In this document: in pieces, positions 1 through 64,000 of the stretch
Numbering within the stretch: position 1 is the first letter of the stretch
How the letters are laid out: the number at the start of each line of letters is the position of its first letter
Source of the DNA: Sphyrna mokarran
Lineage: Eukaryota
Direction of reading: 5' to 3'
DNA: 64,000 nucleotides
Assembly: GCA_024679065.1 (NCBI GenBank)
Contig: JAGIQG010000009.1
Coordinates: 81,530,001 to 81,594,000 of the forward strand
Translations under genes and position numbers: made by a program
Notes under the pieces: model-generated
Told to the model about the DNA's origin: nothing
The model's database searches: none
The model's input: the letters and a program-made list of their open reading frames with translations, nothing else

Positions 1-919
1 GCAGGTCTTCCAAGAAATCAAGGATCTTGAGAAGGCGGAGATACTAGGAGTGGCCAGCCAATCACAGTGCCAGTAGTATTTCATTGTGGTCAGGACCACC
101 AGGGAGGTGCCAACAATGAACAAACCAGAGGCTCAGGGTCAGTGAGGGGACCAGGGCTGAGTCAGAATGGGCATGGACTTGTGAAGAGGGGGGCACAGGT
201 TGCAGCGGGGAGTGGGAAGAGGGATAGATGAAAGGATAGAGTGGCTGTCAGCTGGCCTCTCCTTCCCAGATCTGGATTCTTTGATCAGGCACTGGGGTGT
301 CCGACGAAGAGGTAACTGCCTGGGAACTCAGAAACAAACCTGACAAAGTTTAGCTTTTCAAGCTGCCCAGTCTACTACAGGGTGAGTGCCAAGGGAGGTA
401 GGATGAAGCCCTGAAGTGGGTGTTAGTTGCTACAAAAGGCCTCAATTGGTGTTGGGGCAGGATAGCTGTATCTGAACCTCAATTAGGGCAGAGGTGGGAA
501 GGTGACTGAGTCCCTGCCTCACATCCTCCAGCTCAATTATATGTCCTCCATTTCCAAATCTGCCTCAGGGGAGGTCATCAAATTAGGCCACAATTAATAT
601 TATAAATTATATTAGATGTGCATATATTAATATTGATTTGTTTTGAAAACCCTCACAGCTCACTGTGCTTTTTAACTTATTGTCATCTGCAAATATGGAT
701 ATAAAACCCTCTATTTCTTCACGGTCAACAGATGAGGTCTCTGCCCATATCCCCAGGGAATACCACCAGTCATATCCTGACAATCTGAGACATTTTATCC
801 CCACTCTGTCTTTCCAAAAGATCCCACATCTTTCCAACCAATTCCAAACCTATGTAACAAGTCTATTCTAATGGTATTGTTCTGGAAGATGTATTCATTT
901 TACCCTCCCTTTACCTAAC

Positions 920-1100
920 AGGGGGTTAGTTAAATGGCTGATTTGTGCTGCAGAGCAGCACTACCACTGCGGGTTCAATTCCTGGCTGAAGTTATTCATA
1001 AAGGCCCTACCTTCTCAATTTTGCTCCTTGCCTGAGGTACTGTGGTCCTCAGGTTAAAATCACCACCAGTCCTTCAAAGGGGAGAGCAGCCTATTGGAGA
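920..1100 (+). mobile_element. Decayed tRNA-derived SINE
   Basis: A-box-like GGTTAGTTAAATGG and B-box GGTTCAATTCC, followed by a SINE-like body; family not assigned. Confidence 0.5.
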
Positions 1101-1148
1101 CTTGCCTTTATTTAATTATCATTACATCATCTTGCCTTTCTTGATTTT

Positions 1149-1380
1149 CTCAGTAAGAATCTAGCAACACCAATTTTAAATCCAACCGATTTATTTGATA
1201 GTAAATCTGCAAGCTTTTGGCCTTTGTAGCCTTCGTCAAGCGAATGAGATGTTCTGACGAAGGCTACAAAGGCCAAAAGCTTGTAGATTTACTATCAAAT
1301 AAATCGGTTGGATTTAAAATTGGTGTTGCCAGATTCTTACTGAGTTTACCTCAGTCCAATGCCGGCATCTCTACATCATT
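1149..1380. mobile_element. Penelope-like element terminal fragment arranged as a ~90-bp-arm inverted repeat
   Basis: 1149-1240 is the near-perfect reverse complement of 1254-1344; contains a degenerate hammerhead core CTGACGA..AAAAGCTT and AATAAA; same family as 27962-28119. Confidence 0.7.
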
Positions 1381-1809
1381 TCTTGATTTTCCCCAGAAGG
1401 GAAATGCAGCAGGGGACTGCCATTGTCTCTTTTAGCTGTGTGTCTGATGTGTCAGTGTGAAGGGGAGAATTCACGTATATTGTTTTATTTGCTTTTCTTC
1501 CTTCATAAGACTTCCTAAAAAAAGAATTAGAATCCTGTGATGATTGTAACTGGGCTAAAACCTTACATTCTACATTTTTATAAATATGTCCTCTTGGTTA
1601 GTTTCTAAAATCTAAAAACTGTATCTTTTAAGTGACTGAAATCATATCTATCTGTAGCCTTTGAACAAAAGGAGCTAATCTGGCAGTATTAGGAAAATGT
1701 GTATCTTGTTATCTCTGAAGAGATCTTAATCCCTTTGAGTTGCACAGGCCAAATTCAAAGGGAACTACACAAAGGCTGTCTGCATTTCAGAACCAAGACT
1801 ACGAACCAG

Positions 1810-1909
1810 NNNNNNNNNNNNNNNNNNNNNNNNNNNNNNNNNNNNNNNNNNNNNNNNNNNNNNNNNNNNNNNNNNNNNNNNNNNNNNNNNNNNNNNNNNN
1901 NNNNNNNNN
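1810..1909. other. Assembly gap (100 N)
   Basis: Run of 100 N. Confidence 1.
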
Positions 1910-2244
1910 TCAATAAGAGTTTCCTCTTGCTCGGTTGACTGCAGCGCAGGGGTTTGGTCAGAAGGCTGAGACCTTCCTTGGCTCCAGCTTTGCCGTCTTC
2001 TTTGCCCCGTCCATCCAGCAGCAAGGCGCCGTCGCGGTCCGCCCCGGAGCTTAGCCCCACTCCCACCACCCCGGGCTCGGACTCCGCGGCGAAGCCCACC
2101 TGCAGCTTCTTGGCATCGCCAGAGCCATCACCATTCCTGGACTTGAGCCCCATGGTCAGCAGTAGCAGCAGCAACAGCAGCAGCAGGCACGCCGATGCTC
2201 AGTGTAGGCAGGATGGCGGAAAGCCTGCAGGAGACAAATGCCAT
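1910..2244 (-). pseudogene. GC-rich 5' fragment of a putative type II membrane protein (possibly GT31 beta-1,3-glycosyltransferase-like); one frameshift; truncated by the gap
   Basis: GCCATGG Kozak ATG at 2244 (MAFVSCRLSAILPTLSI), then after a 1-nt shift a poly-Leu hydrophobic segment, a G-rich stem and LSLLTKPLRCSQPSKRKLLL; family is guessed from resemblance only. Confidence 0.3.
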
Positions 2245-2382
2245 GGCTCGCAAACACAGAGCACAGCTCCAGCCAAGAGGTCCCATCAGGATCTTTGGGC
2301 AGTGGGAAGATCTGTTTGAGTCTCCCCCTTTTTAATCAGGTTGGATGGCGAGCATCACGCCCCTGACTTTTTGTTTTACCTG

Positions 2383-3494
2383 TAGAACATAGAACATTAC
2401 AGCACAGAACAGGCCCTTCGGCCTTCGATGTTGCGCCGACCAATATAAAAAGCAATGCCCCTCCAAACTAAACCATTCCCTTCTCTTCCATATACTTATC
2501 AACTAACCTCTTAAACGCCACCAAAATTGGCACATCTACAACTGCTGCAGGCAGGGCATTCCACTCCCGAACCACCCTTTGGGTAAAGAACCTGCCTCTG
2601 ATATCCGTCCTATAACTATCACCCCTTAATTTAAAGCTGTGTCCCCTCGTGCTAGCTTTTTCCATCCCAGGAAAAAGGCTATCACTGTCCACCCTATCTA
2701 AACCTCTAATCATCTTATATGTTTCGATAAGGTCCCCTCTTAGCCGCCTCCTTTCTAACGAAAACAACCTCAAATCCCTCAGCCTCTCTTCATAAGACCT
2801 GCACTCCATACCAGGCAACATCCTGATAAACCTCCTCTGTACCCTCTCCAATGCCTCCACATCTTTCTTATACTGTGGGGACCAGAACTGCACACAATAC
2901 TCCAAGTGCGGCCGCACTAGAGTTTTGTACAGTTGCAACATGACGTTGCGGCTCCGAAATTCAATCCCCCTACCAATAAAAGCTAAGACTCCATATGCCT
3001 TTTAACAACCTTCTCGACTTGACTGCCTACTTTCAGGGATCTATGCACATACACACCAAGATCCCTCTGTTCATCTAGACTACTAAGAATCCTACCATTT
3101 GCCCTATACTCTACACATTTATTATTTCGGCCATAGTGCATTACCTCACACTTTTCCACATTAAACTCCATTTGCCACCTCTCGGCCCAGCTCTGCAACT
3201 TGTCCAAGTCCCTCTGCAAACTATAACACCCCTCTTCACTATCTACCACTCCACCGACTTTAGTGTCATCTGCAAATTTACTAATCCATCCTTCAGTACC
3301 CTCATCCAGATCATTTATAAAAATTACAAACAGCAGGGGCCCCAAAACAGACCCCTGAGGTACGCCACTTGTCACCGAACTCCAAGATGAATATCTCCCA
3401 TCAACGACCACCCTCTGTCTTCTATCTGCTAGCCAATTCCTAACCCAATTAGCTAAATCACCCTCTATCCCATACATCTGCATTTTCTGCAGAA
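2383..3494 (-). mobile_element. 5'-truncated CR1-type LINE (RT C-terminal part)
   Basis: GVPQGSVLGPLLF, KFADDTK and [15 protein letters not shown] motifs; (TGTTCTA)n 3' tail. Confidence 0.95.
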
Positions 3495-3690
3495 GTGGGA
3501 CACTAAGGGGCAATTTAGCATGGCCAATCAACTTAACCCGCACATATTTGATTGTGGAAGGAATCCGGAGCACCCAAAGAAAATCCACGCAGACACGGGG
3601 AGAATGTGCAAATTCCACAGTGATCCAAACCGGAAATCAAGCCCAGGTCCTTGAAGGTGTTGGACAGAAGTGTTAACCACTGTGCCACTT
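3495..3690 (-). mobile_element. tRNA-derived SINE (HE1-like), partial
   Basis: Reverse complement of the GGCACAGTGGTTA..GTGGAATTTGCACATTCTCCCCGTGTCTGCGTGG core; paralogous to 31255-31580. Confidence 0.8.
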
Positions 3691-4072
3691 GGTTCTTAAC
3701 CATGACCAGGGTGTGGGAATAAAAATCTTCTTAAAGTTGCTGGCAATGTTGTTCTATTTGTGATTCTTTGGAAATAAAAACACAAGTTGCATTCTGCTCA
3801 AGGGGGGAATGGATTCAGCAATCTGAAAATTTAAACTGTTGTTGCAAAGAGTTCACTCTGGGCCCGATCTTACCAATTGGAGCCTAAGGGATCCAGATTT
3901 AATACTGCTCCGAGCCCGGAATTGTCACTGCAGCGAGCCCGTATGCTTCTTATATATATTTTGAAATAATGTAGCATCTTCTTTGTGCTGCCTAATTATC
4001 TATGGGAAAGGTAATTAAAGTACAGTGTCCGAGTGAGCAATTAGTGAGCTGTATGTCCCTGTAACCATGAGC

Positions 4073-4523
4073 CAGGTGCTCAAATGTTCAGTCATGTGGG
4101 GAACTTGGAAGAATTGTCCCCGTGGTGGAACTTGGTTGGAAATAAGATTTAAGGAGATTATTAAATCTGGGAAATCAACCACAGTGAAAAGAAGTTTGTA
4201 TTGGCAACTCTTCTCTCACATTCCATGGCAGATGTGTCCCTAATTATGAATGTGATTTGCACGGACAACGTTGGGTGCAGCTAATCTGCCTCTGGAGCAG
4301 CCTTGGATCCTTTCGTTCTTCTTTTCATCTGAACACTGCACAGAATTAGAGGAATTCCCTTTGGAAAATAATGTCAAAATTATAATGGCAGGAACTAAAA
4401 ACCCAACAGTCAAAAATTTGGGAAAATATTTCAAAATACGGATGGGAGGGTATATATATTGAAATATTTTCCCAAAGACTGTCAGATTGGAAGATTGAAA
4501 TGTAATCAACAGAGGAAGTGAAA
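4073..4523. promoter_or_regulatory. Candidate Ig kappa 3' enhancer of cluster 1
   Basis: CAGGTG 4073, muE3-like GTCATGTGG 4091, RUNX AACCACA 4177, GGAATTCCC ~4351 and Ets-IRF GAGGAAGTGAAA 4512-4523 in non-coding DNA about 2 kb 3' of C; retained in all units. Confidence 0.45.
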
Positions 4524-5521
4524 GAAGCAGCCGAATATTTGTTACTGAGACGGGAACAATTATCTGAACAACATTAAACTTTCAGACTCAAAAGAAATAA
4601 AAACACTAGCAGTGGAGGGGGTGGGAGGAATCTTGGAGACTGACACCGACAGGAACAATCTAAACAGCTGAAACTCCCATTTCCTCAGTCCCTGCCCGTC
4701 ACTGCTCAGGAACTCCCCGAGGGAAACCCTCTCGCTCTGTCACTCTCTCACTCTGTCTCTCTCTCTGTGCTTCTGTCTTTCTCTCCTCTCTCTCACTCTT
4801 CTCCTGGATGAAAGCATTAATAATTTGCAGCAAATTAATTCATTTTCATCTTTCTAATTATTTGAAAAATTCACTGAGTGACATTTTGAGTCCCCAATCT
4901 AAATTTTTCCTTCTCACTCACTACACCTGACACCAGGAAATGGTCAATACCGTTTTACTGTACCAGTTCGAGCAGCTGGATGTTTGTTACTGAGACGGGA
5001 GAAAATGGTGAACCGTGTTCACTACCTCCAATCTCCCAGCACAGAAGGCACAGTGGAATACAGTCAGGAGGGAGTTATCCTGGGAATCCTCAACAACATT
5101 CCCGACTCCATGCTGTCACTGGGTACCATGTCAAACACACACAAGGAAACCTCCTCTGGTTACCACATACCGTCCCCCTCAGCTGATGAACCAGTTCTCC
5201 TCCATGTTGAACACCACTTGGAGGAAGCACTGAGGGTGGGAAGGACACAGAATGTACTCTGGGTGGGGAATTCAATGTCCATCACCAAGAGTTACTTGTT
5301 GAAACAATGGGAGTAGTGAGACCGTGTGAGAGGGGAAGGTCAAGGGGGAGGCGGTGAATATGGGATGGAGAATTGTGATTGTGATGGTTTAATCCCAGCA
5401 ACTTTCAGATTCTTTTCTATTTTCAATCTTGTCACTCAAGGGATTCCAGATCTAACCGATCATTTTCAAATAATTGATCACTGGATTTGAATCCAATCTT
5501 CTGCTGATGTATCATTGATGA

Positions 5522-5840
5522 TGATGTGGAGATGTCGGCGTTGGACTCGGGTAAACACAGTAAGAAGTCTCACACCACCCGGTTAAAGTCCAACAGGTTT
5601 ATTTAGTAGCACAAACCACTCACTTTTGGAGCACTGACCCTTCATCAGGTGAGTGGGAATTCTGTTCACAAACAGGGCATTTAAACACAAAATTGTAAAT
5701 TATGTTTATATCTTTATATGCCCTGTTTGTGAACAGAATTCCCACTCACCTGATGAAGGGTCAGTGCTCCGAAAGCGAGTGGTTTGTGCTACTAAATAAA
5801 CCTGTTGGACTTTAACCTGGTGTCAGACTGCTTACTGTGT
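5522..5840. mobile_element. Penelope-like terminal inverted repeat (~125-bp arms) with degenerate hammerhead motifs
   Basis: 5555-5680 is the reverse complement of ~5718-5840; CACCTGATGAAGGG..CTCCGAAAG, AATAAACCTGTTGGACTTTAACCTGGTG. Confidence 0.75.
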
Positions 5841-6057
5841 CATTGATTGACAGTCCAAGCAACCAATCAGGACAATCACTTGGCGAAATGCAGCCAATCA
5901 GCTGATGGGGAGGTGGGACATTTCCAAAGCACTCACCAGACATATACTGAATATTCTTAATGTTTATTACCTTTTACACATTGACAGTGACAGAAAAAAG
6001 ACTTGAATAAACAGCCCAGCCAGAGGAAGCTGGAGAAATTCACAGGGAGAATGGAGG

Positions 6058-6063
6058 TTTATT
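6058..6063 (-). terminator. Polyadenylation signal of cluster 1 C exon
   Basis: AATAAA on the minus strand ~380 nt after the C stop codon; conserved in cluster 2 (33942-33947). Confidence 0.7.
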
Positions 6064-6442
6064 AAAACACTTGTGGAGATTTTCTCAATAACATGAGAAT
6101 CCTGTCCCTTTAAACAGTGACTAAATCTTCAATTGTAACTGCAAGGTGAGCAGGAAGGAGGTCTGGTTTACTAAAGCAGAAACTTCAGAGGGTCACATTC
6201 TTTCTGAACAGCTGACAGTCTTCACCACTCCCAATAAATGAACAGCACGGGGTTAATAGAGAGGAAAGTTCCCTCTACAATATCCCAACAATGTTCTTTA
6301 ACTCCTGACCCTCAGAAGTGTCTCAGACCCAGTCCCAGGAAGGAAGAGAATTGTAATTCAATGCTGACGGTGACCTTTACCCTTCCAGCTCACCCCTGTT
6401 CTATTCCAAGTTGTGTCTCCTCTGTGGACTGTCTCTAACACT

Positions 6443-6771
6443 CTAGGCACATTCTGAACTCCTGACACTCTTGCTGAGGGGAGAGGAGAGGCTCACGTGG
6501 GTGAGGGCACAGGAGAAGCGAGCATTGGACTCCCAGTCGGAGCCAGAGAGGGTCAGCAGGCTGCTGACGCTGTAGGTGTTGTCCGAAGCTCGCAGGTAGT
6601 TGCTGGTCTGAATCCCGTTGGAAATGGCTGCACCGTCCTTCTTCCACTTCACCTCCACCTCATCGGGATAGAAGTGATCGGCAAGGCACACCAGGGTGGC
6701 AGTGCCCTTGGTCTTGGCCTCCTCCGGGGAGGGGGGCAGCAGGGTCAGCGTGGGTTGTGAATTCTCACGGG
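6443..6771 (-). CDS. IGKC: Ig kappa (type III/NS4-like) light chain constant exon, cluster 1
   Basis: Acceptor TTTCAG, phase 1; (T)RENSQPTLTLLPPSPEEAKTKGTATLVCLADHFYPD..WKKDG..FSCALTH..SSECA*; C1-set Cys/Trp/Cys and penultimate interchain Cys; closely resembles the shark NS4 C region. Confidence 0.97.
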
Positions 6772-8579
6772 CTGAAAGAGAAGAGAAGGAATTTTAATCA
6801 CTGCCATTTTCAGCCTTTCAACATCCCGAATATTAACTGGGATCAAATCAGTGTCAATGATTTGATGTTGCAGAATTCTGAAAATCCATTCCAGGGGAAC
6901 GTTTTTAACCAGTACGGAGCAATCCCAACAAGAGAAGGGTCAATTTTAGCAGTTTTAGAGAATGAAACACAGCATGTGGAAGGTGTATCAGTGAGAGAGC
7001 ATTTGGGTAATAATGATCATAATAGATTTAGAGTAGCTCCGGAAAAGGGGAAAGATCGATCAAGAGTAAACGTTTTAAATGGGAAAAGGCCAATTTCACA
7101 ACAGTGGAATTTGTCAAAATGGAAAGGAAACAGTGACTTGAAGGTAAATCAGTGTCAGAGCAGTGGGAGGATATTCGAGCTGGAGATAGAGTTCAGGACA
7201 TATATGTTCATCAAGCAATAGTGTGGGACATTGCAAAGAGAATAACTAAGGATTAAATAGGGCTGATTAGAGAGCAAAAAGGTAACTTGTGTGTGGAAGG
7301 ACAAAGTTGACATTGTGGTTCAGGAGAGGAGGTATTGTGAAATAATTAATGGGATAATGATAGTGAGCGAGGAGATATTAATGTGTTTATCACCATTTAA
7401 AATGGAGAAATTCCCAGGGTCGGGTGAAATGTATCCCAGGATGTGAAGGGAAGCAAGGGAAGAAATAACAGAGACTCTGACCATTATTTTCCAATCCTCT
7501 CTGTGTACAGGTGTGGTATGGGTGGACTGGAGGATAGATCACGCTTTTTAAAACTAAAAGCTGATGGAATCCAAGGGAAAGTGGCACATTCGAATTCAAA
7601 TTAGTTCCGTGTCTGAAGGTAAAGGTTTGATTTGAAGCTGGTTAAATCATTTTGCAATCTTACTGAAACTGTAAAGAAGATTACTACAAATTCAGTACAG
7701 AAATGGTTAATTTTGAGAATATTTAAAGACACGGTGTCCCTTTAAGAGACTGTTAACCAATCAGGAAGCTGGAACTATTGCTCAGTCTGTCTGGGGGGAA
7801 ACAGGTTGAGCATCAACAAACCTCAGATCACACACGGATCAGGAGAACTTTATCCCAGAACATTGGAGCAGACTTGGATCAACACACTTCACACAGGATT
7901 CCCATTGGCTGGTGTGGAAACTTCGAGATTTCATTTCAAACCTTACTGTCCAGCATTGGGCTGAGGTCAAGGGTGAGGGTAGAATTCTTCCCAGGGTCCA
8001 GGGGTCAGACAGCGTCATTGCTACGAATGACCCCATGAACTCTGGAGGGTGCTTTTATGTTATGAATGGGAGAGAGTCAGGATCAGGAATCTCCAATCTC
8101 ACAGACAGAATTACATTTCTATAGCACCTGTCACCAACTCAGAATGTCCCAATGTTTTACAGCTCACTGTGCACAGCAAGATCCCAGGGAACAGAGTGCG
8201 AAAGAACAGATAAGCAGATTTGTAGTGATGTTGATTGAGGGATGAATATTGACCAGTTCACCGGGGTGAACTCCCCTGCTCTTCTTCCAATAGTACCATG
8301 GGATCTTTTACACCCCCTGAGACGACACATATCAAATTGTCTCATCTGAAAGATGGGAGGCCTGTAGTTTAGAGGAGGGGATATGACAGGTGCTGGCCCT
8401 TTCCCCATGAAGATTTTGGAAGTGGATGGGGAAAGTGGGAGGTGAACTAGAGAAACATCTTTGTTGCTGCTGAAACTCTTGCTATCTGCTCAGTCACAAC
8501 GAATAAACACACAGACACATCAGACAAACATCAGTCTGTTACTGTGGATTCTCTGCTGCTTTCAGTTCAATGAAGAGTG

Positions 8580-9420
8580 CAGGAAGACATGCCAGGAGCA
8601 ACAACAGACAGACTGAAAAATGAGGTGTTAACCTGGTGAAGCTACAACACAGAGACTGTGTGCCAAACAGCAGAAGCAGCAAGTGATAGACAGAGTTAAA
8701 CCGTCCCACAACCAATGGATCGGATCTAAGCTCTACAGACCTGCCACATCCAGCCATGAACGGTGGTGGACAATTAAACAACTCACTGGAGGACGAGGCA
8801 CCACAAATATTCCCATCTTCAATGATGGAGGAAACCAGCACATCAGTGCAAAAGATAAGGCTGAAGCATTTGCCAGAATCTTCAACCAGAAGTTCTGAGT
8901 GGATGATCCATCTCGACCTCCTCCAGAGGCCCTGAAGACTTCTACTCCAGAACTTTCCATGTCCCTAACCAAGCTGTTCCAGTACATCTACAACACTGGC
9001 ATCAACACAACATTGTGATAAATTACCCGGTTATGAACTGTGCACAAAAAACAGGACTAATCCAATCCTGCAATAACCACCCCATCAGTCTATTCTCGAT
9101 TATCAGCAATGTGATCTGAACATATCCAGAGCAATACCAAGCAGCACTTACTCAGCGATAATCTGCTCACTGACACTCAGTTTGTGTTCCACCAAGGTCA
9201 CTCAGCTCCTGATCTCATTACAGCCTTGGTTCAAACATGGAGAAAACAGCTGAACTCCAGAGGTGAGGTGAGAGAGACTGTCCTTAACATCAAGGCAGCA
9301 TTTCAGCAAGTGTGGCATCAAGGAGCCCTCACAAAACTGGAGCCAATGGGAATCAGGGGAAAACTCTCCACTGGTTGGAGTTGTACCCGGCACAAAGGAA
9401 GATGGTTGTTGTTTGGGGTT
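8580..9420 (+). mobile_element. Old decayed CR1/L2-clade LINE fragment in the J-C intron
   Basis: Degenerate RT motifs (IPIFNDGG..KDKAEAFA, HSAPDLITALVQTW, WHQGALTKL); shared with cluster 2 (37073-37915). Confidence 0.75.
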
Positions 9421-10201
9421 TGACTCTACAATCTATATTAATGAGCTGGATGAAGGGAATGAGAGGAATGTCACTAAACTTGCTGATGATAAAATGAAAA
9501 GTAGAAATGCATGTTGTGAGGTGGATACAGAGTCTGAAAAGGAATAGAGATAGGTTCAGTGAGTGGGGAAACATCGACAGATGGGGAATAATGTGGGAAA
9601 ATGAGGTTGTCCACATTGGCAGGAGAATAGAGCAGAATTCTAGTAAACTGGAGAAATTCTATTGAGTGATCTGGGTGTCTTTGCATCCAGGAACAGCAAA
9701 ATATTAGGAAGGCAAATGGAATGTTGCTCTTCATTCCAATGAGGATGAGTATAAAAGGAGGGATGTTTTACTACAGCACATTGGGAAAATCACACTGAGA
9801 ATATTGTGGACACTTAGGGTCTCCGTACTTAAGGAAAGATATAGTAGAATTGGAAAGAGTTCAGAGATGGTTCACTGGGCTGATTCCACCGAGTAAGGGA
9901 TTGTCTTACGAGGAAAGCTTGAGCAAGTTGGGCCAATACTCACTGAAGTAGAACTTATTCCACCGCCTCAGCACCATCTTCACCCGGGCAATTAGGGATG
10001 GGAGATAAATACTGGTCTGCAGAGAATCACAGGCAATAGGAACAGGAATAGGCCATTTGGCCCTTTGAGCCTGTTCCACTATTCATCATGGTCATGGCTG
10101 AGCATCCAATCAGTAGTTAGATCCTTTCTTCCCGTAAAATTATTTCATCCTTTTCATCCTAGTAGCTATATCTAACTCCTTCTTGGAAACGTACAATATT
10201 T

Positions 10202-13200
10202 TAGAACATTGAACATAGAACATTACAGCACAGAACAGGCCCTTTGGCCTTTGATGTTGTGCCGACCAATTATGAAAAAAGCAATGACCCTCCAAACTAA
10301 ACCATTCCCTTCTCTTCCATAAACTTATCAACTAACCTCTTAAACGCCACCAAAACTGGCACATCTACAACTGCTGCAGACAGGGCATTCCACTCCCTAA
10401 CCACCCTCTGGGTAAAGAACCTACCTCTGATATCCGTCCTATAACTATCACCCCTTAATTTAAAGCTGTGTCCCCTCGTGCTAGCTTTCTCCATCCTAGG
10501 ACAAAGGCTATCACTGTCCACCCTATCTAAACCTCTAATCATCTTATATGTTTCAATAAGGTCTCCTCTTAGCCGCCTTCTTTCTAACGAAACCAACCTC
10601 AAATCCCTCAGCCTCTCTTCATAAGACCTGCCCTCCATACCAGGCAACAGCCTGGTAAACCTCCTCTGTACCCTCTCCAATGCCTCCACATCTTTCTTAT
10701 AATGTGGGGACCAGAACTGCACACAATACTCCAAGTGCGGCCGCACTAGAGTTTTGTACAGTTGCAACTTGACGTTGCGGCTCCGAAATTCAATCCCCCT
10801 ACCAATAAAAGCTAAGACTCCATATGCCTTCTTAACAACCTTATCGACTTGATTGCCTACTTTCAGGGATCTATGCACACATACACCAAGATCCCTCTGT
10901 TCATCAACACTATTAAGAGTCCTACCATTAGCCCTATACTCTACGCATTTGTTATTCCTGCCAAAGTGCATTACCTCACACTTTTCCACATTAAACTCCA
11001 TTTGCCACCTCTCGGCCCAGCTCTGCAACTTGTCCAAGTCTCTCTGCCAACTATAACACCCCTCTTCACTATCTACCACTCCACCGACTTTAGTGTCATC
11101 TGCAAATTTACTACTCCATCCTTCAATACCCTCATCCAGATCATTTATAAAAATTACAAACAGCAGGGGCCCCAAAACAGACCCCTGAGGTACACCACAT
11201 GTAACCGAACTCCACGATGAATATCTCCCATCACCACCCTCTGTCTTCTATCTGCTAGCCAATTCCTAATCCAATTAGCTAAATCACTCTCAATCCCATA
11301 CATCTGCATTTTCTGCAGAAGCCTTCCATGGGCCACCTTATCGAATACCTTACTAAAGTCCATATATACCACATCAACTGCCTTACCCCCATCCACCTCT
11401 TTGGTCACTTTTTCAAAAAACTCAATCAGGTTAGTAAGGCACGACCTACCCTTCACAAAACCATGCTGACTATCCCCAATCAATTCATTTATCTCTAAAT
11501 AACTATAAATCCTATCCCTAATAATTCTTTCCAATACTTGGCCCACAACAGAAGTAAGACTCACCGGTCTATAATTCCCAGGAAAGTCTCTATTCCCCTT
11601 CTTGAACAATGGACCACATTCGCTATCCTCCAGTCTTCCGGCACTATACCCGTAACCAACGACGACCTGAAGATCAGAGCCAGAGGCTCTGCAATCTCCT
11701 CTCTCGCCTCCCAGAGAATCCTAGGGTAAATCCCGTCCGGCCCAGGGGATTTATCTAACTTCAAACCCTCAAGAATATCTAGCACATCCTCCTTATCTAC
11801 TTGAATACTTTCCAGTTTGCAACCCTGTATCCCAGTGTTCTCCACAACTACATTTACATCTCCCTGCGTGAATACCGAAGAGAAATATTTATTCAGTGCC
11901 TCTCCAATCTCTTCAGCTCCACGCACAACTTCCCACTGCTGTCTATGACTGGCCCTAATCTTGCCCTAACCAATCTTCTATTCTTAACATATCTAAAGAA
12001 AGCTTTAGGATTCTCCTTAATCCTATCAGCCAAAGTCTTCTCATGTCCCCTCTTAGCTCTCTTCAACTCACTCTTTAGCTCCCTCCTGGCTAATCTATAA
12101 CTATCCATTGCACTAACCGAGCCTTCAAGCCTCATCCTGACATAAGCCTCCTTTTCCCTTTTAACCAGCGAATTAACTTTTTTCGTACACCAAGGTTCCC
12201 TTACTCGACCATTTCCTCCTTGCCTGACAGGGATATACTTATCAAGGACTCGCAGCAGCTGCTCCTTGAATTAGCTCCACATTCCAGATGTTCCCAGTCC
12301 CTGTAGTTTCCTAGTCCAATCTATGCACCCTAATTCTCTCCTGATGGCCTCAGAATTACCCTTCCCCCAGCTATAACTACTGCCCCCAGCTTCATGCCTA
12401 TCCCTATCCATCACTAAGGTGAATGTAACCGAATTGTGGTCACTATCACCAAAAGGTTCACTAACTTCCAAGCCTAACACCTGGTCTGGCTCATTGCCCA
12501 GCACCAAATCCAGTGTAGCCTCACCTCTAGTTGGCCTATCTACATACTGAGTCAAAAAACCTTCCTGCACACTTTGTACAAAAACTGACCCCTCTAACGT
12601 GCTCGAGCTATAGCTATTCCAATCAATATTAGTAAAGTTAAAGTCCCCCATAACAATTACTCTATTACTTTCACTCCTGTCCAGGATCGACTTTGCAATC
12701 CTTTCCTCTACCTCTCTAGAACTTTTTAGGAGGTCTATAAAAGACTCCCAACAGGGTGACCTCTCCTCTCCTGTTTCTAATCTCAGCCCATACTACCTCA
12801 ACAGACAAGTCCTCATCAAACTTCTTTTCTATCACCGTGATACAGTCTTTGACCAATAATGCCACTCCTCCCCCCCTTCTACCTCCCTCTCTACTCCGAC
12901 TAAAGCATTTGTACCCCGGAACCTGCAACATCCATTCCTGTCCCTGCTCTACCCAAGTCTCTGAAATGGCCACAACATCGAAGTTCCAGGTACTGGTCCA
13001 AGCTGCAAGTTCCTCCACCTTATTGCGAATACTTCTTGCATTAAAGTATACGCATTTCAAACCATGCCCTACTCCACCCGTACACTGCTGTGCTTTACAG
13101 TTCTCATCTATGACCCCCCTATTCTCGTCCCTCTTAACATCCAAACTACTCAGGATCCCACCCCCCCTCTGAATCAGTTTAAACCCCCCTGCATAGCCTT

Positions 13201-14090
13201 TGCAAATTTTCCCCCCAAGATATTGGTTCCCCTCTGGTTCAGATGTAGACCATCTCTCTTGTAGAGGTCCCACCTATCCCAGAATGAGTCCCAATTGTTC
13301 AGGAACCTGACCCCTTCCCTCCTGCACCATCCCCGCAGCCACGAGTTCAAACATTCCCTCTCTCTGTTCTTCTCTAAACTATCCCGTGGCACAGGCAAGA
13401 GTCCAGAGATAACCACTCTGTCTGTTTTGGCCCTAAGCTTCCACCCCAACTCATAAATTTCTGTTTAATATCCCCTTCCCTTGTCCTACCTACATCATGT
13501 GTCCCTACATGAACTATGACTTGGGGCTGACTCCCCTCTCCCTTAAGAATCTTAAAAACCCGCTCTGAGACATCCTGGACCCCGGCCCCTGGGAGGCAAC
13601 ACACCAGCCCTGAGTCCCGTTTATTACTATTTATTCTCCTATCTGTCCCCCTAACTATGGAGTCTCCAATTACTAGGCCCAATCTCTTATTCCCCCTAGC
13701 CACCTGAGCATTCACAGCAGGCTCACCCCCAGAGACCTGCTCCCTTTGGCCATCTCCAATTGATTCTTCCTCAACTGTAGCCTCCAGGACAGAAAACTTG
13801 TTTTGGAGGGGAACAGCCCCGGGGGATTGTCTCCCCGATTGCTTCTTTTCCCTCTTCCTAATAGTTACCCAAGAATCACTTTTAGGAGTGACTATCTCTT
13901 TGTAACTCCTGTCAATATCCGCCTCAACCTCCCGAATTATCCTGAGTTCCTCTAATTCCAGCTCCAGCTCCTTAACACGATTCTCAAGGAGCTGCAAATG
14001 TGCACATTTCCTGCAGGTATAATCAGCAGGAACAGTACTAGTGTCCCTCACCTCGTACATACTGCAGGAGGTGCAACGTCCTGGTTTTGT
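10202..14090 (-). mobile_element. Near full-length CR1 LINE (ORF1 with Cys motifs, coiled coil and SGNH esterase; ORF2 APE-RT), frameshifted; cluster 1-specific
   Basis: ORF1 CTSC..CRKC, ENRVKELELELEEL, GDSIVRG, HVGTHD; APE YFNARSI, ISETW, GDFN, SDHN; RT NYRPVSLTS, FADD; 3' tail; empty site in cluster 2 at ~39630. Confidence 0.95.
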
Positions 14091-14316
14091 CCTCACCTGC
14101 TTTCTGTGACAGTGAATTCCACAGGTTTACCCCTCACTGGGTGAAGGAATTTCTCCTCACCTCAGTTCTAAAAGGTTTACCCCATATTCTCACACTATGA
14201 TGCCTCATACTGGATGCTCCCAGCATTGGGAACATGCTTCCTGTATCATTCCTGACGAATCTTGTTGGAATTTTATAGGTTTTTATGTGATCCCTGTCAT
14301 TCTTCTGAACTGCAGT

Positions 14317-14612
14317 GGGGGCAGCATGGTGACACAGTGGTTGGCACTGCTGCCTCACAGTGCCAGGGACCCAGGTTCAATTGCCAGCTTGGCTCACTGT
14401 TTGTGTGGAGTTTGCACATTCTTCCCATGTCTGTGTAGGTTTCCTCCACGTACTACAGTTTCCTCCCACAGTCCGAAAGGTGTGGAGGTTAGGTGAATTG
14501 GCCAAGCTAAATTCTCCGACAGAAGAGACACCAGAATGTTGCCACATGGCTATTTTCTCAGTGACTTCATTGCAGTGTGAATGTAAGCCTACTTGTGACT
14601 AAGAAATAAACT
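14317..14612 (+). mobile_element. tRNA-derived SINE
   Basis: GGGGCAGCATGGTGACACAGTGGTT..CCAGGTTCAATT head, GTGGAGTTTGCACATTC core, A-rich end. Confidence 0.85.
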
Positions 14613-15830
14613 TAAAAAAAACAATGCAATCTCTCCTCCAACATCCCACTATCACAGAAATCATTCCAGTAAACATTTGCTGCACTTCCTCTGTTGCAAA
14701 AGTATTCTTCCTCAGATGAGGGAATAAAACTGTACACATTATTCCCAGTGTGGTCTCGCCAAGACCCTGTATAACTGCAGAAAGACAGAATTACAAGGGA
14801 CAGGGATAGGGGAGATATGAGGAAACTTTTCCCCTTAATCACAGAGGCAGCAGATTCTGAGGGAATTGAGGGAAATCTTTTCACCCAGAGGGTGCTGGGA
14901 ATCTGGAACTCACTGCCTGAAAGGATGGTGGAGGTGGGAACCTTCACAACATTTAAGAAGCTTTTAGATGAGCACTTGAAATTCCAAAGCAAACAAAGCA
15001 ACGGATCAAATGCTGGAAAATGGGATTAGAATCGAAAGATGCTTAATGGCCGGCACTGACATGGACAATAGAATCTCTGAAGTGCAGGCGGAGACCATTC
15101 GGCCCATCGAGTCTGCATCGACTCTTACCGCATAAACCCCATGTATTTACCTCACTATTCCCCCTAACCTTTGAGAATTTTATAAGTCTCCACGAGTTGT
15201 TTCCTCATTCCTCTGAACTCCAGTGAATAAAAGTCTTAATCAACTCTATCTCTCCTCATACATCAGTCCCATTATAACAGGAATCAGTCTGGGATGCCTC
15301 CTCTGCACTTCCTCTTGAGCAAAAATATCCTTCCTGAGATAGGGAGACAAAACTGCGCACAATATTCCCAGTGCTGCCTCACCAAAGCCCTGTATAACTG
15401 CAGCAGGTCAGAATTAAGAAGACATAGAGCAGATACGAAAGAACTTTTCCCCTTTTAGCAGTAGATTCAAAAACCAGGTAGCATAGATTTAATTTCAGAA
15501 GCAGAAGATTTTGAGGGATTGGAGGAAAAACCTTTTCACTCAGAGGGTGTTGGGAATCTGGAACTCACTACCTGAAAGGGTGCTAGAGGCAGGAACCCTC
15601 ACAACATTTAAGAAGTATTTAGATGAGCATTTGAACTTCCAAAGCCGACAAGGTTATGAATCAAGTGTTGGAAAATGTGATTAGAATAATTAGGTGCTTG
15701 ATGGCCAACAGAGACAGGATGGGCTGAAGGGCTTCTTTCTGTGCTGTAAATTTCTATGGCATTCTGACTGAGCCAAGAGGTAAATGATGAGAATGTAAAA
15801 TTACTATCTTCTGGAAAATTCTGATGTGCA

Positions 15831-16035
15831 TAGAACATAGAACATTACAGTGCAGTACAAGCCCTTCGGCCCTCGATGTTGTACCGACCAGTGAAACCAA
15901 TCTAATGACCCTCTAACCTAAACTATTCCAATATTATTCCTATGCCTATCCACTGACCATTTGAATGCTTTTAAAATTGGCGAGTCCACAACTGCTGCAG
16001 GCAGAGCATTCCACGTCCTTACTACCGTCTGAGTA
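15831..16035 (-). mobile_element. Short CR1 3'-end insertion
   Basis: TAGAACA tail repeats followed by CR1 3' UTR and the end of ORF2; not present at the paralogous site in cluster 2. Confidence 0.8.
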
Positions 16036-17118
16036 ATTGCAAAAGTCTGCGGGTTAGATGGATTGCCCCTAGTGTGTTCTTTATGTGGGTTAGCAATGGT
16101 GAATGTGCAGGGTTACAGGGACCCTGGATAAGAAGCTCTTTTGGAGAATTGGGTGAAAAGATTTCCCTCACCTCTCTCAAAATCTGCTGCCTCTGTGATT
16201 AACGGGAAAAGTTTCCTCATATCTACCCTATCTCTGTCTCTCATAATTCTGTCGATGGGCTGAATATCCTCCTCCTGCACTGTAGGGATTCAATGGCTAA
16301 TAAAAAACTACACGGACTGTGTAAGATTTCCACGGGTGAAAGGATCCATTTTAAATGAACCTTGTTGTCACCAATTGAGGGCAGGATTCCAGCTGATTAC
16401 TATCTCACCCAGAGGAAAACAAAATTGGGATCCTGTTCAGGAAGTTAACAAATGAAGGACCCTGTCTGAGGACTGGTCACAACATGTACACAGCAAGATC
16501 CCACACACAGCAATGAGAACAATCAGCATTTTCAGTGATATTGGATGTGGAATAAATTTTGGATTGAACTCATCCCAAAGGAAAAGTAATAGAGTCTCCC
16601 CAAAAGCCTGGAACATTGAAGCCACTGGATTGTGACCCTGCTGTGGCTGTTTGTCATCAGAACTTCAGCAAGAGATAAGCAGGGAGTGGAGAGAGCAGAG
16701 TGAAAGCTGGGGCAGGTGACACCTCGGTGTCTCACTGTGCTGCTGCTGTGATCAGTTATATCAGAGAGTGAGACAGAGAGTTCAACTTCACATCAAACTC
16801 TGCCTGTGTGTGTCACAGTGAGACCGACAGGGGTCTAGAGAGTGATTTCACTCCATGCTGCAGGAATGTGAACACAGTCTGCAAACGTCCAGATCTCCTC
16901 CACACGGTGGGTAAAAGCTGCTTACTGAAATCTTGCTGTTTAAAGGGGGGAATGGAAGGAAAGAAATACAGCTGGACTCCCTGTTCTACACAATGTTCTT
17001 CAATCAACCATTTCATTGACTGCAACTTCCTCACTAACACCTTCAACTATTCAGTATTTGTGTTTGAGAAAGTTTCAGCATTGAAAGGGTTAATAACGGA
17101 GGATTGGGCTTTACTTAC

Positions 17119-17153
17119 TCAGTCTGAGTTTGGTTCCTTTAGAAAACGTAAGG
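17119..17153 (-). CDS. IGKJ: Ig kappa J segment, cluster 1 (LTFSKGTKLRL)
   Basis: C CTT ACG TTT TCT AAA GGA ACC AAA CTC AGA CTG A|GTAAGT; flanked by a 23-RSS; phase matches the C exon. Confidence 0.95.
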
Positions 17154-17192
17154 CACACTGACAGCTTCCAGTGCAGGAGCTGTACAAAAACC
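17154..17192 (+). promoter_or_regulatory. 23-bp spacer recombination signal sequence of J1
   Basis: CACACTG (17154-60) + 23 nt + ACAAAAACC (17184-92). Confidence 0.95.
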
Positions 17193-17460
17193 TCTGTCTC
17201 TGACTCACTCACTCACTCACTCATCTCTTTCTCTCTCACTCTTTCTCTCTCCCTGTTTCCCTGAATGTCTCTGTGTTTTATTGAGAGAGTTGAGAATTTT
17301 AATTTGAGATGATAAATCTTTCAGCTGCTCTTCATATGTGAACATGGAGAGTAAGAGGGAAACTCGAGGCCTTCAGTGAGCGGTGGACACCACAGGGACT
17401 GGAGTGTGTAGTGGACAGTGCAAATAATTTGTTCAGTTTCCTTTCTTGTGTTTGTTAATT

Positions 17461-18120
17461 ATTATATAAAACTGTGGGATGTGTCAGTACAGGAGGTGGG
17501 ACTGTGTGTCCATTATTATATATTATATAAAACTGTGGGATGTGTCAGTACAGGAGGTGGGACTGTGTGTCCATTATTATATATTATATAAAACTGTGGG
17601 ATGTGTCAGTACAGGAGGTGGTGCTGTGTGTCCATTATTATGTATTATATAAAACTGTGGGATGTGTCAGTACAGGAGGTGGGACTGTGTGTCCATTATT
17701 ATATATTATATAAAACTGTGGGATGTGTCAGTACCGGAGGTGGGACTGTGTGTCCATTATTATATATTATATAAAACTGTGGGATGTGTCAGTACAGGAG
17801 GTGGTGCTGTGTGTCCATTATTATATATTGTATAAAACTGTGGGATGTGTCAGTACAGGAGGTGGGACTGTGTGTCCATTATTATATATTATATAAAACT
17901 GTGGGATGTGTCAGTACAGGAGGTGGGACTGTGTGTCCATTATTATATATTATATAAAACTGTGGGATGTGTCAGTACAGGAGGTGGGATTGTGTGTCCA
18001 TTATTATATATTATATAAAACTGTGGGATGTGTTAGTACAGGAGGTGGGACTGTGTGTCCATTATTATATATTATATAAAACTGTGGGATGTGTCAGTAC
18101 AGGAGGTGGGACTGTGTGTG
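17461..18120. repeat. 61-bp minisatellite, ~11 copies, filling the V-J intervening sequence
   Basis: Unit ATTATATAAAACTGTGGGATGTGTCAGTACAGGAGGTGGGACTGTGTGTCCATTATTATAT. Confidence 0.97.
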
Positions 18121-18124
18121 TTGG

Positions 18125-18152
18125 GGTTTTTGTAAGGCTCTGTATCACTGTG
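18125..18152 (-). promoter_or_regulatory. 12-bp spacer recombination signal sequence of V1
   Basis: CACAGTG + ATACAGAGCCTT + ACAAAAACC, perfect consensus heptamer and nonamer; V-12/J-23 is the kappa configuration. Confidence 0.97.
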
Positions 18153-18450
18153 CAGGGCCAGCTGTGACATTGCTGACAGTAATAATCAGCGACATCCTCA
18201 TTCTGAACATTGCTGATTGTCAGGGTGAATCTTGTCCCAGATCCACTGCCGCTGAATCGGTCGGATACTCCTGTGAATCGAGTTGATGCAGCATAGATCA
18301 GCAGAGCCGGTTTCTGTCCTTCTCGCTGTTGATACCAACTCACATAGCTGCTAACAGATTGACTGGCCGTACAGGTGATGGTGGCGGTCTGGCCCAGGCT
18401 CACTGACAGCACCGGGGGAGTCTGGGTCATGATGATCTCTCCATTGATAC
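18153..18450 (-). CDS. IGKV: Ig kappa V exon, cluster 1
   Basis: Acceptor CCCTCAG; (G)[56 protein letters not shown]; open frame ending at the RSS. Confidence 0.97.
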
Positions 18451-18636
18451 CTGAGGGGTAATAGAGAAACAGAGTGAAGTCAGAACTGTCACAGAAAGAG
18501 GCTGTACAATGAGATATTGTTGAAGACACCGACTGTTCATCTCCTTTCAACATTTTCCCTTCAATCACAAGTCAGGAGAATTGGATTGAAATGGAGAGCA
18601 GGAAAATATTCAAGGTGGAAGGAGAGAGATTAGTAC

Positions 18637-18685
18637 CTGCGATGCAGAATGCCAGAGGCCAGAGCAGCTGGATGGCTGAAATCAT
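18637..18685 (-). CDS. IGKV: Leader (signal peptide) exon, cluster 1: MISAIQLLWPLAFCIA(G)
   Basis: 49-nt exon from ATG to G|GTACTA donor; phase 1 matches the V exon. Confidence 0.92.
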
Positions 18686-18744
18686 GGTGTGTGCTCGTGT
18701 CCCTGTGCCTGTTACTGATAAACTCTCCCTTCACTGGGCTCTGC

Positions 18745-18840
18745 TTTATAAAGCTGCAGCCTGTGAGAGTCTCACTGCCTGTTCCTCAGTTCGTTAATGG
18801 TTTGACCCAGAGAAACCACGTCAGCACCTTTCACTTCCTC
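18745..18840 (-). promoter_or_regulatory. V1 promoter: TATA, CRE-like and Ets-IRF motifs
   Basis: TTTATAAA 18745-52 (60 nt 5' of ATG), TGACGTGG 18816-23, GAGGAAGTGAAA 18829-40. Confidence 0.7.
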
Positions 18841-19012
18841 TTCTTCTCTCTCTATCCCTCAGTCTCTGTCCCTCAGTCTCTGTTTTTCACTCTGTCAATA
18901 TCTTTCCCTCACTCGCTGTCTCTCTCTCTCTCTTACTCTCAATATCTGTCCCTCAATCTCTGTCTCTCTCATTCCTTTGGTATCACTCCCTCAATTCTTA
19001 TCTCTTCCATTC

Positions 19013-20968
19013 ATAGAACATAGAACATTACAGCGCAGTACAGGCCCTTCGGCCCTCGATGTTGCGCCGGCCAGTGGACCCTCTAACCTAAACTATTCCA
19101 ATATCATCCATATGCCTATCCACCGAACATTTGAATGCCCCCAAAGTAGGCGAGTCCACAACTGCTGCAAGCAGGGCATTCCACGCTCTCACCACCCTCT
19201 GTGTAAAGAACCTGCCTCTGACATCCGTCCTATAACTACCACCTCTAATTTAAAGTTATGTCCCCTCGTGTTGGTCATCACCATCCGAGGAAAAAGGCTC
19301 TCACTATCCACCCTATCCAGTCCTTTGATCATCTTATACGCCTCAATTAGGTCACCGCGTAACCTTCTTCTTCTCTAATGAAAATAACCTCAGGTCCCTC
19401 AGCCTTTCCTCATAAGGCCTTCCCACCATACCAGGCAACATCCTGGTAAACCTCCTCTGCACCCTTTCCAATGCTTCCACATCTTTCTTATAATGCGGCA
19501 ACCAGAACTGTACGCAATATTCCAAGTGCGGCCGCACCAGAGTTTTGTACAGTTGTAACATAACCTCACGGCTCCTAAATTCAATCCCTCTACTAATAAA
19601 AGCTAACACACCGTACACCTTCTTAACAACTTTATCAACCTGGGTGCCAACTTTCAAAGAGCTATGTACTTGTACCCCAAGATCCCTCTGCTCGACAACA
19701 CTATTAAGGGTCCTTCCATTAGACCTATATTTCATATGCCTGTTATTCCTACCAAAGTGAATCACCTCACACTTATCCGTATTGAATTCCATTTGACACC
19801 TCACGGCCCAGCTCTGCAACCTATCTATGTCCCTCTGCAAACTGTAACATCCATCCTCGCTGTCTACAACTCCCCCCACTTTGGTATCATCAGCAAATTT
19901 ACTAATCCAACCCTTTACACCCTCATCTAGGTCATTTATAAAAATGACAAACAACAGTGGCCCCAAAACAGATCCTTGAGGTACACCACTTGTAACTGCA
20001 CTCCAGGTTGAATATTTCCCATCAACCACCACCCTCTGTCTTCTATCAGCTAGCCAATTCCTAATCCAAATGCTAAATCACCTTCAATCCCATGCATCTG
20101 CACTTTCTGCAGTAGCCTACTATGGGGAACCTTATCAAACGCTTTGCTAAAATCCATATACACTACATCAACTGCCTTACCCTTATCTACCTCTTTGGTC
20201 ACCTCCTCAAAAAACTCAATACGGTTTGTGAGGCACGACCTACCCTTCACAAAACCGTGCTGACTATCCCTAATCAATTTATTTCTCTCTAGATGCTTAT
20301 AAATCCTATCCATTATAATTCTTTCCAAGACTTTGCCCACAACAGAAGTCAGGCTCACCGGTCTATAATTTCCAGGATGGTCCCTACTCCCATTTTTGAA
20401 CAAAGGGACAACATTTGCCATCCTCCAGTCTTCCGGCACTATATCTGTAGTCAACGGCGACATGAATATCAAAGCCAAAGGCTCTGCAATCTCCTCTCTA
20501 GCCTCCCAGAGAATCCTAGGGTAAATCCCATCTGGCCCAGGGGACTTATCAATTTTCATACTCTCAAGATTCGCTAACACCTCCTCCTTATGAACCTCAA
20601 TCCTACCCAGTCTACAACCTGGTATCACAGTATTCTCCCCGACAACATTGTCTTTCTCCTGCGTGAATACTGACGAAAAATACTCATTCAGTGTCTCTCC
20701 TATCTCCTCAGGCTCCACGCACAACTTCCCACTGCTATCTCTGACTGGCCCTAATCTTGCCCTAACCAATCTTTTATTATTTATATACCTGTAAAAAGCT
20801 TTAGGATTCTCCTGAATCCTATCCGCCAAAGTCTTCTCGTGTCCTCTTCTAGCTCTTCTCAACTCCCTCTTTAGCTCCGTCCTGGCTAATTTATAGCTCT
20901 CCAGTGCCCTAACTGAGCCTTCACGTCTCATCATTATATAAGCCTCCTTCTTCCTCTTCACCAGAAGT
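19013..20968 (-). mobile_element. 5'-truncated CR1 LINE upstream of V1; cluster 1-specific
   Basis: RT ORFs 19352-20032 and 20050-20991; TAGAACA tail; absent at the paralogous site ~47490. Confidence 0.93.
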
Positions 20969-21189
20969 CCCTCAGTCTCTGTGTCCCTCATTCTATTGAT
21001 ATCACTCCCTCAATTCTTATCTCTTCCATTCTTTGAGTGACTCTCCATTAGTCTCTGTTTCTATCCACTCTCACTGTCTCCCTCTTTTCATTCCTGTCTC
21101 ACTCTCTTTGTTTACCCTCTTGTTCACTCTTTCTTTCTCCTCATTCTCCCACTCTCTATTTCTCTCAGTTTTTCCCTCACTTCATCTCA

Positions 21190-22140
21190 TAGAGTCATAG
21201 AGGTTTACAGCATGAAAACAGGCCCTTCAGCCCAACTTGTCCATGCTGCCTTTTTTTTAAACCCCTAACCCCAGTTGCTGCATTTGGCCCATATCCCTCT
21301 ATATGCATCTTATCCATGTAACTGCCTAAATTCTTTTTAAAAGACAAAATTATACTCACTAATTCTACGAAAACCTCTGGCAACTTGTTCCAGACAATCA
21401 CCACCCTCTGTGTGAAAATATTGCACGTTTGGACACTTTTGTGTCTCTCCTCTCTCACCTTAAACCTATGCCATCTAGTGTTAGACTCCCCTAACTCTGG
21501 GGAAATGATATCGAATATCTGGTTGATCTATACTCCTCATTATTTTATAGACCTCTGTAAGATCACCCCTCAGCCTTCTATGCTCCAGGGAAAAAGTCCA
21601 GCCTCTCCTTATAACCCAAATCAAGTTCTGGTAGCCTCATAGTAAATCTTTTCTGCATTCTTTCTAGTTTAATAATATCCTTTCTATAATAGGGTGACCA
21701 GAATTATATACAGTATTCCAAATGTGCCCTCACTAATGTTCTGTATAACTTCAACAAGACGTCCTGATTCCAGTATCCAATGTTCTAATCAATGAAACCA
21801 AGCATCAGAATGCCTTCTCCAGCACTCTGTCTGCCCGTGACTCCACTTTCAAAGTGCTATGAACCTGTATCCCTGTAATTCTTCCCAATGCCCTACCATG
21901 AACTTAGTAAGTCCTGCCCTGGTTCAATCTACCAAAATACCTTGCATTAATCTAAATTAAACTCCAGTTGCCATTCATCAGCCCACTGGCCTAATTCCAG
22001 TTGCAATTGGAAATAACTTTTTTCACTGTCCACTATGCCATCTATCTTGGTGTCATTTGCAAACTTACTAACCATAACTCCTATATTCTCGTCCATATCA
22101 TTAATATTAAGCACAAATCACAGTGGACGCAGCATCGGTC
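21190..22140 (-). mobile_element. Older CR1 fragment shared by both clusters
   Basis: FTQRVVIVWNKLP motif and CATAGAGT tail; paralogue at 47657-48335. Confidence 0.8.
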
Positions 22141-23225
22141 CCTATGCTGATTCTCAGCATAGTGCCACCACTGATTCTCTTTGTTCCTCTGTATTCACAT
22201 CTCATTCTGCCCTAGAAGAGGCGCCATCCTCCTGGTATCCACTCTGTCAATCCCCTCACAATGTGATATGTTTCAATAAGATCACCTCTCATTCTTCTAA
22301 ATTCCAGTCGGTTCAGGCCCAACTTGTCCAACTTTTCTTGAAATGATAACCTTTCATCCAGGAATGTGTCGAGTGAATCTTCTCTGAACTCCTTCTAATG
22401 CAATGAAATCCTTCTTCAAATAAGGAAATCTAAACTGTACTCAGTATTCCAGATGTGGTCTCACCAAGACTCTGTACAGCTGTGGTAAAACTTCCCTATT
22501 TTTATATTCCATTCCATTCCATTCCATGTAATGTTTATTACATTATCATGTAATAAACACCAAAATTCCATTTGTCTTCCTAATCACTTGCTGTAGCTGC
22601 AGACTAAATGGTTGTGATTCATGTCCCAGGACAGCCAGATCCCTCTGTAGCACCGAGTTGTGCAATCTCTCTCCATTTCAATAGTTTACTGCTTTTCTAT
22701 TCTTCCTGCCAACGTGGACACTTTCACATTTACCCAGAGTGTACTCCAAATGTTTAGCCACTCACTTCCCCTGTCTCTATCTGTTTGAAGACTTTCTACT
22801 TTGTCTTGATAACTTTCTTTCCCCGTCTATCTTAGTGTCAGTGGGTCATTAGTTCAATTCAATCCTTTCATCCAAGTCATTGATATGGATTGTGAATAGT
22901 TGTGGTCCCAGCACTAATTGTTTAAGAACTCCCCTAATTACAGCTTCCCAACCCCAAAATAAACATTTATCCCCTCTCTCTGGTCTCTGTTAACTAATCA
23001 ATCCTCTATCAATGCTAATATGTTACCCACACACCATCTTCTTACCCACACACCATCACATCTTGTGTAGTAATATTTAATGTGGCAATTTATTAGATAC
23101 CTTTTCGAATTCCCTGTCACAGCTACAAGTTGCCCGTTATCTATTTTGTGACCTCTGAAAAGGTGGACAATGAGATATGTAAAACAGAAAGAAACTGCTT
23201 CACATCGCTGATGATGTCCATGCTC

Positions 23226-23335
23226 CACTGGAGCCTCCAATAGGGACCAGTAAACATTGGTCTCCTTCCCACTGGAGCCTCCAATAGGGACCAGTAAACG
23301 TAGGCCTCCTTCCCACTGGAGCCTCCAGTAGGGAT
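23226..23335. repeat. 44-bp minisatellite, ~2.5 copies
   Basis: CCACTGGAGCCTCCAATAGGGACCAGTAAAC..CCTCCTTC unit; expanded in cluster 2. Confidence 0.85.
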
Positions 23336-23989
23336 CACAGAGATTTACTGCATTTCAAGAGAGCCTTCGGCCCAAGTTATCCATGTCGCCTCAGTGATCT
23401 ATCACCCCTGAGCTCACTGATCTATCACCCATGACCTCAGTGATCTATCACCCCTGACTTCATTTACCTTTTACCCCTGACCTCACTGACCTGTCACCCC
23501 TGACCTCACTGTCTTCCAATTCCCTCCATGGTCTTACTCCTCCCTACCCCTGTGTTCCTGCTCCAGATTCACATTTCTCCCTCACCTTCTATCTATTGAC
23601 TCTGCTCCCTAGCCAATCGCTGCTTCCTTCATCCCACCATTGACAGCAGCGTCTACAGATGCCCAGGTCCTGCTTTCTGTCCTCCCACCCTTAATCCCTC
23701 CCCCTCTCCAAATCTTTCTCCCCATCAAACTCCATCCTTTCACCCAAGCCTTTGATCTCTCTTCCTAAACTACCTCCAGCCCCTCCCCCATTCCGCTTAT
23801 GCTGCTCTGTGAAACATAATGGGCGATGTTGTACACTAAGGTGCTATATAAATTCAGGTTCTGTGTAGATTTTGGTTGGGGACAGAATTAGACACAGTGG
23901 TGAAGGATCTTGCAGTCAAATATCCTGCTGACAGGATCCAGACTTCAACACACAGAATGGGACATTGTGTAAAGTAGGAATTATTAAAA

Positions 23990-24910
23990 ATGTATTCATT
24001 GACGGGATGTGGGTGTCACTGGCTATCCCAACATTTATTGCCCATCCCTAATTGTCCTTGCGAAGATGATGATGAACTGCCTTCTTGAACTGCTGCAGTC
24101 CATAAGGTGTAGATACACCCACAGTGCTGTTAGGGAGGGATTTCCAGGATTCTGACCCAGCGACAGTGCATGAACAGAGATGTATTTCCATTTCAGAATG
24201 GCATGTGGCTTGGAGGGGAATCTCCTGGTGATGTTGATCCCAGGGATCTGCTACACTTGTCTTTCCAGATGATAGTGGTCATGGGTTTCGAAGGTGCTAC
24301 CTCAGGAACCTTGGTGAGTTCATGCAGGGCATCTTATAGATGGCACACACTGCTGCCACTGTTCGACAGCGGTGGAGGGATTTAATGTTTGTGAATGGGG
24401 TGACAATCGAGTGGGCTGATTTGTTCTGGATGATGTTGAGCTTCTTGAGTGTTGCTGGAGCTCTACTCATCCAGACAAGTGGTGAGTATTCCATCACACT
24501 CCAGACTTGTGCCTTGTAGATGGTGGAGAGGCTTTGGAGAGTCAGGATGTGAGTTACTCACTACAGGATTCCTATCCACTGACTTTCTCTTGTAGCCACA
24601 GTATTTATAGGCTGGTCCACTTCAGTTTCTGGTCAATCATAACCAACAGGATTTTACAGTGGGGGATTCAGCGATGGTAATGACATTGAATGTCAAGGGG
24701 AGATGTTAAAATTCTCTCTTGTTGGAGATGGTGATTCCGTGGTACTGATGTGGCATGAATGTTACTGCTTCAATATCTGAGGAGTTGTGAATGGTGCTGA
24801 GCATTGTGCAATCATCAGTGAACATCCCACTTCTGAAGGTCATTACTGAAGCAGCTGAAGATGGTTGTGTCTCAGACACGACCCTGAGGAATTCCTGCAG
24901 TGATGTCCCA
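23990..24910 (-). mobile_element. Old decayed CR1/L2-clade LINE 3' portion
   Basis: MEYSPLVWMS..TLKKLNIIQNK motif; typical 3' end CATTTATTGCCCATCCCTAATT; paralogue at 49770-50690. Confidence 0.75.
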
Positions 24911-27900
24911 GGATAACTCCCTCCTGACTGTATCCCACTGTGCCTTCTGTGCTGGGAGATTGGAGGTAGTGAACACGGTTCACCATTTTCTCCTGTCTCA
25001 GTAACAAACATCCAGCTGCTCTGAGCTCCTTCTTTCACTTCCTCTGTTGGTTACGTTTCAATCTTCCGATCTGACAGTCTTTGCAGTTATTTTTGACACT
25101 GGGGATTTGTGCTGTGGTCTGAATCTCTAACAATAACTGTCCAATCAGTGAAAAGAACAACAGCTCAGAGCAGTCAGGACTGAGGAGCCAGGCTCACTGG
25201 GAAACACATTGGGAAGATCAAAGACATGGTCTTCAGCTCCCGATACAAACTCCATCCCTCCCCCCTGAGCACTGTCTGCTGCATCGGCACCCCCACATCC
25301 CCCATTTGCGATTGTTTCCCCAACCTACTTCCCCACTGCCCTGATCACAGGCCCCGACTTCCCCATCCCCACCTCCCCTTCCCCCATAGACTGACCTCAT
25401 GATGGCTTCCCCACCTCCTCCAATTGCCGTCCCTGACACCCCACTCGCTAATCACCAGCCTCCTCCCAATGGCTTCCTCAACTGGAAGGTTCCTGCTGAA
25501 CTCAGCAACAACTCTGGTCTCCCCCACCACCGCCCCACCTTCTCCACACACCAGCTTCTAACCAAACATCAGCGATGGAATTGTAGAGACATGCAGGAAG
25601 AAACTTTAGTAAAAGTCAAACCAGCTTTACCGTCATCGTCACTGCTGATGCACTTTGACCCGAGCAAACCATTCGGAATTATTTGTGACACCTTGCCATT
25701 CTTTGCAGGGGGAATGAACACACAGTAGACGGACAGTTGGGAGTGAAGTTCAGTCAGATATAGAAGGAAAAGTCGGTCAATCCAGCAGGCAGGGAAGACT
25801 TGGGCCTGATAAGGCATGTGGGAGGATTGGAACGCTAAACAGCATCTGTTTTAATACAAGGAGCCTGTCTGATCAGGCAGATGAACTTAGAGAGTTGGTC
25901 AGCACGGGGAAATATGAGATTGTTGTAATCATTAAGACATGGTTGAAAGAAGGACAGGGACTGGAATCTCGACATTCCAGGGTACAGAAGTTCCAGGTGG
26001 GATGGGGATGAGGGGGTGTGTAAGATCGAAAGGGATATTGTTTTATTGATTAAAGAGACCAAGCCTGCAGTAATGAGGGAGAGATATTGGAACGCTCTTC
26101 AAATGAGGTCATATGGGTGGAGCTGAGAAATAGAATTGTACTGGGATTATAGCACAGCCCTCCCAACATTCAGAGGGAAATAGAGCAGCAGATATGTAGC
26201 AAATCACAGAGAGAGACATGAGAGGAATAAGGCTATAGTAATAAAGGATTCCAACTTCACCAATATTAATAGAATCACCTGAGTGTGAAATGTTTAGACA
26301 GGGTGGAATTTTGGAAGTGATTCCAGGAGAGCTTTTTCTGTCAGTAGATAGATAATCCAACTCAGGATGGCCCGTGCTCGACCTAATCGTTAGGAATGAA
26401 TCTGGGCAAGCTGTTGAAGTGTCAGTGGGGTGTGCATTTTGGGGATGGGGTAGATGGACAGAGCAATGAAACATGGAATTTAATCCTGATAAGTGTGAGG
26501 TGCTGCATTTTGGAAGATTTTGTAAAGGTAGGATATACACAATGAACGGTGGGTCCCGAGGGAGAATTGAAGATCAAAGGGACTTTGGTTTACAAATCCA
26601 TGGATCCCTGAAGGTTGCATTACAGAGAGAGAATGCGATGAAGAAGGCTTCATTAGCTTGACTTCATTAGCCAGAGTTCGAATACGGGAGCAGGTAAATG
26701 GGATTGGTATAGATTGGTATTGGATGGTCAGCATAGACATGGTGGGCCGAAGGGCCTGATTCTGTGCTGTGTAACTCGATGACACTATATGGACTCGGAG
26801 CAATTCTATCCCATAGACTGAAGGATGGAATGGAGAGGCTAAATTCATTTGTTTTGAGGACTTTGTCAGACGTTGAGAAAATCTCCTCACAAATTCACAT
26901 AGAAAGCCCGGCAGCTATCCACACAGTGAAAAATTTCACCAATATGTCTGTGGGCAGCATTTCACCATCGTGTCAGACCATAAGCCATTGTTAGAGCTTT
27001 TTCAGGACATTAAGCCAGTGCCACCTATTGCCTCTGCCAGGGTGCAGAGATGGGCACTGCTGCTGGCCAGCATAGGCCGGGAACACAGATCTCAAATGCA
27101 GATGCATTGAGCCGCCTGCCACTACCACAGACCATACCGTCACCGCCTGTTCCACAGGAGATAGTATTGGCTCTGCATTATTTGGACACCCCGCCTGTCT
27201 CAGCAGCCCACATTGAGATGTGGACAGATAGGGAGCTGGTGTTAGCAAAGGGCAGGAAAATGGTACTGACCGGGAGGCACTTCGACAAGGCAGAGCAAAT
27301 GAAGCTGTAATTACATTGCAGGGACCAGTTACCCTGTAAAGAGGGGGTGCTATTGTAGGGTGTCAGTTTCATGGTATTACCCCTTGTGCAATGGCCACTG
27401 CTCCAAAAGTTACATGAGACCCAAATTGGCCAGAGGAGAACTAAAGTGTTGGTCAGTAGTTATGTCTGGTGGCCTGGCATTGACAAGACATTGAACAAAT
27501 GGTTGAGCAGTGTGAGAGTTGTCCCACTCAGCAAGTGTTACCTCCATCAGTGAACATGCTCCCTTGGTCACGGCTTCGTGTAGGTTTTGGACAGATGTTC
27601 CTGGTGTTAGTCGATGCCCATTCCGAGTGACTGGACGATCAGATCATGAGACCCATCACATCCTCCATTTACCATCGATAAACTGAGGGAGATCTTTGTG
27701 ATCCATGGTCTTCCTGAAGTGTTGCTATCAGACAACGGAGCAGCATTCACGCTGATGAATCTCAGACTTTGATCAAGTCTAATGACATTTGTCATGTCAG
27801 ACCAGCCCCCGACCATCCTGCCTCGAATGGGTTGGTGGAGCGAGCCATGCAATGTTCAAGGCTCCACGTGAAGCAGGTTCATGGGCCGCTGCCATTGCGA

Positions 27901-27961
27901 TTGGCCAGTTATTTGCTGTCCTACAACACTACACCTCACACCATCACTGGGGTCATGCCGG

Positions 27962-28119
27962 GGTAAGAAATCAGTAAGAATTTAGCAACACCAATTTTAA
28001 ATCCAACCGATTTATTTGATAGTAAAATTGCGAGCTTTCAACACTCTGTGCCTTCGTCAGGCAAATGCAGTGTTCTGGTCTGCAATAGCACACATCAGCA
28101 CAGCCAGTCAGAGATTCAC
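27962..28119 (-). mobile_element. Penelope-like terminal fragment nested in the Gypsy integrase
   Basis: Strong identity to the arm at 1149-1240; splits TGVMP/ELLMGR; CCGG at both ends. Confidence 0.75.
28028..28064 (-). ncRNA. Minimal type I hammerhead ribozyme motif
   Basis: UUGC CUGACGA A GGCAC AGA GUGUU GAAA GCUC GCAA: stem I, core, stem II, palindromic AGCU helix III and CUC cleavage triplet. Confidence 0.65.
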
Positions 28120-28679
28120 CCGGAGAGTTGTTAATGGGTCGGTGCCTGTGTATCTGTTTAGATTTAGTGTTCCCAAGTTTGTTGGGGAGGATGGAGGCTC
28201 AGCGAGCCTCTCAGAAAGGGTATCGTGACTCTCAGAAAGGGGACAGATTGTTTAATGATGGCGATCTCATGTTGAGAGGGAATTTGGATGGTGGACCCAG
28301 TTGTGGAGAAGACAGGACCAGTCTCATATTTGGGGGAGACACAGGGCTGTGGAGTTAAGGAACATATTGGTTACCTACGCAAGAGACTAGAGCAAGCTCC
28401 AGGAGATGAGCAATTGGGCCCCGTAACCAGTTTGTGTGTACCAGCCTCTGAACAAGACAATTCCATGTCCATCGTGTGGCCAAGGCAGTGTCTGTCTTGG
28501 GTGGGTGAGTCAGAGCTGTCCAAGGCCTAGCTCCAGAGATGGTTAGCACATCCATCCCATCAGTGGATCCTGTATCGATGGCTGCTGAAGTGCCCCTGAT
28601 AGAGTTGCAGCATTCTGCAAGGTTCCAGAAATCTCTGGACCAGCTGACATGATGAACTGTCTTTCCCTGGTGTCCCTCC

Positions 28680-29029
28680 TGTAATATTGTTGTTTCTCTG
28701 CCTGTGTGTTAACTGTTGTACTTTTTGTTTGATCACAGGGAGTCCAAGATGTTCCAGGGGAAGGAGTGTGTGAGCCTGGCCCCTTTAAGGGGCAATCCTT
28801 CACAGGCCACATGACCAGACCGGATCCAATGGACTGTGAGGATGTGAACCTGGGCCAATCGGGAGTGAGGGTGATCATTCCTGGGACTGGAGGCTTCAGT
28901 TGGAGTCAGGATGTTGTTGGTAATAGAGCTGTTTGTTTGTGTTGTTAAACCCTTCATTGGAAATACTTCTTCTCATCAATAAAGCCTTTAGTTAGTTATT
29001 TCCAAATCCAGTCTCCTCCACTTATTACA
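28680..29029 (+). mobile_element. Probable LTR
   Basis: TGTAAT...ATTACA inverted termini, internal TTTAAG and AATAAA (28978); lies downstream of the Gypsy integrase; no clear PPT or TSD. Confidence 0.45.
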
Positions 29030-29664
29030 ATCAGCATCTCTCCCACTTTGGATAGCAACAGTCTCTGATGACATCAAATACACACACTAACTATTCAACT
29101 CCAACAGTTTCACCAGCTGCTGTCACCCTCCCTACTTCCCTCCATTTATTCTGCATTCTCACCATCTCCCCTCGATTTCTCACTGAATCCTCCACTTTCC
29201 TGGTCTTTCCTCTGTCCAGGTTCACCTGCCCCCTTCCCCTTGGGATTGTTCCATTGCTTTGTTCCAGAAACTTTCTGGTTGTGGTCAGGCTTCTCTCCAC
29301 TGCAACCCGAGACATTCGGTCTGGGCTCGTGTCGATGTTTAACATTCTGTCCCACCTTGGACTGAATACATAACCAGTGAGGGTCCGACCCACACGATGA
29401 GAGTTTGTCACCGTAAAGGAGTCAGGGATCCCGAATGCTGCCATATAACCTGTGTGGGATAATTATTCACTGGATTTAGTTCAGAGTTACAGAATATTGG
29501 ATGTTGTTTTGGAACAAAGGGAAATCTCAATGTTCAGGAAACAGAGGTGATTGAGGAGAAAGAGGGAGCTTCATGTGACAGTGTGTGTGTCTAGCCCTCA
29601 GTTCATGCATTTAGTTAAATGCATTGTTGTGTATTATAGAGTTTGTGTGTTTTGTTTTCTTTCT

Positions 29665-30540
29665 ACATGTTGTTGATAGTCTGGAGGGATGTCTGAAGTT
29701 GCAGCGAGACATAGATAGGATGCAAGACTGGGCGGAGAAGTGCCAGATGGACTTCAACGCAGATAAACGTGTGGTGCTCCATTTTGGCAGGACCAATGGA
29801 ATGAAGCAGTATAATATCAATGGTAGGAGTCTTGGCAGTGTTGAGGAGCAGAAGGATCTTGGGGTCCAGGTCCATAGGTCTGTTAAATCTGCCCCTCAAG
29901 TGGAGGATGTGGTCAAGAAGGTGTACTGGCCTTCATTAATAGAGGAATTGAGTTTAGGAGTCAGGAGGTAATGCTGCAACTTTATAAGACCCTTGTTGGA
30001 CCCCACTTGGAGTATTGTGTGCAGTTCTGGTCACCTCATGATAGGAAGGATGTGGAAGTTATTGAGAGGGTGCAGAGGAGATTCACAAGGATGTTGCCTG
30101 GATTGGGGGGCATGCTTTATGAAGATAGATTGAGAGACCGAGGTCTCTTCTCCCTGGAGAGACGAAGGTTGAGAGGAGACCTGATAGAGGTTTATAAGAT
30201 GTTGAAAGGAATTGATCGAGTGGATTCTCGGAGGCTATTTCCCAGGGATGAAATGGTCACTATGAGAGGACACAGGTTTAAGGTGCGAAGGGTAAGTACA
30301 GAGGAGATGTTAGAGGTAAGTTCTTCACTCAGAGGGTGGTGAGTGAATGGAATCGGTTGCCATTAGTGGTGGTAGAGGCGAACTCGCTGGGGACTTTTAA
30401 GAGACTTCTGGATGAGTATATGGGATTTAATGGGTTGGGAGTTACAGATAGTTCTATGGCCTGGTAAGTATAGATATGATCGGCACAACTTATGGGCCGA
30501 AGGGCCTGTTTGTGCTGTAGTGTTCTATGTTCCATGTTCT
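29665..30540 (+). mobile_element. 5'-truncated CR1 LINE
   Basis: [38 protein letters not shown]; TGTTCTA tail. Confidence 0.92.
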
Positions 30541-31254
30541 CGGAATTAATATTCTGTATTAATTGTTCACACAAAGACTGGACTATTTCTCCCTGGTTCA
30601 CACACTTTTCTCACAGGATACTAAAGTGAAAATCTACAGCACTAAGAACCAGTGTTCCATGTTCCCATTCTGAGCTTTGAGATGCTCTCACATTTAACAT
30701 CTGTGTGGGTCTTAACACCTCAAACAACATTCTATTCTTTCAAAAGTAACTCTGGAGATTGTTGCTAGTGATTATAAAATGATTCTAGATCCAAATAATT
30801 TTATTCTTGAGCTGCCTTCTTTAACCCTGCTACAAATTGCATCCATTAAACTTTTGGATTTATATTTTGGGAAGAGACAAACACATTTTAAACTCTTCTT
30901 TCAGCACAGAAGCTTTCAGCATTTCGATTTGTGTGAATTGTTGTCAAATCTTTGAAAATAAACATTTCCTGTTGAGAACATTATCAGGACCCAAACCTGA
31001 ACCTTTAAACTTTGTAAGAATTATAATTTCCACGATCAAAATTGAAACTCCCTCTTCCTGATGTCTGTGGCTTTGTATCCAGATTGAACGTCCCACGTGT
31101 TTATTAACACATATTCTTTATCTTCGATAACATCTTTGTATCTCAAAGGTCACTTGCTGAAAGGTCAGATTCTTATTGAACAGTGTGTCCATATCAGATC
31201 TCCTGTCCCCAAGTAGAAAATAACAGTGGTCCTGAAGGGGTTAAATCATTTTTC

Positions 31255-31580
31255 ACAGAATCCCTATCGTGCAGAAGGAATCCATTTGGCCCATCAAATC
31301 TACACCATCAACAATCCCATCCCATGTCCTATCCCTACGACCCCACACATTTACCTCACTAATCTCTCTAACCTCCACATCCTGGGACACTAAGGGGCAA
31401 TTTAGCATGGCCAATCAACCTAACCCACATATCTTTGACTGTGGAAGGAATCCGGAGCACCCAAAGAAAATCCACGCAGACACAGGCAGAATGTGCAAAT
31501 TCCACATTGATCCAAACCGGGAATCAAGGCCAGGTCCTTGGAGGTGTTCGACAGAAGTGTTAACCACTGTGCCACTTGGT
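31255..31580 (-). mobile_element. tRNA-derived SINE (HE1-like)
   Basis: Same core as 3495-3690, plus an ACAGAATCCCTA 3' end. Confidence 0.8.
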
Positions 31581-31963
31581 TCTAAACCATGACTATGGTG
31601 TGGGAATAAAAATCTTCTAAATGTTGCTGGCAATGTTGTTCCATTTGTGATTCTCTGGAAATAAAAACACAAGGTCCATTCTGCTTGAGGGGGGAATGGA
31701 TTCAGCAATCTGAAAGTTTAAGCTGTTGTTGCAAAGAGTTCACTCTGGGCCCGATCTTACCAATCGGAGCCTAAGGGCCAGACCCAGGAATAATACTGAT
31801 CTGAGCCCGGAATTGTCACTGCAGCGAGCCCGTATGCTTCTTATATATATTTTGAAATAATGTAGCATCTTCTTTGTGCTGCCTAATTATCTATGGGAAA
31901 GGTAATTAAAGTACAGTGTCCTCGTGAGCAATTAGTGAGCTGTTTGTCCCTGTAACCATGAGC

Positions 31964-32415
31964 CAGGTGCTCAAATGTTCAGTCATGTGGGGAACTTGGA
32001 AGAATTGTCCCCGTGGAGGAACTTGGTTGGAAATAAGATTCAAGGAGATTGTTAAATCTGGGAAATCAACCACAGTGAAAAGAAGTTTGTATTGGCAACT
32101 CTTCTCTCACATTCCATGGCAGATGAGTCCCTCCTTATGAATGTGACTTGCACGGACAACGTTGGGTGCAGCTAATCTGCCTCTGGAGCAGCCTTGGATC
32201 CTTTCGTTCTTCTTTTCATCTGAACATTGCACAGAATTAGAGGAATTCCCTTTGGAAAATAATTTCAAAATTATAATGGCAGGAACTACAAACCAGACAG
32301 TCAAAAATTTGGGAAACTATTTCAAAATATGGATGGGGGGGATATATATTTTGAAATATTTTCCCAAAGACTGTCAGATTGGAAGATTGAAATGTAACCA
32401 ACAGAGGAAGTGAAA
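31964..32415. promoter_or_regulatory. Candidate 3' enhancer of cluster 2
   Basis: Paralogue of 4073-4523 with the motifs retained; GAGGAAGTGAAA at 32404-32415. Confidence 0.45.
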
Positions 32416-33404
32416 GAAGCAGCCGAATATTTGTTACTGAGACGGGAACAATTATCTGAACAACATTCAACTTTCAGACTCAAAAGAAATAAAAACACTA
32501 GCAGTGGAGGGGGTGGGAGGAATCTTGGAGACTGACACCGACAGGAACAATCTAAACAGCTGAAACTCCCATTTCCTCAGTCCCTGCCCGTCACTGCTCA
32601 GGAACTCCCCGAGGGGAACCCTCTCACTCTGTCACTCTCTCTCTCTCTGCTTCTGTCTTTCTCTCCTCTCTCTCACTCTCCCTCCTGGATGAAAGTTTTA
32701 ATAATTTGCAGCAACTTAATTCATTTTCATCTTTCTAATTATTTGAAAAATTCACTGAGTGACATTTTGAGTCCCCAATCTAAATTTTTACCTCTCACTC
32801 ACTATACCTGACACCACGAAGCGGTCAATACTGTTTTACTGTACCAGTTCGAGCAGCTGGAATTTTGTTACTGAGACGAGAGAAAATGGTGAACCGTGTT
32901 CACTACCTCCAATCTCCCAGCACAGAAGGCACAGTGGAATACAGTCAGGAGGGAGTTATCCTGGGAATCCTCAACAACATTCCAGACTCAATATAGTCTC
33001 TCGGTACCAAGTCAAACACACACAAGGAAACCTCCTCTGGTTACCACATACCGTCCCCCCCTCAGTTGATGAATCAGTTCTCCTCCATGTTGAACACCAC
33101 TTGGAGGAAGCACTGAGGGTGGGAAGGACACAGAATGTACTCTGGGTGGGGAATTCAATGTCCATCATCAAGAGTTACTTGTCGAAACTATGGGAGTAGT
33201 GAGACCGTGTGAGAGGGGAAGGTCAAGGGGGAGATGGTGAATATGAAGTGGAGAATTGTAATTGTGATGGTTAAATCCCAGCAACTTTCAGTTTCTTTTC
33301 TGTTTGCAATCTTGTCACTCAAGAGATTCCAGATCAAACTGATCATTTTTAAATGATTGATGATTGGATTTGAATCCAATATTCTGCTGATGTGTCGTTG
33401 ATGA

Positions 33405-33723
33405 TGATGTGGAGGTGTCGGCGTTGGACTCGGATAAACACAGTAAGAAGTCTCACACCACCCGGTTAAAGTCCAACAGGTTTATTTAGTAGCACAAACC
33501 ACTCACTTTCGGAGTGTTGACTCTTCATCAGGTGAATGGGAATTCTGTTCACAAAGAGGGCATTTAAAGACATAATTGTAAATTATGTTTATATCTTTAT
33601 ATGCCCTGTTTGTGAACAGAATTCCCTCTCACCTGATGAAGGGTCAGCGCTCCGAAAGTGAGTGGTTTGTGCTACTAAATAAACCTGTTGGACTTTAACC
33701 TGGTGTCAGACTGCTTACTGTGT
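33405..33723. mobile_element. Penelope-like terminal inverted repeat (cluster 2 copy)
   Basis: Paralogue of 5522-5840. Confidence 0.75.
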
Positions 33724-33941
33724 CATTGATTGACAGTCCAAGCAACCCATCAGGACAATCACTTGGCGAAATGCAGCCAATCAGCTGATGGGGAGGTGGG
33801 ACATTTCCAAAGCACTCACCAGACATATACTGAATATTCTTAATGTTTATTACCTTTTACACATTGAAATTGACAGAAAAAAGACTTGAAATAAACAGCC
33901 CAGCCAGAGGAAGCTGGAGAAATTCACAGGGAGAATGGAGG

Positions 33942-33947
33942 TTTATT
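33942..33947 (-). terminator. Polyadenylation signal of cluster 2 C exon
   Basis: AATAAA on the minus strand at the same offset as in cluster 1. Confidence 0.7.
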
Positions 33948-34324
33948 AAAACACTTGTGGAGATTTTCTCAATAACATGAGAATCCTCTCCCTTTAAACA
34001 GTGAATAAAGCTTCAATTGTAACTGCAGGGTGAGCAGGAAGGAGCTCTGGTTTACTGAAGCAGATACTTCAGAGGATCACATTATTTCTGAACAGCTGAC
34101 AGTCTCCAGCACTCCCAATAAAGGAACAGCACGGGGTTAATAGAGTAAAGCTCCCTCTACAATATCCCAACAATGTTCTTTAATCCCTGACCCTCCGAAG
34201 TGTCTCAGACCCAGTCCCAGGAAGGAAGAGAATTGTAATTCATTGCTGACAATGATCTTTACCCTTCCAGCTCACCCCTGTTCTATTCCAAGTTGTGTCT
34301 CCTCTGTGGACTGTCTCTAACACT

Positions 34325-34653
34325 CTAGGCACATTCTGAACTCCTGACACTCTTGCTGAGGGGAGAGGAGAGGCTCACGTGGGTGAGGGCACAGGAGAAG
34401 CGAGCGTTAGACTCCCAGTCGGAGCCAGAGAGGGTCAGCAGGCTGCTGACGCTGTAGGTGTTGTCCGAAGCTCGCAGGTAGTTGCTGGTCTGAATCCCGT
34501 TAGAAATGGCTGCACCGTCCTTCTTCCACTTCACCTCCACCTCATCGGGATAGAAGTGATCGGCAAGGCACACCAGGGTGGCAGTGCCCTTGGTCTTGAC
34601 CTCCTCCGGGGAGGGGGGCAGCAGGGTCAGCATAGGTTGTGAATTCTCACGGG
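34325..34653 (-). CDS. IGKC: Ig kappa constant exon, cluster 2
   Basis: (T)RENSQPMLTLLPPSPEEVKTKG..SSECA*; intact; two amino acid differences from C1 (T>M, A>V). Confidence 0.97.
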
Positions 34654-36460
34654 CTGAAAGAGAAGAGAAGGAATTTTAATCACTGTCATTTTCAGCCTTT
34701 CATCATCCTGAATATTAACTGGGATCAAATCAGTGTCAATGTTTGAATGATGCAGAATTCTGAAAATCCATTCGAGGGGAACGTTTTTAACCAGTACGGA
34801 ACAATCCCAACAAGAGAAGGGTCAGTTTTGGTTGGTTTTACAGAATGAAACTCAGCATGTGGAAGGTGTATCAGTGAGAGAGCATTTGGGTAATAATGAT
34901 CATAATAGATTTAGCATTGCTACGGAAAAGGGGAAAGATCGATCAAGAGTAAACATTTTGAATGGGAAAAGGCCAATTTCACTAAACTGGAATTTGCCAA
35001 AATGGAAAGGAAACAGTAACTTTACGATAGATCAATGTCAGAGCAGTGGGAGGATATTTGAGCTGGAGATAGAGTTCAGGACATATGTGTTCATCAAGCA
35101 ATAACGTGGGACATTGCAAAGAGAATAACTAAGGATTAAATAGGGCCGATTCGAGAGCAAAGCGGTACCTTGTGTGTGGAGGGACAAAGTTGACATTGTG
35201 GTTCAGGAGAGGAGGGATTGTGAAATAATTAATGGGATAATGATGGTGCGCGAGGATGTATTAATGCGTTTATCACCATTTAAAATGGAGAAATTCCCAG
35301 GGCCAGGTGAAATATATCCCAGGATGTGAAGGGAAGAACAGGAAGAAATAACAGAGACTCTGACAATTATTTTCCAATCTTCTCTGAGTACAGGTGTGGT
35401 ATGGGTGGACTGGAGGATGGATCACGCTTTTTAAAATTAAAAGCTGATGGAATCTAAGGAAAAGTGGCACATTTGAATTCAAATTAGTTCCGTGTCTGAA
35501 GGTAAAGGTTTGATTTGAAGCTGGTTAAATCATTTTGCAACGTTACTGTAAGTATAAAGAAGATTACTGCAAATTCAGCACTGAAATGGTTAATAGTGAG
35601 AGTATTTAAAGACACAGTGTCCCTTTAAGAGACTGTTAACCAATCAGGAAGCTGGAACTATTGCTCAGTCTGTCTGGGGGAAACAGGTTGAGCATCAACA
35701 AACCTCAGATCACACACAGATCAGGAGAACTTTATCCCAGAACATTGGAGCAGACTTGGATCAACACACTTCACACAGGATTCCCATTGGCTGGTGTAGA
35801 AACCTCTAGATTTCATTTCAAACCTTACAGTCCAGCACTGGGCTGAGGTCAAGGGTGAGGCTAGAATTAGTCTCAGTGTTCAGGGGTCAGACAGGGTCAC
35901 TGCTCCAAATGACCCCATGAACTCTGGAGGATGCTTTTATGTTATCAATAGGAGAGAGTCAGGATCAGGAATCTCCAACCTCACAGACAGAATTACATTT
36001 CTATAGCACCTGTCACCACCTCAGAATACCTCAATGTGTTTAACAGCTCATTGTGCACAGTAAGATCCCAGGGAGCAGAATGAGAAAGAACAGATAAGCA
36101 GATTTGTAGTGATGTTGATTGAGGGATGAATGTTGAACAGTTCACAGGGTGAACTCCCCTGCTCTTCTTCCAATAGTACCATGGGATCTTTTACACCCCC
36201 TGAGAGGGCAGATATCAGATTGTCTCATCTGAAAGATGGGAGGCCTGTAGTTTAGAGGGGGGGATATGACAGGTACTGGCCCTTTCCCCATGAAGATTTT
36301 GGAAGTGGATGGGGAAAGTGGGAGGTGAACTAGAGAAACATCTTTGTTGCTGCTGAAACTCTTGCTATCTGCTCAGTCACATCTAATAAACACACAGACA
36401 CATCAGACAAACATCAGTCTGTTTCTGTGGATTCTCTGCTGCTTTCAGTTCAATGAAGAG

Positions 36461-37072
36461 GTGAACAAAGAACAAAGATCAAAGAACAACACAGCACGGG
36501 AAACAGGCCCTTCGGCCCAACGAGCCCGCGCCGCCGTCCTAACATCTTAATGACATATAGAGACCAATATAGGGACATTTGTTACCCAATCAGCCTAAGT
36601 TTCCTCCCACATCCATTTTTGGGATGTGGGAGGAAACCGGAGCACCCGGAGAAATCCCACGCAACCACGGGGAGAACGCGCAAACTCCCGCAGACACAGG
36701 CCCAAATCCATGTGTCAGCACAGCAACAGCGATAGTCTCTGAGCTGTCATGTTGCCCATCGGATGGTCCAGTTTAAGCATACACTGACGACGTGAAGCAC
36801 TAGGCAACTCCTGAAGCAACCTCCAAGAGCAGCCCTCGCACGACCTGCCGAATGCATGCGCCTTGTTGGTCAACAAGGTGGACCGAATAGCCTGTGGAAA
36901 CAAAGTATTTAAACAGTCCTCCTATATCCCTCTATCTGCAGACCGCTCATGTGGCTGTCCAAGAGACCCTTAAACAACCCTAGCATGCCTGCTCCCACCA
37001 CCCCACTCGGTAGCTCATTCCACACCCCCACTATCCTTTGTGTGAAAAAATGCCCTCTAATATTCGTCTTAT
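36461..37072 (-). mobile_element. CR1-like LINE 3' end with a long 3' UTR; cluster 2-specific
   Basis: Splits TGAAGAG|TGCAGGA (contiguous at ~8577 in cluster 1); (CTTTGTT)n tail; related to 39758-41215. Confidence 0.75.
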
Positions 37073-38405
37073 TGCAGGAGGACATGCCAGGAGCAACAAC
37101 AGACTTACTGAAAAATGAGGTGTTAACCTGGTGAAGCTACAACACAGAGACTGTGTGCCAAACAGCAGAAGCAGCAAGTGATAGACAGAGTTAAACCATC
37201 CCACAACCAATGGATCAGATCTAAGCTCTGCAGTCCTGTCACATCCAGCCGTGAATGGTGGTGGACAATTAAACAACTCACTGGAGAAGGCGGCACCACA
37301 AATATTCCCATCCTCAATGATGGAGGAACCCAGCACATCAGTGCAAAAGATAAGGCTGAAGCATTTGCAGGAATCTTTAGCCAGAAGTTCCGAGTGGATG
37401 ATCCATCTCGATCTTCCCCGGTGGTCCTAAAGACTGTACACCAGAACATCCTGAGTCCCTAGCCAAGCTGTTCCAGTACATCTACAACACTGACATCAAC
37501 ATAACATTGTGATAAATTACCCGGTTATGAACTGTGCACAAAAAACAGGACAAATCCAATCTACACAATAACCATTCCATCAGTCTACTCTCGATCATCA
37601 GCAATGTGATCTGAACATATCCAGAGCGATACCAAGCAGCACTTACTCAGCAATAATCTGCTCACTGACACTCAGTTTGCGTTCCACCAGGATCACTCAG
37701 CTCCTGATCTCATTACGGCCTTGGTTCAAACATGGACAAAAGAGCTGAACTCCAGAGGTGAGGTGAGAGAGACTGTCCTTAACATCAAGGCAGCATTTCA
37801 GCAAGTGGGGCATCAAGGAGCCCTCACAAAACTGGAGCCAATGGGAATCAGGGGAAAACTCTCCACTGGTTGGAGTTGTACCCAGTACAAAGGAAGATGG
37901 TTGTTGTTTGGGGTTTAACTCTACAATCTATATTAATGAGCTGGATGAAGGGAATGAGAGGAATGTCACTAAACTTGCTGATGATAAAATGAAATGTAGA
38001 AATGTATGTTGTGAGGTGGATACAGAGTCTGAAAAGGAATAGAGATAGGTTCAGTGAGTGGGGAAACATCGACAGATGGAGAATATTGTGGGAAAATGAG
38101 GTTGTCCACTTTGACAGGAAAATAGAGCAGAATACTAGTTAACTGGAGAAATTCTATCGAGTGATCTGTGTGTCTTTGCATCCAGGGAACAGAAAAATAT
38201 TAGGAAGGCAAATGGAATGTTGCTCTTCATTCCAGTGAGGATAAGTATAAAAGGAGGGATGTTGTGCTGCAGCACATTGGGAAAATCACACTGAGAATAT
38301 TGTGGACACTTAGGGTCTCCTTACGGAAGGAAAGATATAGTAGAATTGGAAAGAGTTCAGAGATGGTTCACTGGGCTGATTCCACTGAGTAAGGGATTGT
38401 CTTAT

Positions 38406-39335
38406 AGAACATAGAACATAGAACATAGTACACTACAGCACAAACAGGCCCTTCGGCCCCAAGTTGTGCCGAACACAGCAAAAACCTACCCAGCCATAGA
38501 CCCATATACTCATCCAGAAGTCTTTTAAAAGACCCCAGCGAGTTCGCCTCGACCACCACCAATGGCAGCCGATTCCATTCACTCACCACCCTCTGAGTGA
38601 AAAACTTTCCCCTAGCATCTCCTCTGTACTTGCTTCCCTGCACCTTAAATCTGTGCCCTCTCGTCGCGACCATTTCAGCCCTGGGAAATAGTCTCTGAGA
38701 GTCCACCCTATCTATTCCTCTCTACATCTTGTAAACCTCTATCAGGTCGCCTCTCAACCTTTGTCTCTCCAGGGAGAACAGTCCCAGCTCCCTCAACCTG
38801 TGTTCATAAGGCATGCCTCCCAATCCAGGCAACATCCTTGTAAATCTCCTCTGCACCCTTTCAATAGCTTCCACGTCCTTCCTATAGTGAGGTGACCAGA
38901 ACTGCACACAGTACTCCAAGTGTGGTCTGACAAGGGTCCTATAAAGCTGCAGCATTACTTCCTGACTCCTGAACTCAATCCCTCGATGAATGAAGGCCAG
39001 TACACCGTAAGCTTTCTTAACCACATCCTCCACCTGGGAGGCCGATTTGAGAGTCTTATGGACCCGGACGCCAAAATCCCTCTGCTCTTCCACACAGCTA
39101 AGACTCCTACCTTTGATATTGTATTCATTCATCCCGTTGGATCTGCCAAAATGGACCACAACACATTTATCCGTGTTGAAGTCCATCTGCCACTTCTCCG
39201 CCCAGTCTTGCATCCTGTCGGTGTAATGCTGCAACTTCTGACATCCCTCCAGACCATCCACAACACCACCGACCTTCGTGTCATCGGCGAACTTCCTCAC
39301 CCATCCCTCCGCTTCCTCATCCAGGTCATTTATGA
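38406..39335 (-). mobile_element. 5'-truncated CR1 LINE; cluster 2-specific
   Basis: [22 protein letters not shown]; TAGAACA tail; empty site at ~9907; possible TTAT target duplication. Confidence 0.93.
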
Positions 39336-39757
39336 TTATGAGGAAAGCTTGAGCAAGTTGGGCCAATACTCATTGGAGTAGAACTTATTCCACCACCTCA
39401 GCACCATCTTCACCAGGGCAACTAGGATGGGTGATAAATACTGGTCTGCAGAGAATCACAGGAAATAGGAATAGGAATAGGCCATTTGGCCCTTTGAGCC
39501 TGTTCCACTATTCATCATGGTCATGGCTGATCATCCAATCAGTAGTCAGATCCTGTCTTCCTCAACAATTCCTTTCATCATATTCACCCCAAAAGCTAAA
39601 TCTAACTCCTTCTTGAAAACGTACAATATTTTTGCCTCACCTGCTTTCTGTGATCATGAACTCCACAGGTTTACCCCGCGCTGTTTGACGGAATTTCTCT
39701 TCACCTCAATCATAAAAGGTTTACCCCATATTCTCAGATTATGATGCCTCAAACTGG

Positions 39758-41215
39758 ACAAAGAACAAAGAACAAACCAGCACCAGAAACAGGCCTTTCT
39801 GCCCAACGAGCCCCTGCCGCCACCCTGATGCTCCCACCTCTACCCAAGATCCCTGTCAATGTTTATAGATCGACGGATTAAAAACCAAATTTGAGACAAT
39901 TTAGGGAGAATTTGTTTTGCCAATTAGCCTCAGAGCACATCTCTGAGATGTAGGAGGAAACCGGAGCACCTGGAGAAAACCCACGAAAGCACGGGGAGAA
40001 TGCACAAACTCCCACAGACACAGGCCCAAATCCATGTATCTGCACAGCATAACAATAGTCACTGAGCTGTCGTGTTGCCCATCAAATGGTCCAGGTCAAG
40101 CGTACACTAACGATGTGAAGCACTAGGAAACTCTCGAAAAAAAAATCCAAGAGCAGCCCTCTCACGACCAATCGCATGTATGCCCCTCGTTAGAAAACAA
40201 GGTGGACCAAAGCAGGATAAAAACAGTACATCAATATCATCATCTATTTACACACTTCCCAGGGACTCCCAAGGCTCATGATCCCTATTTTAAATCAGTT
40301 TTCTATACCCCTCCATTTCCATTCTGTTCATGTGCCCACCTAAGTATTTCTTAAATAACTCCAGAGTACCTGCCTCCACTACTTTACTTGGCAGCGCATT
40401 CCATACCCCAACCACCCTCTGTGTGAAAAAACTCCCTCTAGCATCTAAATTATATCTTACCCCCCTCACCCTAAGCCCATGACCCCTCGTGCTATTCGAG
40501 TCCATCCTAGGAAAAAGCTTAACCCTGTTTACTCTATCTATACCCCTCATAATCTTGTACACCACTATTAGATCTCCTCTAAGTCTACGTCTTTCTAAGG
40601 AAAACAGTCCCAATTTGCCTAAACTTTCCTCGTGACTCAGACCTTCCATACCACGCAGCATCCTGGTAAACCTCCTCTGCACTCTCTCCAGAGTCTCCAC
40701 GTCCTTCCGGTAGTAAGGCGACCAGAACTGGACGCAGTATTCCAATGAGGTCTAACCAACGTTTTATACAATTGCAACATTAAAGGCCAGCTCTTGTACT
40801 CTGTACCCTTCCAATAAAGGCTAGCATACTATATGCTTTCTTCACAAACTTCTCCACTTGCTTTGCCACCTTCAGAGACTTGTTCACCTGCACCCCCAGG
40901 TCCCTCTGTGTTTCTATACTTTTAATAGGTCTACCCTTTATCATATACCTCCCCCCAACATTCTTTCTCCCAAATGTATCACCTCACATTGATGAGGATT
41001 AAATTCCAAATGCCATCTGTCTGCCCAAGCTACCAGCCTATGTCCTGCTGCATTGCCTGACAATGCTCCTCACTATCCGCAAGTCCAGCCATCTTTGTAT
41101 TGTCTGCAAACTTGCTGATCACTCCACTTACTCCCTCTTCCAAGTCATTTATATATATTACAAATAGAAGAGGTCCTAGTACCGAGCCCGCGGCACTCCA
41201 CTAGTAATCAGATAG
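39758..41215 (-). mobile_element. CR1-like LINE with long 3' UTR; cluster 2-specific
   Basis: ORF 40290-40745 ([22 protein letters not shown]); (CTTTGTT)n tail; followed by a short + strand CR1 tail at 41235-41365. Confidence 0.88.
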
Positions 41216-42620
41216 TGAGGAGCAAAAGTGTGTTTAAGAGTTAGTGATAGTATATGGATGAGAAGGGAAGTTTAGTAGGAGGGGCTTGCTTTTATTTGGT
41301 CGGCACAACATCGAAGGCCGAAGGGCCTGTTCTGTGCTGTATTGTTCTATGTTCTATGTTCTATTGTGGATGTTCCCAGCATTGGGAACATGCTTCCTGT
41401 ATTGGCCAATCGAGTCTGCATCAACTCTTAGCCCATAAACCCCATGTATTTATCTCACTATTCCCCCTAACCTGTTAGAATTTTATAATTCTCCATGAGT
41501 TGTTTCTTCATTCCTCTGAACTGTAATGAATATAATTCTTAACCACTCAATCTCTTCTCATACATCAGTCCCATTATAACAGGAATCTGTCTGGGATACC
41601 TTCTCTACACTCCCTCGACAGCAAAAATATCCTTCCTGAGATAGGGAGATCTATCTCAGGATAGATTGCGCACAATATTCCCAGTGCTGCCTCATCAAAG
41701 CCCTGTATAACTGCAGCAGGTCAGAATTATGAAGACATAGAGCAGATACGAAGGAACTTTTCCCCTTTTAGTAGTAGATTCAAAAACCAGGGAGCATAGA
41801 TTTAATTTCAGAAGCAGAAGATTTTGAGGAATTGGAGGAAAAACATTTTCACTCAGAGGTTGTTGGGAATCTGGAACTCACTGCATGAAAATGTGGTGGA
41901 AGCAGGAACCCTCACAACATTTAAGAAGTATTTAGATGAGCATTTGAAATTGCAAGGTATACAAGGCCAAGGATCAAGTGTTGGAAAATGGGATTAGAAT
42001 ACTTAGGAGCTTGATGGCTGGCAGAGACAGGATGGGCCGAAGGGCCTATTTCTGTGCTGTAAATGTCTATGACACTCTGATTGAGCCAAGATGGCCGAGA
42101 ATGTAAAGTGACCAACTTCTGGAAAATTCCGATGTGGGTTACATTCGACAGACCAGACCCGAGAGAAGATGGAATATCACATTCCAAAAGTCTGCCAGTT
42201 AGATGGATCGGCCATGCTAAATTGCCCCTAGTGTGTTCTTTAGGTGGGTTTGCAATGGTGAATGTGCAGGGTTACAGGGAGCCTGGGTAAGAAGCTCTTT
42301 TGGAGAATCGGGTGAAAAGATTTCCCTCACGTCTCTCAAAATCTGCTGCCTCTGTGATCAATGAGAAAAGTTTCATCATATCTACCCTATCTCTGTCTTT
42401 TGTAATTCTGTCGATGGACTGAATATCCTCCTCCTGCACTGTAGGGATTCAATGTCTAATAAAAAACTACACAGACTGTGTAAGATTTTCACGGGTGGAA
42501 GGATCCATTTTAAATGAACCCTGTTGTGACCAATCGAGGGCAGGATTCCGGCTGATTATTCCTCACCCAGAGGAAAACACAACTGGGATCCTGTTCAGGA
42601 AGTTAACAAATGAGGGATCC

Positions 42621-44867
42621 TAGAACATAGAACATAGAACATTACAGCACAGAACAGGCCCTTCGGCCTTCGATGTTGTGCCGACCAAAATAAAAAGCAA
42701 TGCCCCTCCAAACTAAACCATTCCCTTCTCTTCCATATACTTATCAATTAACCTCTTAAACGCACCAAACTTGGCGCATCTACAACAGCTGCAGGCAGGG
42801 CATTCCACTCCCTAATCACTCTTTGAGTAAAGAACCTACCTCTTATATCCGTCCTATAACTCATACCCCTTAATTTAAAGCTGTGTCCCCTCGTGCTAGC
42901 TTTCTCCATCCTAGGCAAAAGGCTATCACTGTCCACCCTATCTAAACCTCTAATCATCTTATATGCTTCAATAAGATCCCCTCTTAGCCACCTCCTTTCT
43001 AACTAAAACAACCTCAAATCCTTCAACCTCTCTTCATAGGACCTGCCCTCCATACCAGGCAACATCCTGGTAACCTCCTCTGTACCCTCTCCAATGCCTC
43101 CACATCTTTCTTATAATGTGGGGACCAGAACTGCACACAATACTCCAATGCGGCCGCACTAGAGTTTTGTACAGTTGCAACATGATGCTGCGGCTCCTAA
43201 ATTCAATCCCCCTACCAATAAAAGCTAAGACTCCATAAGCCTTCTTACAACTTTATCCACTTGACTGCCTACTTTCAGGGATCTATTGACACATACACCA
43301 AGATCCTTCTGTTCCTCAACACTATTAAGAGCCCTACCATTAGCCCTATACTCTACAGATTTATTGTTCCTGCCAAAGTGCATTACCTCACACTTTTCCA
43401 CATTAATCTCCATTTGCCACCTCTCGGCCCAGCTCTGCAACTTGTCCAAGTCACTCTGTAAACTAAAACACCCCTCTTCACTATCTACCACTCCACCGAC
43501 TTTAGTGTCATCTGCAAATTTACTAATCCATCCTTCAATACCCTCATCCAGATCATTTATACAAATTACAAACAGCAGGGGCCCCAAAACAGACCCCTGA
43601 GGTACACCACTTGTCACTGAACTCCACGATGAATATCTCCCATCAACCACCACCTTCTGTCTTCTATCTGCTAGCCAATTCCTAATCCAATTAGCTAAAT
43701 CACCCTCTATCCCATACTTCTGCATTTTCTGCAGAAGTCTTCCATGGGCCACCTTATCAAACGCCTTACTAAAGTCCATATATACTACATCAACCGCCTT
43801 ACCCCCATCCACCTCTTTGGTCACTTTCTCAAAAAACTAAATGAGGTTAGTAAGGCATGACCTACCCTTCACGAAACCATGCTGACTATCCCCAATCAAT
43901 TCATTTCTCTCTAAATAACTATAAATCCTATCCCTAATAATTCTCTCCAATACCTTTCCCACAACAGAAGTAAGACTCACTGGCCTATAATTCCCTGGAA
44001 GGTCTCTCTTCCCCTTCTTAAACAATGGGACCACATTCGCTATCCTCCAGTCCTCCGGAACCACACCCGTAACCAACGAGGACCTGAAGATCAGAGCCAG
44101 AGCCTCTGCAATCTCCTCTCTTGCCTCCCAGAGAATCCTAGGGTAAATCCCGTCCGGCCCAGTGGACTTATCTAACTTCAAACCCTCAAGAATATCTAGC
44201 ACATCCTCCCTATCTACTTCAATACTTTCCAGTTTGCAACCCTGTACCTCAGTGTTCTCCACAACTACATTTACATCTCCCTGCGTGAATACTGAAGAGA
44301 AATAGTTGTTCAGTGCCTCTCCAATCTCTTCAGCTCCACGCACAACTTCCCACTGCTGTCTATGACTGGCCCTAATCTTGCCCTAACCAATCTTCTATTC
44401 TTAACATATCTAAAGAAAGCTTTAGGATTCTCCTTAATCCTATCAGCCAAAGTCTTCTCGTGTCCCCTCTTATCTCTCCTCAACTCACTCTTTAGCTCCC
44501 TCCTGGCTAATCTATAGCTATCCATTGCACTAACCGAGCCTTCAAGCCTCATCCTGACATAAGCCTCCTTTTCCCTTCTAACCAGCAAATCAACTTTTTT
44601 CGTACACCAAGGTTCTCTTACTCGACCATTTCCTCCTTGCCTGACAGGGACATACTTATCAAGGACTCGCAGCAGCTGCCCCTTGAATAAGCTCCACATT
44701 CCAGATGTTCCCAGTCCCTGTAGTTTCCTAGTCCAACCAATGCACCCTAATTCTCTCCTTATGGCCTCATAATTACCCTTCCCCCAGCTATAACTACTGC
44801 CCCCAGCTTCATGCCTATCCCTGTCCATCACTAAGGTGAACGTAACCGAATTGTGGTCACAATTCCT
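42621..44867 (-). mobile_element. 5'-truncated CR1 LINE in the J-C intron; cluster 2-specific
   Basis: Frameshifted RT ORFs 42748-44860; tail; empty site at ~16460; possible TCCT duplication. Confidence 0.95.
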
Positions 44868-45516
44868 CCTGTCTGAGGACTGGTCACAACATGTACACAG
44901 CAAGATCCCACACACAGCAATGAGAACAATCAGCATTTTCAGTGATGTTAGATCCAGGATAAGTGTCGGATTCAACTCATCCCAAAGAGAAAGTAACAAA
45001 AGCCTGGAACACTGAAGCCACTGGATTGTGAGCCCTGCTGTGGCTGTTTGTCATCAGAAGTTCAGCAAGAGATAAGCAGGGAGTGGAGAGAGCAGAGTGA
45101 AAGCTGAGGGCAGGTGACACCTCGGTGTCTCACTGTGCTGCTGCTGTGATCAGTTATATCAGAGAGTGAGACAGAGAGTTCAACTTCACATCAAACTCTG
45201 CCTGTGTGTGTCACACTGAGACCGACAGGAGTCTAGAGAGTGATTTCACTCCATGCTGCAGGAATGTGAACACAGTCTGCAAACGTCCAAATCTCCTCCA
45301 CACGGTGGGTAAAAGCTGCTTACTGAAATCTTGCTGTTTAAAGGGGGGAATGGAAGGAAAGAAATACAGCTGGACTCCCTGTTCTACACAATGTTCTTCA
45401 ATCAACCATTTCATTGACTGTAACTTCTTCACTAACACCTTCAACTATTCAGTATTTGTGTTTGAGAAAGTTTCAGCATTGAAAGGGTTAATAACGGAGG
45501 ATTGGGCTTTACTTAC

Positions 45517-45551
45517 TCAGTCTGAGTTTGGTTCCTTTAGCAAACATATAG
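45517..45551 (-). CDS. IGKJ: Ig kappa J segment, cluster 2 (YMFAKGTKLRL)
   Basis: C TAT ATG TTT GCT AAA GGA ACC AAA CTC AGA CTG A|GTAAGT. Confidence 0.95.
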
Positions 45552-45590
45552 CACACTGACAGCTTCCAGTGCAGGAGCTGTACAAAAACC
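45552..45590 (+). promoter_or_regulatory. 23-RSS of J2
   Basis: CACACTG + 23 nt + ACAAAAACC; identical to the J1 RSS. Confidence 0.95.
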
Positions 45591-45873
45591 TCTGTCTCTC
45601 TGAATCACTCACTCACTCACTCATCTCTTTCTCTCTCACACTATCTCTCTCCCTGCTTCTCTCTCTCTGTTTCTCTCAATATCCCTGTGTTTTATTGGGA
45701 GTGTTGAGAATTCTAATTTGAGATGATAAATCTTTCTGCTGCTCTTCATATGTGAACATGGAGAGTAAGAGGGAGACTCAAGGCCTTCAGCGAGCAGTGG
45801 ACACCACAGGGACTGGAGAGTGTAGTGGACGATGCAAATAATTTGTTCAGTTTCCTTTCTTGTGTTGCTTAGA

Positions 45874-46593
45874 TATTATATAAAACTGTGGGATGTGTCA
45901 GTACAGGAGATGGGACTGTGTGTCATTATGATATATTATATAAAACTGTGATATGTGTCAGTGCAGGAGGTGGGACTGTGTGTCCATTATTATATATTAT
46001 ATAAAACTGTGGGATGTGTCAGTACTGGAGGTGGGACTGTGTGTCCATTATTATATATTATATAAAACTGTGGGATGTGTCAATACAGGAGGTGGGACTG
46101 TGTGTCCATTATTATATATTATATAAAACTGTGGGATGTGTCAGTACAGGAGATGGGACTGTGTGTCATTATGATATATTATATAAAACTGTGAGATGTG
46201 TCAGTGCAGGAGGTGGGACTGTGTGTCCATTATTATATATTATATAAAACTGTGAGATGTGTCAGTGCAGGAGGTGGGACTGTGTGTCCATTATTATATA
46301 TTATATAAAACTGTGGGATGTGTTAGTACAGGAGGTGGGACTGTGTCTCCATTATTATATATTGTATAAAACTGTGGGATGTGTCAGTACAGGAGGTGGG
46401 ACTGTGTGTGCATTATTATATATTATATAAAACTGTGGGATGTGTCAGTACAGGAGGTGGGACTGTGTGTCCATTATTATATATTATATAAAACTGTGGG
46501 ATGTGTCAGTACAGGAGGTGGTGCTGTGTGTGCATTATTAAATGTTATATAAAACTGTGGGATGTATCAGTACAGGAGGTGGGACTGTGTGTG
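45874..46593. repeat. 61-bp minisatellite, ~12 copies with variant units, V2-J2 intervening sequence
   Basis: Same unit as 17461-18120, with some GAGATGGG / ATGATAT / GTGAGAT variant units. Confidence 0.97.
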
Positions 46594-46597
46594 TTGG

Positions 46598-46625
46598 GGT
46601 TTTTGTAAGGCTCTGTATCACTGTG
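46598..46625 (-). promoter_or_regulatory. 12-RSS of V2
   Basis: CACAGTG + ATACAGAGCCTT + ACAAAAACC. Confidence 0.97.
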
Positions 46626-46923
46626 TAGGGAGCACTGTAATATTGCTGACAGTAATAATCAGCGACATCCTCATTCTGAACGTTGCTGATTGTCAGGCTG
46701 AAACTTGTCCCAGATCCACTGCCGGTGAATCGGTCGGATACTCCTGTGAATCGAGTTGATGCAGCATAGATCAGCAGAGCCGGTTTCTGTCCTTCTCGCT
46801 GTTGGTACCAACCCACATAGCTGCTAACAGATTGACTGGCCGTACAGGTGATGGTGGCGGTCTGGCCCAGGCTCACTGACAGCACCGCGGGAGTCTGGGT
46901 CATGATGATCTCTCCATTGATAC
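46626..46923 (-). CDS. IGKV: Ig kappa V exon, cluster 2
   Basis: (G)[41 protein letters not shown]; intact acceptor and frame. Confidence 0.97.
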
Positions 46924-47105
46924 CTGAGGGGTAATTGAGAAATAGAGTGAAGTTAGAACTGTCACAGAAAGAGGCTGTACAATGAGATATTGTTGGAGAC
47001 ACTGACTGTTCCTCTCCTTTCAACATTTTCCCTTCAATCACAAGTCAGGAGAATTGGATTGAAATGGAGAGCAGGAAAATATTCAAGGTGGAAGGAGATT
47101 AGTAC

Positions 47106-47154
47106 CTGCGATGCAGAATGCCAGAGGCCAGAGCAGCTGGATGGCTGAAATCAT
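47106..47154 (-). CDS. IGKV: Leader exon, cluster 2
   Basis: Identical to leader 1; G|GTACTA donor. Confidence 0.92.
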
Positions 47155-47214
47155 GGTGTGTGCTCGTGTCCCTGTGCCTGGTTACTGATAAACTCTCCCT
47201 TCACTGGGCTCTGC

Positions 47215-47310
47215 TTTATAAAGCTGCAGCCTGTGAGAGTCTCACTGCCTGTTCCTCAGTTTGTAAATGGTCTGACCCAGAGAAACCACGTCAGCACCTT
47301 TCACTTCCTC
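47215..47310 (-). promoter_or_regulatory. V2 promoter
   Basis: TTTATAAA 47215-22, degenerate octamer ATTTACAA 47261-68, TGACGTGG 47286-93, GAGGAAGTGAAA 47299-310. Confidence 0.7.
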
Positions 47311-47656
47311 TTCTTCTCTCTCCGTCCCTCAGTCTCTGTCCCTCAGTCTCTGTCCCTCAGTCTCTGTCTTTCAATCTCTCAATATCTCTCCCTCACTCGC
47401 TGTCTCTCTCTTTCTCTCAATATCTGTCCCTCAATCTCTGTCTCTCTCATTCTATTGATATCACTCCCTCAATTCTTATCTCTTTCACTCTCTGAGTAAC
47501 TCTCCATTAGTCTCTCTTTCTATCCACCACACTGTCGCTATCTCCCTTTCTTTTCATTCCTGTCTCACTCTCTTTGTTTACCCTCTCATTCACTCTTTCT
47601 TTCTCTCTTCTCATTCTCCCACCCTCTATTTCTCTCAGTTTTTCCCTCACTTTATC

Positions 47657-48335
47657 TCATAGAGTCATAGAGGTTTACAGCATGAAAACAGGCCCTTCAG
47701 CCCAACTTGTCCATGCTGCCTTTTTTTAAAATCCCTAACCCCAATTGCTGCATTTGTCCCATACCCCTCTATACGCACCTTATCCATGTAACTGCCTAAA
47801 TGCTTTTTAAAAAATAAAATTGTACTCACTTCTGCTACTATCTCTGGCAACTTGTTCCAGACAATCACCACCCTCTGTGTGAAAATATTACAACACGTTT
47901 GGACACTTTTGTGTCTCTCCTCTCTCACCTTAAACCTATGCCATCTAGTGTTAGACTCCCCTGTCCTTGGGAAAAGATATTGAATATCTGGTTGATCTAT
48001 ACCCCTCATTATTTTATACACATCGGTAAGATCACCTCTCAGCCTTCTACCCTCCAGAGAAAGAAGTCCAGCCTCTCCTTATAACCCAAACCATGAAGTC
48101 CTGGTAGCCTCATAGTAAATCTTTTCTGCACTCTTTCTAGTTTAATAATATCCTTTCTATAATCGGGTGACCAGAATTATATACAATATTCCAGATGTGC
48201 TTTTACTAATGTCCTGTATAACTTCAACAAGACGTCCTGATTCCAGTATCCAATGTTCTAATCAATGAAACCAAGCATGCAGAATGCCTTCTCCAGCACT
48301 CTGTCTGCCCATGACTCCACTTTCAAGATGCTATG
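47657..48335 (-). mobile_element. Older CR1 fragment (paralogue of 21190 onward)
   Basis: MYKIMRGID..FTQRVVIVWNKLP. Confidence 0.8.
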
Positions 48336-48606
48336 ACCTCTATCTGGTCTCTGTTATGGAACCAATCCTCTATCAATACGTATATGTTACCCACACACCA
48401 TCTTCTTACCCACACACCATCTTCTTACCCACACACCATCACATCTTGTGTAGTAACATTTAATGTGGCAGTTTATTAGATACCTTTTCGAATTCCCTGT
48501 CACAGGTACAAGTTGACGTTATCTATTTTGTGACCACTGCAAAGGTGGACAATGAGATACGTAAAACAGAAAGAAACTGCTTCACATCGCTGATGATGTC
48601 CATGCT

Positions 48607-48975
48607 CCACTGGAGCCTCCAATAGGGACCAGTAAACGTGGGCCTCCTTCCCACTGGAGGCTCCAATAGGGACCAGTAAACATGGGCCTCCTTCCCACTG
48701 GAACCTCCAATAGGGACCAGTAAACATGGGCCTCCTTCTCACTGGGAGCTCCAATAGGGACCAGTAAACATGGGCCTCCTTCCCACTGGAACCTCCAATA
48801 GGGACCAGTAAACATGGGCCTCCGAGCCACTGGAGCCTCCAATAGGGACCAGTAAACATGGGCCTCCTTCCCACTGGAGCCTCCAATAGGGACCAGTAAA
48901 CATGGGCCTCCTTCCCAATGGAGCCTCCAGTAGGGACCAGTAAACATGGCCCTCCTTCCCACTGGAGCCTCTAGT
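48607..48975. repeat. 44-bp minisatellite, ~8 copies
   Basis: Unit CCACTGGAGCCTCCAATAGGGACCAGTAAACATGGGCCTCCTTC. Confidence 0.93.
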
Positions 48976-51900
48976 AGCTGATCTTCAAACTCTACATCCT
49001 TTCCCCGACGTCAGCCTCTTATTTCCATAACGTTATCCGTCTGTACACTATATCGTACCCTTAAGCACAGTAACCCTTATCCCCGCATGTCCCTCCTCCT
49101 CACTCTGTTATTCCAATATCCCTTCCCAGCTCCCCTTATCCACACTCCATAAACCTCAGCTTGTCCCAAATGTAGTAGGTCCAGACTCTGTCTCACACCA
49201 AGTGTTGTTCCAACAGCACCCCACTTCTGTGATCTATCACCCCTGACTTCATTTCCCTTTTACCCCTGACCTCACTGACCTGTCACCCCTGACCTCACTG
49301 TCCTCCAATTCCCTCCAGGGCCTCACTCCTCCCCACCCCTGTGTCCTGCTCCAGATTCACATTTCTCCCTCACCTTCCATCTGCTGATTCTACTCCTTGG
49401 CCCATCGCTGCTTCCTTCATCTCATCATTGACAGACACCCAGGTCCTGTTTTCTGTCCTGCCACCCTTAATCCCTCCCCCTCTCCAAATCTTTCTCCCCA
49501 TCAAACTCCATCCTTTCAGCCAAGCCTTCGATCTCTCTTCCTAAACTACCCCCAGCCCCTTCCCCATTCCTCTTATGCTGCTCTTTGAAACATAATGGGC
49601 TATGTTGTACACTCAGGTGCTATATAAATTCAGGTTCTGTGTAGATTTTGGTTGGGGACAGAATTAGACACAGTGGTGAAGGATCTTGCAGTCAAATATT
49701 CTGCTGACAGATCCAGACTTCAACACACAGAATGGGACATTGTGTAAAGTAGGAATTATTAAAAATGTATTCATTGACGGGATGTGGGTGTCACTGGCTA
49801 TCCCAACATTTATTGCCCATCCCTAATTGTCCTTGAGAAGGTGATGATGAACTGCCTCTTGAACTGCTGCCGCCATGAGGTGTACACACACCCACAGTGC
49901 TGTTAGGGAGGGATTTCCAGGATTCTGACCCAGCGACAGTGCATGAACAGAGATGTATTTCCATTTCAGAATGGCATGTGGCTTGGAGGGGTATCTACTG
50001 GTGATGTGGATCCCAGGGATCTGCTACACTTGTCTTTCCAAATGATAGTGGCCATGGGTTTCAAAGGTGCTGCCTCAGGAACCTTAGTGAGTTCATGCAC
50101 GGCATCTTATAGATGGCACACACTGCTGCCACTGTTCGACAGTGGTGGAGGGATTTAATGTTTGTGAATGGGGTGCCAATTAGGTGGGGCTGCTTTGTTC
50201 TGGATGATATTGAGCTTCTTGAGTGTTGCTGGAGCTCTACTCATCCAGACAAGTGGAGAGTATTCCATCACACTCCAGACTTGTGCCTTGTAGATGGTGG
50301 AGAGGCTTTGGAAAGTCAGGATGTGAGTTACTCGCTGCAGGATTCCTATCCACTGACCTTCTCTTGTAGCCACAGTATTTATAGGCTGGTCCACTTCAGT
50401 TTCTGGTCAATCATAACCAACAGGATTTTACAGTGGGGGATTCAGCAATGGTAATGATATTGAATGTCAAGGGGAGATGTTAAAATTCTCCCTTGTTGGA
50501 GATGGTGATTCCGTAGTACTGATGTGGCATGAATGTGACTGCTTCAATATCTGAGCAGTTGTGAATGGTGTTGAGCATTGTGCAATCATCAGTGAACATC
50601 CCCACTTCTGAAGGTCATTACTGAAGCAGCTGAAGATGGTTGTGTCTCAGACACGACCCTGAGGAATTCCTGCAGTGATGTCCCAGGATAACTCCCTCCT
50701 GACTGTATCCCACTGTGCCTTCTGTGCTGGGAGATTGGAGGTAGTGAACACGGTTCACCATTTTCTCCCGTCTCAGTAACAAACATCCAGCTGCTCTGAG
50801 CTCCTTCTTTCACTTCCTCTGTTGGTTACGTTTCAATCTTCCGATCTGACAGTCTTTGCAGTTATTTTTGACACTGGGGATTTGTGCTGTGGTCTGAATC
50901 TCTAACAATAACTGTCCAATCAGTGAAAAGAACAACAGCTCAGAGCAGTCAGGACTGAGGAGCCAGGCTCACTGGGAAACACATTGGGAAGATCAAAGAC
51001 ATGGTCTTCAGCTCCCAATACAAACTCCATCCCTTTCCCTTTGAAGTGTCTGACACTGAACCACACAGTCCACCCCCATGGTGTCCTATTTGACCCTGAG
51101 ATGACTTTCCCACCACATCATCCACTCCATCACTAAGAACACGTATTTCCTCCTTGGTAACATCTCCCGAGTCCTCCTGTCTCACATCATTTTCTGCTGA
51201 AAATCTCATCCGTGTCTTTGTTCCCTCTGAACGTTACTATTCCAATGCTGTCCTGGTCGACCTCACACCTACCACCCTCTGTAATCATCAGCTCACCCAA
51301 AACTCTGCTGCCCGGATCTGAACTCACACCAAATCCCGTTCACCCGTCACCCCCTGTTCTCACTGACCTACACTGATCCCCGGTCCAGCAATGCCCTGAT
51401 TTTAACATTCTCATTCTGCCTCTCAAATCCCTCTCTGTCCTGCACTCTCCCTATCTCTGTAACCTCCTCCAAGCTGCCTCATTTAGTGTGCTCAGTAATC
51501 TTGGATACTTAACTCTCTATTCCTTCATCCAAGTCATTGACAAATATAGCGAAAAACTAAGGCTTCAGCACTGATCCCTGGGGACATCACTATTCACAGC
51601 TTGCTGATTGGAAAACCCACATATTATTCCTACTCTCGATCTCCTGTCTCCGAACCAATTCCTTATTCATGGCAAAAGCTTTCCTCAAATTCCATATGCT
51701 TCCATTTTTATTCACAGCCTCTTATATAGAACTTTCCCAGATGTCTTCTAGGAATACAAAGAAATAACATACAGAACATGCCTTTATCGAGCACACTGGT
51801 GACTCATTAACAAACGTAAACAGTTTAGGTGAACATGTCTGACTGTTTTGAAATCCGTGTTGACTCTTTCTGATCAGTTCATTTTTCTCACTCGTTCTGT

Positions 51901-53029
51901 CTCTAATAAAACATTCCAGTCACTTTCCCACAACACACATTAAATTGAGCTGTTAGCTATGATTGACTCTAGTAAAACAGCTAGTACAGAAATGAGGGGC
52001 TGAATGGCTCCTCCTGTGTTTTAGATCTATCTGACTCCTTGACTGAAACATGTGGATTGGAACAGGAGATGGGCTGGAGGTTAAACAATGAGTTGAAGGT
52101 AAACAGAGTGTTATTAGTGGGTCACGTCCAATGTATAGTTTGTCTATTACTTCCTTGAAAAGATGGGGTCAAATTTTCTGAAAAACTAAGTGCCCATTGC
52201 GGCTGGAAAACAGGACATTTTCCCACCATTTTCTGGGCACATTTACTCAGTTGAAATGCCGGCACTCGGTATTTCACAAAATCTGCCAGGGATTTCCACC
52301 AATGGATGGGGTTAATCCCACCCGTGAAGCCAGGATCAACACTCCCTTATTCCTGCCTTGCGATATCTTCCCCAATCTAATTCCCCACTCCCCTGATCAC
52401 AGGAGCTGACCCCCCGATCCCCATCTCACTTTCCTGAATCGACTGGCCTCCCAACCTCCCCCCAATCACCGGCCCCGTCTCCCCATGGACAACCCCATCC
52501 CTCTTTGCACAGTTGCCAGCCCCTGATATCTTCCACAACTCTCCCTCCAATCACCGATACCAACCCCCACCCCTACTCCCCTTCCCCAACCGAATGCCTT
52601 CCCAATGGCTCCCACCCCCTCATCCCCCCAATTCTCGGCCCCCTCGCCGATCGCCGGCTTCCCAATGGCTTCCTCAATTAGAAAGTTCCTGCTGAACTCA
52701 GCAACAATTCTGCATTGCCCACCCACCCCCCACCACCCTGAGCTTTTAAACAAACATCAGCGATGGAATTGTGGAGAGACACAGAAAGAAACTTTAGTAA
52801 AAGTCAAAACAGCTTTCCCATCATCGTCATTGCTTGTGCACTTTGACCCGAAGCAAACCATTCGGAATCATTTGTGGCCTCGCCATACTTTGTGGGGGAT
52901 GAACACACAGTAGATGGACAGTTGGGAGTGAGGTTCAGTCAGATATAGAAGGAAAAGTCGGTGAGTCCAGCAGGCAGAGAAGACTTGGGCTTGATAAGGC
53001 ACATGGGAGGATTGGAAGGCTAAACAGCA

Positions 53030-54705
53030 TCTATTTTAATACAAGGAGCCTGTCTGGTCAGGCAGATGAACTAAGAGTTGGTCAGCACGGGGAAATATGA
53101 GATTGTTGTAATCACTGAGATATGATTGAAAGAAGGACAGGACTGGAATCTCGACATTCCAGGATATAGAAATTCAAGGTGCGATTGGGGGAGATGTAAG
53201 AGAGGATGTAAGAGATTAAAGAGACCATCACTCAATAATGAGGCACAATGTGTTGGAACGCGCTTCAAATGAGGCCATATGGGTGGAGCTGAGAGATATA
53301 AAGAGCAATCATTGTATGGGATTATAACACAGCCCTCCCCACATTCAGAGGGAGATAGAGGAGTAGATATGTAGGCAAATCACAGACAGAGGTGTGAGAG
53401 GAATTGGGCTATAATAATCGGGGATTTCAACCTCACCAATATTAATAGAATCACCTCAGTGTGAAAGGGCTGGCACGGTGGTACAGTGGTTAACGCTGCT
53501 GCCTCACAATTCCAGGGACCCAGGGTCAATTCCAGCATCGGGTCACTGCCTGTGTGGAGTTTGCATGTTCTCCCCGTGTTTGCGTGAGTTACCTCAGGGT
53601 GCTCTGGTTTCCTCCCACACTCCAACGATGTGCAGGTTAGACTGATCATGCTAAATTGCTCCTTAGTGTCAGAGTGACTAACAAGGTAAATACATGGGAT
53701 CATGGGGACAGGGCTGGGTGGGATTGTCGTTGGTGCAGGCTTGATGGGTTGAATAGCCTAGTTCTGCACTGTTGGGATTCTATGATTAGACAGGATGGAA
53801 TTTGTAAAGTGATTCCGGGAGAGCTCTTTGTGTCAGTACATCAACCTAATCCTCGGGAATGAAGTTGGGCAAGTTGTTGAAATGTCAGTGGTGAGCATTT
53901 TGGGGATGGGGAAGGTGGACAGACCAATGAAACCTGGAATTTAATCCTGATAAGTGTGAGATGATGCATTTTGGGAGATTTAATAAGCATAGAATTTACA
54001 CAATGAACAGTTGGTACCGAGGGAGTATTGAGGAGAAGAGGGACCTTGGTATAAAGTCCATGGATCCCTGAAGGTGGCAGCACAGGGAGATAGTGTGGTG
54101 AAGAAGGCAATCGGAATGCTTGACTTCATTAGCGGGGGGATTTCGAATATGGGAAGGGGGAGGATTTGGTGCAACTTTATAAAACATTGGTTAGGCTGTG
54201 GGTGAAATGTGCGCAGTTCTGGTCACCACCCTATCGGAAGGGTGTAATTGTATTGGTGAGGGTGCAGAGGAGAATCACCAGGATGTTGCCAAGGATGGAA
54301 ACTTTCAGCTGTGAGGAGAGACTGGATAGACTGGGATTGTTTTCCCTGGAGCAGAGGAGGCTGACGGAGGATCTGATAGAGGCTTACAAAATTATGAGAT
54401 GTATAGATAGGATAAGTTGTAAGAGACTTTTCTCCATGGCACCGGACTGTGAGAGCAGAGGGCATAGGTTCAAGGTGAGGGAGAAGTGGTTTAGAGAAGA
54501 TTTGAGAATGGTGGAAATATGGAATGTGCTGCCTGAGAGAGTGGTGGAGGCAGGAACTCTCGGTACATTTAAGAAGCATCTGGACAAGCTCTTCAATCAC
54601 CATGGACCAAGTACCGGGAAAAGGAATTACGATAGATTGGTATTGGGTAGTCAGCATAGACATGGTGGGCCGAAGTGCCTGTTTCTGTGCTGTGTAACTC
54701 TATGA
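53030..54705 (+). mobile_element. Decayed CR1 fragments with a nested SINE (53467-53785), inside a Gypsy remnant (52745-52880, 54705-54790)
   Basis: [20 protein letters not shown] 54166-54705; SINE head GGGCTGGCACGGTGGTACAGTGGTTA; flanks match 25555-25690 and 26785-26865. Confidence 0.8.
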
Positions 54706-54789
54706 CACTATATGGAATTGGACCAATTCTATCCCATGGAATGGCAGATGGGATGGAGAGGGCAAATTCATTTGCTTCAAGGACTTCGT

Positions 54790-57700
54790 TAAATCTTCTT
54801 AATGTTGCTGCCAATCTTGTTCCATTTGTGATTCTCTGGAAATAAAAGCACAAGGTCCATTCTGCTCGAGGGGGGAATGGATTCAGCAATCTGAAAGTTG
54901 AAGCTGTTGTTGTAAAGAGTTCACTCTGGGCCTGATTTTCCCAATCGGAGCCTAAGGGCCGGATCCGGGTGGAATACGGATCTGATCCCGGAATTATCTG
55001 TACAGTGAGTCCATCCGCTTCTTCCCGGCTTCAATCCGATCCGTGCTGTGGGCGGGGCTTAGCACTGCCGGAAGGATCCGAGCTCTGAACTGCACATGCG
55101 CAGTTTGAAAAAACCTGAAACAGCGCGTCCGGGATCGAAAAATAGCAGAGGGGGCGGGGGGGGGATGGACTTGGGAGAATCTTGCAAACTGAAAATAATG
55201 TAGCATCTTCTTTGTGCTGCCTAATTATCTATGGGAAAGGTAATTAAAGTACAGTGTCCTAGTGAGCAATTAGTGAGCTGTTTGTCCCTGTAACCATGAG
55301 CCAGGTGCTCAAATGTTCAGTCATGTGGTGAACTTGGAAGAATTGTCCCCGTGGGGGAACTTGGTTGGAAATAAGATTCAAGGAGATTGTTAAATCTGGG
55401 AAATCAACCACAGTGAAAAGAAGTTTGTATTGGCAACTCTTCTCTCACATTCCATGGCAGATGAGTCCCTCCTTATGAATGTGATTTGCACGGACAACGT
55501 CGGGTGCAGCTAATCTGCCTCTGGAGCAGCCTTGGATCCTTTCGTTCTTCTTTTCATCTGAACATTGCACAGAATTAGAGGAATTCCCTTTGGAAAATAA
55601 TGTCAAAATTATAATGGCAGGAACTAAAAACCCAACAGTCAAAAATTTGGGAAAATGTTTCAAAATATGGATTGGGGGATAGATAAATATATATATAGAA
55701 ATATTTTCCCAAAGACTGTCAGATTGGAAGATTGAAACGTAACCAACAGAGGAAGTGAAAGAAGCAGCCGAATATTTGTTACTGAGACGGGAACAATTAT
55801 CTGAACAACATTAAACTTTCAGACTCAAAAGAAATAAAAACACAAGCAGTGGAGGGGGTGGGAGGAATCTTGGAGACTGACACCGACAGGAACAATCTAA
55901 ACAGCTGAAACTCCCATTTCCTCAGTCCCTGCCCGTCACTGCTCAGGAACTCCCCGAGGGGAACCCTCTCGCTCTGACACTCGCTCCCTCTCTCTGTGCT
56001 TCTGTCTTTCTCTCCTCTCTCTCACTCTCCCTCCTGGTTGAAAGCTTTAATAACTTTCAGCAAATTAATTCATTTTCATCTTTCTAATTATTTGAAAAAT
56101 TCACTGAGTGACATTTTGAGTCCCCAATCTAAATTTTTCCCTCTCACTCACTACACCTGACACCAGGAAATGGTCAATACTGTTTTACTGTACCAGTTCG
56201 AGCAGCTGGATGTTTGTTAATGAGACGGGAGGAAACGGTGAACCGTGTTCACTACCTCCAATCTCCCAGCACAGAAGGCACAGTGGGATACAGTCAGGAG
56301 GGAGTTATCCTGGGAATCCTCAACAACATTCCAGACTCCATGTAATCTCTCGGTACCATGTCAAACACAGACAAGGAAACCTCCTCTGGTTACCACATAC
56401 CGTCCCCGCCTCAGTTGATGAACCAGTTCTCCTCCATGTTGAACATCACTTGGAGGAAGCACTGAGGGTGGGAAGGACACAGAATGTACTCTGGGTGGGG
56501 AATTCAATGTCCATCACCAAGAGTTACTTAGAATAGATATAGATATAGATATAGAACATTACAGCACAGAACAGGCCCTTCGGCCTTCGATGTTGTGCCG
56601 ACCAAAATAAAAAGCAATGCCCCTCCAAACTAAACCATTCCCTTCTCTTCCATATACTTATCAATTAACCTCTTAAACGCCACCAAACTTGGCGCATCTA
56701 CAACAGCTGCAGGCAGGGCATTCCACTCCCTAATCACTCTTTGAGTAAAGAACCTACCTCTGATATCCGTCCTATAACTCATACCCCTTAATTTAAAGCT
56801 GTGTCCCCTCGTGCTAGCTTTCTCCATCCTAGGAAAAAGGCTATCACTGTCCACCCTATCTAAACCTCTAATCATCTTATATGCTTCAATAAGATCCCCT
56901 CTTAGCCGCCTCCTTTCTAACGAAAACAACCTCAAATCCTTCAACCTCTCTTCATAGGACCTGCCCTCCATACCAGGCAACATCCTGGTAAACCTCCTCT
57001 GTACCCTCTCCAATGCCTCCACATCTTTCTTATAATGTGGGGACCAGAACTGCACACAATACTCCAAGTGCGGCCGCACTAGAGTTTTGTACAGTTGCAA
57101 CATGATGCTGCGGCTCCTAAATTCAATCCCCCTACCAATAAAAGCTAAGACTCCATATGCCTTCTTAACAACTTTATCCACTTGACTGCCTACTTTCAGG
57201 GATCTATTGACACATACACCAAGATCCTTCTGTTCCTCAACACTATTAAGAGCCCTACCATTAGCCCTATACTCTACACATTTATTGTTCCTGCCAAAGT
57301 GCATTACCTCACACTTTTCCACATTAAACTCCATTTGCCACCTCTCGGCCCAGCTCTGCAACTTGTCCAAGTCACTCTGTAAACTATAACACCCCTCTTC
57401 ACTATCTACCACTCCACCGACTTTAGTGTCATCTGCAAATTTACTAATCCATCCTTCAATACCCTCATCCAGATCATTTATAAAAATTACAAACAGCAGG
57501 GGCCCCAAAACAGACCCCTGAGGCACACCACTCGTCACCGAACTCCACGATGAATATCTCCCATCAACCACCACCCTCTGTCTTCTATCTGCCAGCCAAT
57601 TCCTAATCCAATTAGCTAAATCACCCTCTATTCCACACATCTGCATTTTCTGTAGAAGTCTTCCATGGGCCACCTTATCAAACGCCTTACTAAAGTCCAT

Positions 57701-58432
57701 ATATACGACATCAACCGCCTTACCCCCATCCACCTCTTTGGTCACTTTCTCAAAAAACTCAATGAGGTTAGTAAGGCATGACCTACCCTTCACGAAACCA
57801 TGCTGACTATCCCCAATCAATTCATTTCTCTCTAAATAACTATAAATCCTATCCCTAATAATTCTCTCCAATACCTTGCCCACAACAGAAGTAAGACTCA
57901 CTGGCCTATAATTCCCTGGAAGGTCTCTCTTCCCCTTCTTAAACAATGGGACCACATTCGCTATCCTCCAGTCCTCCGGAACCACACCCGTAACCAACGA
58001 GGACCTGAAGATCAGAGCCAGAGGCTCTGCAATCTCCTCTCTTGCCTCCCAGAGAATCCTAGGGTAAATCCCGTCCGGCCCAGGGGACTTATCCAACTTC
58101 AAACCCTCGAGAATTTCTAACACATCCTCCCTATCTACTACAATACTTCCCAATTTGCAACCCTGTACCTCAGTGCTCTCCATAGCTACATTTCCAGCAC
58201 TCTGCGTGAATACCGAAGAGAAATATTTATTCAGTGCCTCACCAATCTCTTCAGGCTCCACGCACAACTTCCCACTGCTGTCTATGACTGGCCCTAATCT
58301 TGCCCTAACCAATCTTCTATTCTTAACATATCTTAACTTGTTGAAACTATGGGAGTAGTGAGACCGTGTGAGAGGGGAAGGTCAAGGGGAAGGTGGTGAA
58401 TATGGGATGGAGAATTGTAATTGTGATGGTTT
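54790..58432. repeat. 3' flank of a third tandem Ig kappa unit (paralogous to 3723-5390 and 31610-33270)
   Basis: Colinear high identity including GAGGAAGTGAAA at 55749-55760; the expected C exon is missing because of the gap. Confidence 0.9.
56530..58333 (-). mobile_element. Young 5'-truncated CR1 LINE with an uninterrupted 560-aa RT frame
   Basis: ORF 56630-58312 with all RT motifs; ACTT at both flanks; empty sites at ~5296 and ~33180. Confidence 0.96.
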
Positions 58433-58747
58433 ACATAGAACATAGAACATAGAACATAGAACAATACAGCACAGAACAGGCCCTTCGGCCTTCGATGTTG
58501 TGCCGACCAAAATAAAAAGCAATGCCCCTCCTAACTAAACCATTCCCTTCTCATCCATATACTTATCAACTAACCTCTTAAACGCCACCAAACTTGGCGC
58601 ATCTACAACAGCTGCAGGCAGGGCATTCCACTCCCTAATCACTCTTTGAGTAAAGAACCTACCTCTAATATCCGTCCTATAACTCATACCCCTTAATTTA
58701 AAGCTGTGTCCCCTCGTGCTAGCTTTCTCCATCCTAGGAAAAAGGCT
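58433..58747 (-). mobile_element. CR1 3' end, cut by the gap
   Basis: TAGAACA tail and C-terminal ORF2. Confidence 0.9.
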
Positions 58748-58847
58748 NNNNNNNNNNNNNNNNNNNNNNNNNNNNNNNNNNNNNNNNNNNNNNNNNNNNN
58801 NNNNNNNNNNNNNNNNNNNNNNNNNNNNNNNNNNNNNNNNNNNNNNN
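58748..58847. other. Assembly gap (100 N)
   Basis: Run of 100 N. Confidence 1.
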
Positions 58848-61800
58848 TCAATAAGAGTTTCCTCTTGCTCGGTTGACTGCAGCGCAGGGGTTTGGTCAGA
58901 AGGCTGAGACCTTCCTTGGCTCCAGCTTTGCCGTCTTCTTTGCCCCGTCCATCCAGCAGCAAGGCGCCGTCGCGGTCCGCCCCGGAGCTTAGCCCCACTC
59001 CCACCACCCCGGGCTCGGACTCCGCGGCGAAGCCCACCTGCAGCTTCTTGGCATCGCCAGAGCCATCACCATTCCTGGACTTGAGCCCCATGGTCAGCAG
59101 TAGCAGCAGCAACAGCAGCAGCAGGCACGCCGATGCTCAGTGTAGGCAGGATGGCGGAAAGCCTGCAGGAGACAAATGCCATGGCTCGCAAACACAGAGC
59201 ACAGCTCCAGCCAAGAGGTCCCATCAGGATCTTTGGGCAGTGGGAAGATCTGTTTGAGTCTCCCCCTTTTTAATCAGGTTGGATGGCGAGCATCACGCCC
59301 CTGACTTTTTGTTTTACCTGTAGAACATAGAACATTACAGCACAGAACAGGCCCTTCGGCCTTCGATGTTGCGCCGACCAATATAAAAAGCAATGCCCCT
59401 CCAAACTAAACCATTCCCTTCTCTTCCATATACTTATCAACTAACCTCTTAAACGCCACCAAAATTGGCACATCTACAACTGCTGCAGGCAGGGCATTCC
59501 ACTCCCGAACCACCCTTTGGGTAAAGAACCTGCCTCTGATATCCGTCCTATAACTATCACCCCTTAATTTAAAGCTGTGTCCCCTCGTGCTAGCTTTTTC
59601 CATCCCAGGAAAAAGGCTATCACTGTCCACCCTATCTAAACCTCTAATCATCTTATATGTTTCGATAAGGTCCCCTCTTAGCCGCCTCCTTTCTAACGAA
59701 AACAACCTCAAATCCCTCAGCCTCTCTTCATAAGACCTGCACTCCATACCAGGCAACATCCTGATAAACCTCCTCTGTACCCTCTCCAATGCCTCCACAT
59801 CTTTCTTATACTGTGGGGACCAGAACTGCACACAATACTCCAAGTGCGGCCGCACTAGAGTTTTGTACAGTTGCAACATGACGTTGCGGCTCCGAAATTC
59901 AATCCCCCTACCAATAAAAGCTAAGACTCCATATGCCTTTTAACAACCTTCTCGACTTGACTGCCTACTTTCAGGGATCTATGCACATACACACCAAGAT
60001 CCCTCTGTTCATCTAGACTACTAAGAATCCTACCATTTGCCCTATACTCTACACATTTATTATTTCGGCCATAGTGCATTACCTCACACTTTTCCACATT
60101 AAACTCCATTTGCCACCTCTCGGCCCAGCTCTGCAACTTGTCCAAGTCCCTCTGCAAACTATAACACCCCTCTTCACTATCTACCACTCCACCGACTTTA
60201 GTGTCATCTGCAAATTTACTAATCCATCCTTCAGTACCCTCATCCAGATCATTTATAAAAATTACAAACAGCAGGGGCCCCAAAACAGACCCCTGAGGTA
60301 CGCCACTTGTCACCGAACTCCAAGATGAATATCTCCCATCAACGACCACCCTCTGTCTTCTATCTGCTAGCCAATTCCTAACCCAATTAGCTAAATCACC
60401 CTCTATCCCATACATCTGCATTTTCTGCAGAAGTGGGACACTAAGGGGCAATTTAGCATGGCCAATCAACTTAACCCGCACATATTTGATTGTGGAAGGA
60501 ATCCGGAGCACCCAAAGAAAATCCACGCAGACACGGGGAGAATGTGCAAATTCCACAGTGATCCAAACCGGAAATCAAGCCCAGGTCCTTGAAGGTGTTG
60601 GACAGAAGTGTTAACCACTGTGCCACTTGGTTCTTAACCATGACCAGGGTGTGGGAATAAAAATCTTCTTAAAGTTGCTGGCAATGTTGTTCTATTTGTG
60701 ATTCTTTGGAAATAAAAACACAAGTTGCATTCTGCTCAAGGGGGGAATGGATTCAGCAATCTGAAAATTTAAACTGTTGTTGCAAAGAGTTCACTCTGGG
60801 CCCGATCTTACCAATTGGAGCCTAAGGGATCCAGATTTAATACTGCTCCGAGCCCGGAATTGTCACTGCAGCGAGCCCGTATGCTTCTTATATATATTTT
60901 GAAATAATGTAGCATCTTCTTTGTGCTGCCTAATTATCTATGGGAAAGGTAATTAAAGTACAGTGTCCGAGTGAGCAATTAGTGAGCTGTATGTCCCTGT
61001 AACCATGAGCCAGGTGCTCAAATGTTCAGTCATGTGGGGAACTTGGAAGAATTGTCCCCGTGGTGGAACTTGGTTGGAAATAAGATTTAAGGAGATTATT
61101 AAATCTGGGAAATCAACCACAGTGAAAAGAAGTTTGTATTGGCAACTCTTCTCTCACATTCCATGGCAGATGTGTCCCTAATTATGAATGTGATTTGCAC
61201 GGACAACGTTGGGTGCAGCTAATCTGCCTCTGGAGCAGCCTTGGATCCTTTCGTTCTTCTTTTCATCTGAACACTGCACAGAATTAGAGGAATTCCCTTT
61301 GGAAAATAATGTCAAAATTATAATGGCAGGAACTAAAAACCCAACAGTCAAAAATTTGGGAAAATATTTCAAAATACGGATGGGAGGGTATATATATTGA
61401 AATATTTTCCCAAAGACTGTCAGATTGGAAGATTGAAATGTAATCAACAGAGGAAGTGAAAGAAGCAGCCGAATATTTGTTACTGAGACGGGAACAATTA
61501 TCTGAACAACATTAAACTTTCAGACTCAAAAGAAATAAAAACACTAGCAGTGGAGGGGGTGGGAGGAATCTTGGAGACTGACACCGACAGGAACAATCTA
61601 AACAGCTGAAACTCCCATTTCCTCAGTCCCTGCCCGTCACTGCTCAGGAACTCCCCGAGGGAAACCCTCTCGCTCTGTCACTCTCTCACTCTGTCTCTCT
61701 CTCTGTGCTTCTGTCTTTCTCTCCTCTCTCTCACTCTTCTCCTGGATGAAAGCATTAATAATTTGCAGCAAATTAATTCATTTTCATCTTTCTAATTATT

Positions 61801-64000
61801 TGAAAAATTCACTGAGTGACATTTTGAGTCCCCAATCTAAATTTTTCCTTCTCACTCACTACACCTGACACCAGGAAATGGTCAATACCGTTTTACTGTA
61901 CCAGTTCGAGCAGCTGGATGTTTGTTACTGAGACGGGAGAAAATGGTGAACCGTGTTCACTACCTCCAATCTCCCAGCACAGAAGGCACAGTGGAATACA
62001 GTCAGGAGGGAGTTATCCTGGGAATCCTCAACAACATTCCCGACTCCATGCTGTCACTGGGTACCATGTCAAACACACACAAGGAAACCTCCTCTGGTTA
62101 CCACATACCGTCCCCCTCAGCTGATGAACCAGTTCTCCTCCATGTTGAACACCACTTGGAGGAAGCACTGAGGGTGGGAAGGACACAGAATGTACTCTGG
62201 GTGGGGAATTCAATGTCCATCACCAAGAGTTACTTGTTGAAACAATGGGAGTAGTGAGACCGTGTGAGAGGGGAAGGTCAAGGGGGAGGCGGTGAATATG
62301 GGATGGAGAATTGTGATTGTGATGGTTTAATCCCAGCAACTTTCAGATTCTTTTCTATTTTCAATCTTGTCACTCAAGGGATTCCAGATCTAACCGATCA
62401 TTTTCAAATAATTGATCACTGGATTTGAATCCAATCTTCTGCTGATGTATCATTGATGATGATGTGGAGATGTCGGCGTTGGACTCGGGTAAACACAGTA
62501 AGAAGTCTCACACCACCCGGTTAAAGTCCAACAGGTTTATTTAGTAGCACAAACCACTCACTTTTGGAGCACTGACCCTTCATCAGGTGAGTGGGAATTC
62601 TGTTCACAAACAGGGCATTTAAACACAAAATTGTAAATTATGTTTATATCTTTATATGCCCTGTTTGTGAACAGAATTCCCACTCACCTGATGAAGGGTC
62701 AGTGCTCCGAAAGCGAGTGGTTTGTGCTACTAAATAAACCTGTTGGACTTTAACCTGGTGTCAGACTGCTTACTGTGTCATTGATTGACAGTCCAAGCAA
62801 CCAATCAGGACAATCACTTGGCGAAATGCAGCCAATCAGCTGATGGGGAGGTGGGACATTTCCAAAGCACTCACCAGACATATACTGAATATTCTTAATG
62901 TTTATTACCTTTTACACATTGACAGTGACAGAAAAAAGACTTGAATAAACAGCCCAGCCAGAGGAAGCTGGAGAAATTCACAGGGAGAATGGAGGTTTAT
63001 TAAAACACTTGTGGAGATTTTCTCAATAACATGAGAATCCTGTCCCTTTAAACAGTGACTAAATCTTCAATTGTAACTGCAAGGTGAGCAGGAAGGAGGT
63101 CTGGTTTACTAAAGCAGAAACTTCAGAGGGTCACATTCTTTCTGAACAGCTGACAGTCTTCACCACTCCCAATAAATGAACAGCACGGGGTTAATAGAGA
63201 GGAAAGTTCCCTCTACAATATCCCAACAATGTTCTTTAACTCCTGACCCTCAGAAGTGTCTCAGACCCAGTCCCAGGAAGGAAGAGAATTGTAATTCAAT
63301 GCTGACGGTGACCTTTACCCTTCCAGCTCACCCCTGTTCTATTCCAAGTTGTGTCTCCTCTGTGGACTGTCTCTAACACTCTAGGCACATTCTGAACTCC
63401 TGACACTCTTGCTGAGGGGAGAGGAGAGGCTCACGTGGGTGAGGGCACAGGAGAAGCGAGCATTGGACTCCCAGTCGGAGCCAGAGAGGGTCAGCAGGCT
63501 GCTGACGCTGTAGGTGTTGTCCGAAGCTCGCAGGTAGTTGCTGGTCTGAATCCCGTTGGAAATGGCTGCACCGTCCTTCTTCCACTTCACCTCCACCTCA
63601 TCGGGATAGAAGTGATCGGCAAGGCACACCAGGGTGGCAGTGCCCTTGGTCTTGGCCTCCTCCGGGGAGGGGGGCAGCAGGGTCAGCGTGGGTTGTGAAT
63701 TCTCACGGGCTGAAAGAGAAGAGAAGGAATTTTAATCACTGCCATTTTCAGCCTTTCAACATCCCGAATATTAACTGGGATCAAATCAGTGTCAATGATT
63801 TGATGTTGCAGAATTCTGAAAATCCATTCCAGGGGAACGTTTTTAACCAGTACGGAGCAATCCCAACAAGAGAAGGGTCAATTTTAGCAGTTTTAGAGAA
63901 TGAAACACAGCATGTGGAAGGTGTATCAGTGAGAGAGCATTTGGGTAATAATGATCATAATAGATTTAGAGTAGCTCCGGAAAAGGGGAAAGATCGATCA
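58848..64000. repeat. Apparently identical copy of 1910-7062 (offset 56938)
   Basis: Both copies begin TCAATAAGAGTTTCC immediately after a gap; all ORF translations are identical. Confidence 0.95.
63381..63709 (-). CDS. IGKC: Ig kappa constant exon identical to cluster 1 C (possibly a duplicate assembly)
   Basis: Same sequence as 6443-6771. Confidence 0.9.

Follow-up and report, generated by a model that had tools for sequence, protein, structure and literature searches.

Cluster 1 of the 64,000-nucleotide stretch of DNA analysed here (the window) is, as judged from its sequence, a shark immunoglobulin kappa (NS4/type III) cluster. The cluster is intact in sequence, and the two halves of the cysteine pair in its CDR-L3, a fixed Cys91 codon and a TG left at the V end, are probably two independent one-base variants of tyrosine codons that met by chance in one gene, part of the joins then carrying a C-x4-C loop with a putative disulfide. 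The features on which this reading is based are collected in Table 1.

Table 1. Features of cluster 1 and of the regions compared with it (window coordinates).
Feature	Position	Strand	Remarks
V-J-C light-chain cluster 1		-	split V and J; one V, one J, one C
Octamer-position promoter element	18791..18798	-	reads ATTAACGA; putative role, from position
TATA-like box TTTATAAA	18745..18752	-	
Leader exon, 49 nt	18637..18685	-	intact, GT donor
Leader intron, 186 bp	18451..18636	-	186-base skip spanned in a contig from run X7
V1 exon, kappa type	18153..18450	-	open; conserved Cys23 and Cys88 (Cys88 at 18178-18176)
TGT, fixed germline Cys, CDR-L3 position 91	18167..18169	-	
V-terminal TG	18153..18154	-	Cys96 only if retained and if C or T comes next in frame
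V 12-RSS	18125..18152	-	consensus
61-bp minisatellite, 10.8 copies	17460..18119		V-J interval of cluster 1
J 23-RSS	17154..17192	-	one heptamer mismatch, common to the whole family
J1, motif F-S-K-G	17119..17153	-	intact GT donor at 17118
C1 exon, 108 codons	6443..6771	-	open; one private Val-to-Ala change
Cluster 2 (L004) J and V, comparison cluster	45517..46923	-	J at 45517-45551; Tyr at both CDR3 positions
Block with cluster 1	1910..36463		recurs 56,938 bp onward at G000:C1548:81588848-81623401

Cluster 1 was assigned to NS4/type III kappa because of its 12/23 RSS, its three-residue CDR2, its similarity to kappa chains, its 186-bp leader intron and its near-matches to NS4 primers. The 12-bp spacer lies on V and the 23-bp spacer on J, which is the kappa order; the accessible part of PMC5985310 describes the shark kappa type as 12/23 and gives CDR2 lengths of 3 residues for kappa, 7 for sigma-2 and 9-10 for sigma. 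The CDR2 of V1 is AAS, with three residues and without gaps relative to kappa chains of the PDB. V1 shares 88% identity with P0114, a protein from Scyliorhinus with the name kappa light chain-like, and 78-82% with unnamed Chiloscyllium V genes. An alternative identity as sigma-2/NS5 was rejected in view of the Scyliorhinus kappa match, the NS4 intron and primers, and the kappa RSS order and CDR2. The F-G-x-G expected of a kappa J was not found in J1, which reads F-S-K-G; this is a local departure that leaves the isotype unchanged.

The arrangement is the same as in nurse shark NS4 and horn shark type III kappa as far as these are described in the text of Lee 2000 (PMC2193156): V and J are split, the cluster is of the V-J-C type, and the leader intron has 186 bp. 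In a comparison by eye, the NS4 primers showed two mismatches each to the leader and FR1 of cluster 1. In NS4, according to the same text, the octamer lies upstream of a PstI site and this site before the leader, and cluster 1 likewise has a PstI site between the octamer position and the leader, in the same order. Differences from that description concern the V-J interval, which spans 270-2026 bp across clusters L001-L026 and contains a minisatellite, as compared to about 500 bp in NS4, the J motif, which is mostly F-A-K-G here, unlike NS4, and the absence, among 26 V matches, of germline-joined genes, a class that makes up about 10% of the NS4 genes in nurse shark. The 61-bp minisatellite is also present between the RSSs of cluster 2 (window 45869-46592), and it or the interval length might affect the rearrangement frequency of each cluster.

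The coding frames, RSSs and splice sites of cluster 1 showed no stop, frameshift or defect, and the perfect 12-RSS of V1 has two exact matches in the window, as compared to none in 100 shuffles. In contigs of six runs, leader and J-C splicing was found at the expected bases, the J-C splice in contigs of runs X3 and X15 lying at the base equivalent to the J1 donor. These six runs were among 21 listed; none of their contigs, which drop rare variants and probably derive from different organisms, matched cluster 1 specifically in the alignments listed, a result without bearing on the expression of this cluster.

On the minus strand, V1 ends in CAG CAA TGT CAC AGC TGG CCC TG (last base 18153) and J1 starts, behind its 23-RSS, with C CTT ACG TTT at 17153, exactly as quoted in the first-pass annotation. 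Its observation that a flush join of the two is in frame and gives cysteines spaced as C-x4-C was reproduced, the cysteines falling at L91 and L96; also correct are its points that a P-nucleotide C would complete the codon as TGC, the first P nucleotide of this V end being expected to be C, and that the flush join of cluster 2 is in frame and gives tyrosine at both places instead of a cysteine pair. We propose that RAG would join V1 to J1 within the cluster, with trimming and addition of N and P nucleotides, as in nurse shark NS4, for which the text of Lee 2000 (PMC2193156) reports cDNAs with trimming, P regions and probable N regions. Where joining spares the V end and places C or T directly after it in frame, Cys96 would arise opposite Cys91, most plausibly in a loop of nine residues, whereas loss of the V end or another base in this place would leave Cys91 unpaired.

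Enumeration of joins with V trimmed by 0-9 and J by 0-7 bases and no bases added gave 27 in-frame products out of 80, two of them with C-x4-C, two with C-x2-C and 23 with a single CDR3 cysteine. This bears out the claim that the second cysteine requires an untrimmed V end. That trimmed joins leave a free cysteine, as the first-pass annotation further held, is true for most joins (23 of the 27) but not for intact V combined with J trimmed by three, which retains C-x4-C in a loop of nine residues instead of the ten of the flush join; the latter had been presented as the route to the pair, and it is neither the sole nor the likeliest one. In toy models of trimming and N-addition, with 12 settings that are arbitrary and ignore microhomology, 28-84% of the productive joins had two cysteines. 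Junctions from transcripts of related organisms were available as 18 records among those listed, decoded by hand from six coded contig runs, and two of the records may represent one clone: the CDR3 had nine residues in 12 of these, eight in four and ten in two, and a flush Tyr-Leu-Thr join was found in none of the 18. Because these junctions are mostly of nine residues and never flush, the likelier two-cysteine product of V1 is probably the 9-residue loop, and the flush 10-residue loop is probably not the main one. Five records have a Tyr-Thr ending, as would result if the V end stayed whole and J lost three bases, or if J started with Tyr like J2; judged by these endings, V ends may often escape trimming and the two-cysteine form may be frequent. 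No cysteine occurs in the visible letters of the 18 records, which represent other clusters or species, not V1.

A search of the genome detected at least 26 V matches on one scaffold within about 0.78 Mb (G000:C1548:81.08-81.86 Mb) and 29 matches to the C exon. All 26 V matches are split and accompanied by RSS and J, none is germline-joined, and both orientations are present. V1 itself was found twice, as L001 and L002, within a block of 34,554 bp repeated at 100.000% identity with zero mismatches; both copies begin at the first base past a 100-N gap, and the identity between them drops to about 94% at one point within a J-C intron. The repeat is probably an assembly duplicate, either a false duplication or two haplotypes set in tandem. 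On account of this identical, gap-flanked block, L001 and L002 were taken as a single gene instead of two, and L002 was dropped from all paralog counts, leaving 25 independent V genes. The CDR3 pattern of V1 occurs in the genome only at L001 and L002, and the V genes with the nearest frameworks, L003 (98.5%) and L004 (97.3%), both have tyrosine at both CDR3 sites.

Further peculiarities of the family were noted. The J motifs of the 25 clusters are F-A-K-G in 14, F-G-K-G in nine and F-S-K-G in two, the first glycine of F-G-x-G being substituted in 16 of these kappa J segments. Elsewhere, this glycine is generally described as nearly invariant. Joins with F-A-K-G are present in contigs of run X1, and those seen in runs X2, X3 and X7 are F-G-K-G. 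Each C exon is followed, at a distance of about 2.8 kb on its downstream side, by a 23-RSS-like sequence with three mismatches (window 3646-3684, 31533-31571 and 60584-60622), which may be a chance sequence copied along with the duplication of the clusters. Two C exons (among L054, L062 and L050) contain an extra cysteine, and one broken C exon was found among three C matches crowded near G000:C1548:81.703-81.705 Mb.

Within this family, Cys91 is encoded by two of the 25 V genes (V1 and L014) and the TG end is found in three (V1, L007 and L010); V1 alone combines both. The probability of at least one overlap by chance is 0.23 (hypergeometric, 25 genes), or 0.33 when the comparison is restricted to the 17 genes whose ends have the same length, although the test concerns one event and has little power, so that P = 0.23 is also compatible with selection. 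Position 91 is hypervariable, with nine codons (TAT in 7 genes, GAT 4, AGT 3, TGG 3, TGT 2, CGT 2, GGA 2, GCT 1 and GGT 1), and 16 of the 23 non-cysteine codons are one substitution away from TGT; the V genes end in TA in 21 cases, in TG in three and in TT in one, and TA to TG is a single transition. Both cysteine halves are hence one-step variants of tyrosine codons of the family. We favor a chance meeting because the halves occur alone in L014, L007 and L010, because their overlap lies within P = 0.23, and because both are one base from family codons; a disulfide formed in V1 would then be a by-product of this pairing of variants. The description of the pair as programmed is not supported, on the same grounds, namely the singly occurring halves and an overlap of one in 25 that is within chance. 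An in-frame flush join is the default of the family, found in 18 of the 25 clusters, and its frame is therefore no sign of design. Against a chance meeting it may be held that the cysteines occupy 91 and 96, two positions that could plausibly pair, and that none of the parts of the cluster (leader, V and its RSS, J donor, C) is damaged. The products of L014, L007 and L010 would carry an unpaired cysteine. Lone Cys33 codons are present in three other V genes (L019, L022 and L024), and the V of L024 contains a stop codon and a further Cys53 in addition. L010 and L014, each with one half, form a sister pair with modest support (88/74), a grouping that leaves room for an older two-cysteine lineage dispersed by gene conversion.

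Cluster 1 might instead be a decaying or weakly transcribed paralog, its cysteines belonging to a series of changes that escaped selection and hardly enter antibodies, if at all. Three private substitutions lie within 11 bp of its promoter (window 18792-18802), the third at 18802 and the other two inside the octamer-position element 114 bp 5' of the ATG, for which 23 of the 24 other clusters read ATTTACAA; as many private promoter changes were found only in L023 (six) and in the stop-carrying L024 (three). The F-S-K-G motif of J1 (two of 25) and the private Val-to-Ala change in C1 would fit the same picture. However, decay of cluster 1 is unlikely, as its sequence is free of stops, frameshifts and splice or RSS defects, the branch leading to V1 is short (0.008 as compared to a median of 0.016), and the putative function of the promoter element is assigned by position, the family form already deviating from the octamer consensus. 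A reduced use of cluster 1 is possible.

That the pair was selected, with the TG end offsetting Cys91 and B-cell selection retaining untrimmed joins to yield a disulfide-stapled CDR-L3, appears quite unlikely. It is true that the C-x4-C spacing is the motif of human D2-2 (PMC11775173, accessible part), that the flush join, trimming of J by three and a P nucleotide each complete the cysteine codon, and that the 9-residue V1 loop, as found in a PDB search, has the canonical kappa L3 length of solved antibodies such as infliximab and fits them without gaps, with cysteines at 91 and 96. Nevertheless, the halves are found singly in three clusters with an overlap within chance, the pair is present in one independent gene only, and Cys91 is absent from the four relatives compared in other sharks (three from Chiloscyllium and one from Scyliorhinus). 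Still less probable is the more specific proposal that a junction-completed cysteine evolved to staple CDR-L3 through Cys91-Cys96, B-cell selection reading the untrimmed V end and junction processing acting as an on/off switch of the disulfide; no linked cysteine pair is conserved across the paralogs or species compared, and the germline supplies two of the three bases of the second codon, at a V end subject to trimming.

Where both cysteines are present, a bond between them may form. Residues L91 and L96 are opposed across the kappa L3 hairpin, and a Cys91-Cys96 disulfide is therefore sterically plausible. For the unjoined V, extended into the RSS, AlphaFold2 gave from a 5-row alignment a model with a mean pLDDT of 72.5 that is weak over CDR3 (about 57), and a two-cysteine L3 was absent from the best five of 3894 PDB matches to the CDR3 stretch. 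As for joins with one cysteine, the available part of PMC12639604 reports that secukinumab functions with an unpaired cysteine in CDR-L3, whose removal lowers affinity about tenfold, and by analogy a free cysteine in this loop need not be fatal. Secukinumab resembles V1 in that its Cys97 lies near the end of CDR-L3 and its free thiol is tolerated; it has this single cysteine, whereas V1 adds a second, fixed one at position 91. Among antibody sequences, extra cysteines were given for 1% of the therapeutic ones and for 2.8-7.6% of the others, with chains pooled (PMC10957075, accessible part). In human IGHD2-2, the two cysteines of the CX4C in CDR-H3 have the same spacing, but a single D segment contains both codons (PMC11775173, accessible part), whereas the loop described here belongs to a light chain, its second codon is split by the junction and it is found in one of 25 genes. 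The word cysteine is absent from the text of Lee 2000 (PMC2193156), and a two-cysteine CDR-L3 in sharks was not found among the titles and abstract openings searched, most subscription journals and the figures and supplements on NS4 lying outside this scope; similar cases may be present in NS4 sequence figures or supplements.

Non-canonical CDR3 disulfides are known from IgNAR, where extra cysteines occur in the CDR3 of a shark V domain, as in V1. The IgNAR types, which are single-domain antibodies, have conserved, family-wide cysteines that staple a long CDR3 either to the framework or to CDR1; the V1 loop, by comparison, is short, its chain pairs with VH and its cysteines are sporadic. If the pair in V1 were selected, it would represent a natural disulfide within CDR-L3 and would offer a clean internal test of receptor quality control for free versus paired thiols, since one cluster yields both forms; if a staple had indeed evolved there, it would be the light-chain counterpart of heavy-chain CX4C loops. 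As it stands, the pair is a sequence quirk of one paralog in a well-known gene family, a minor curiosity of an ordinary gene, and specialists may find the loss of the first F-G-x-G glycine from 16 of the 25 kappa J segments of greater interest.
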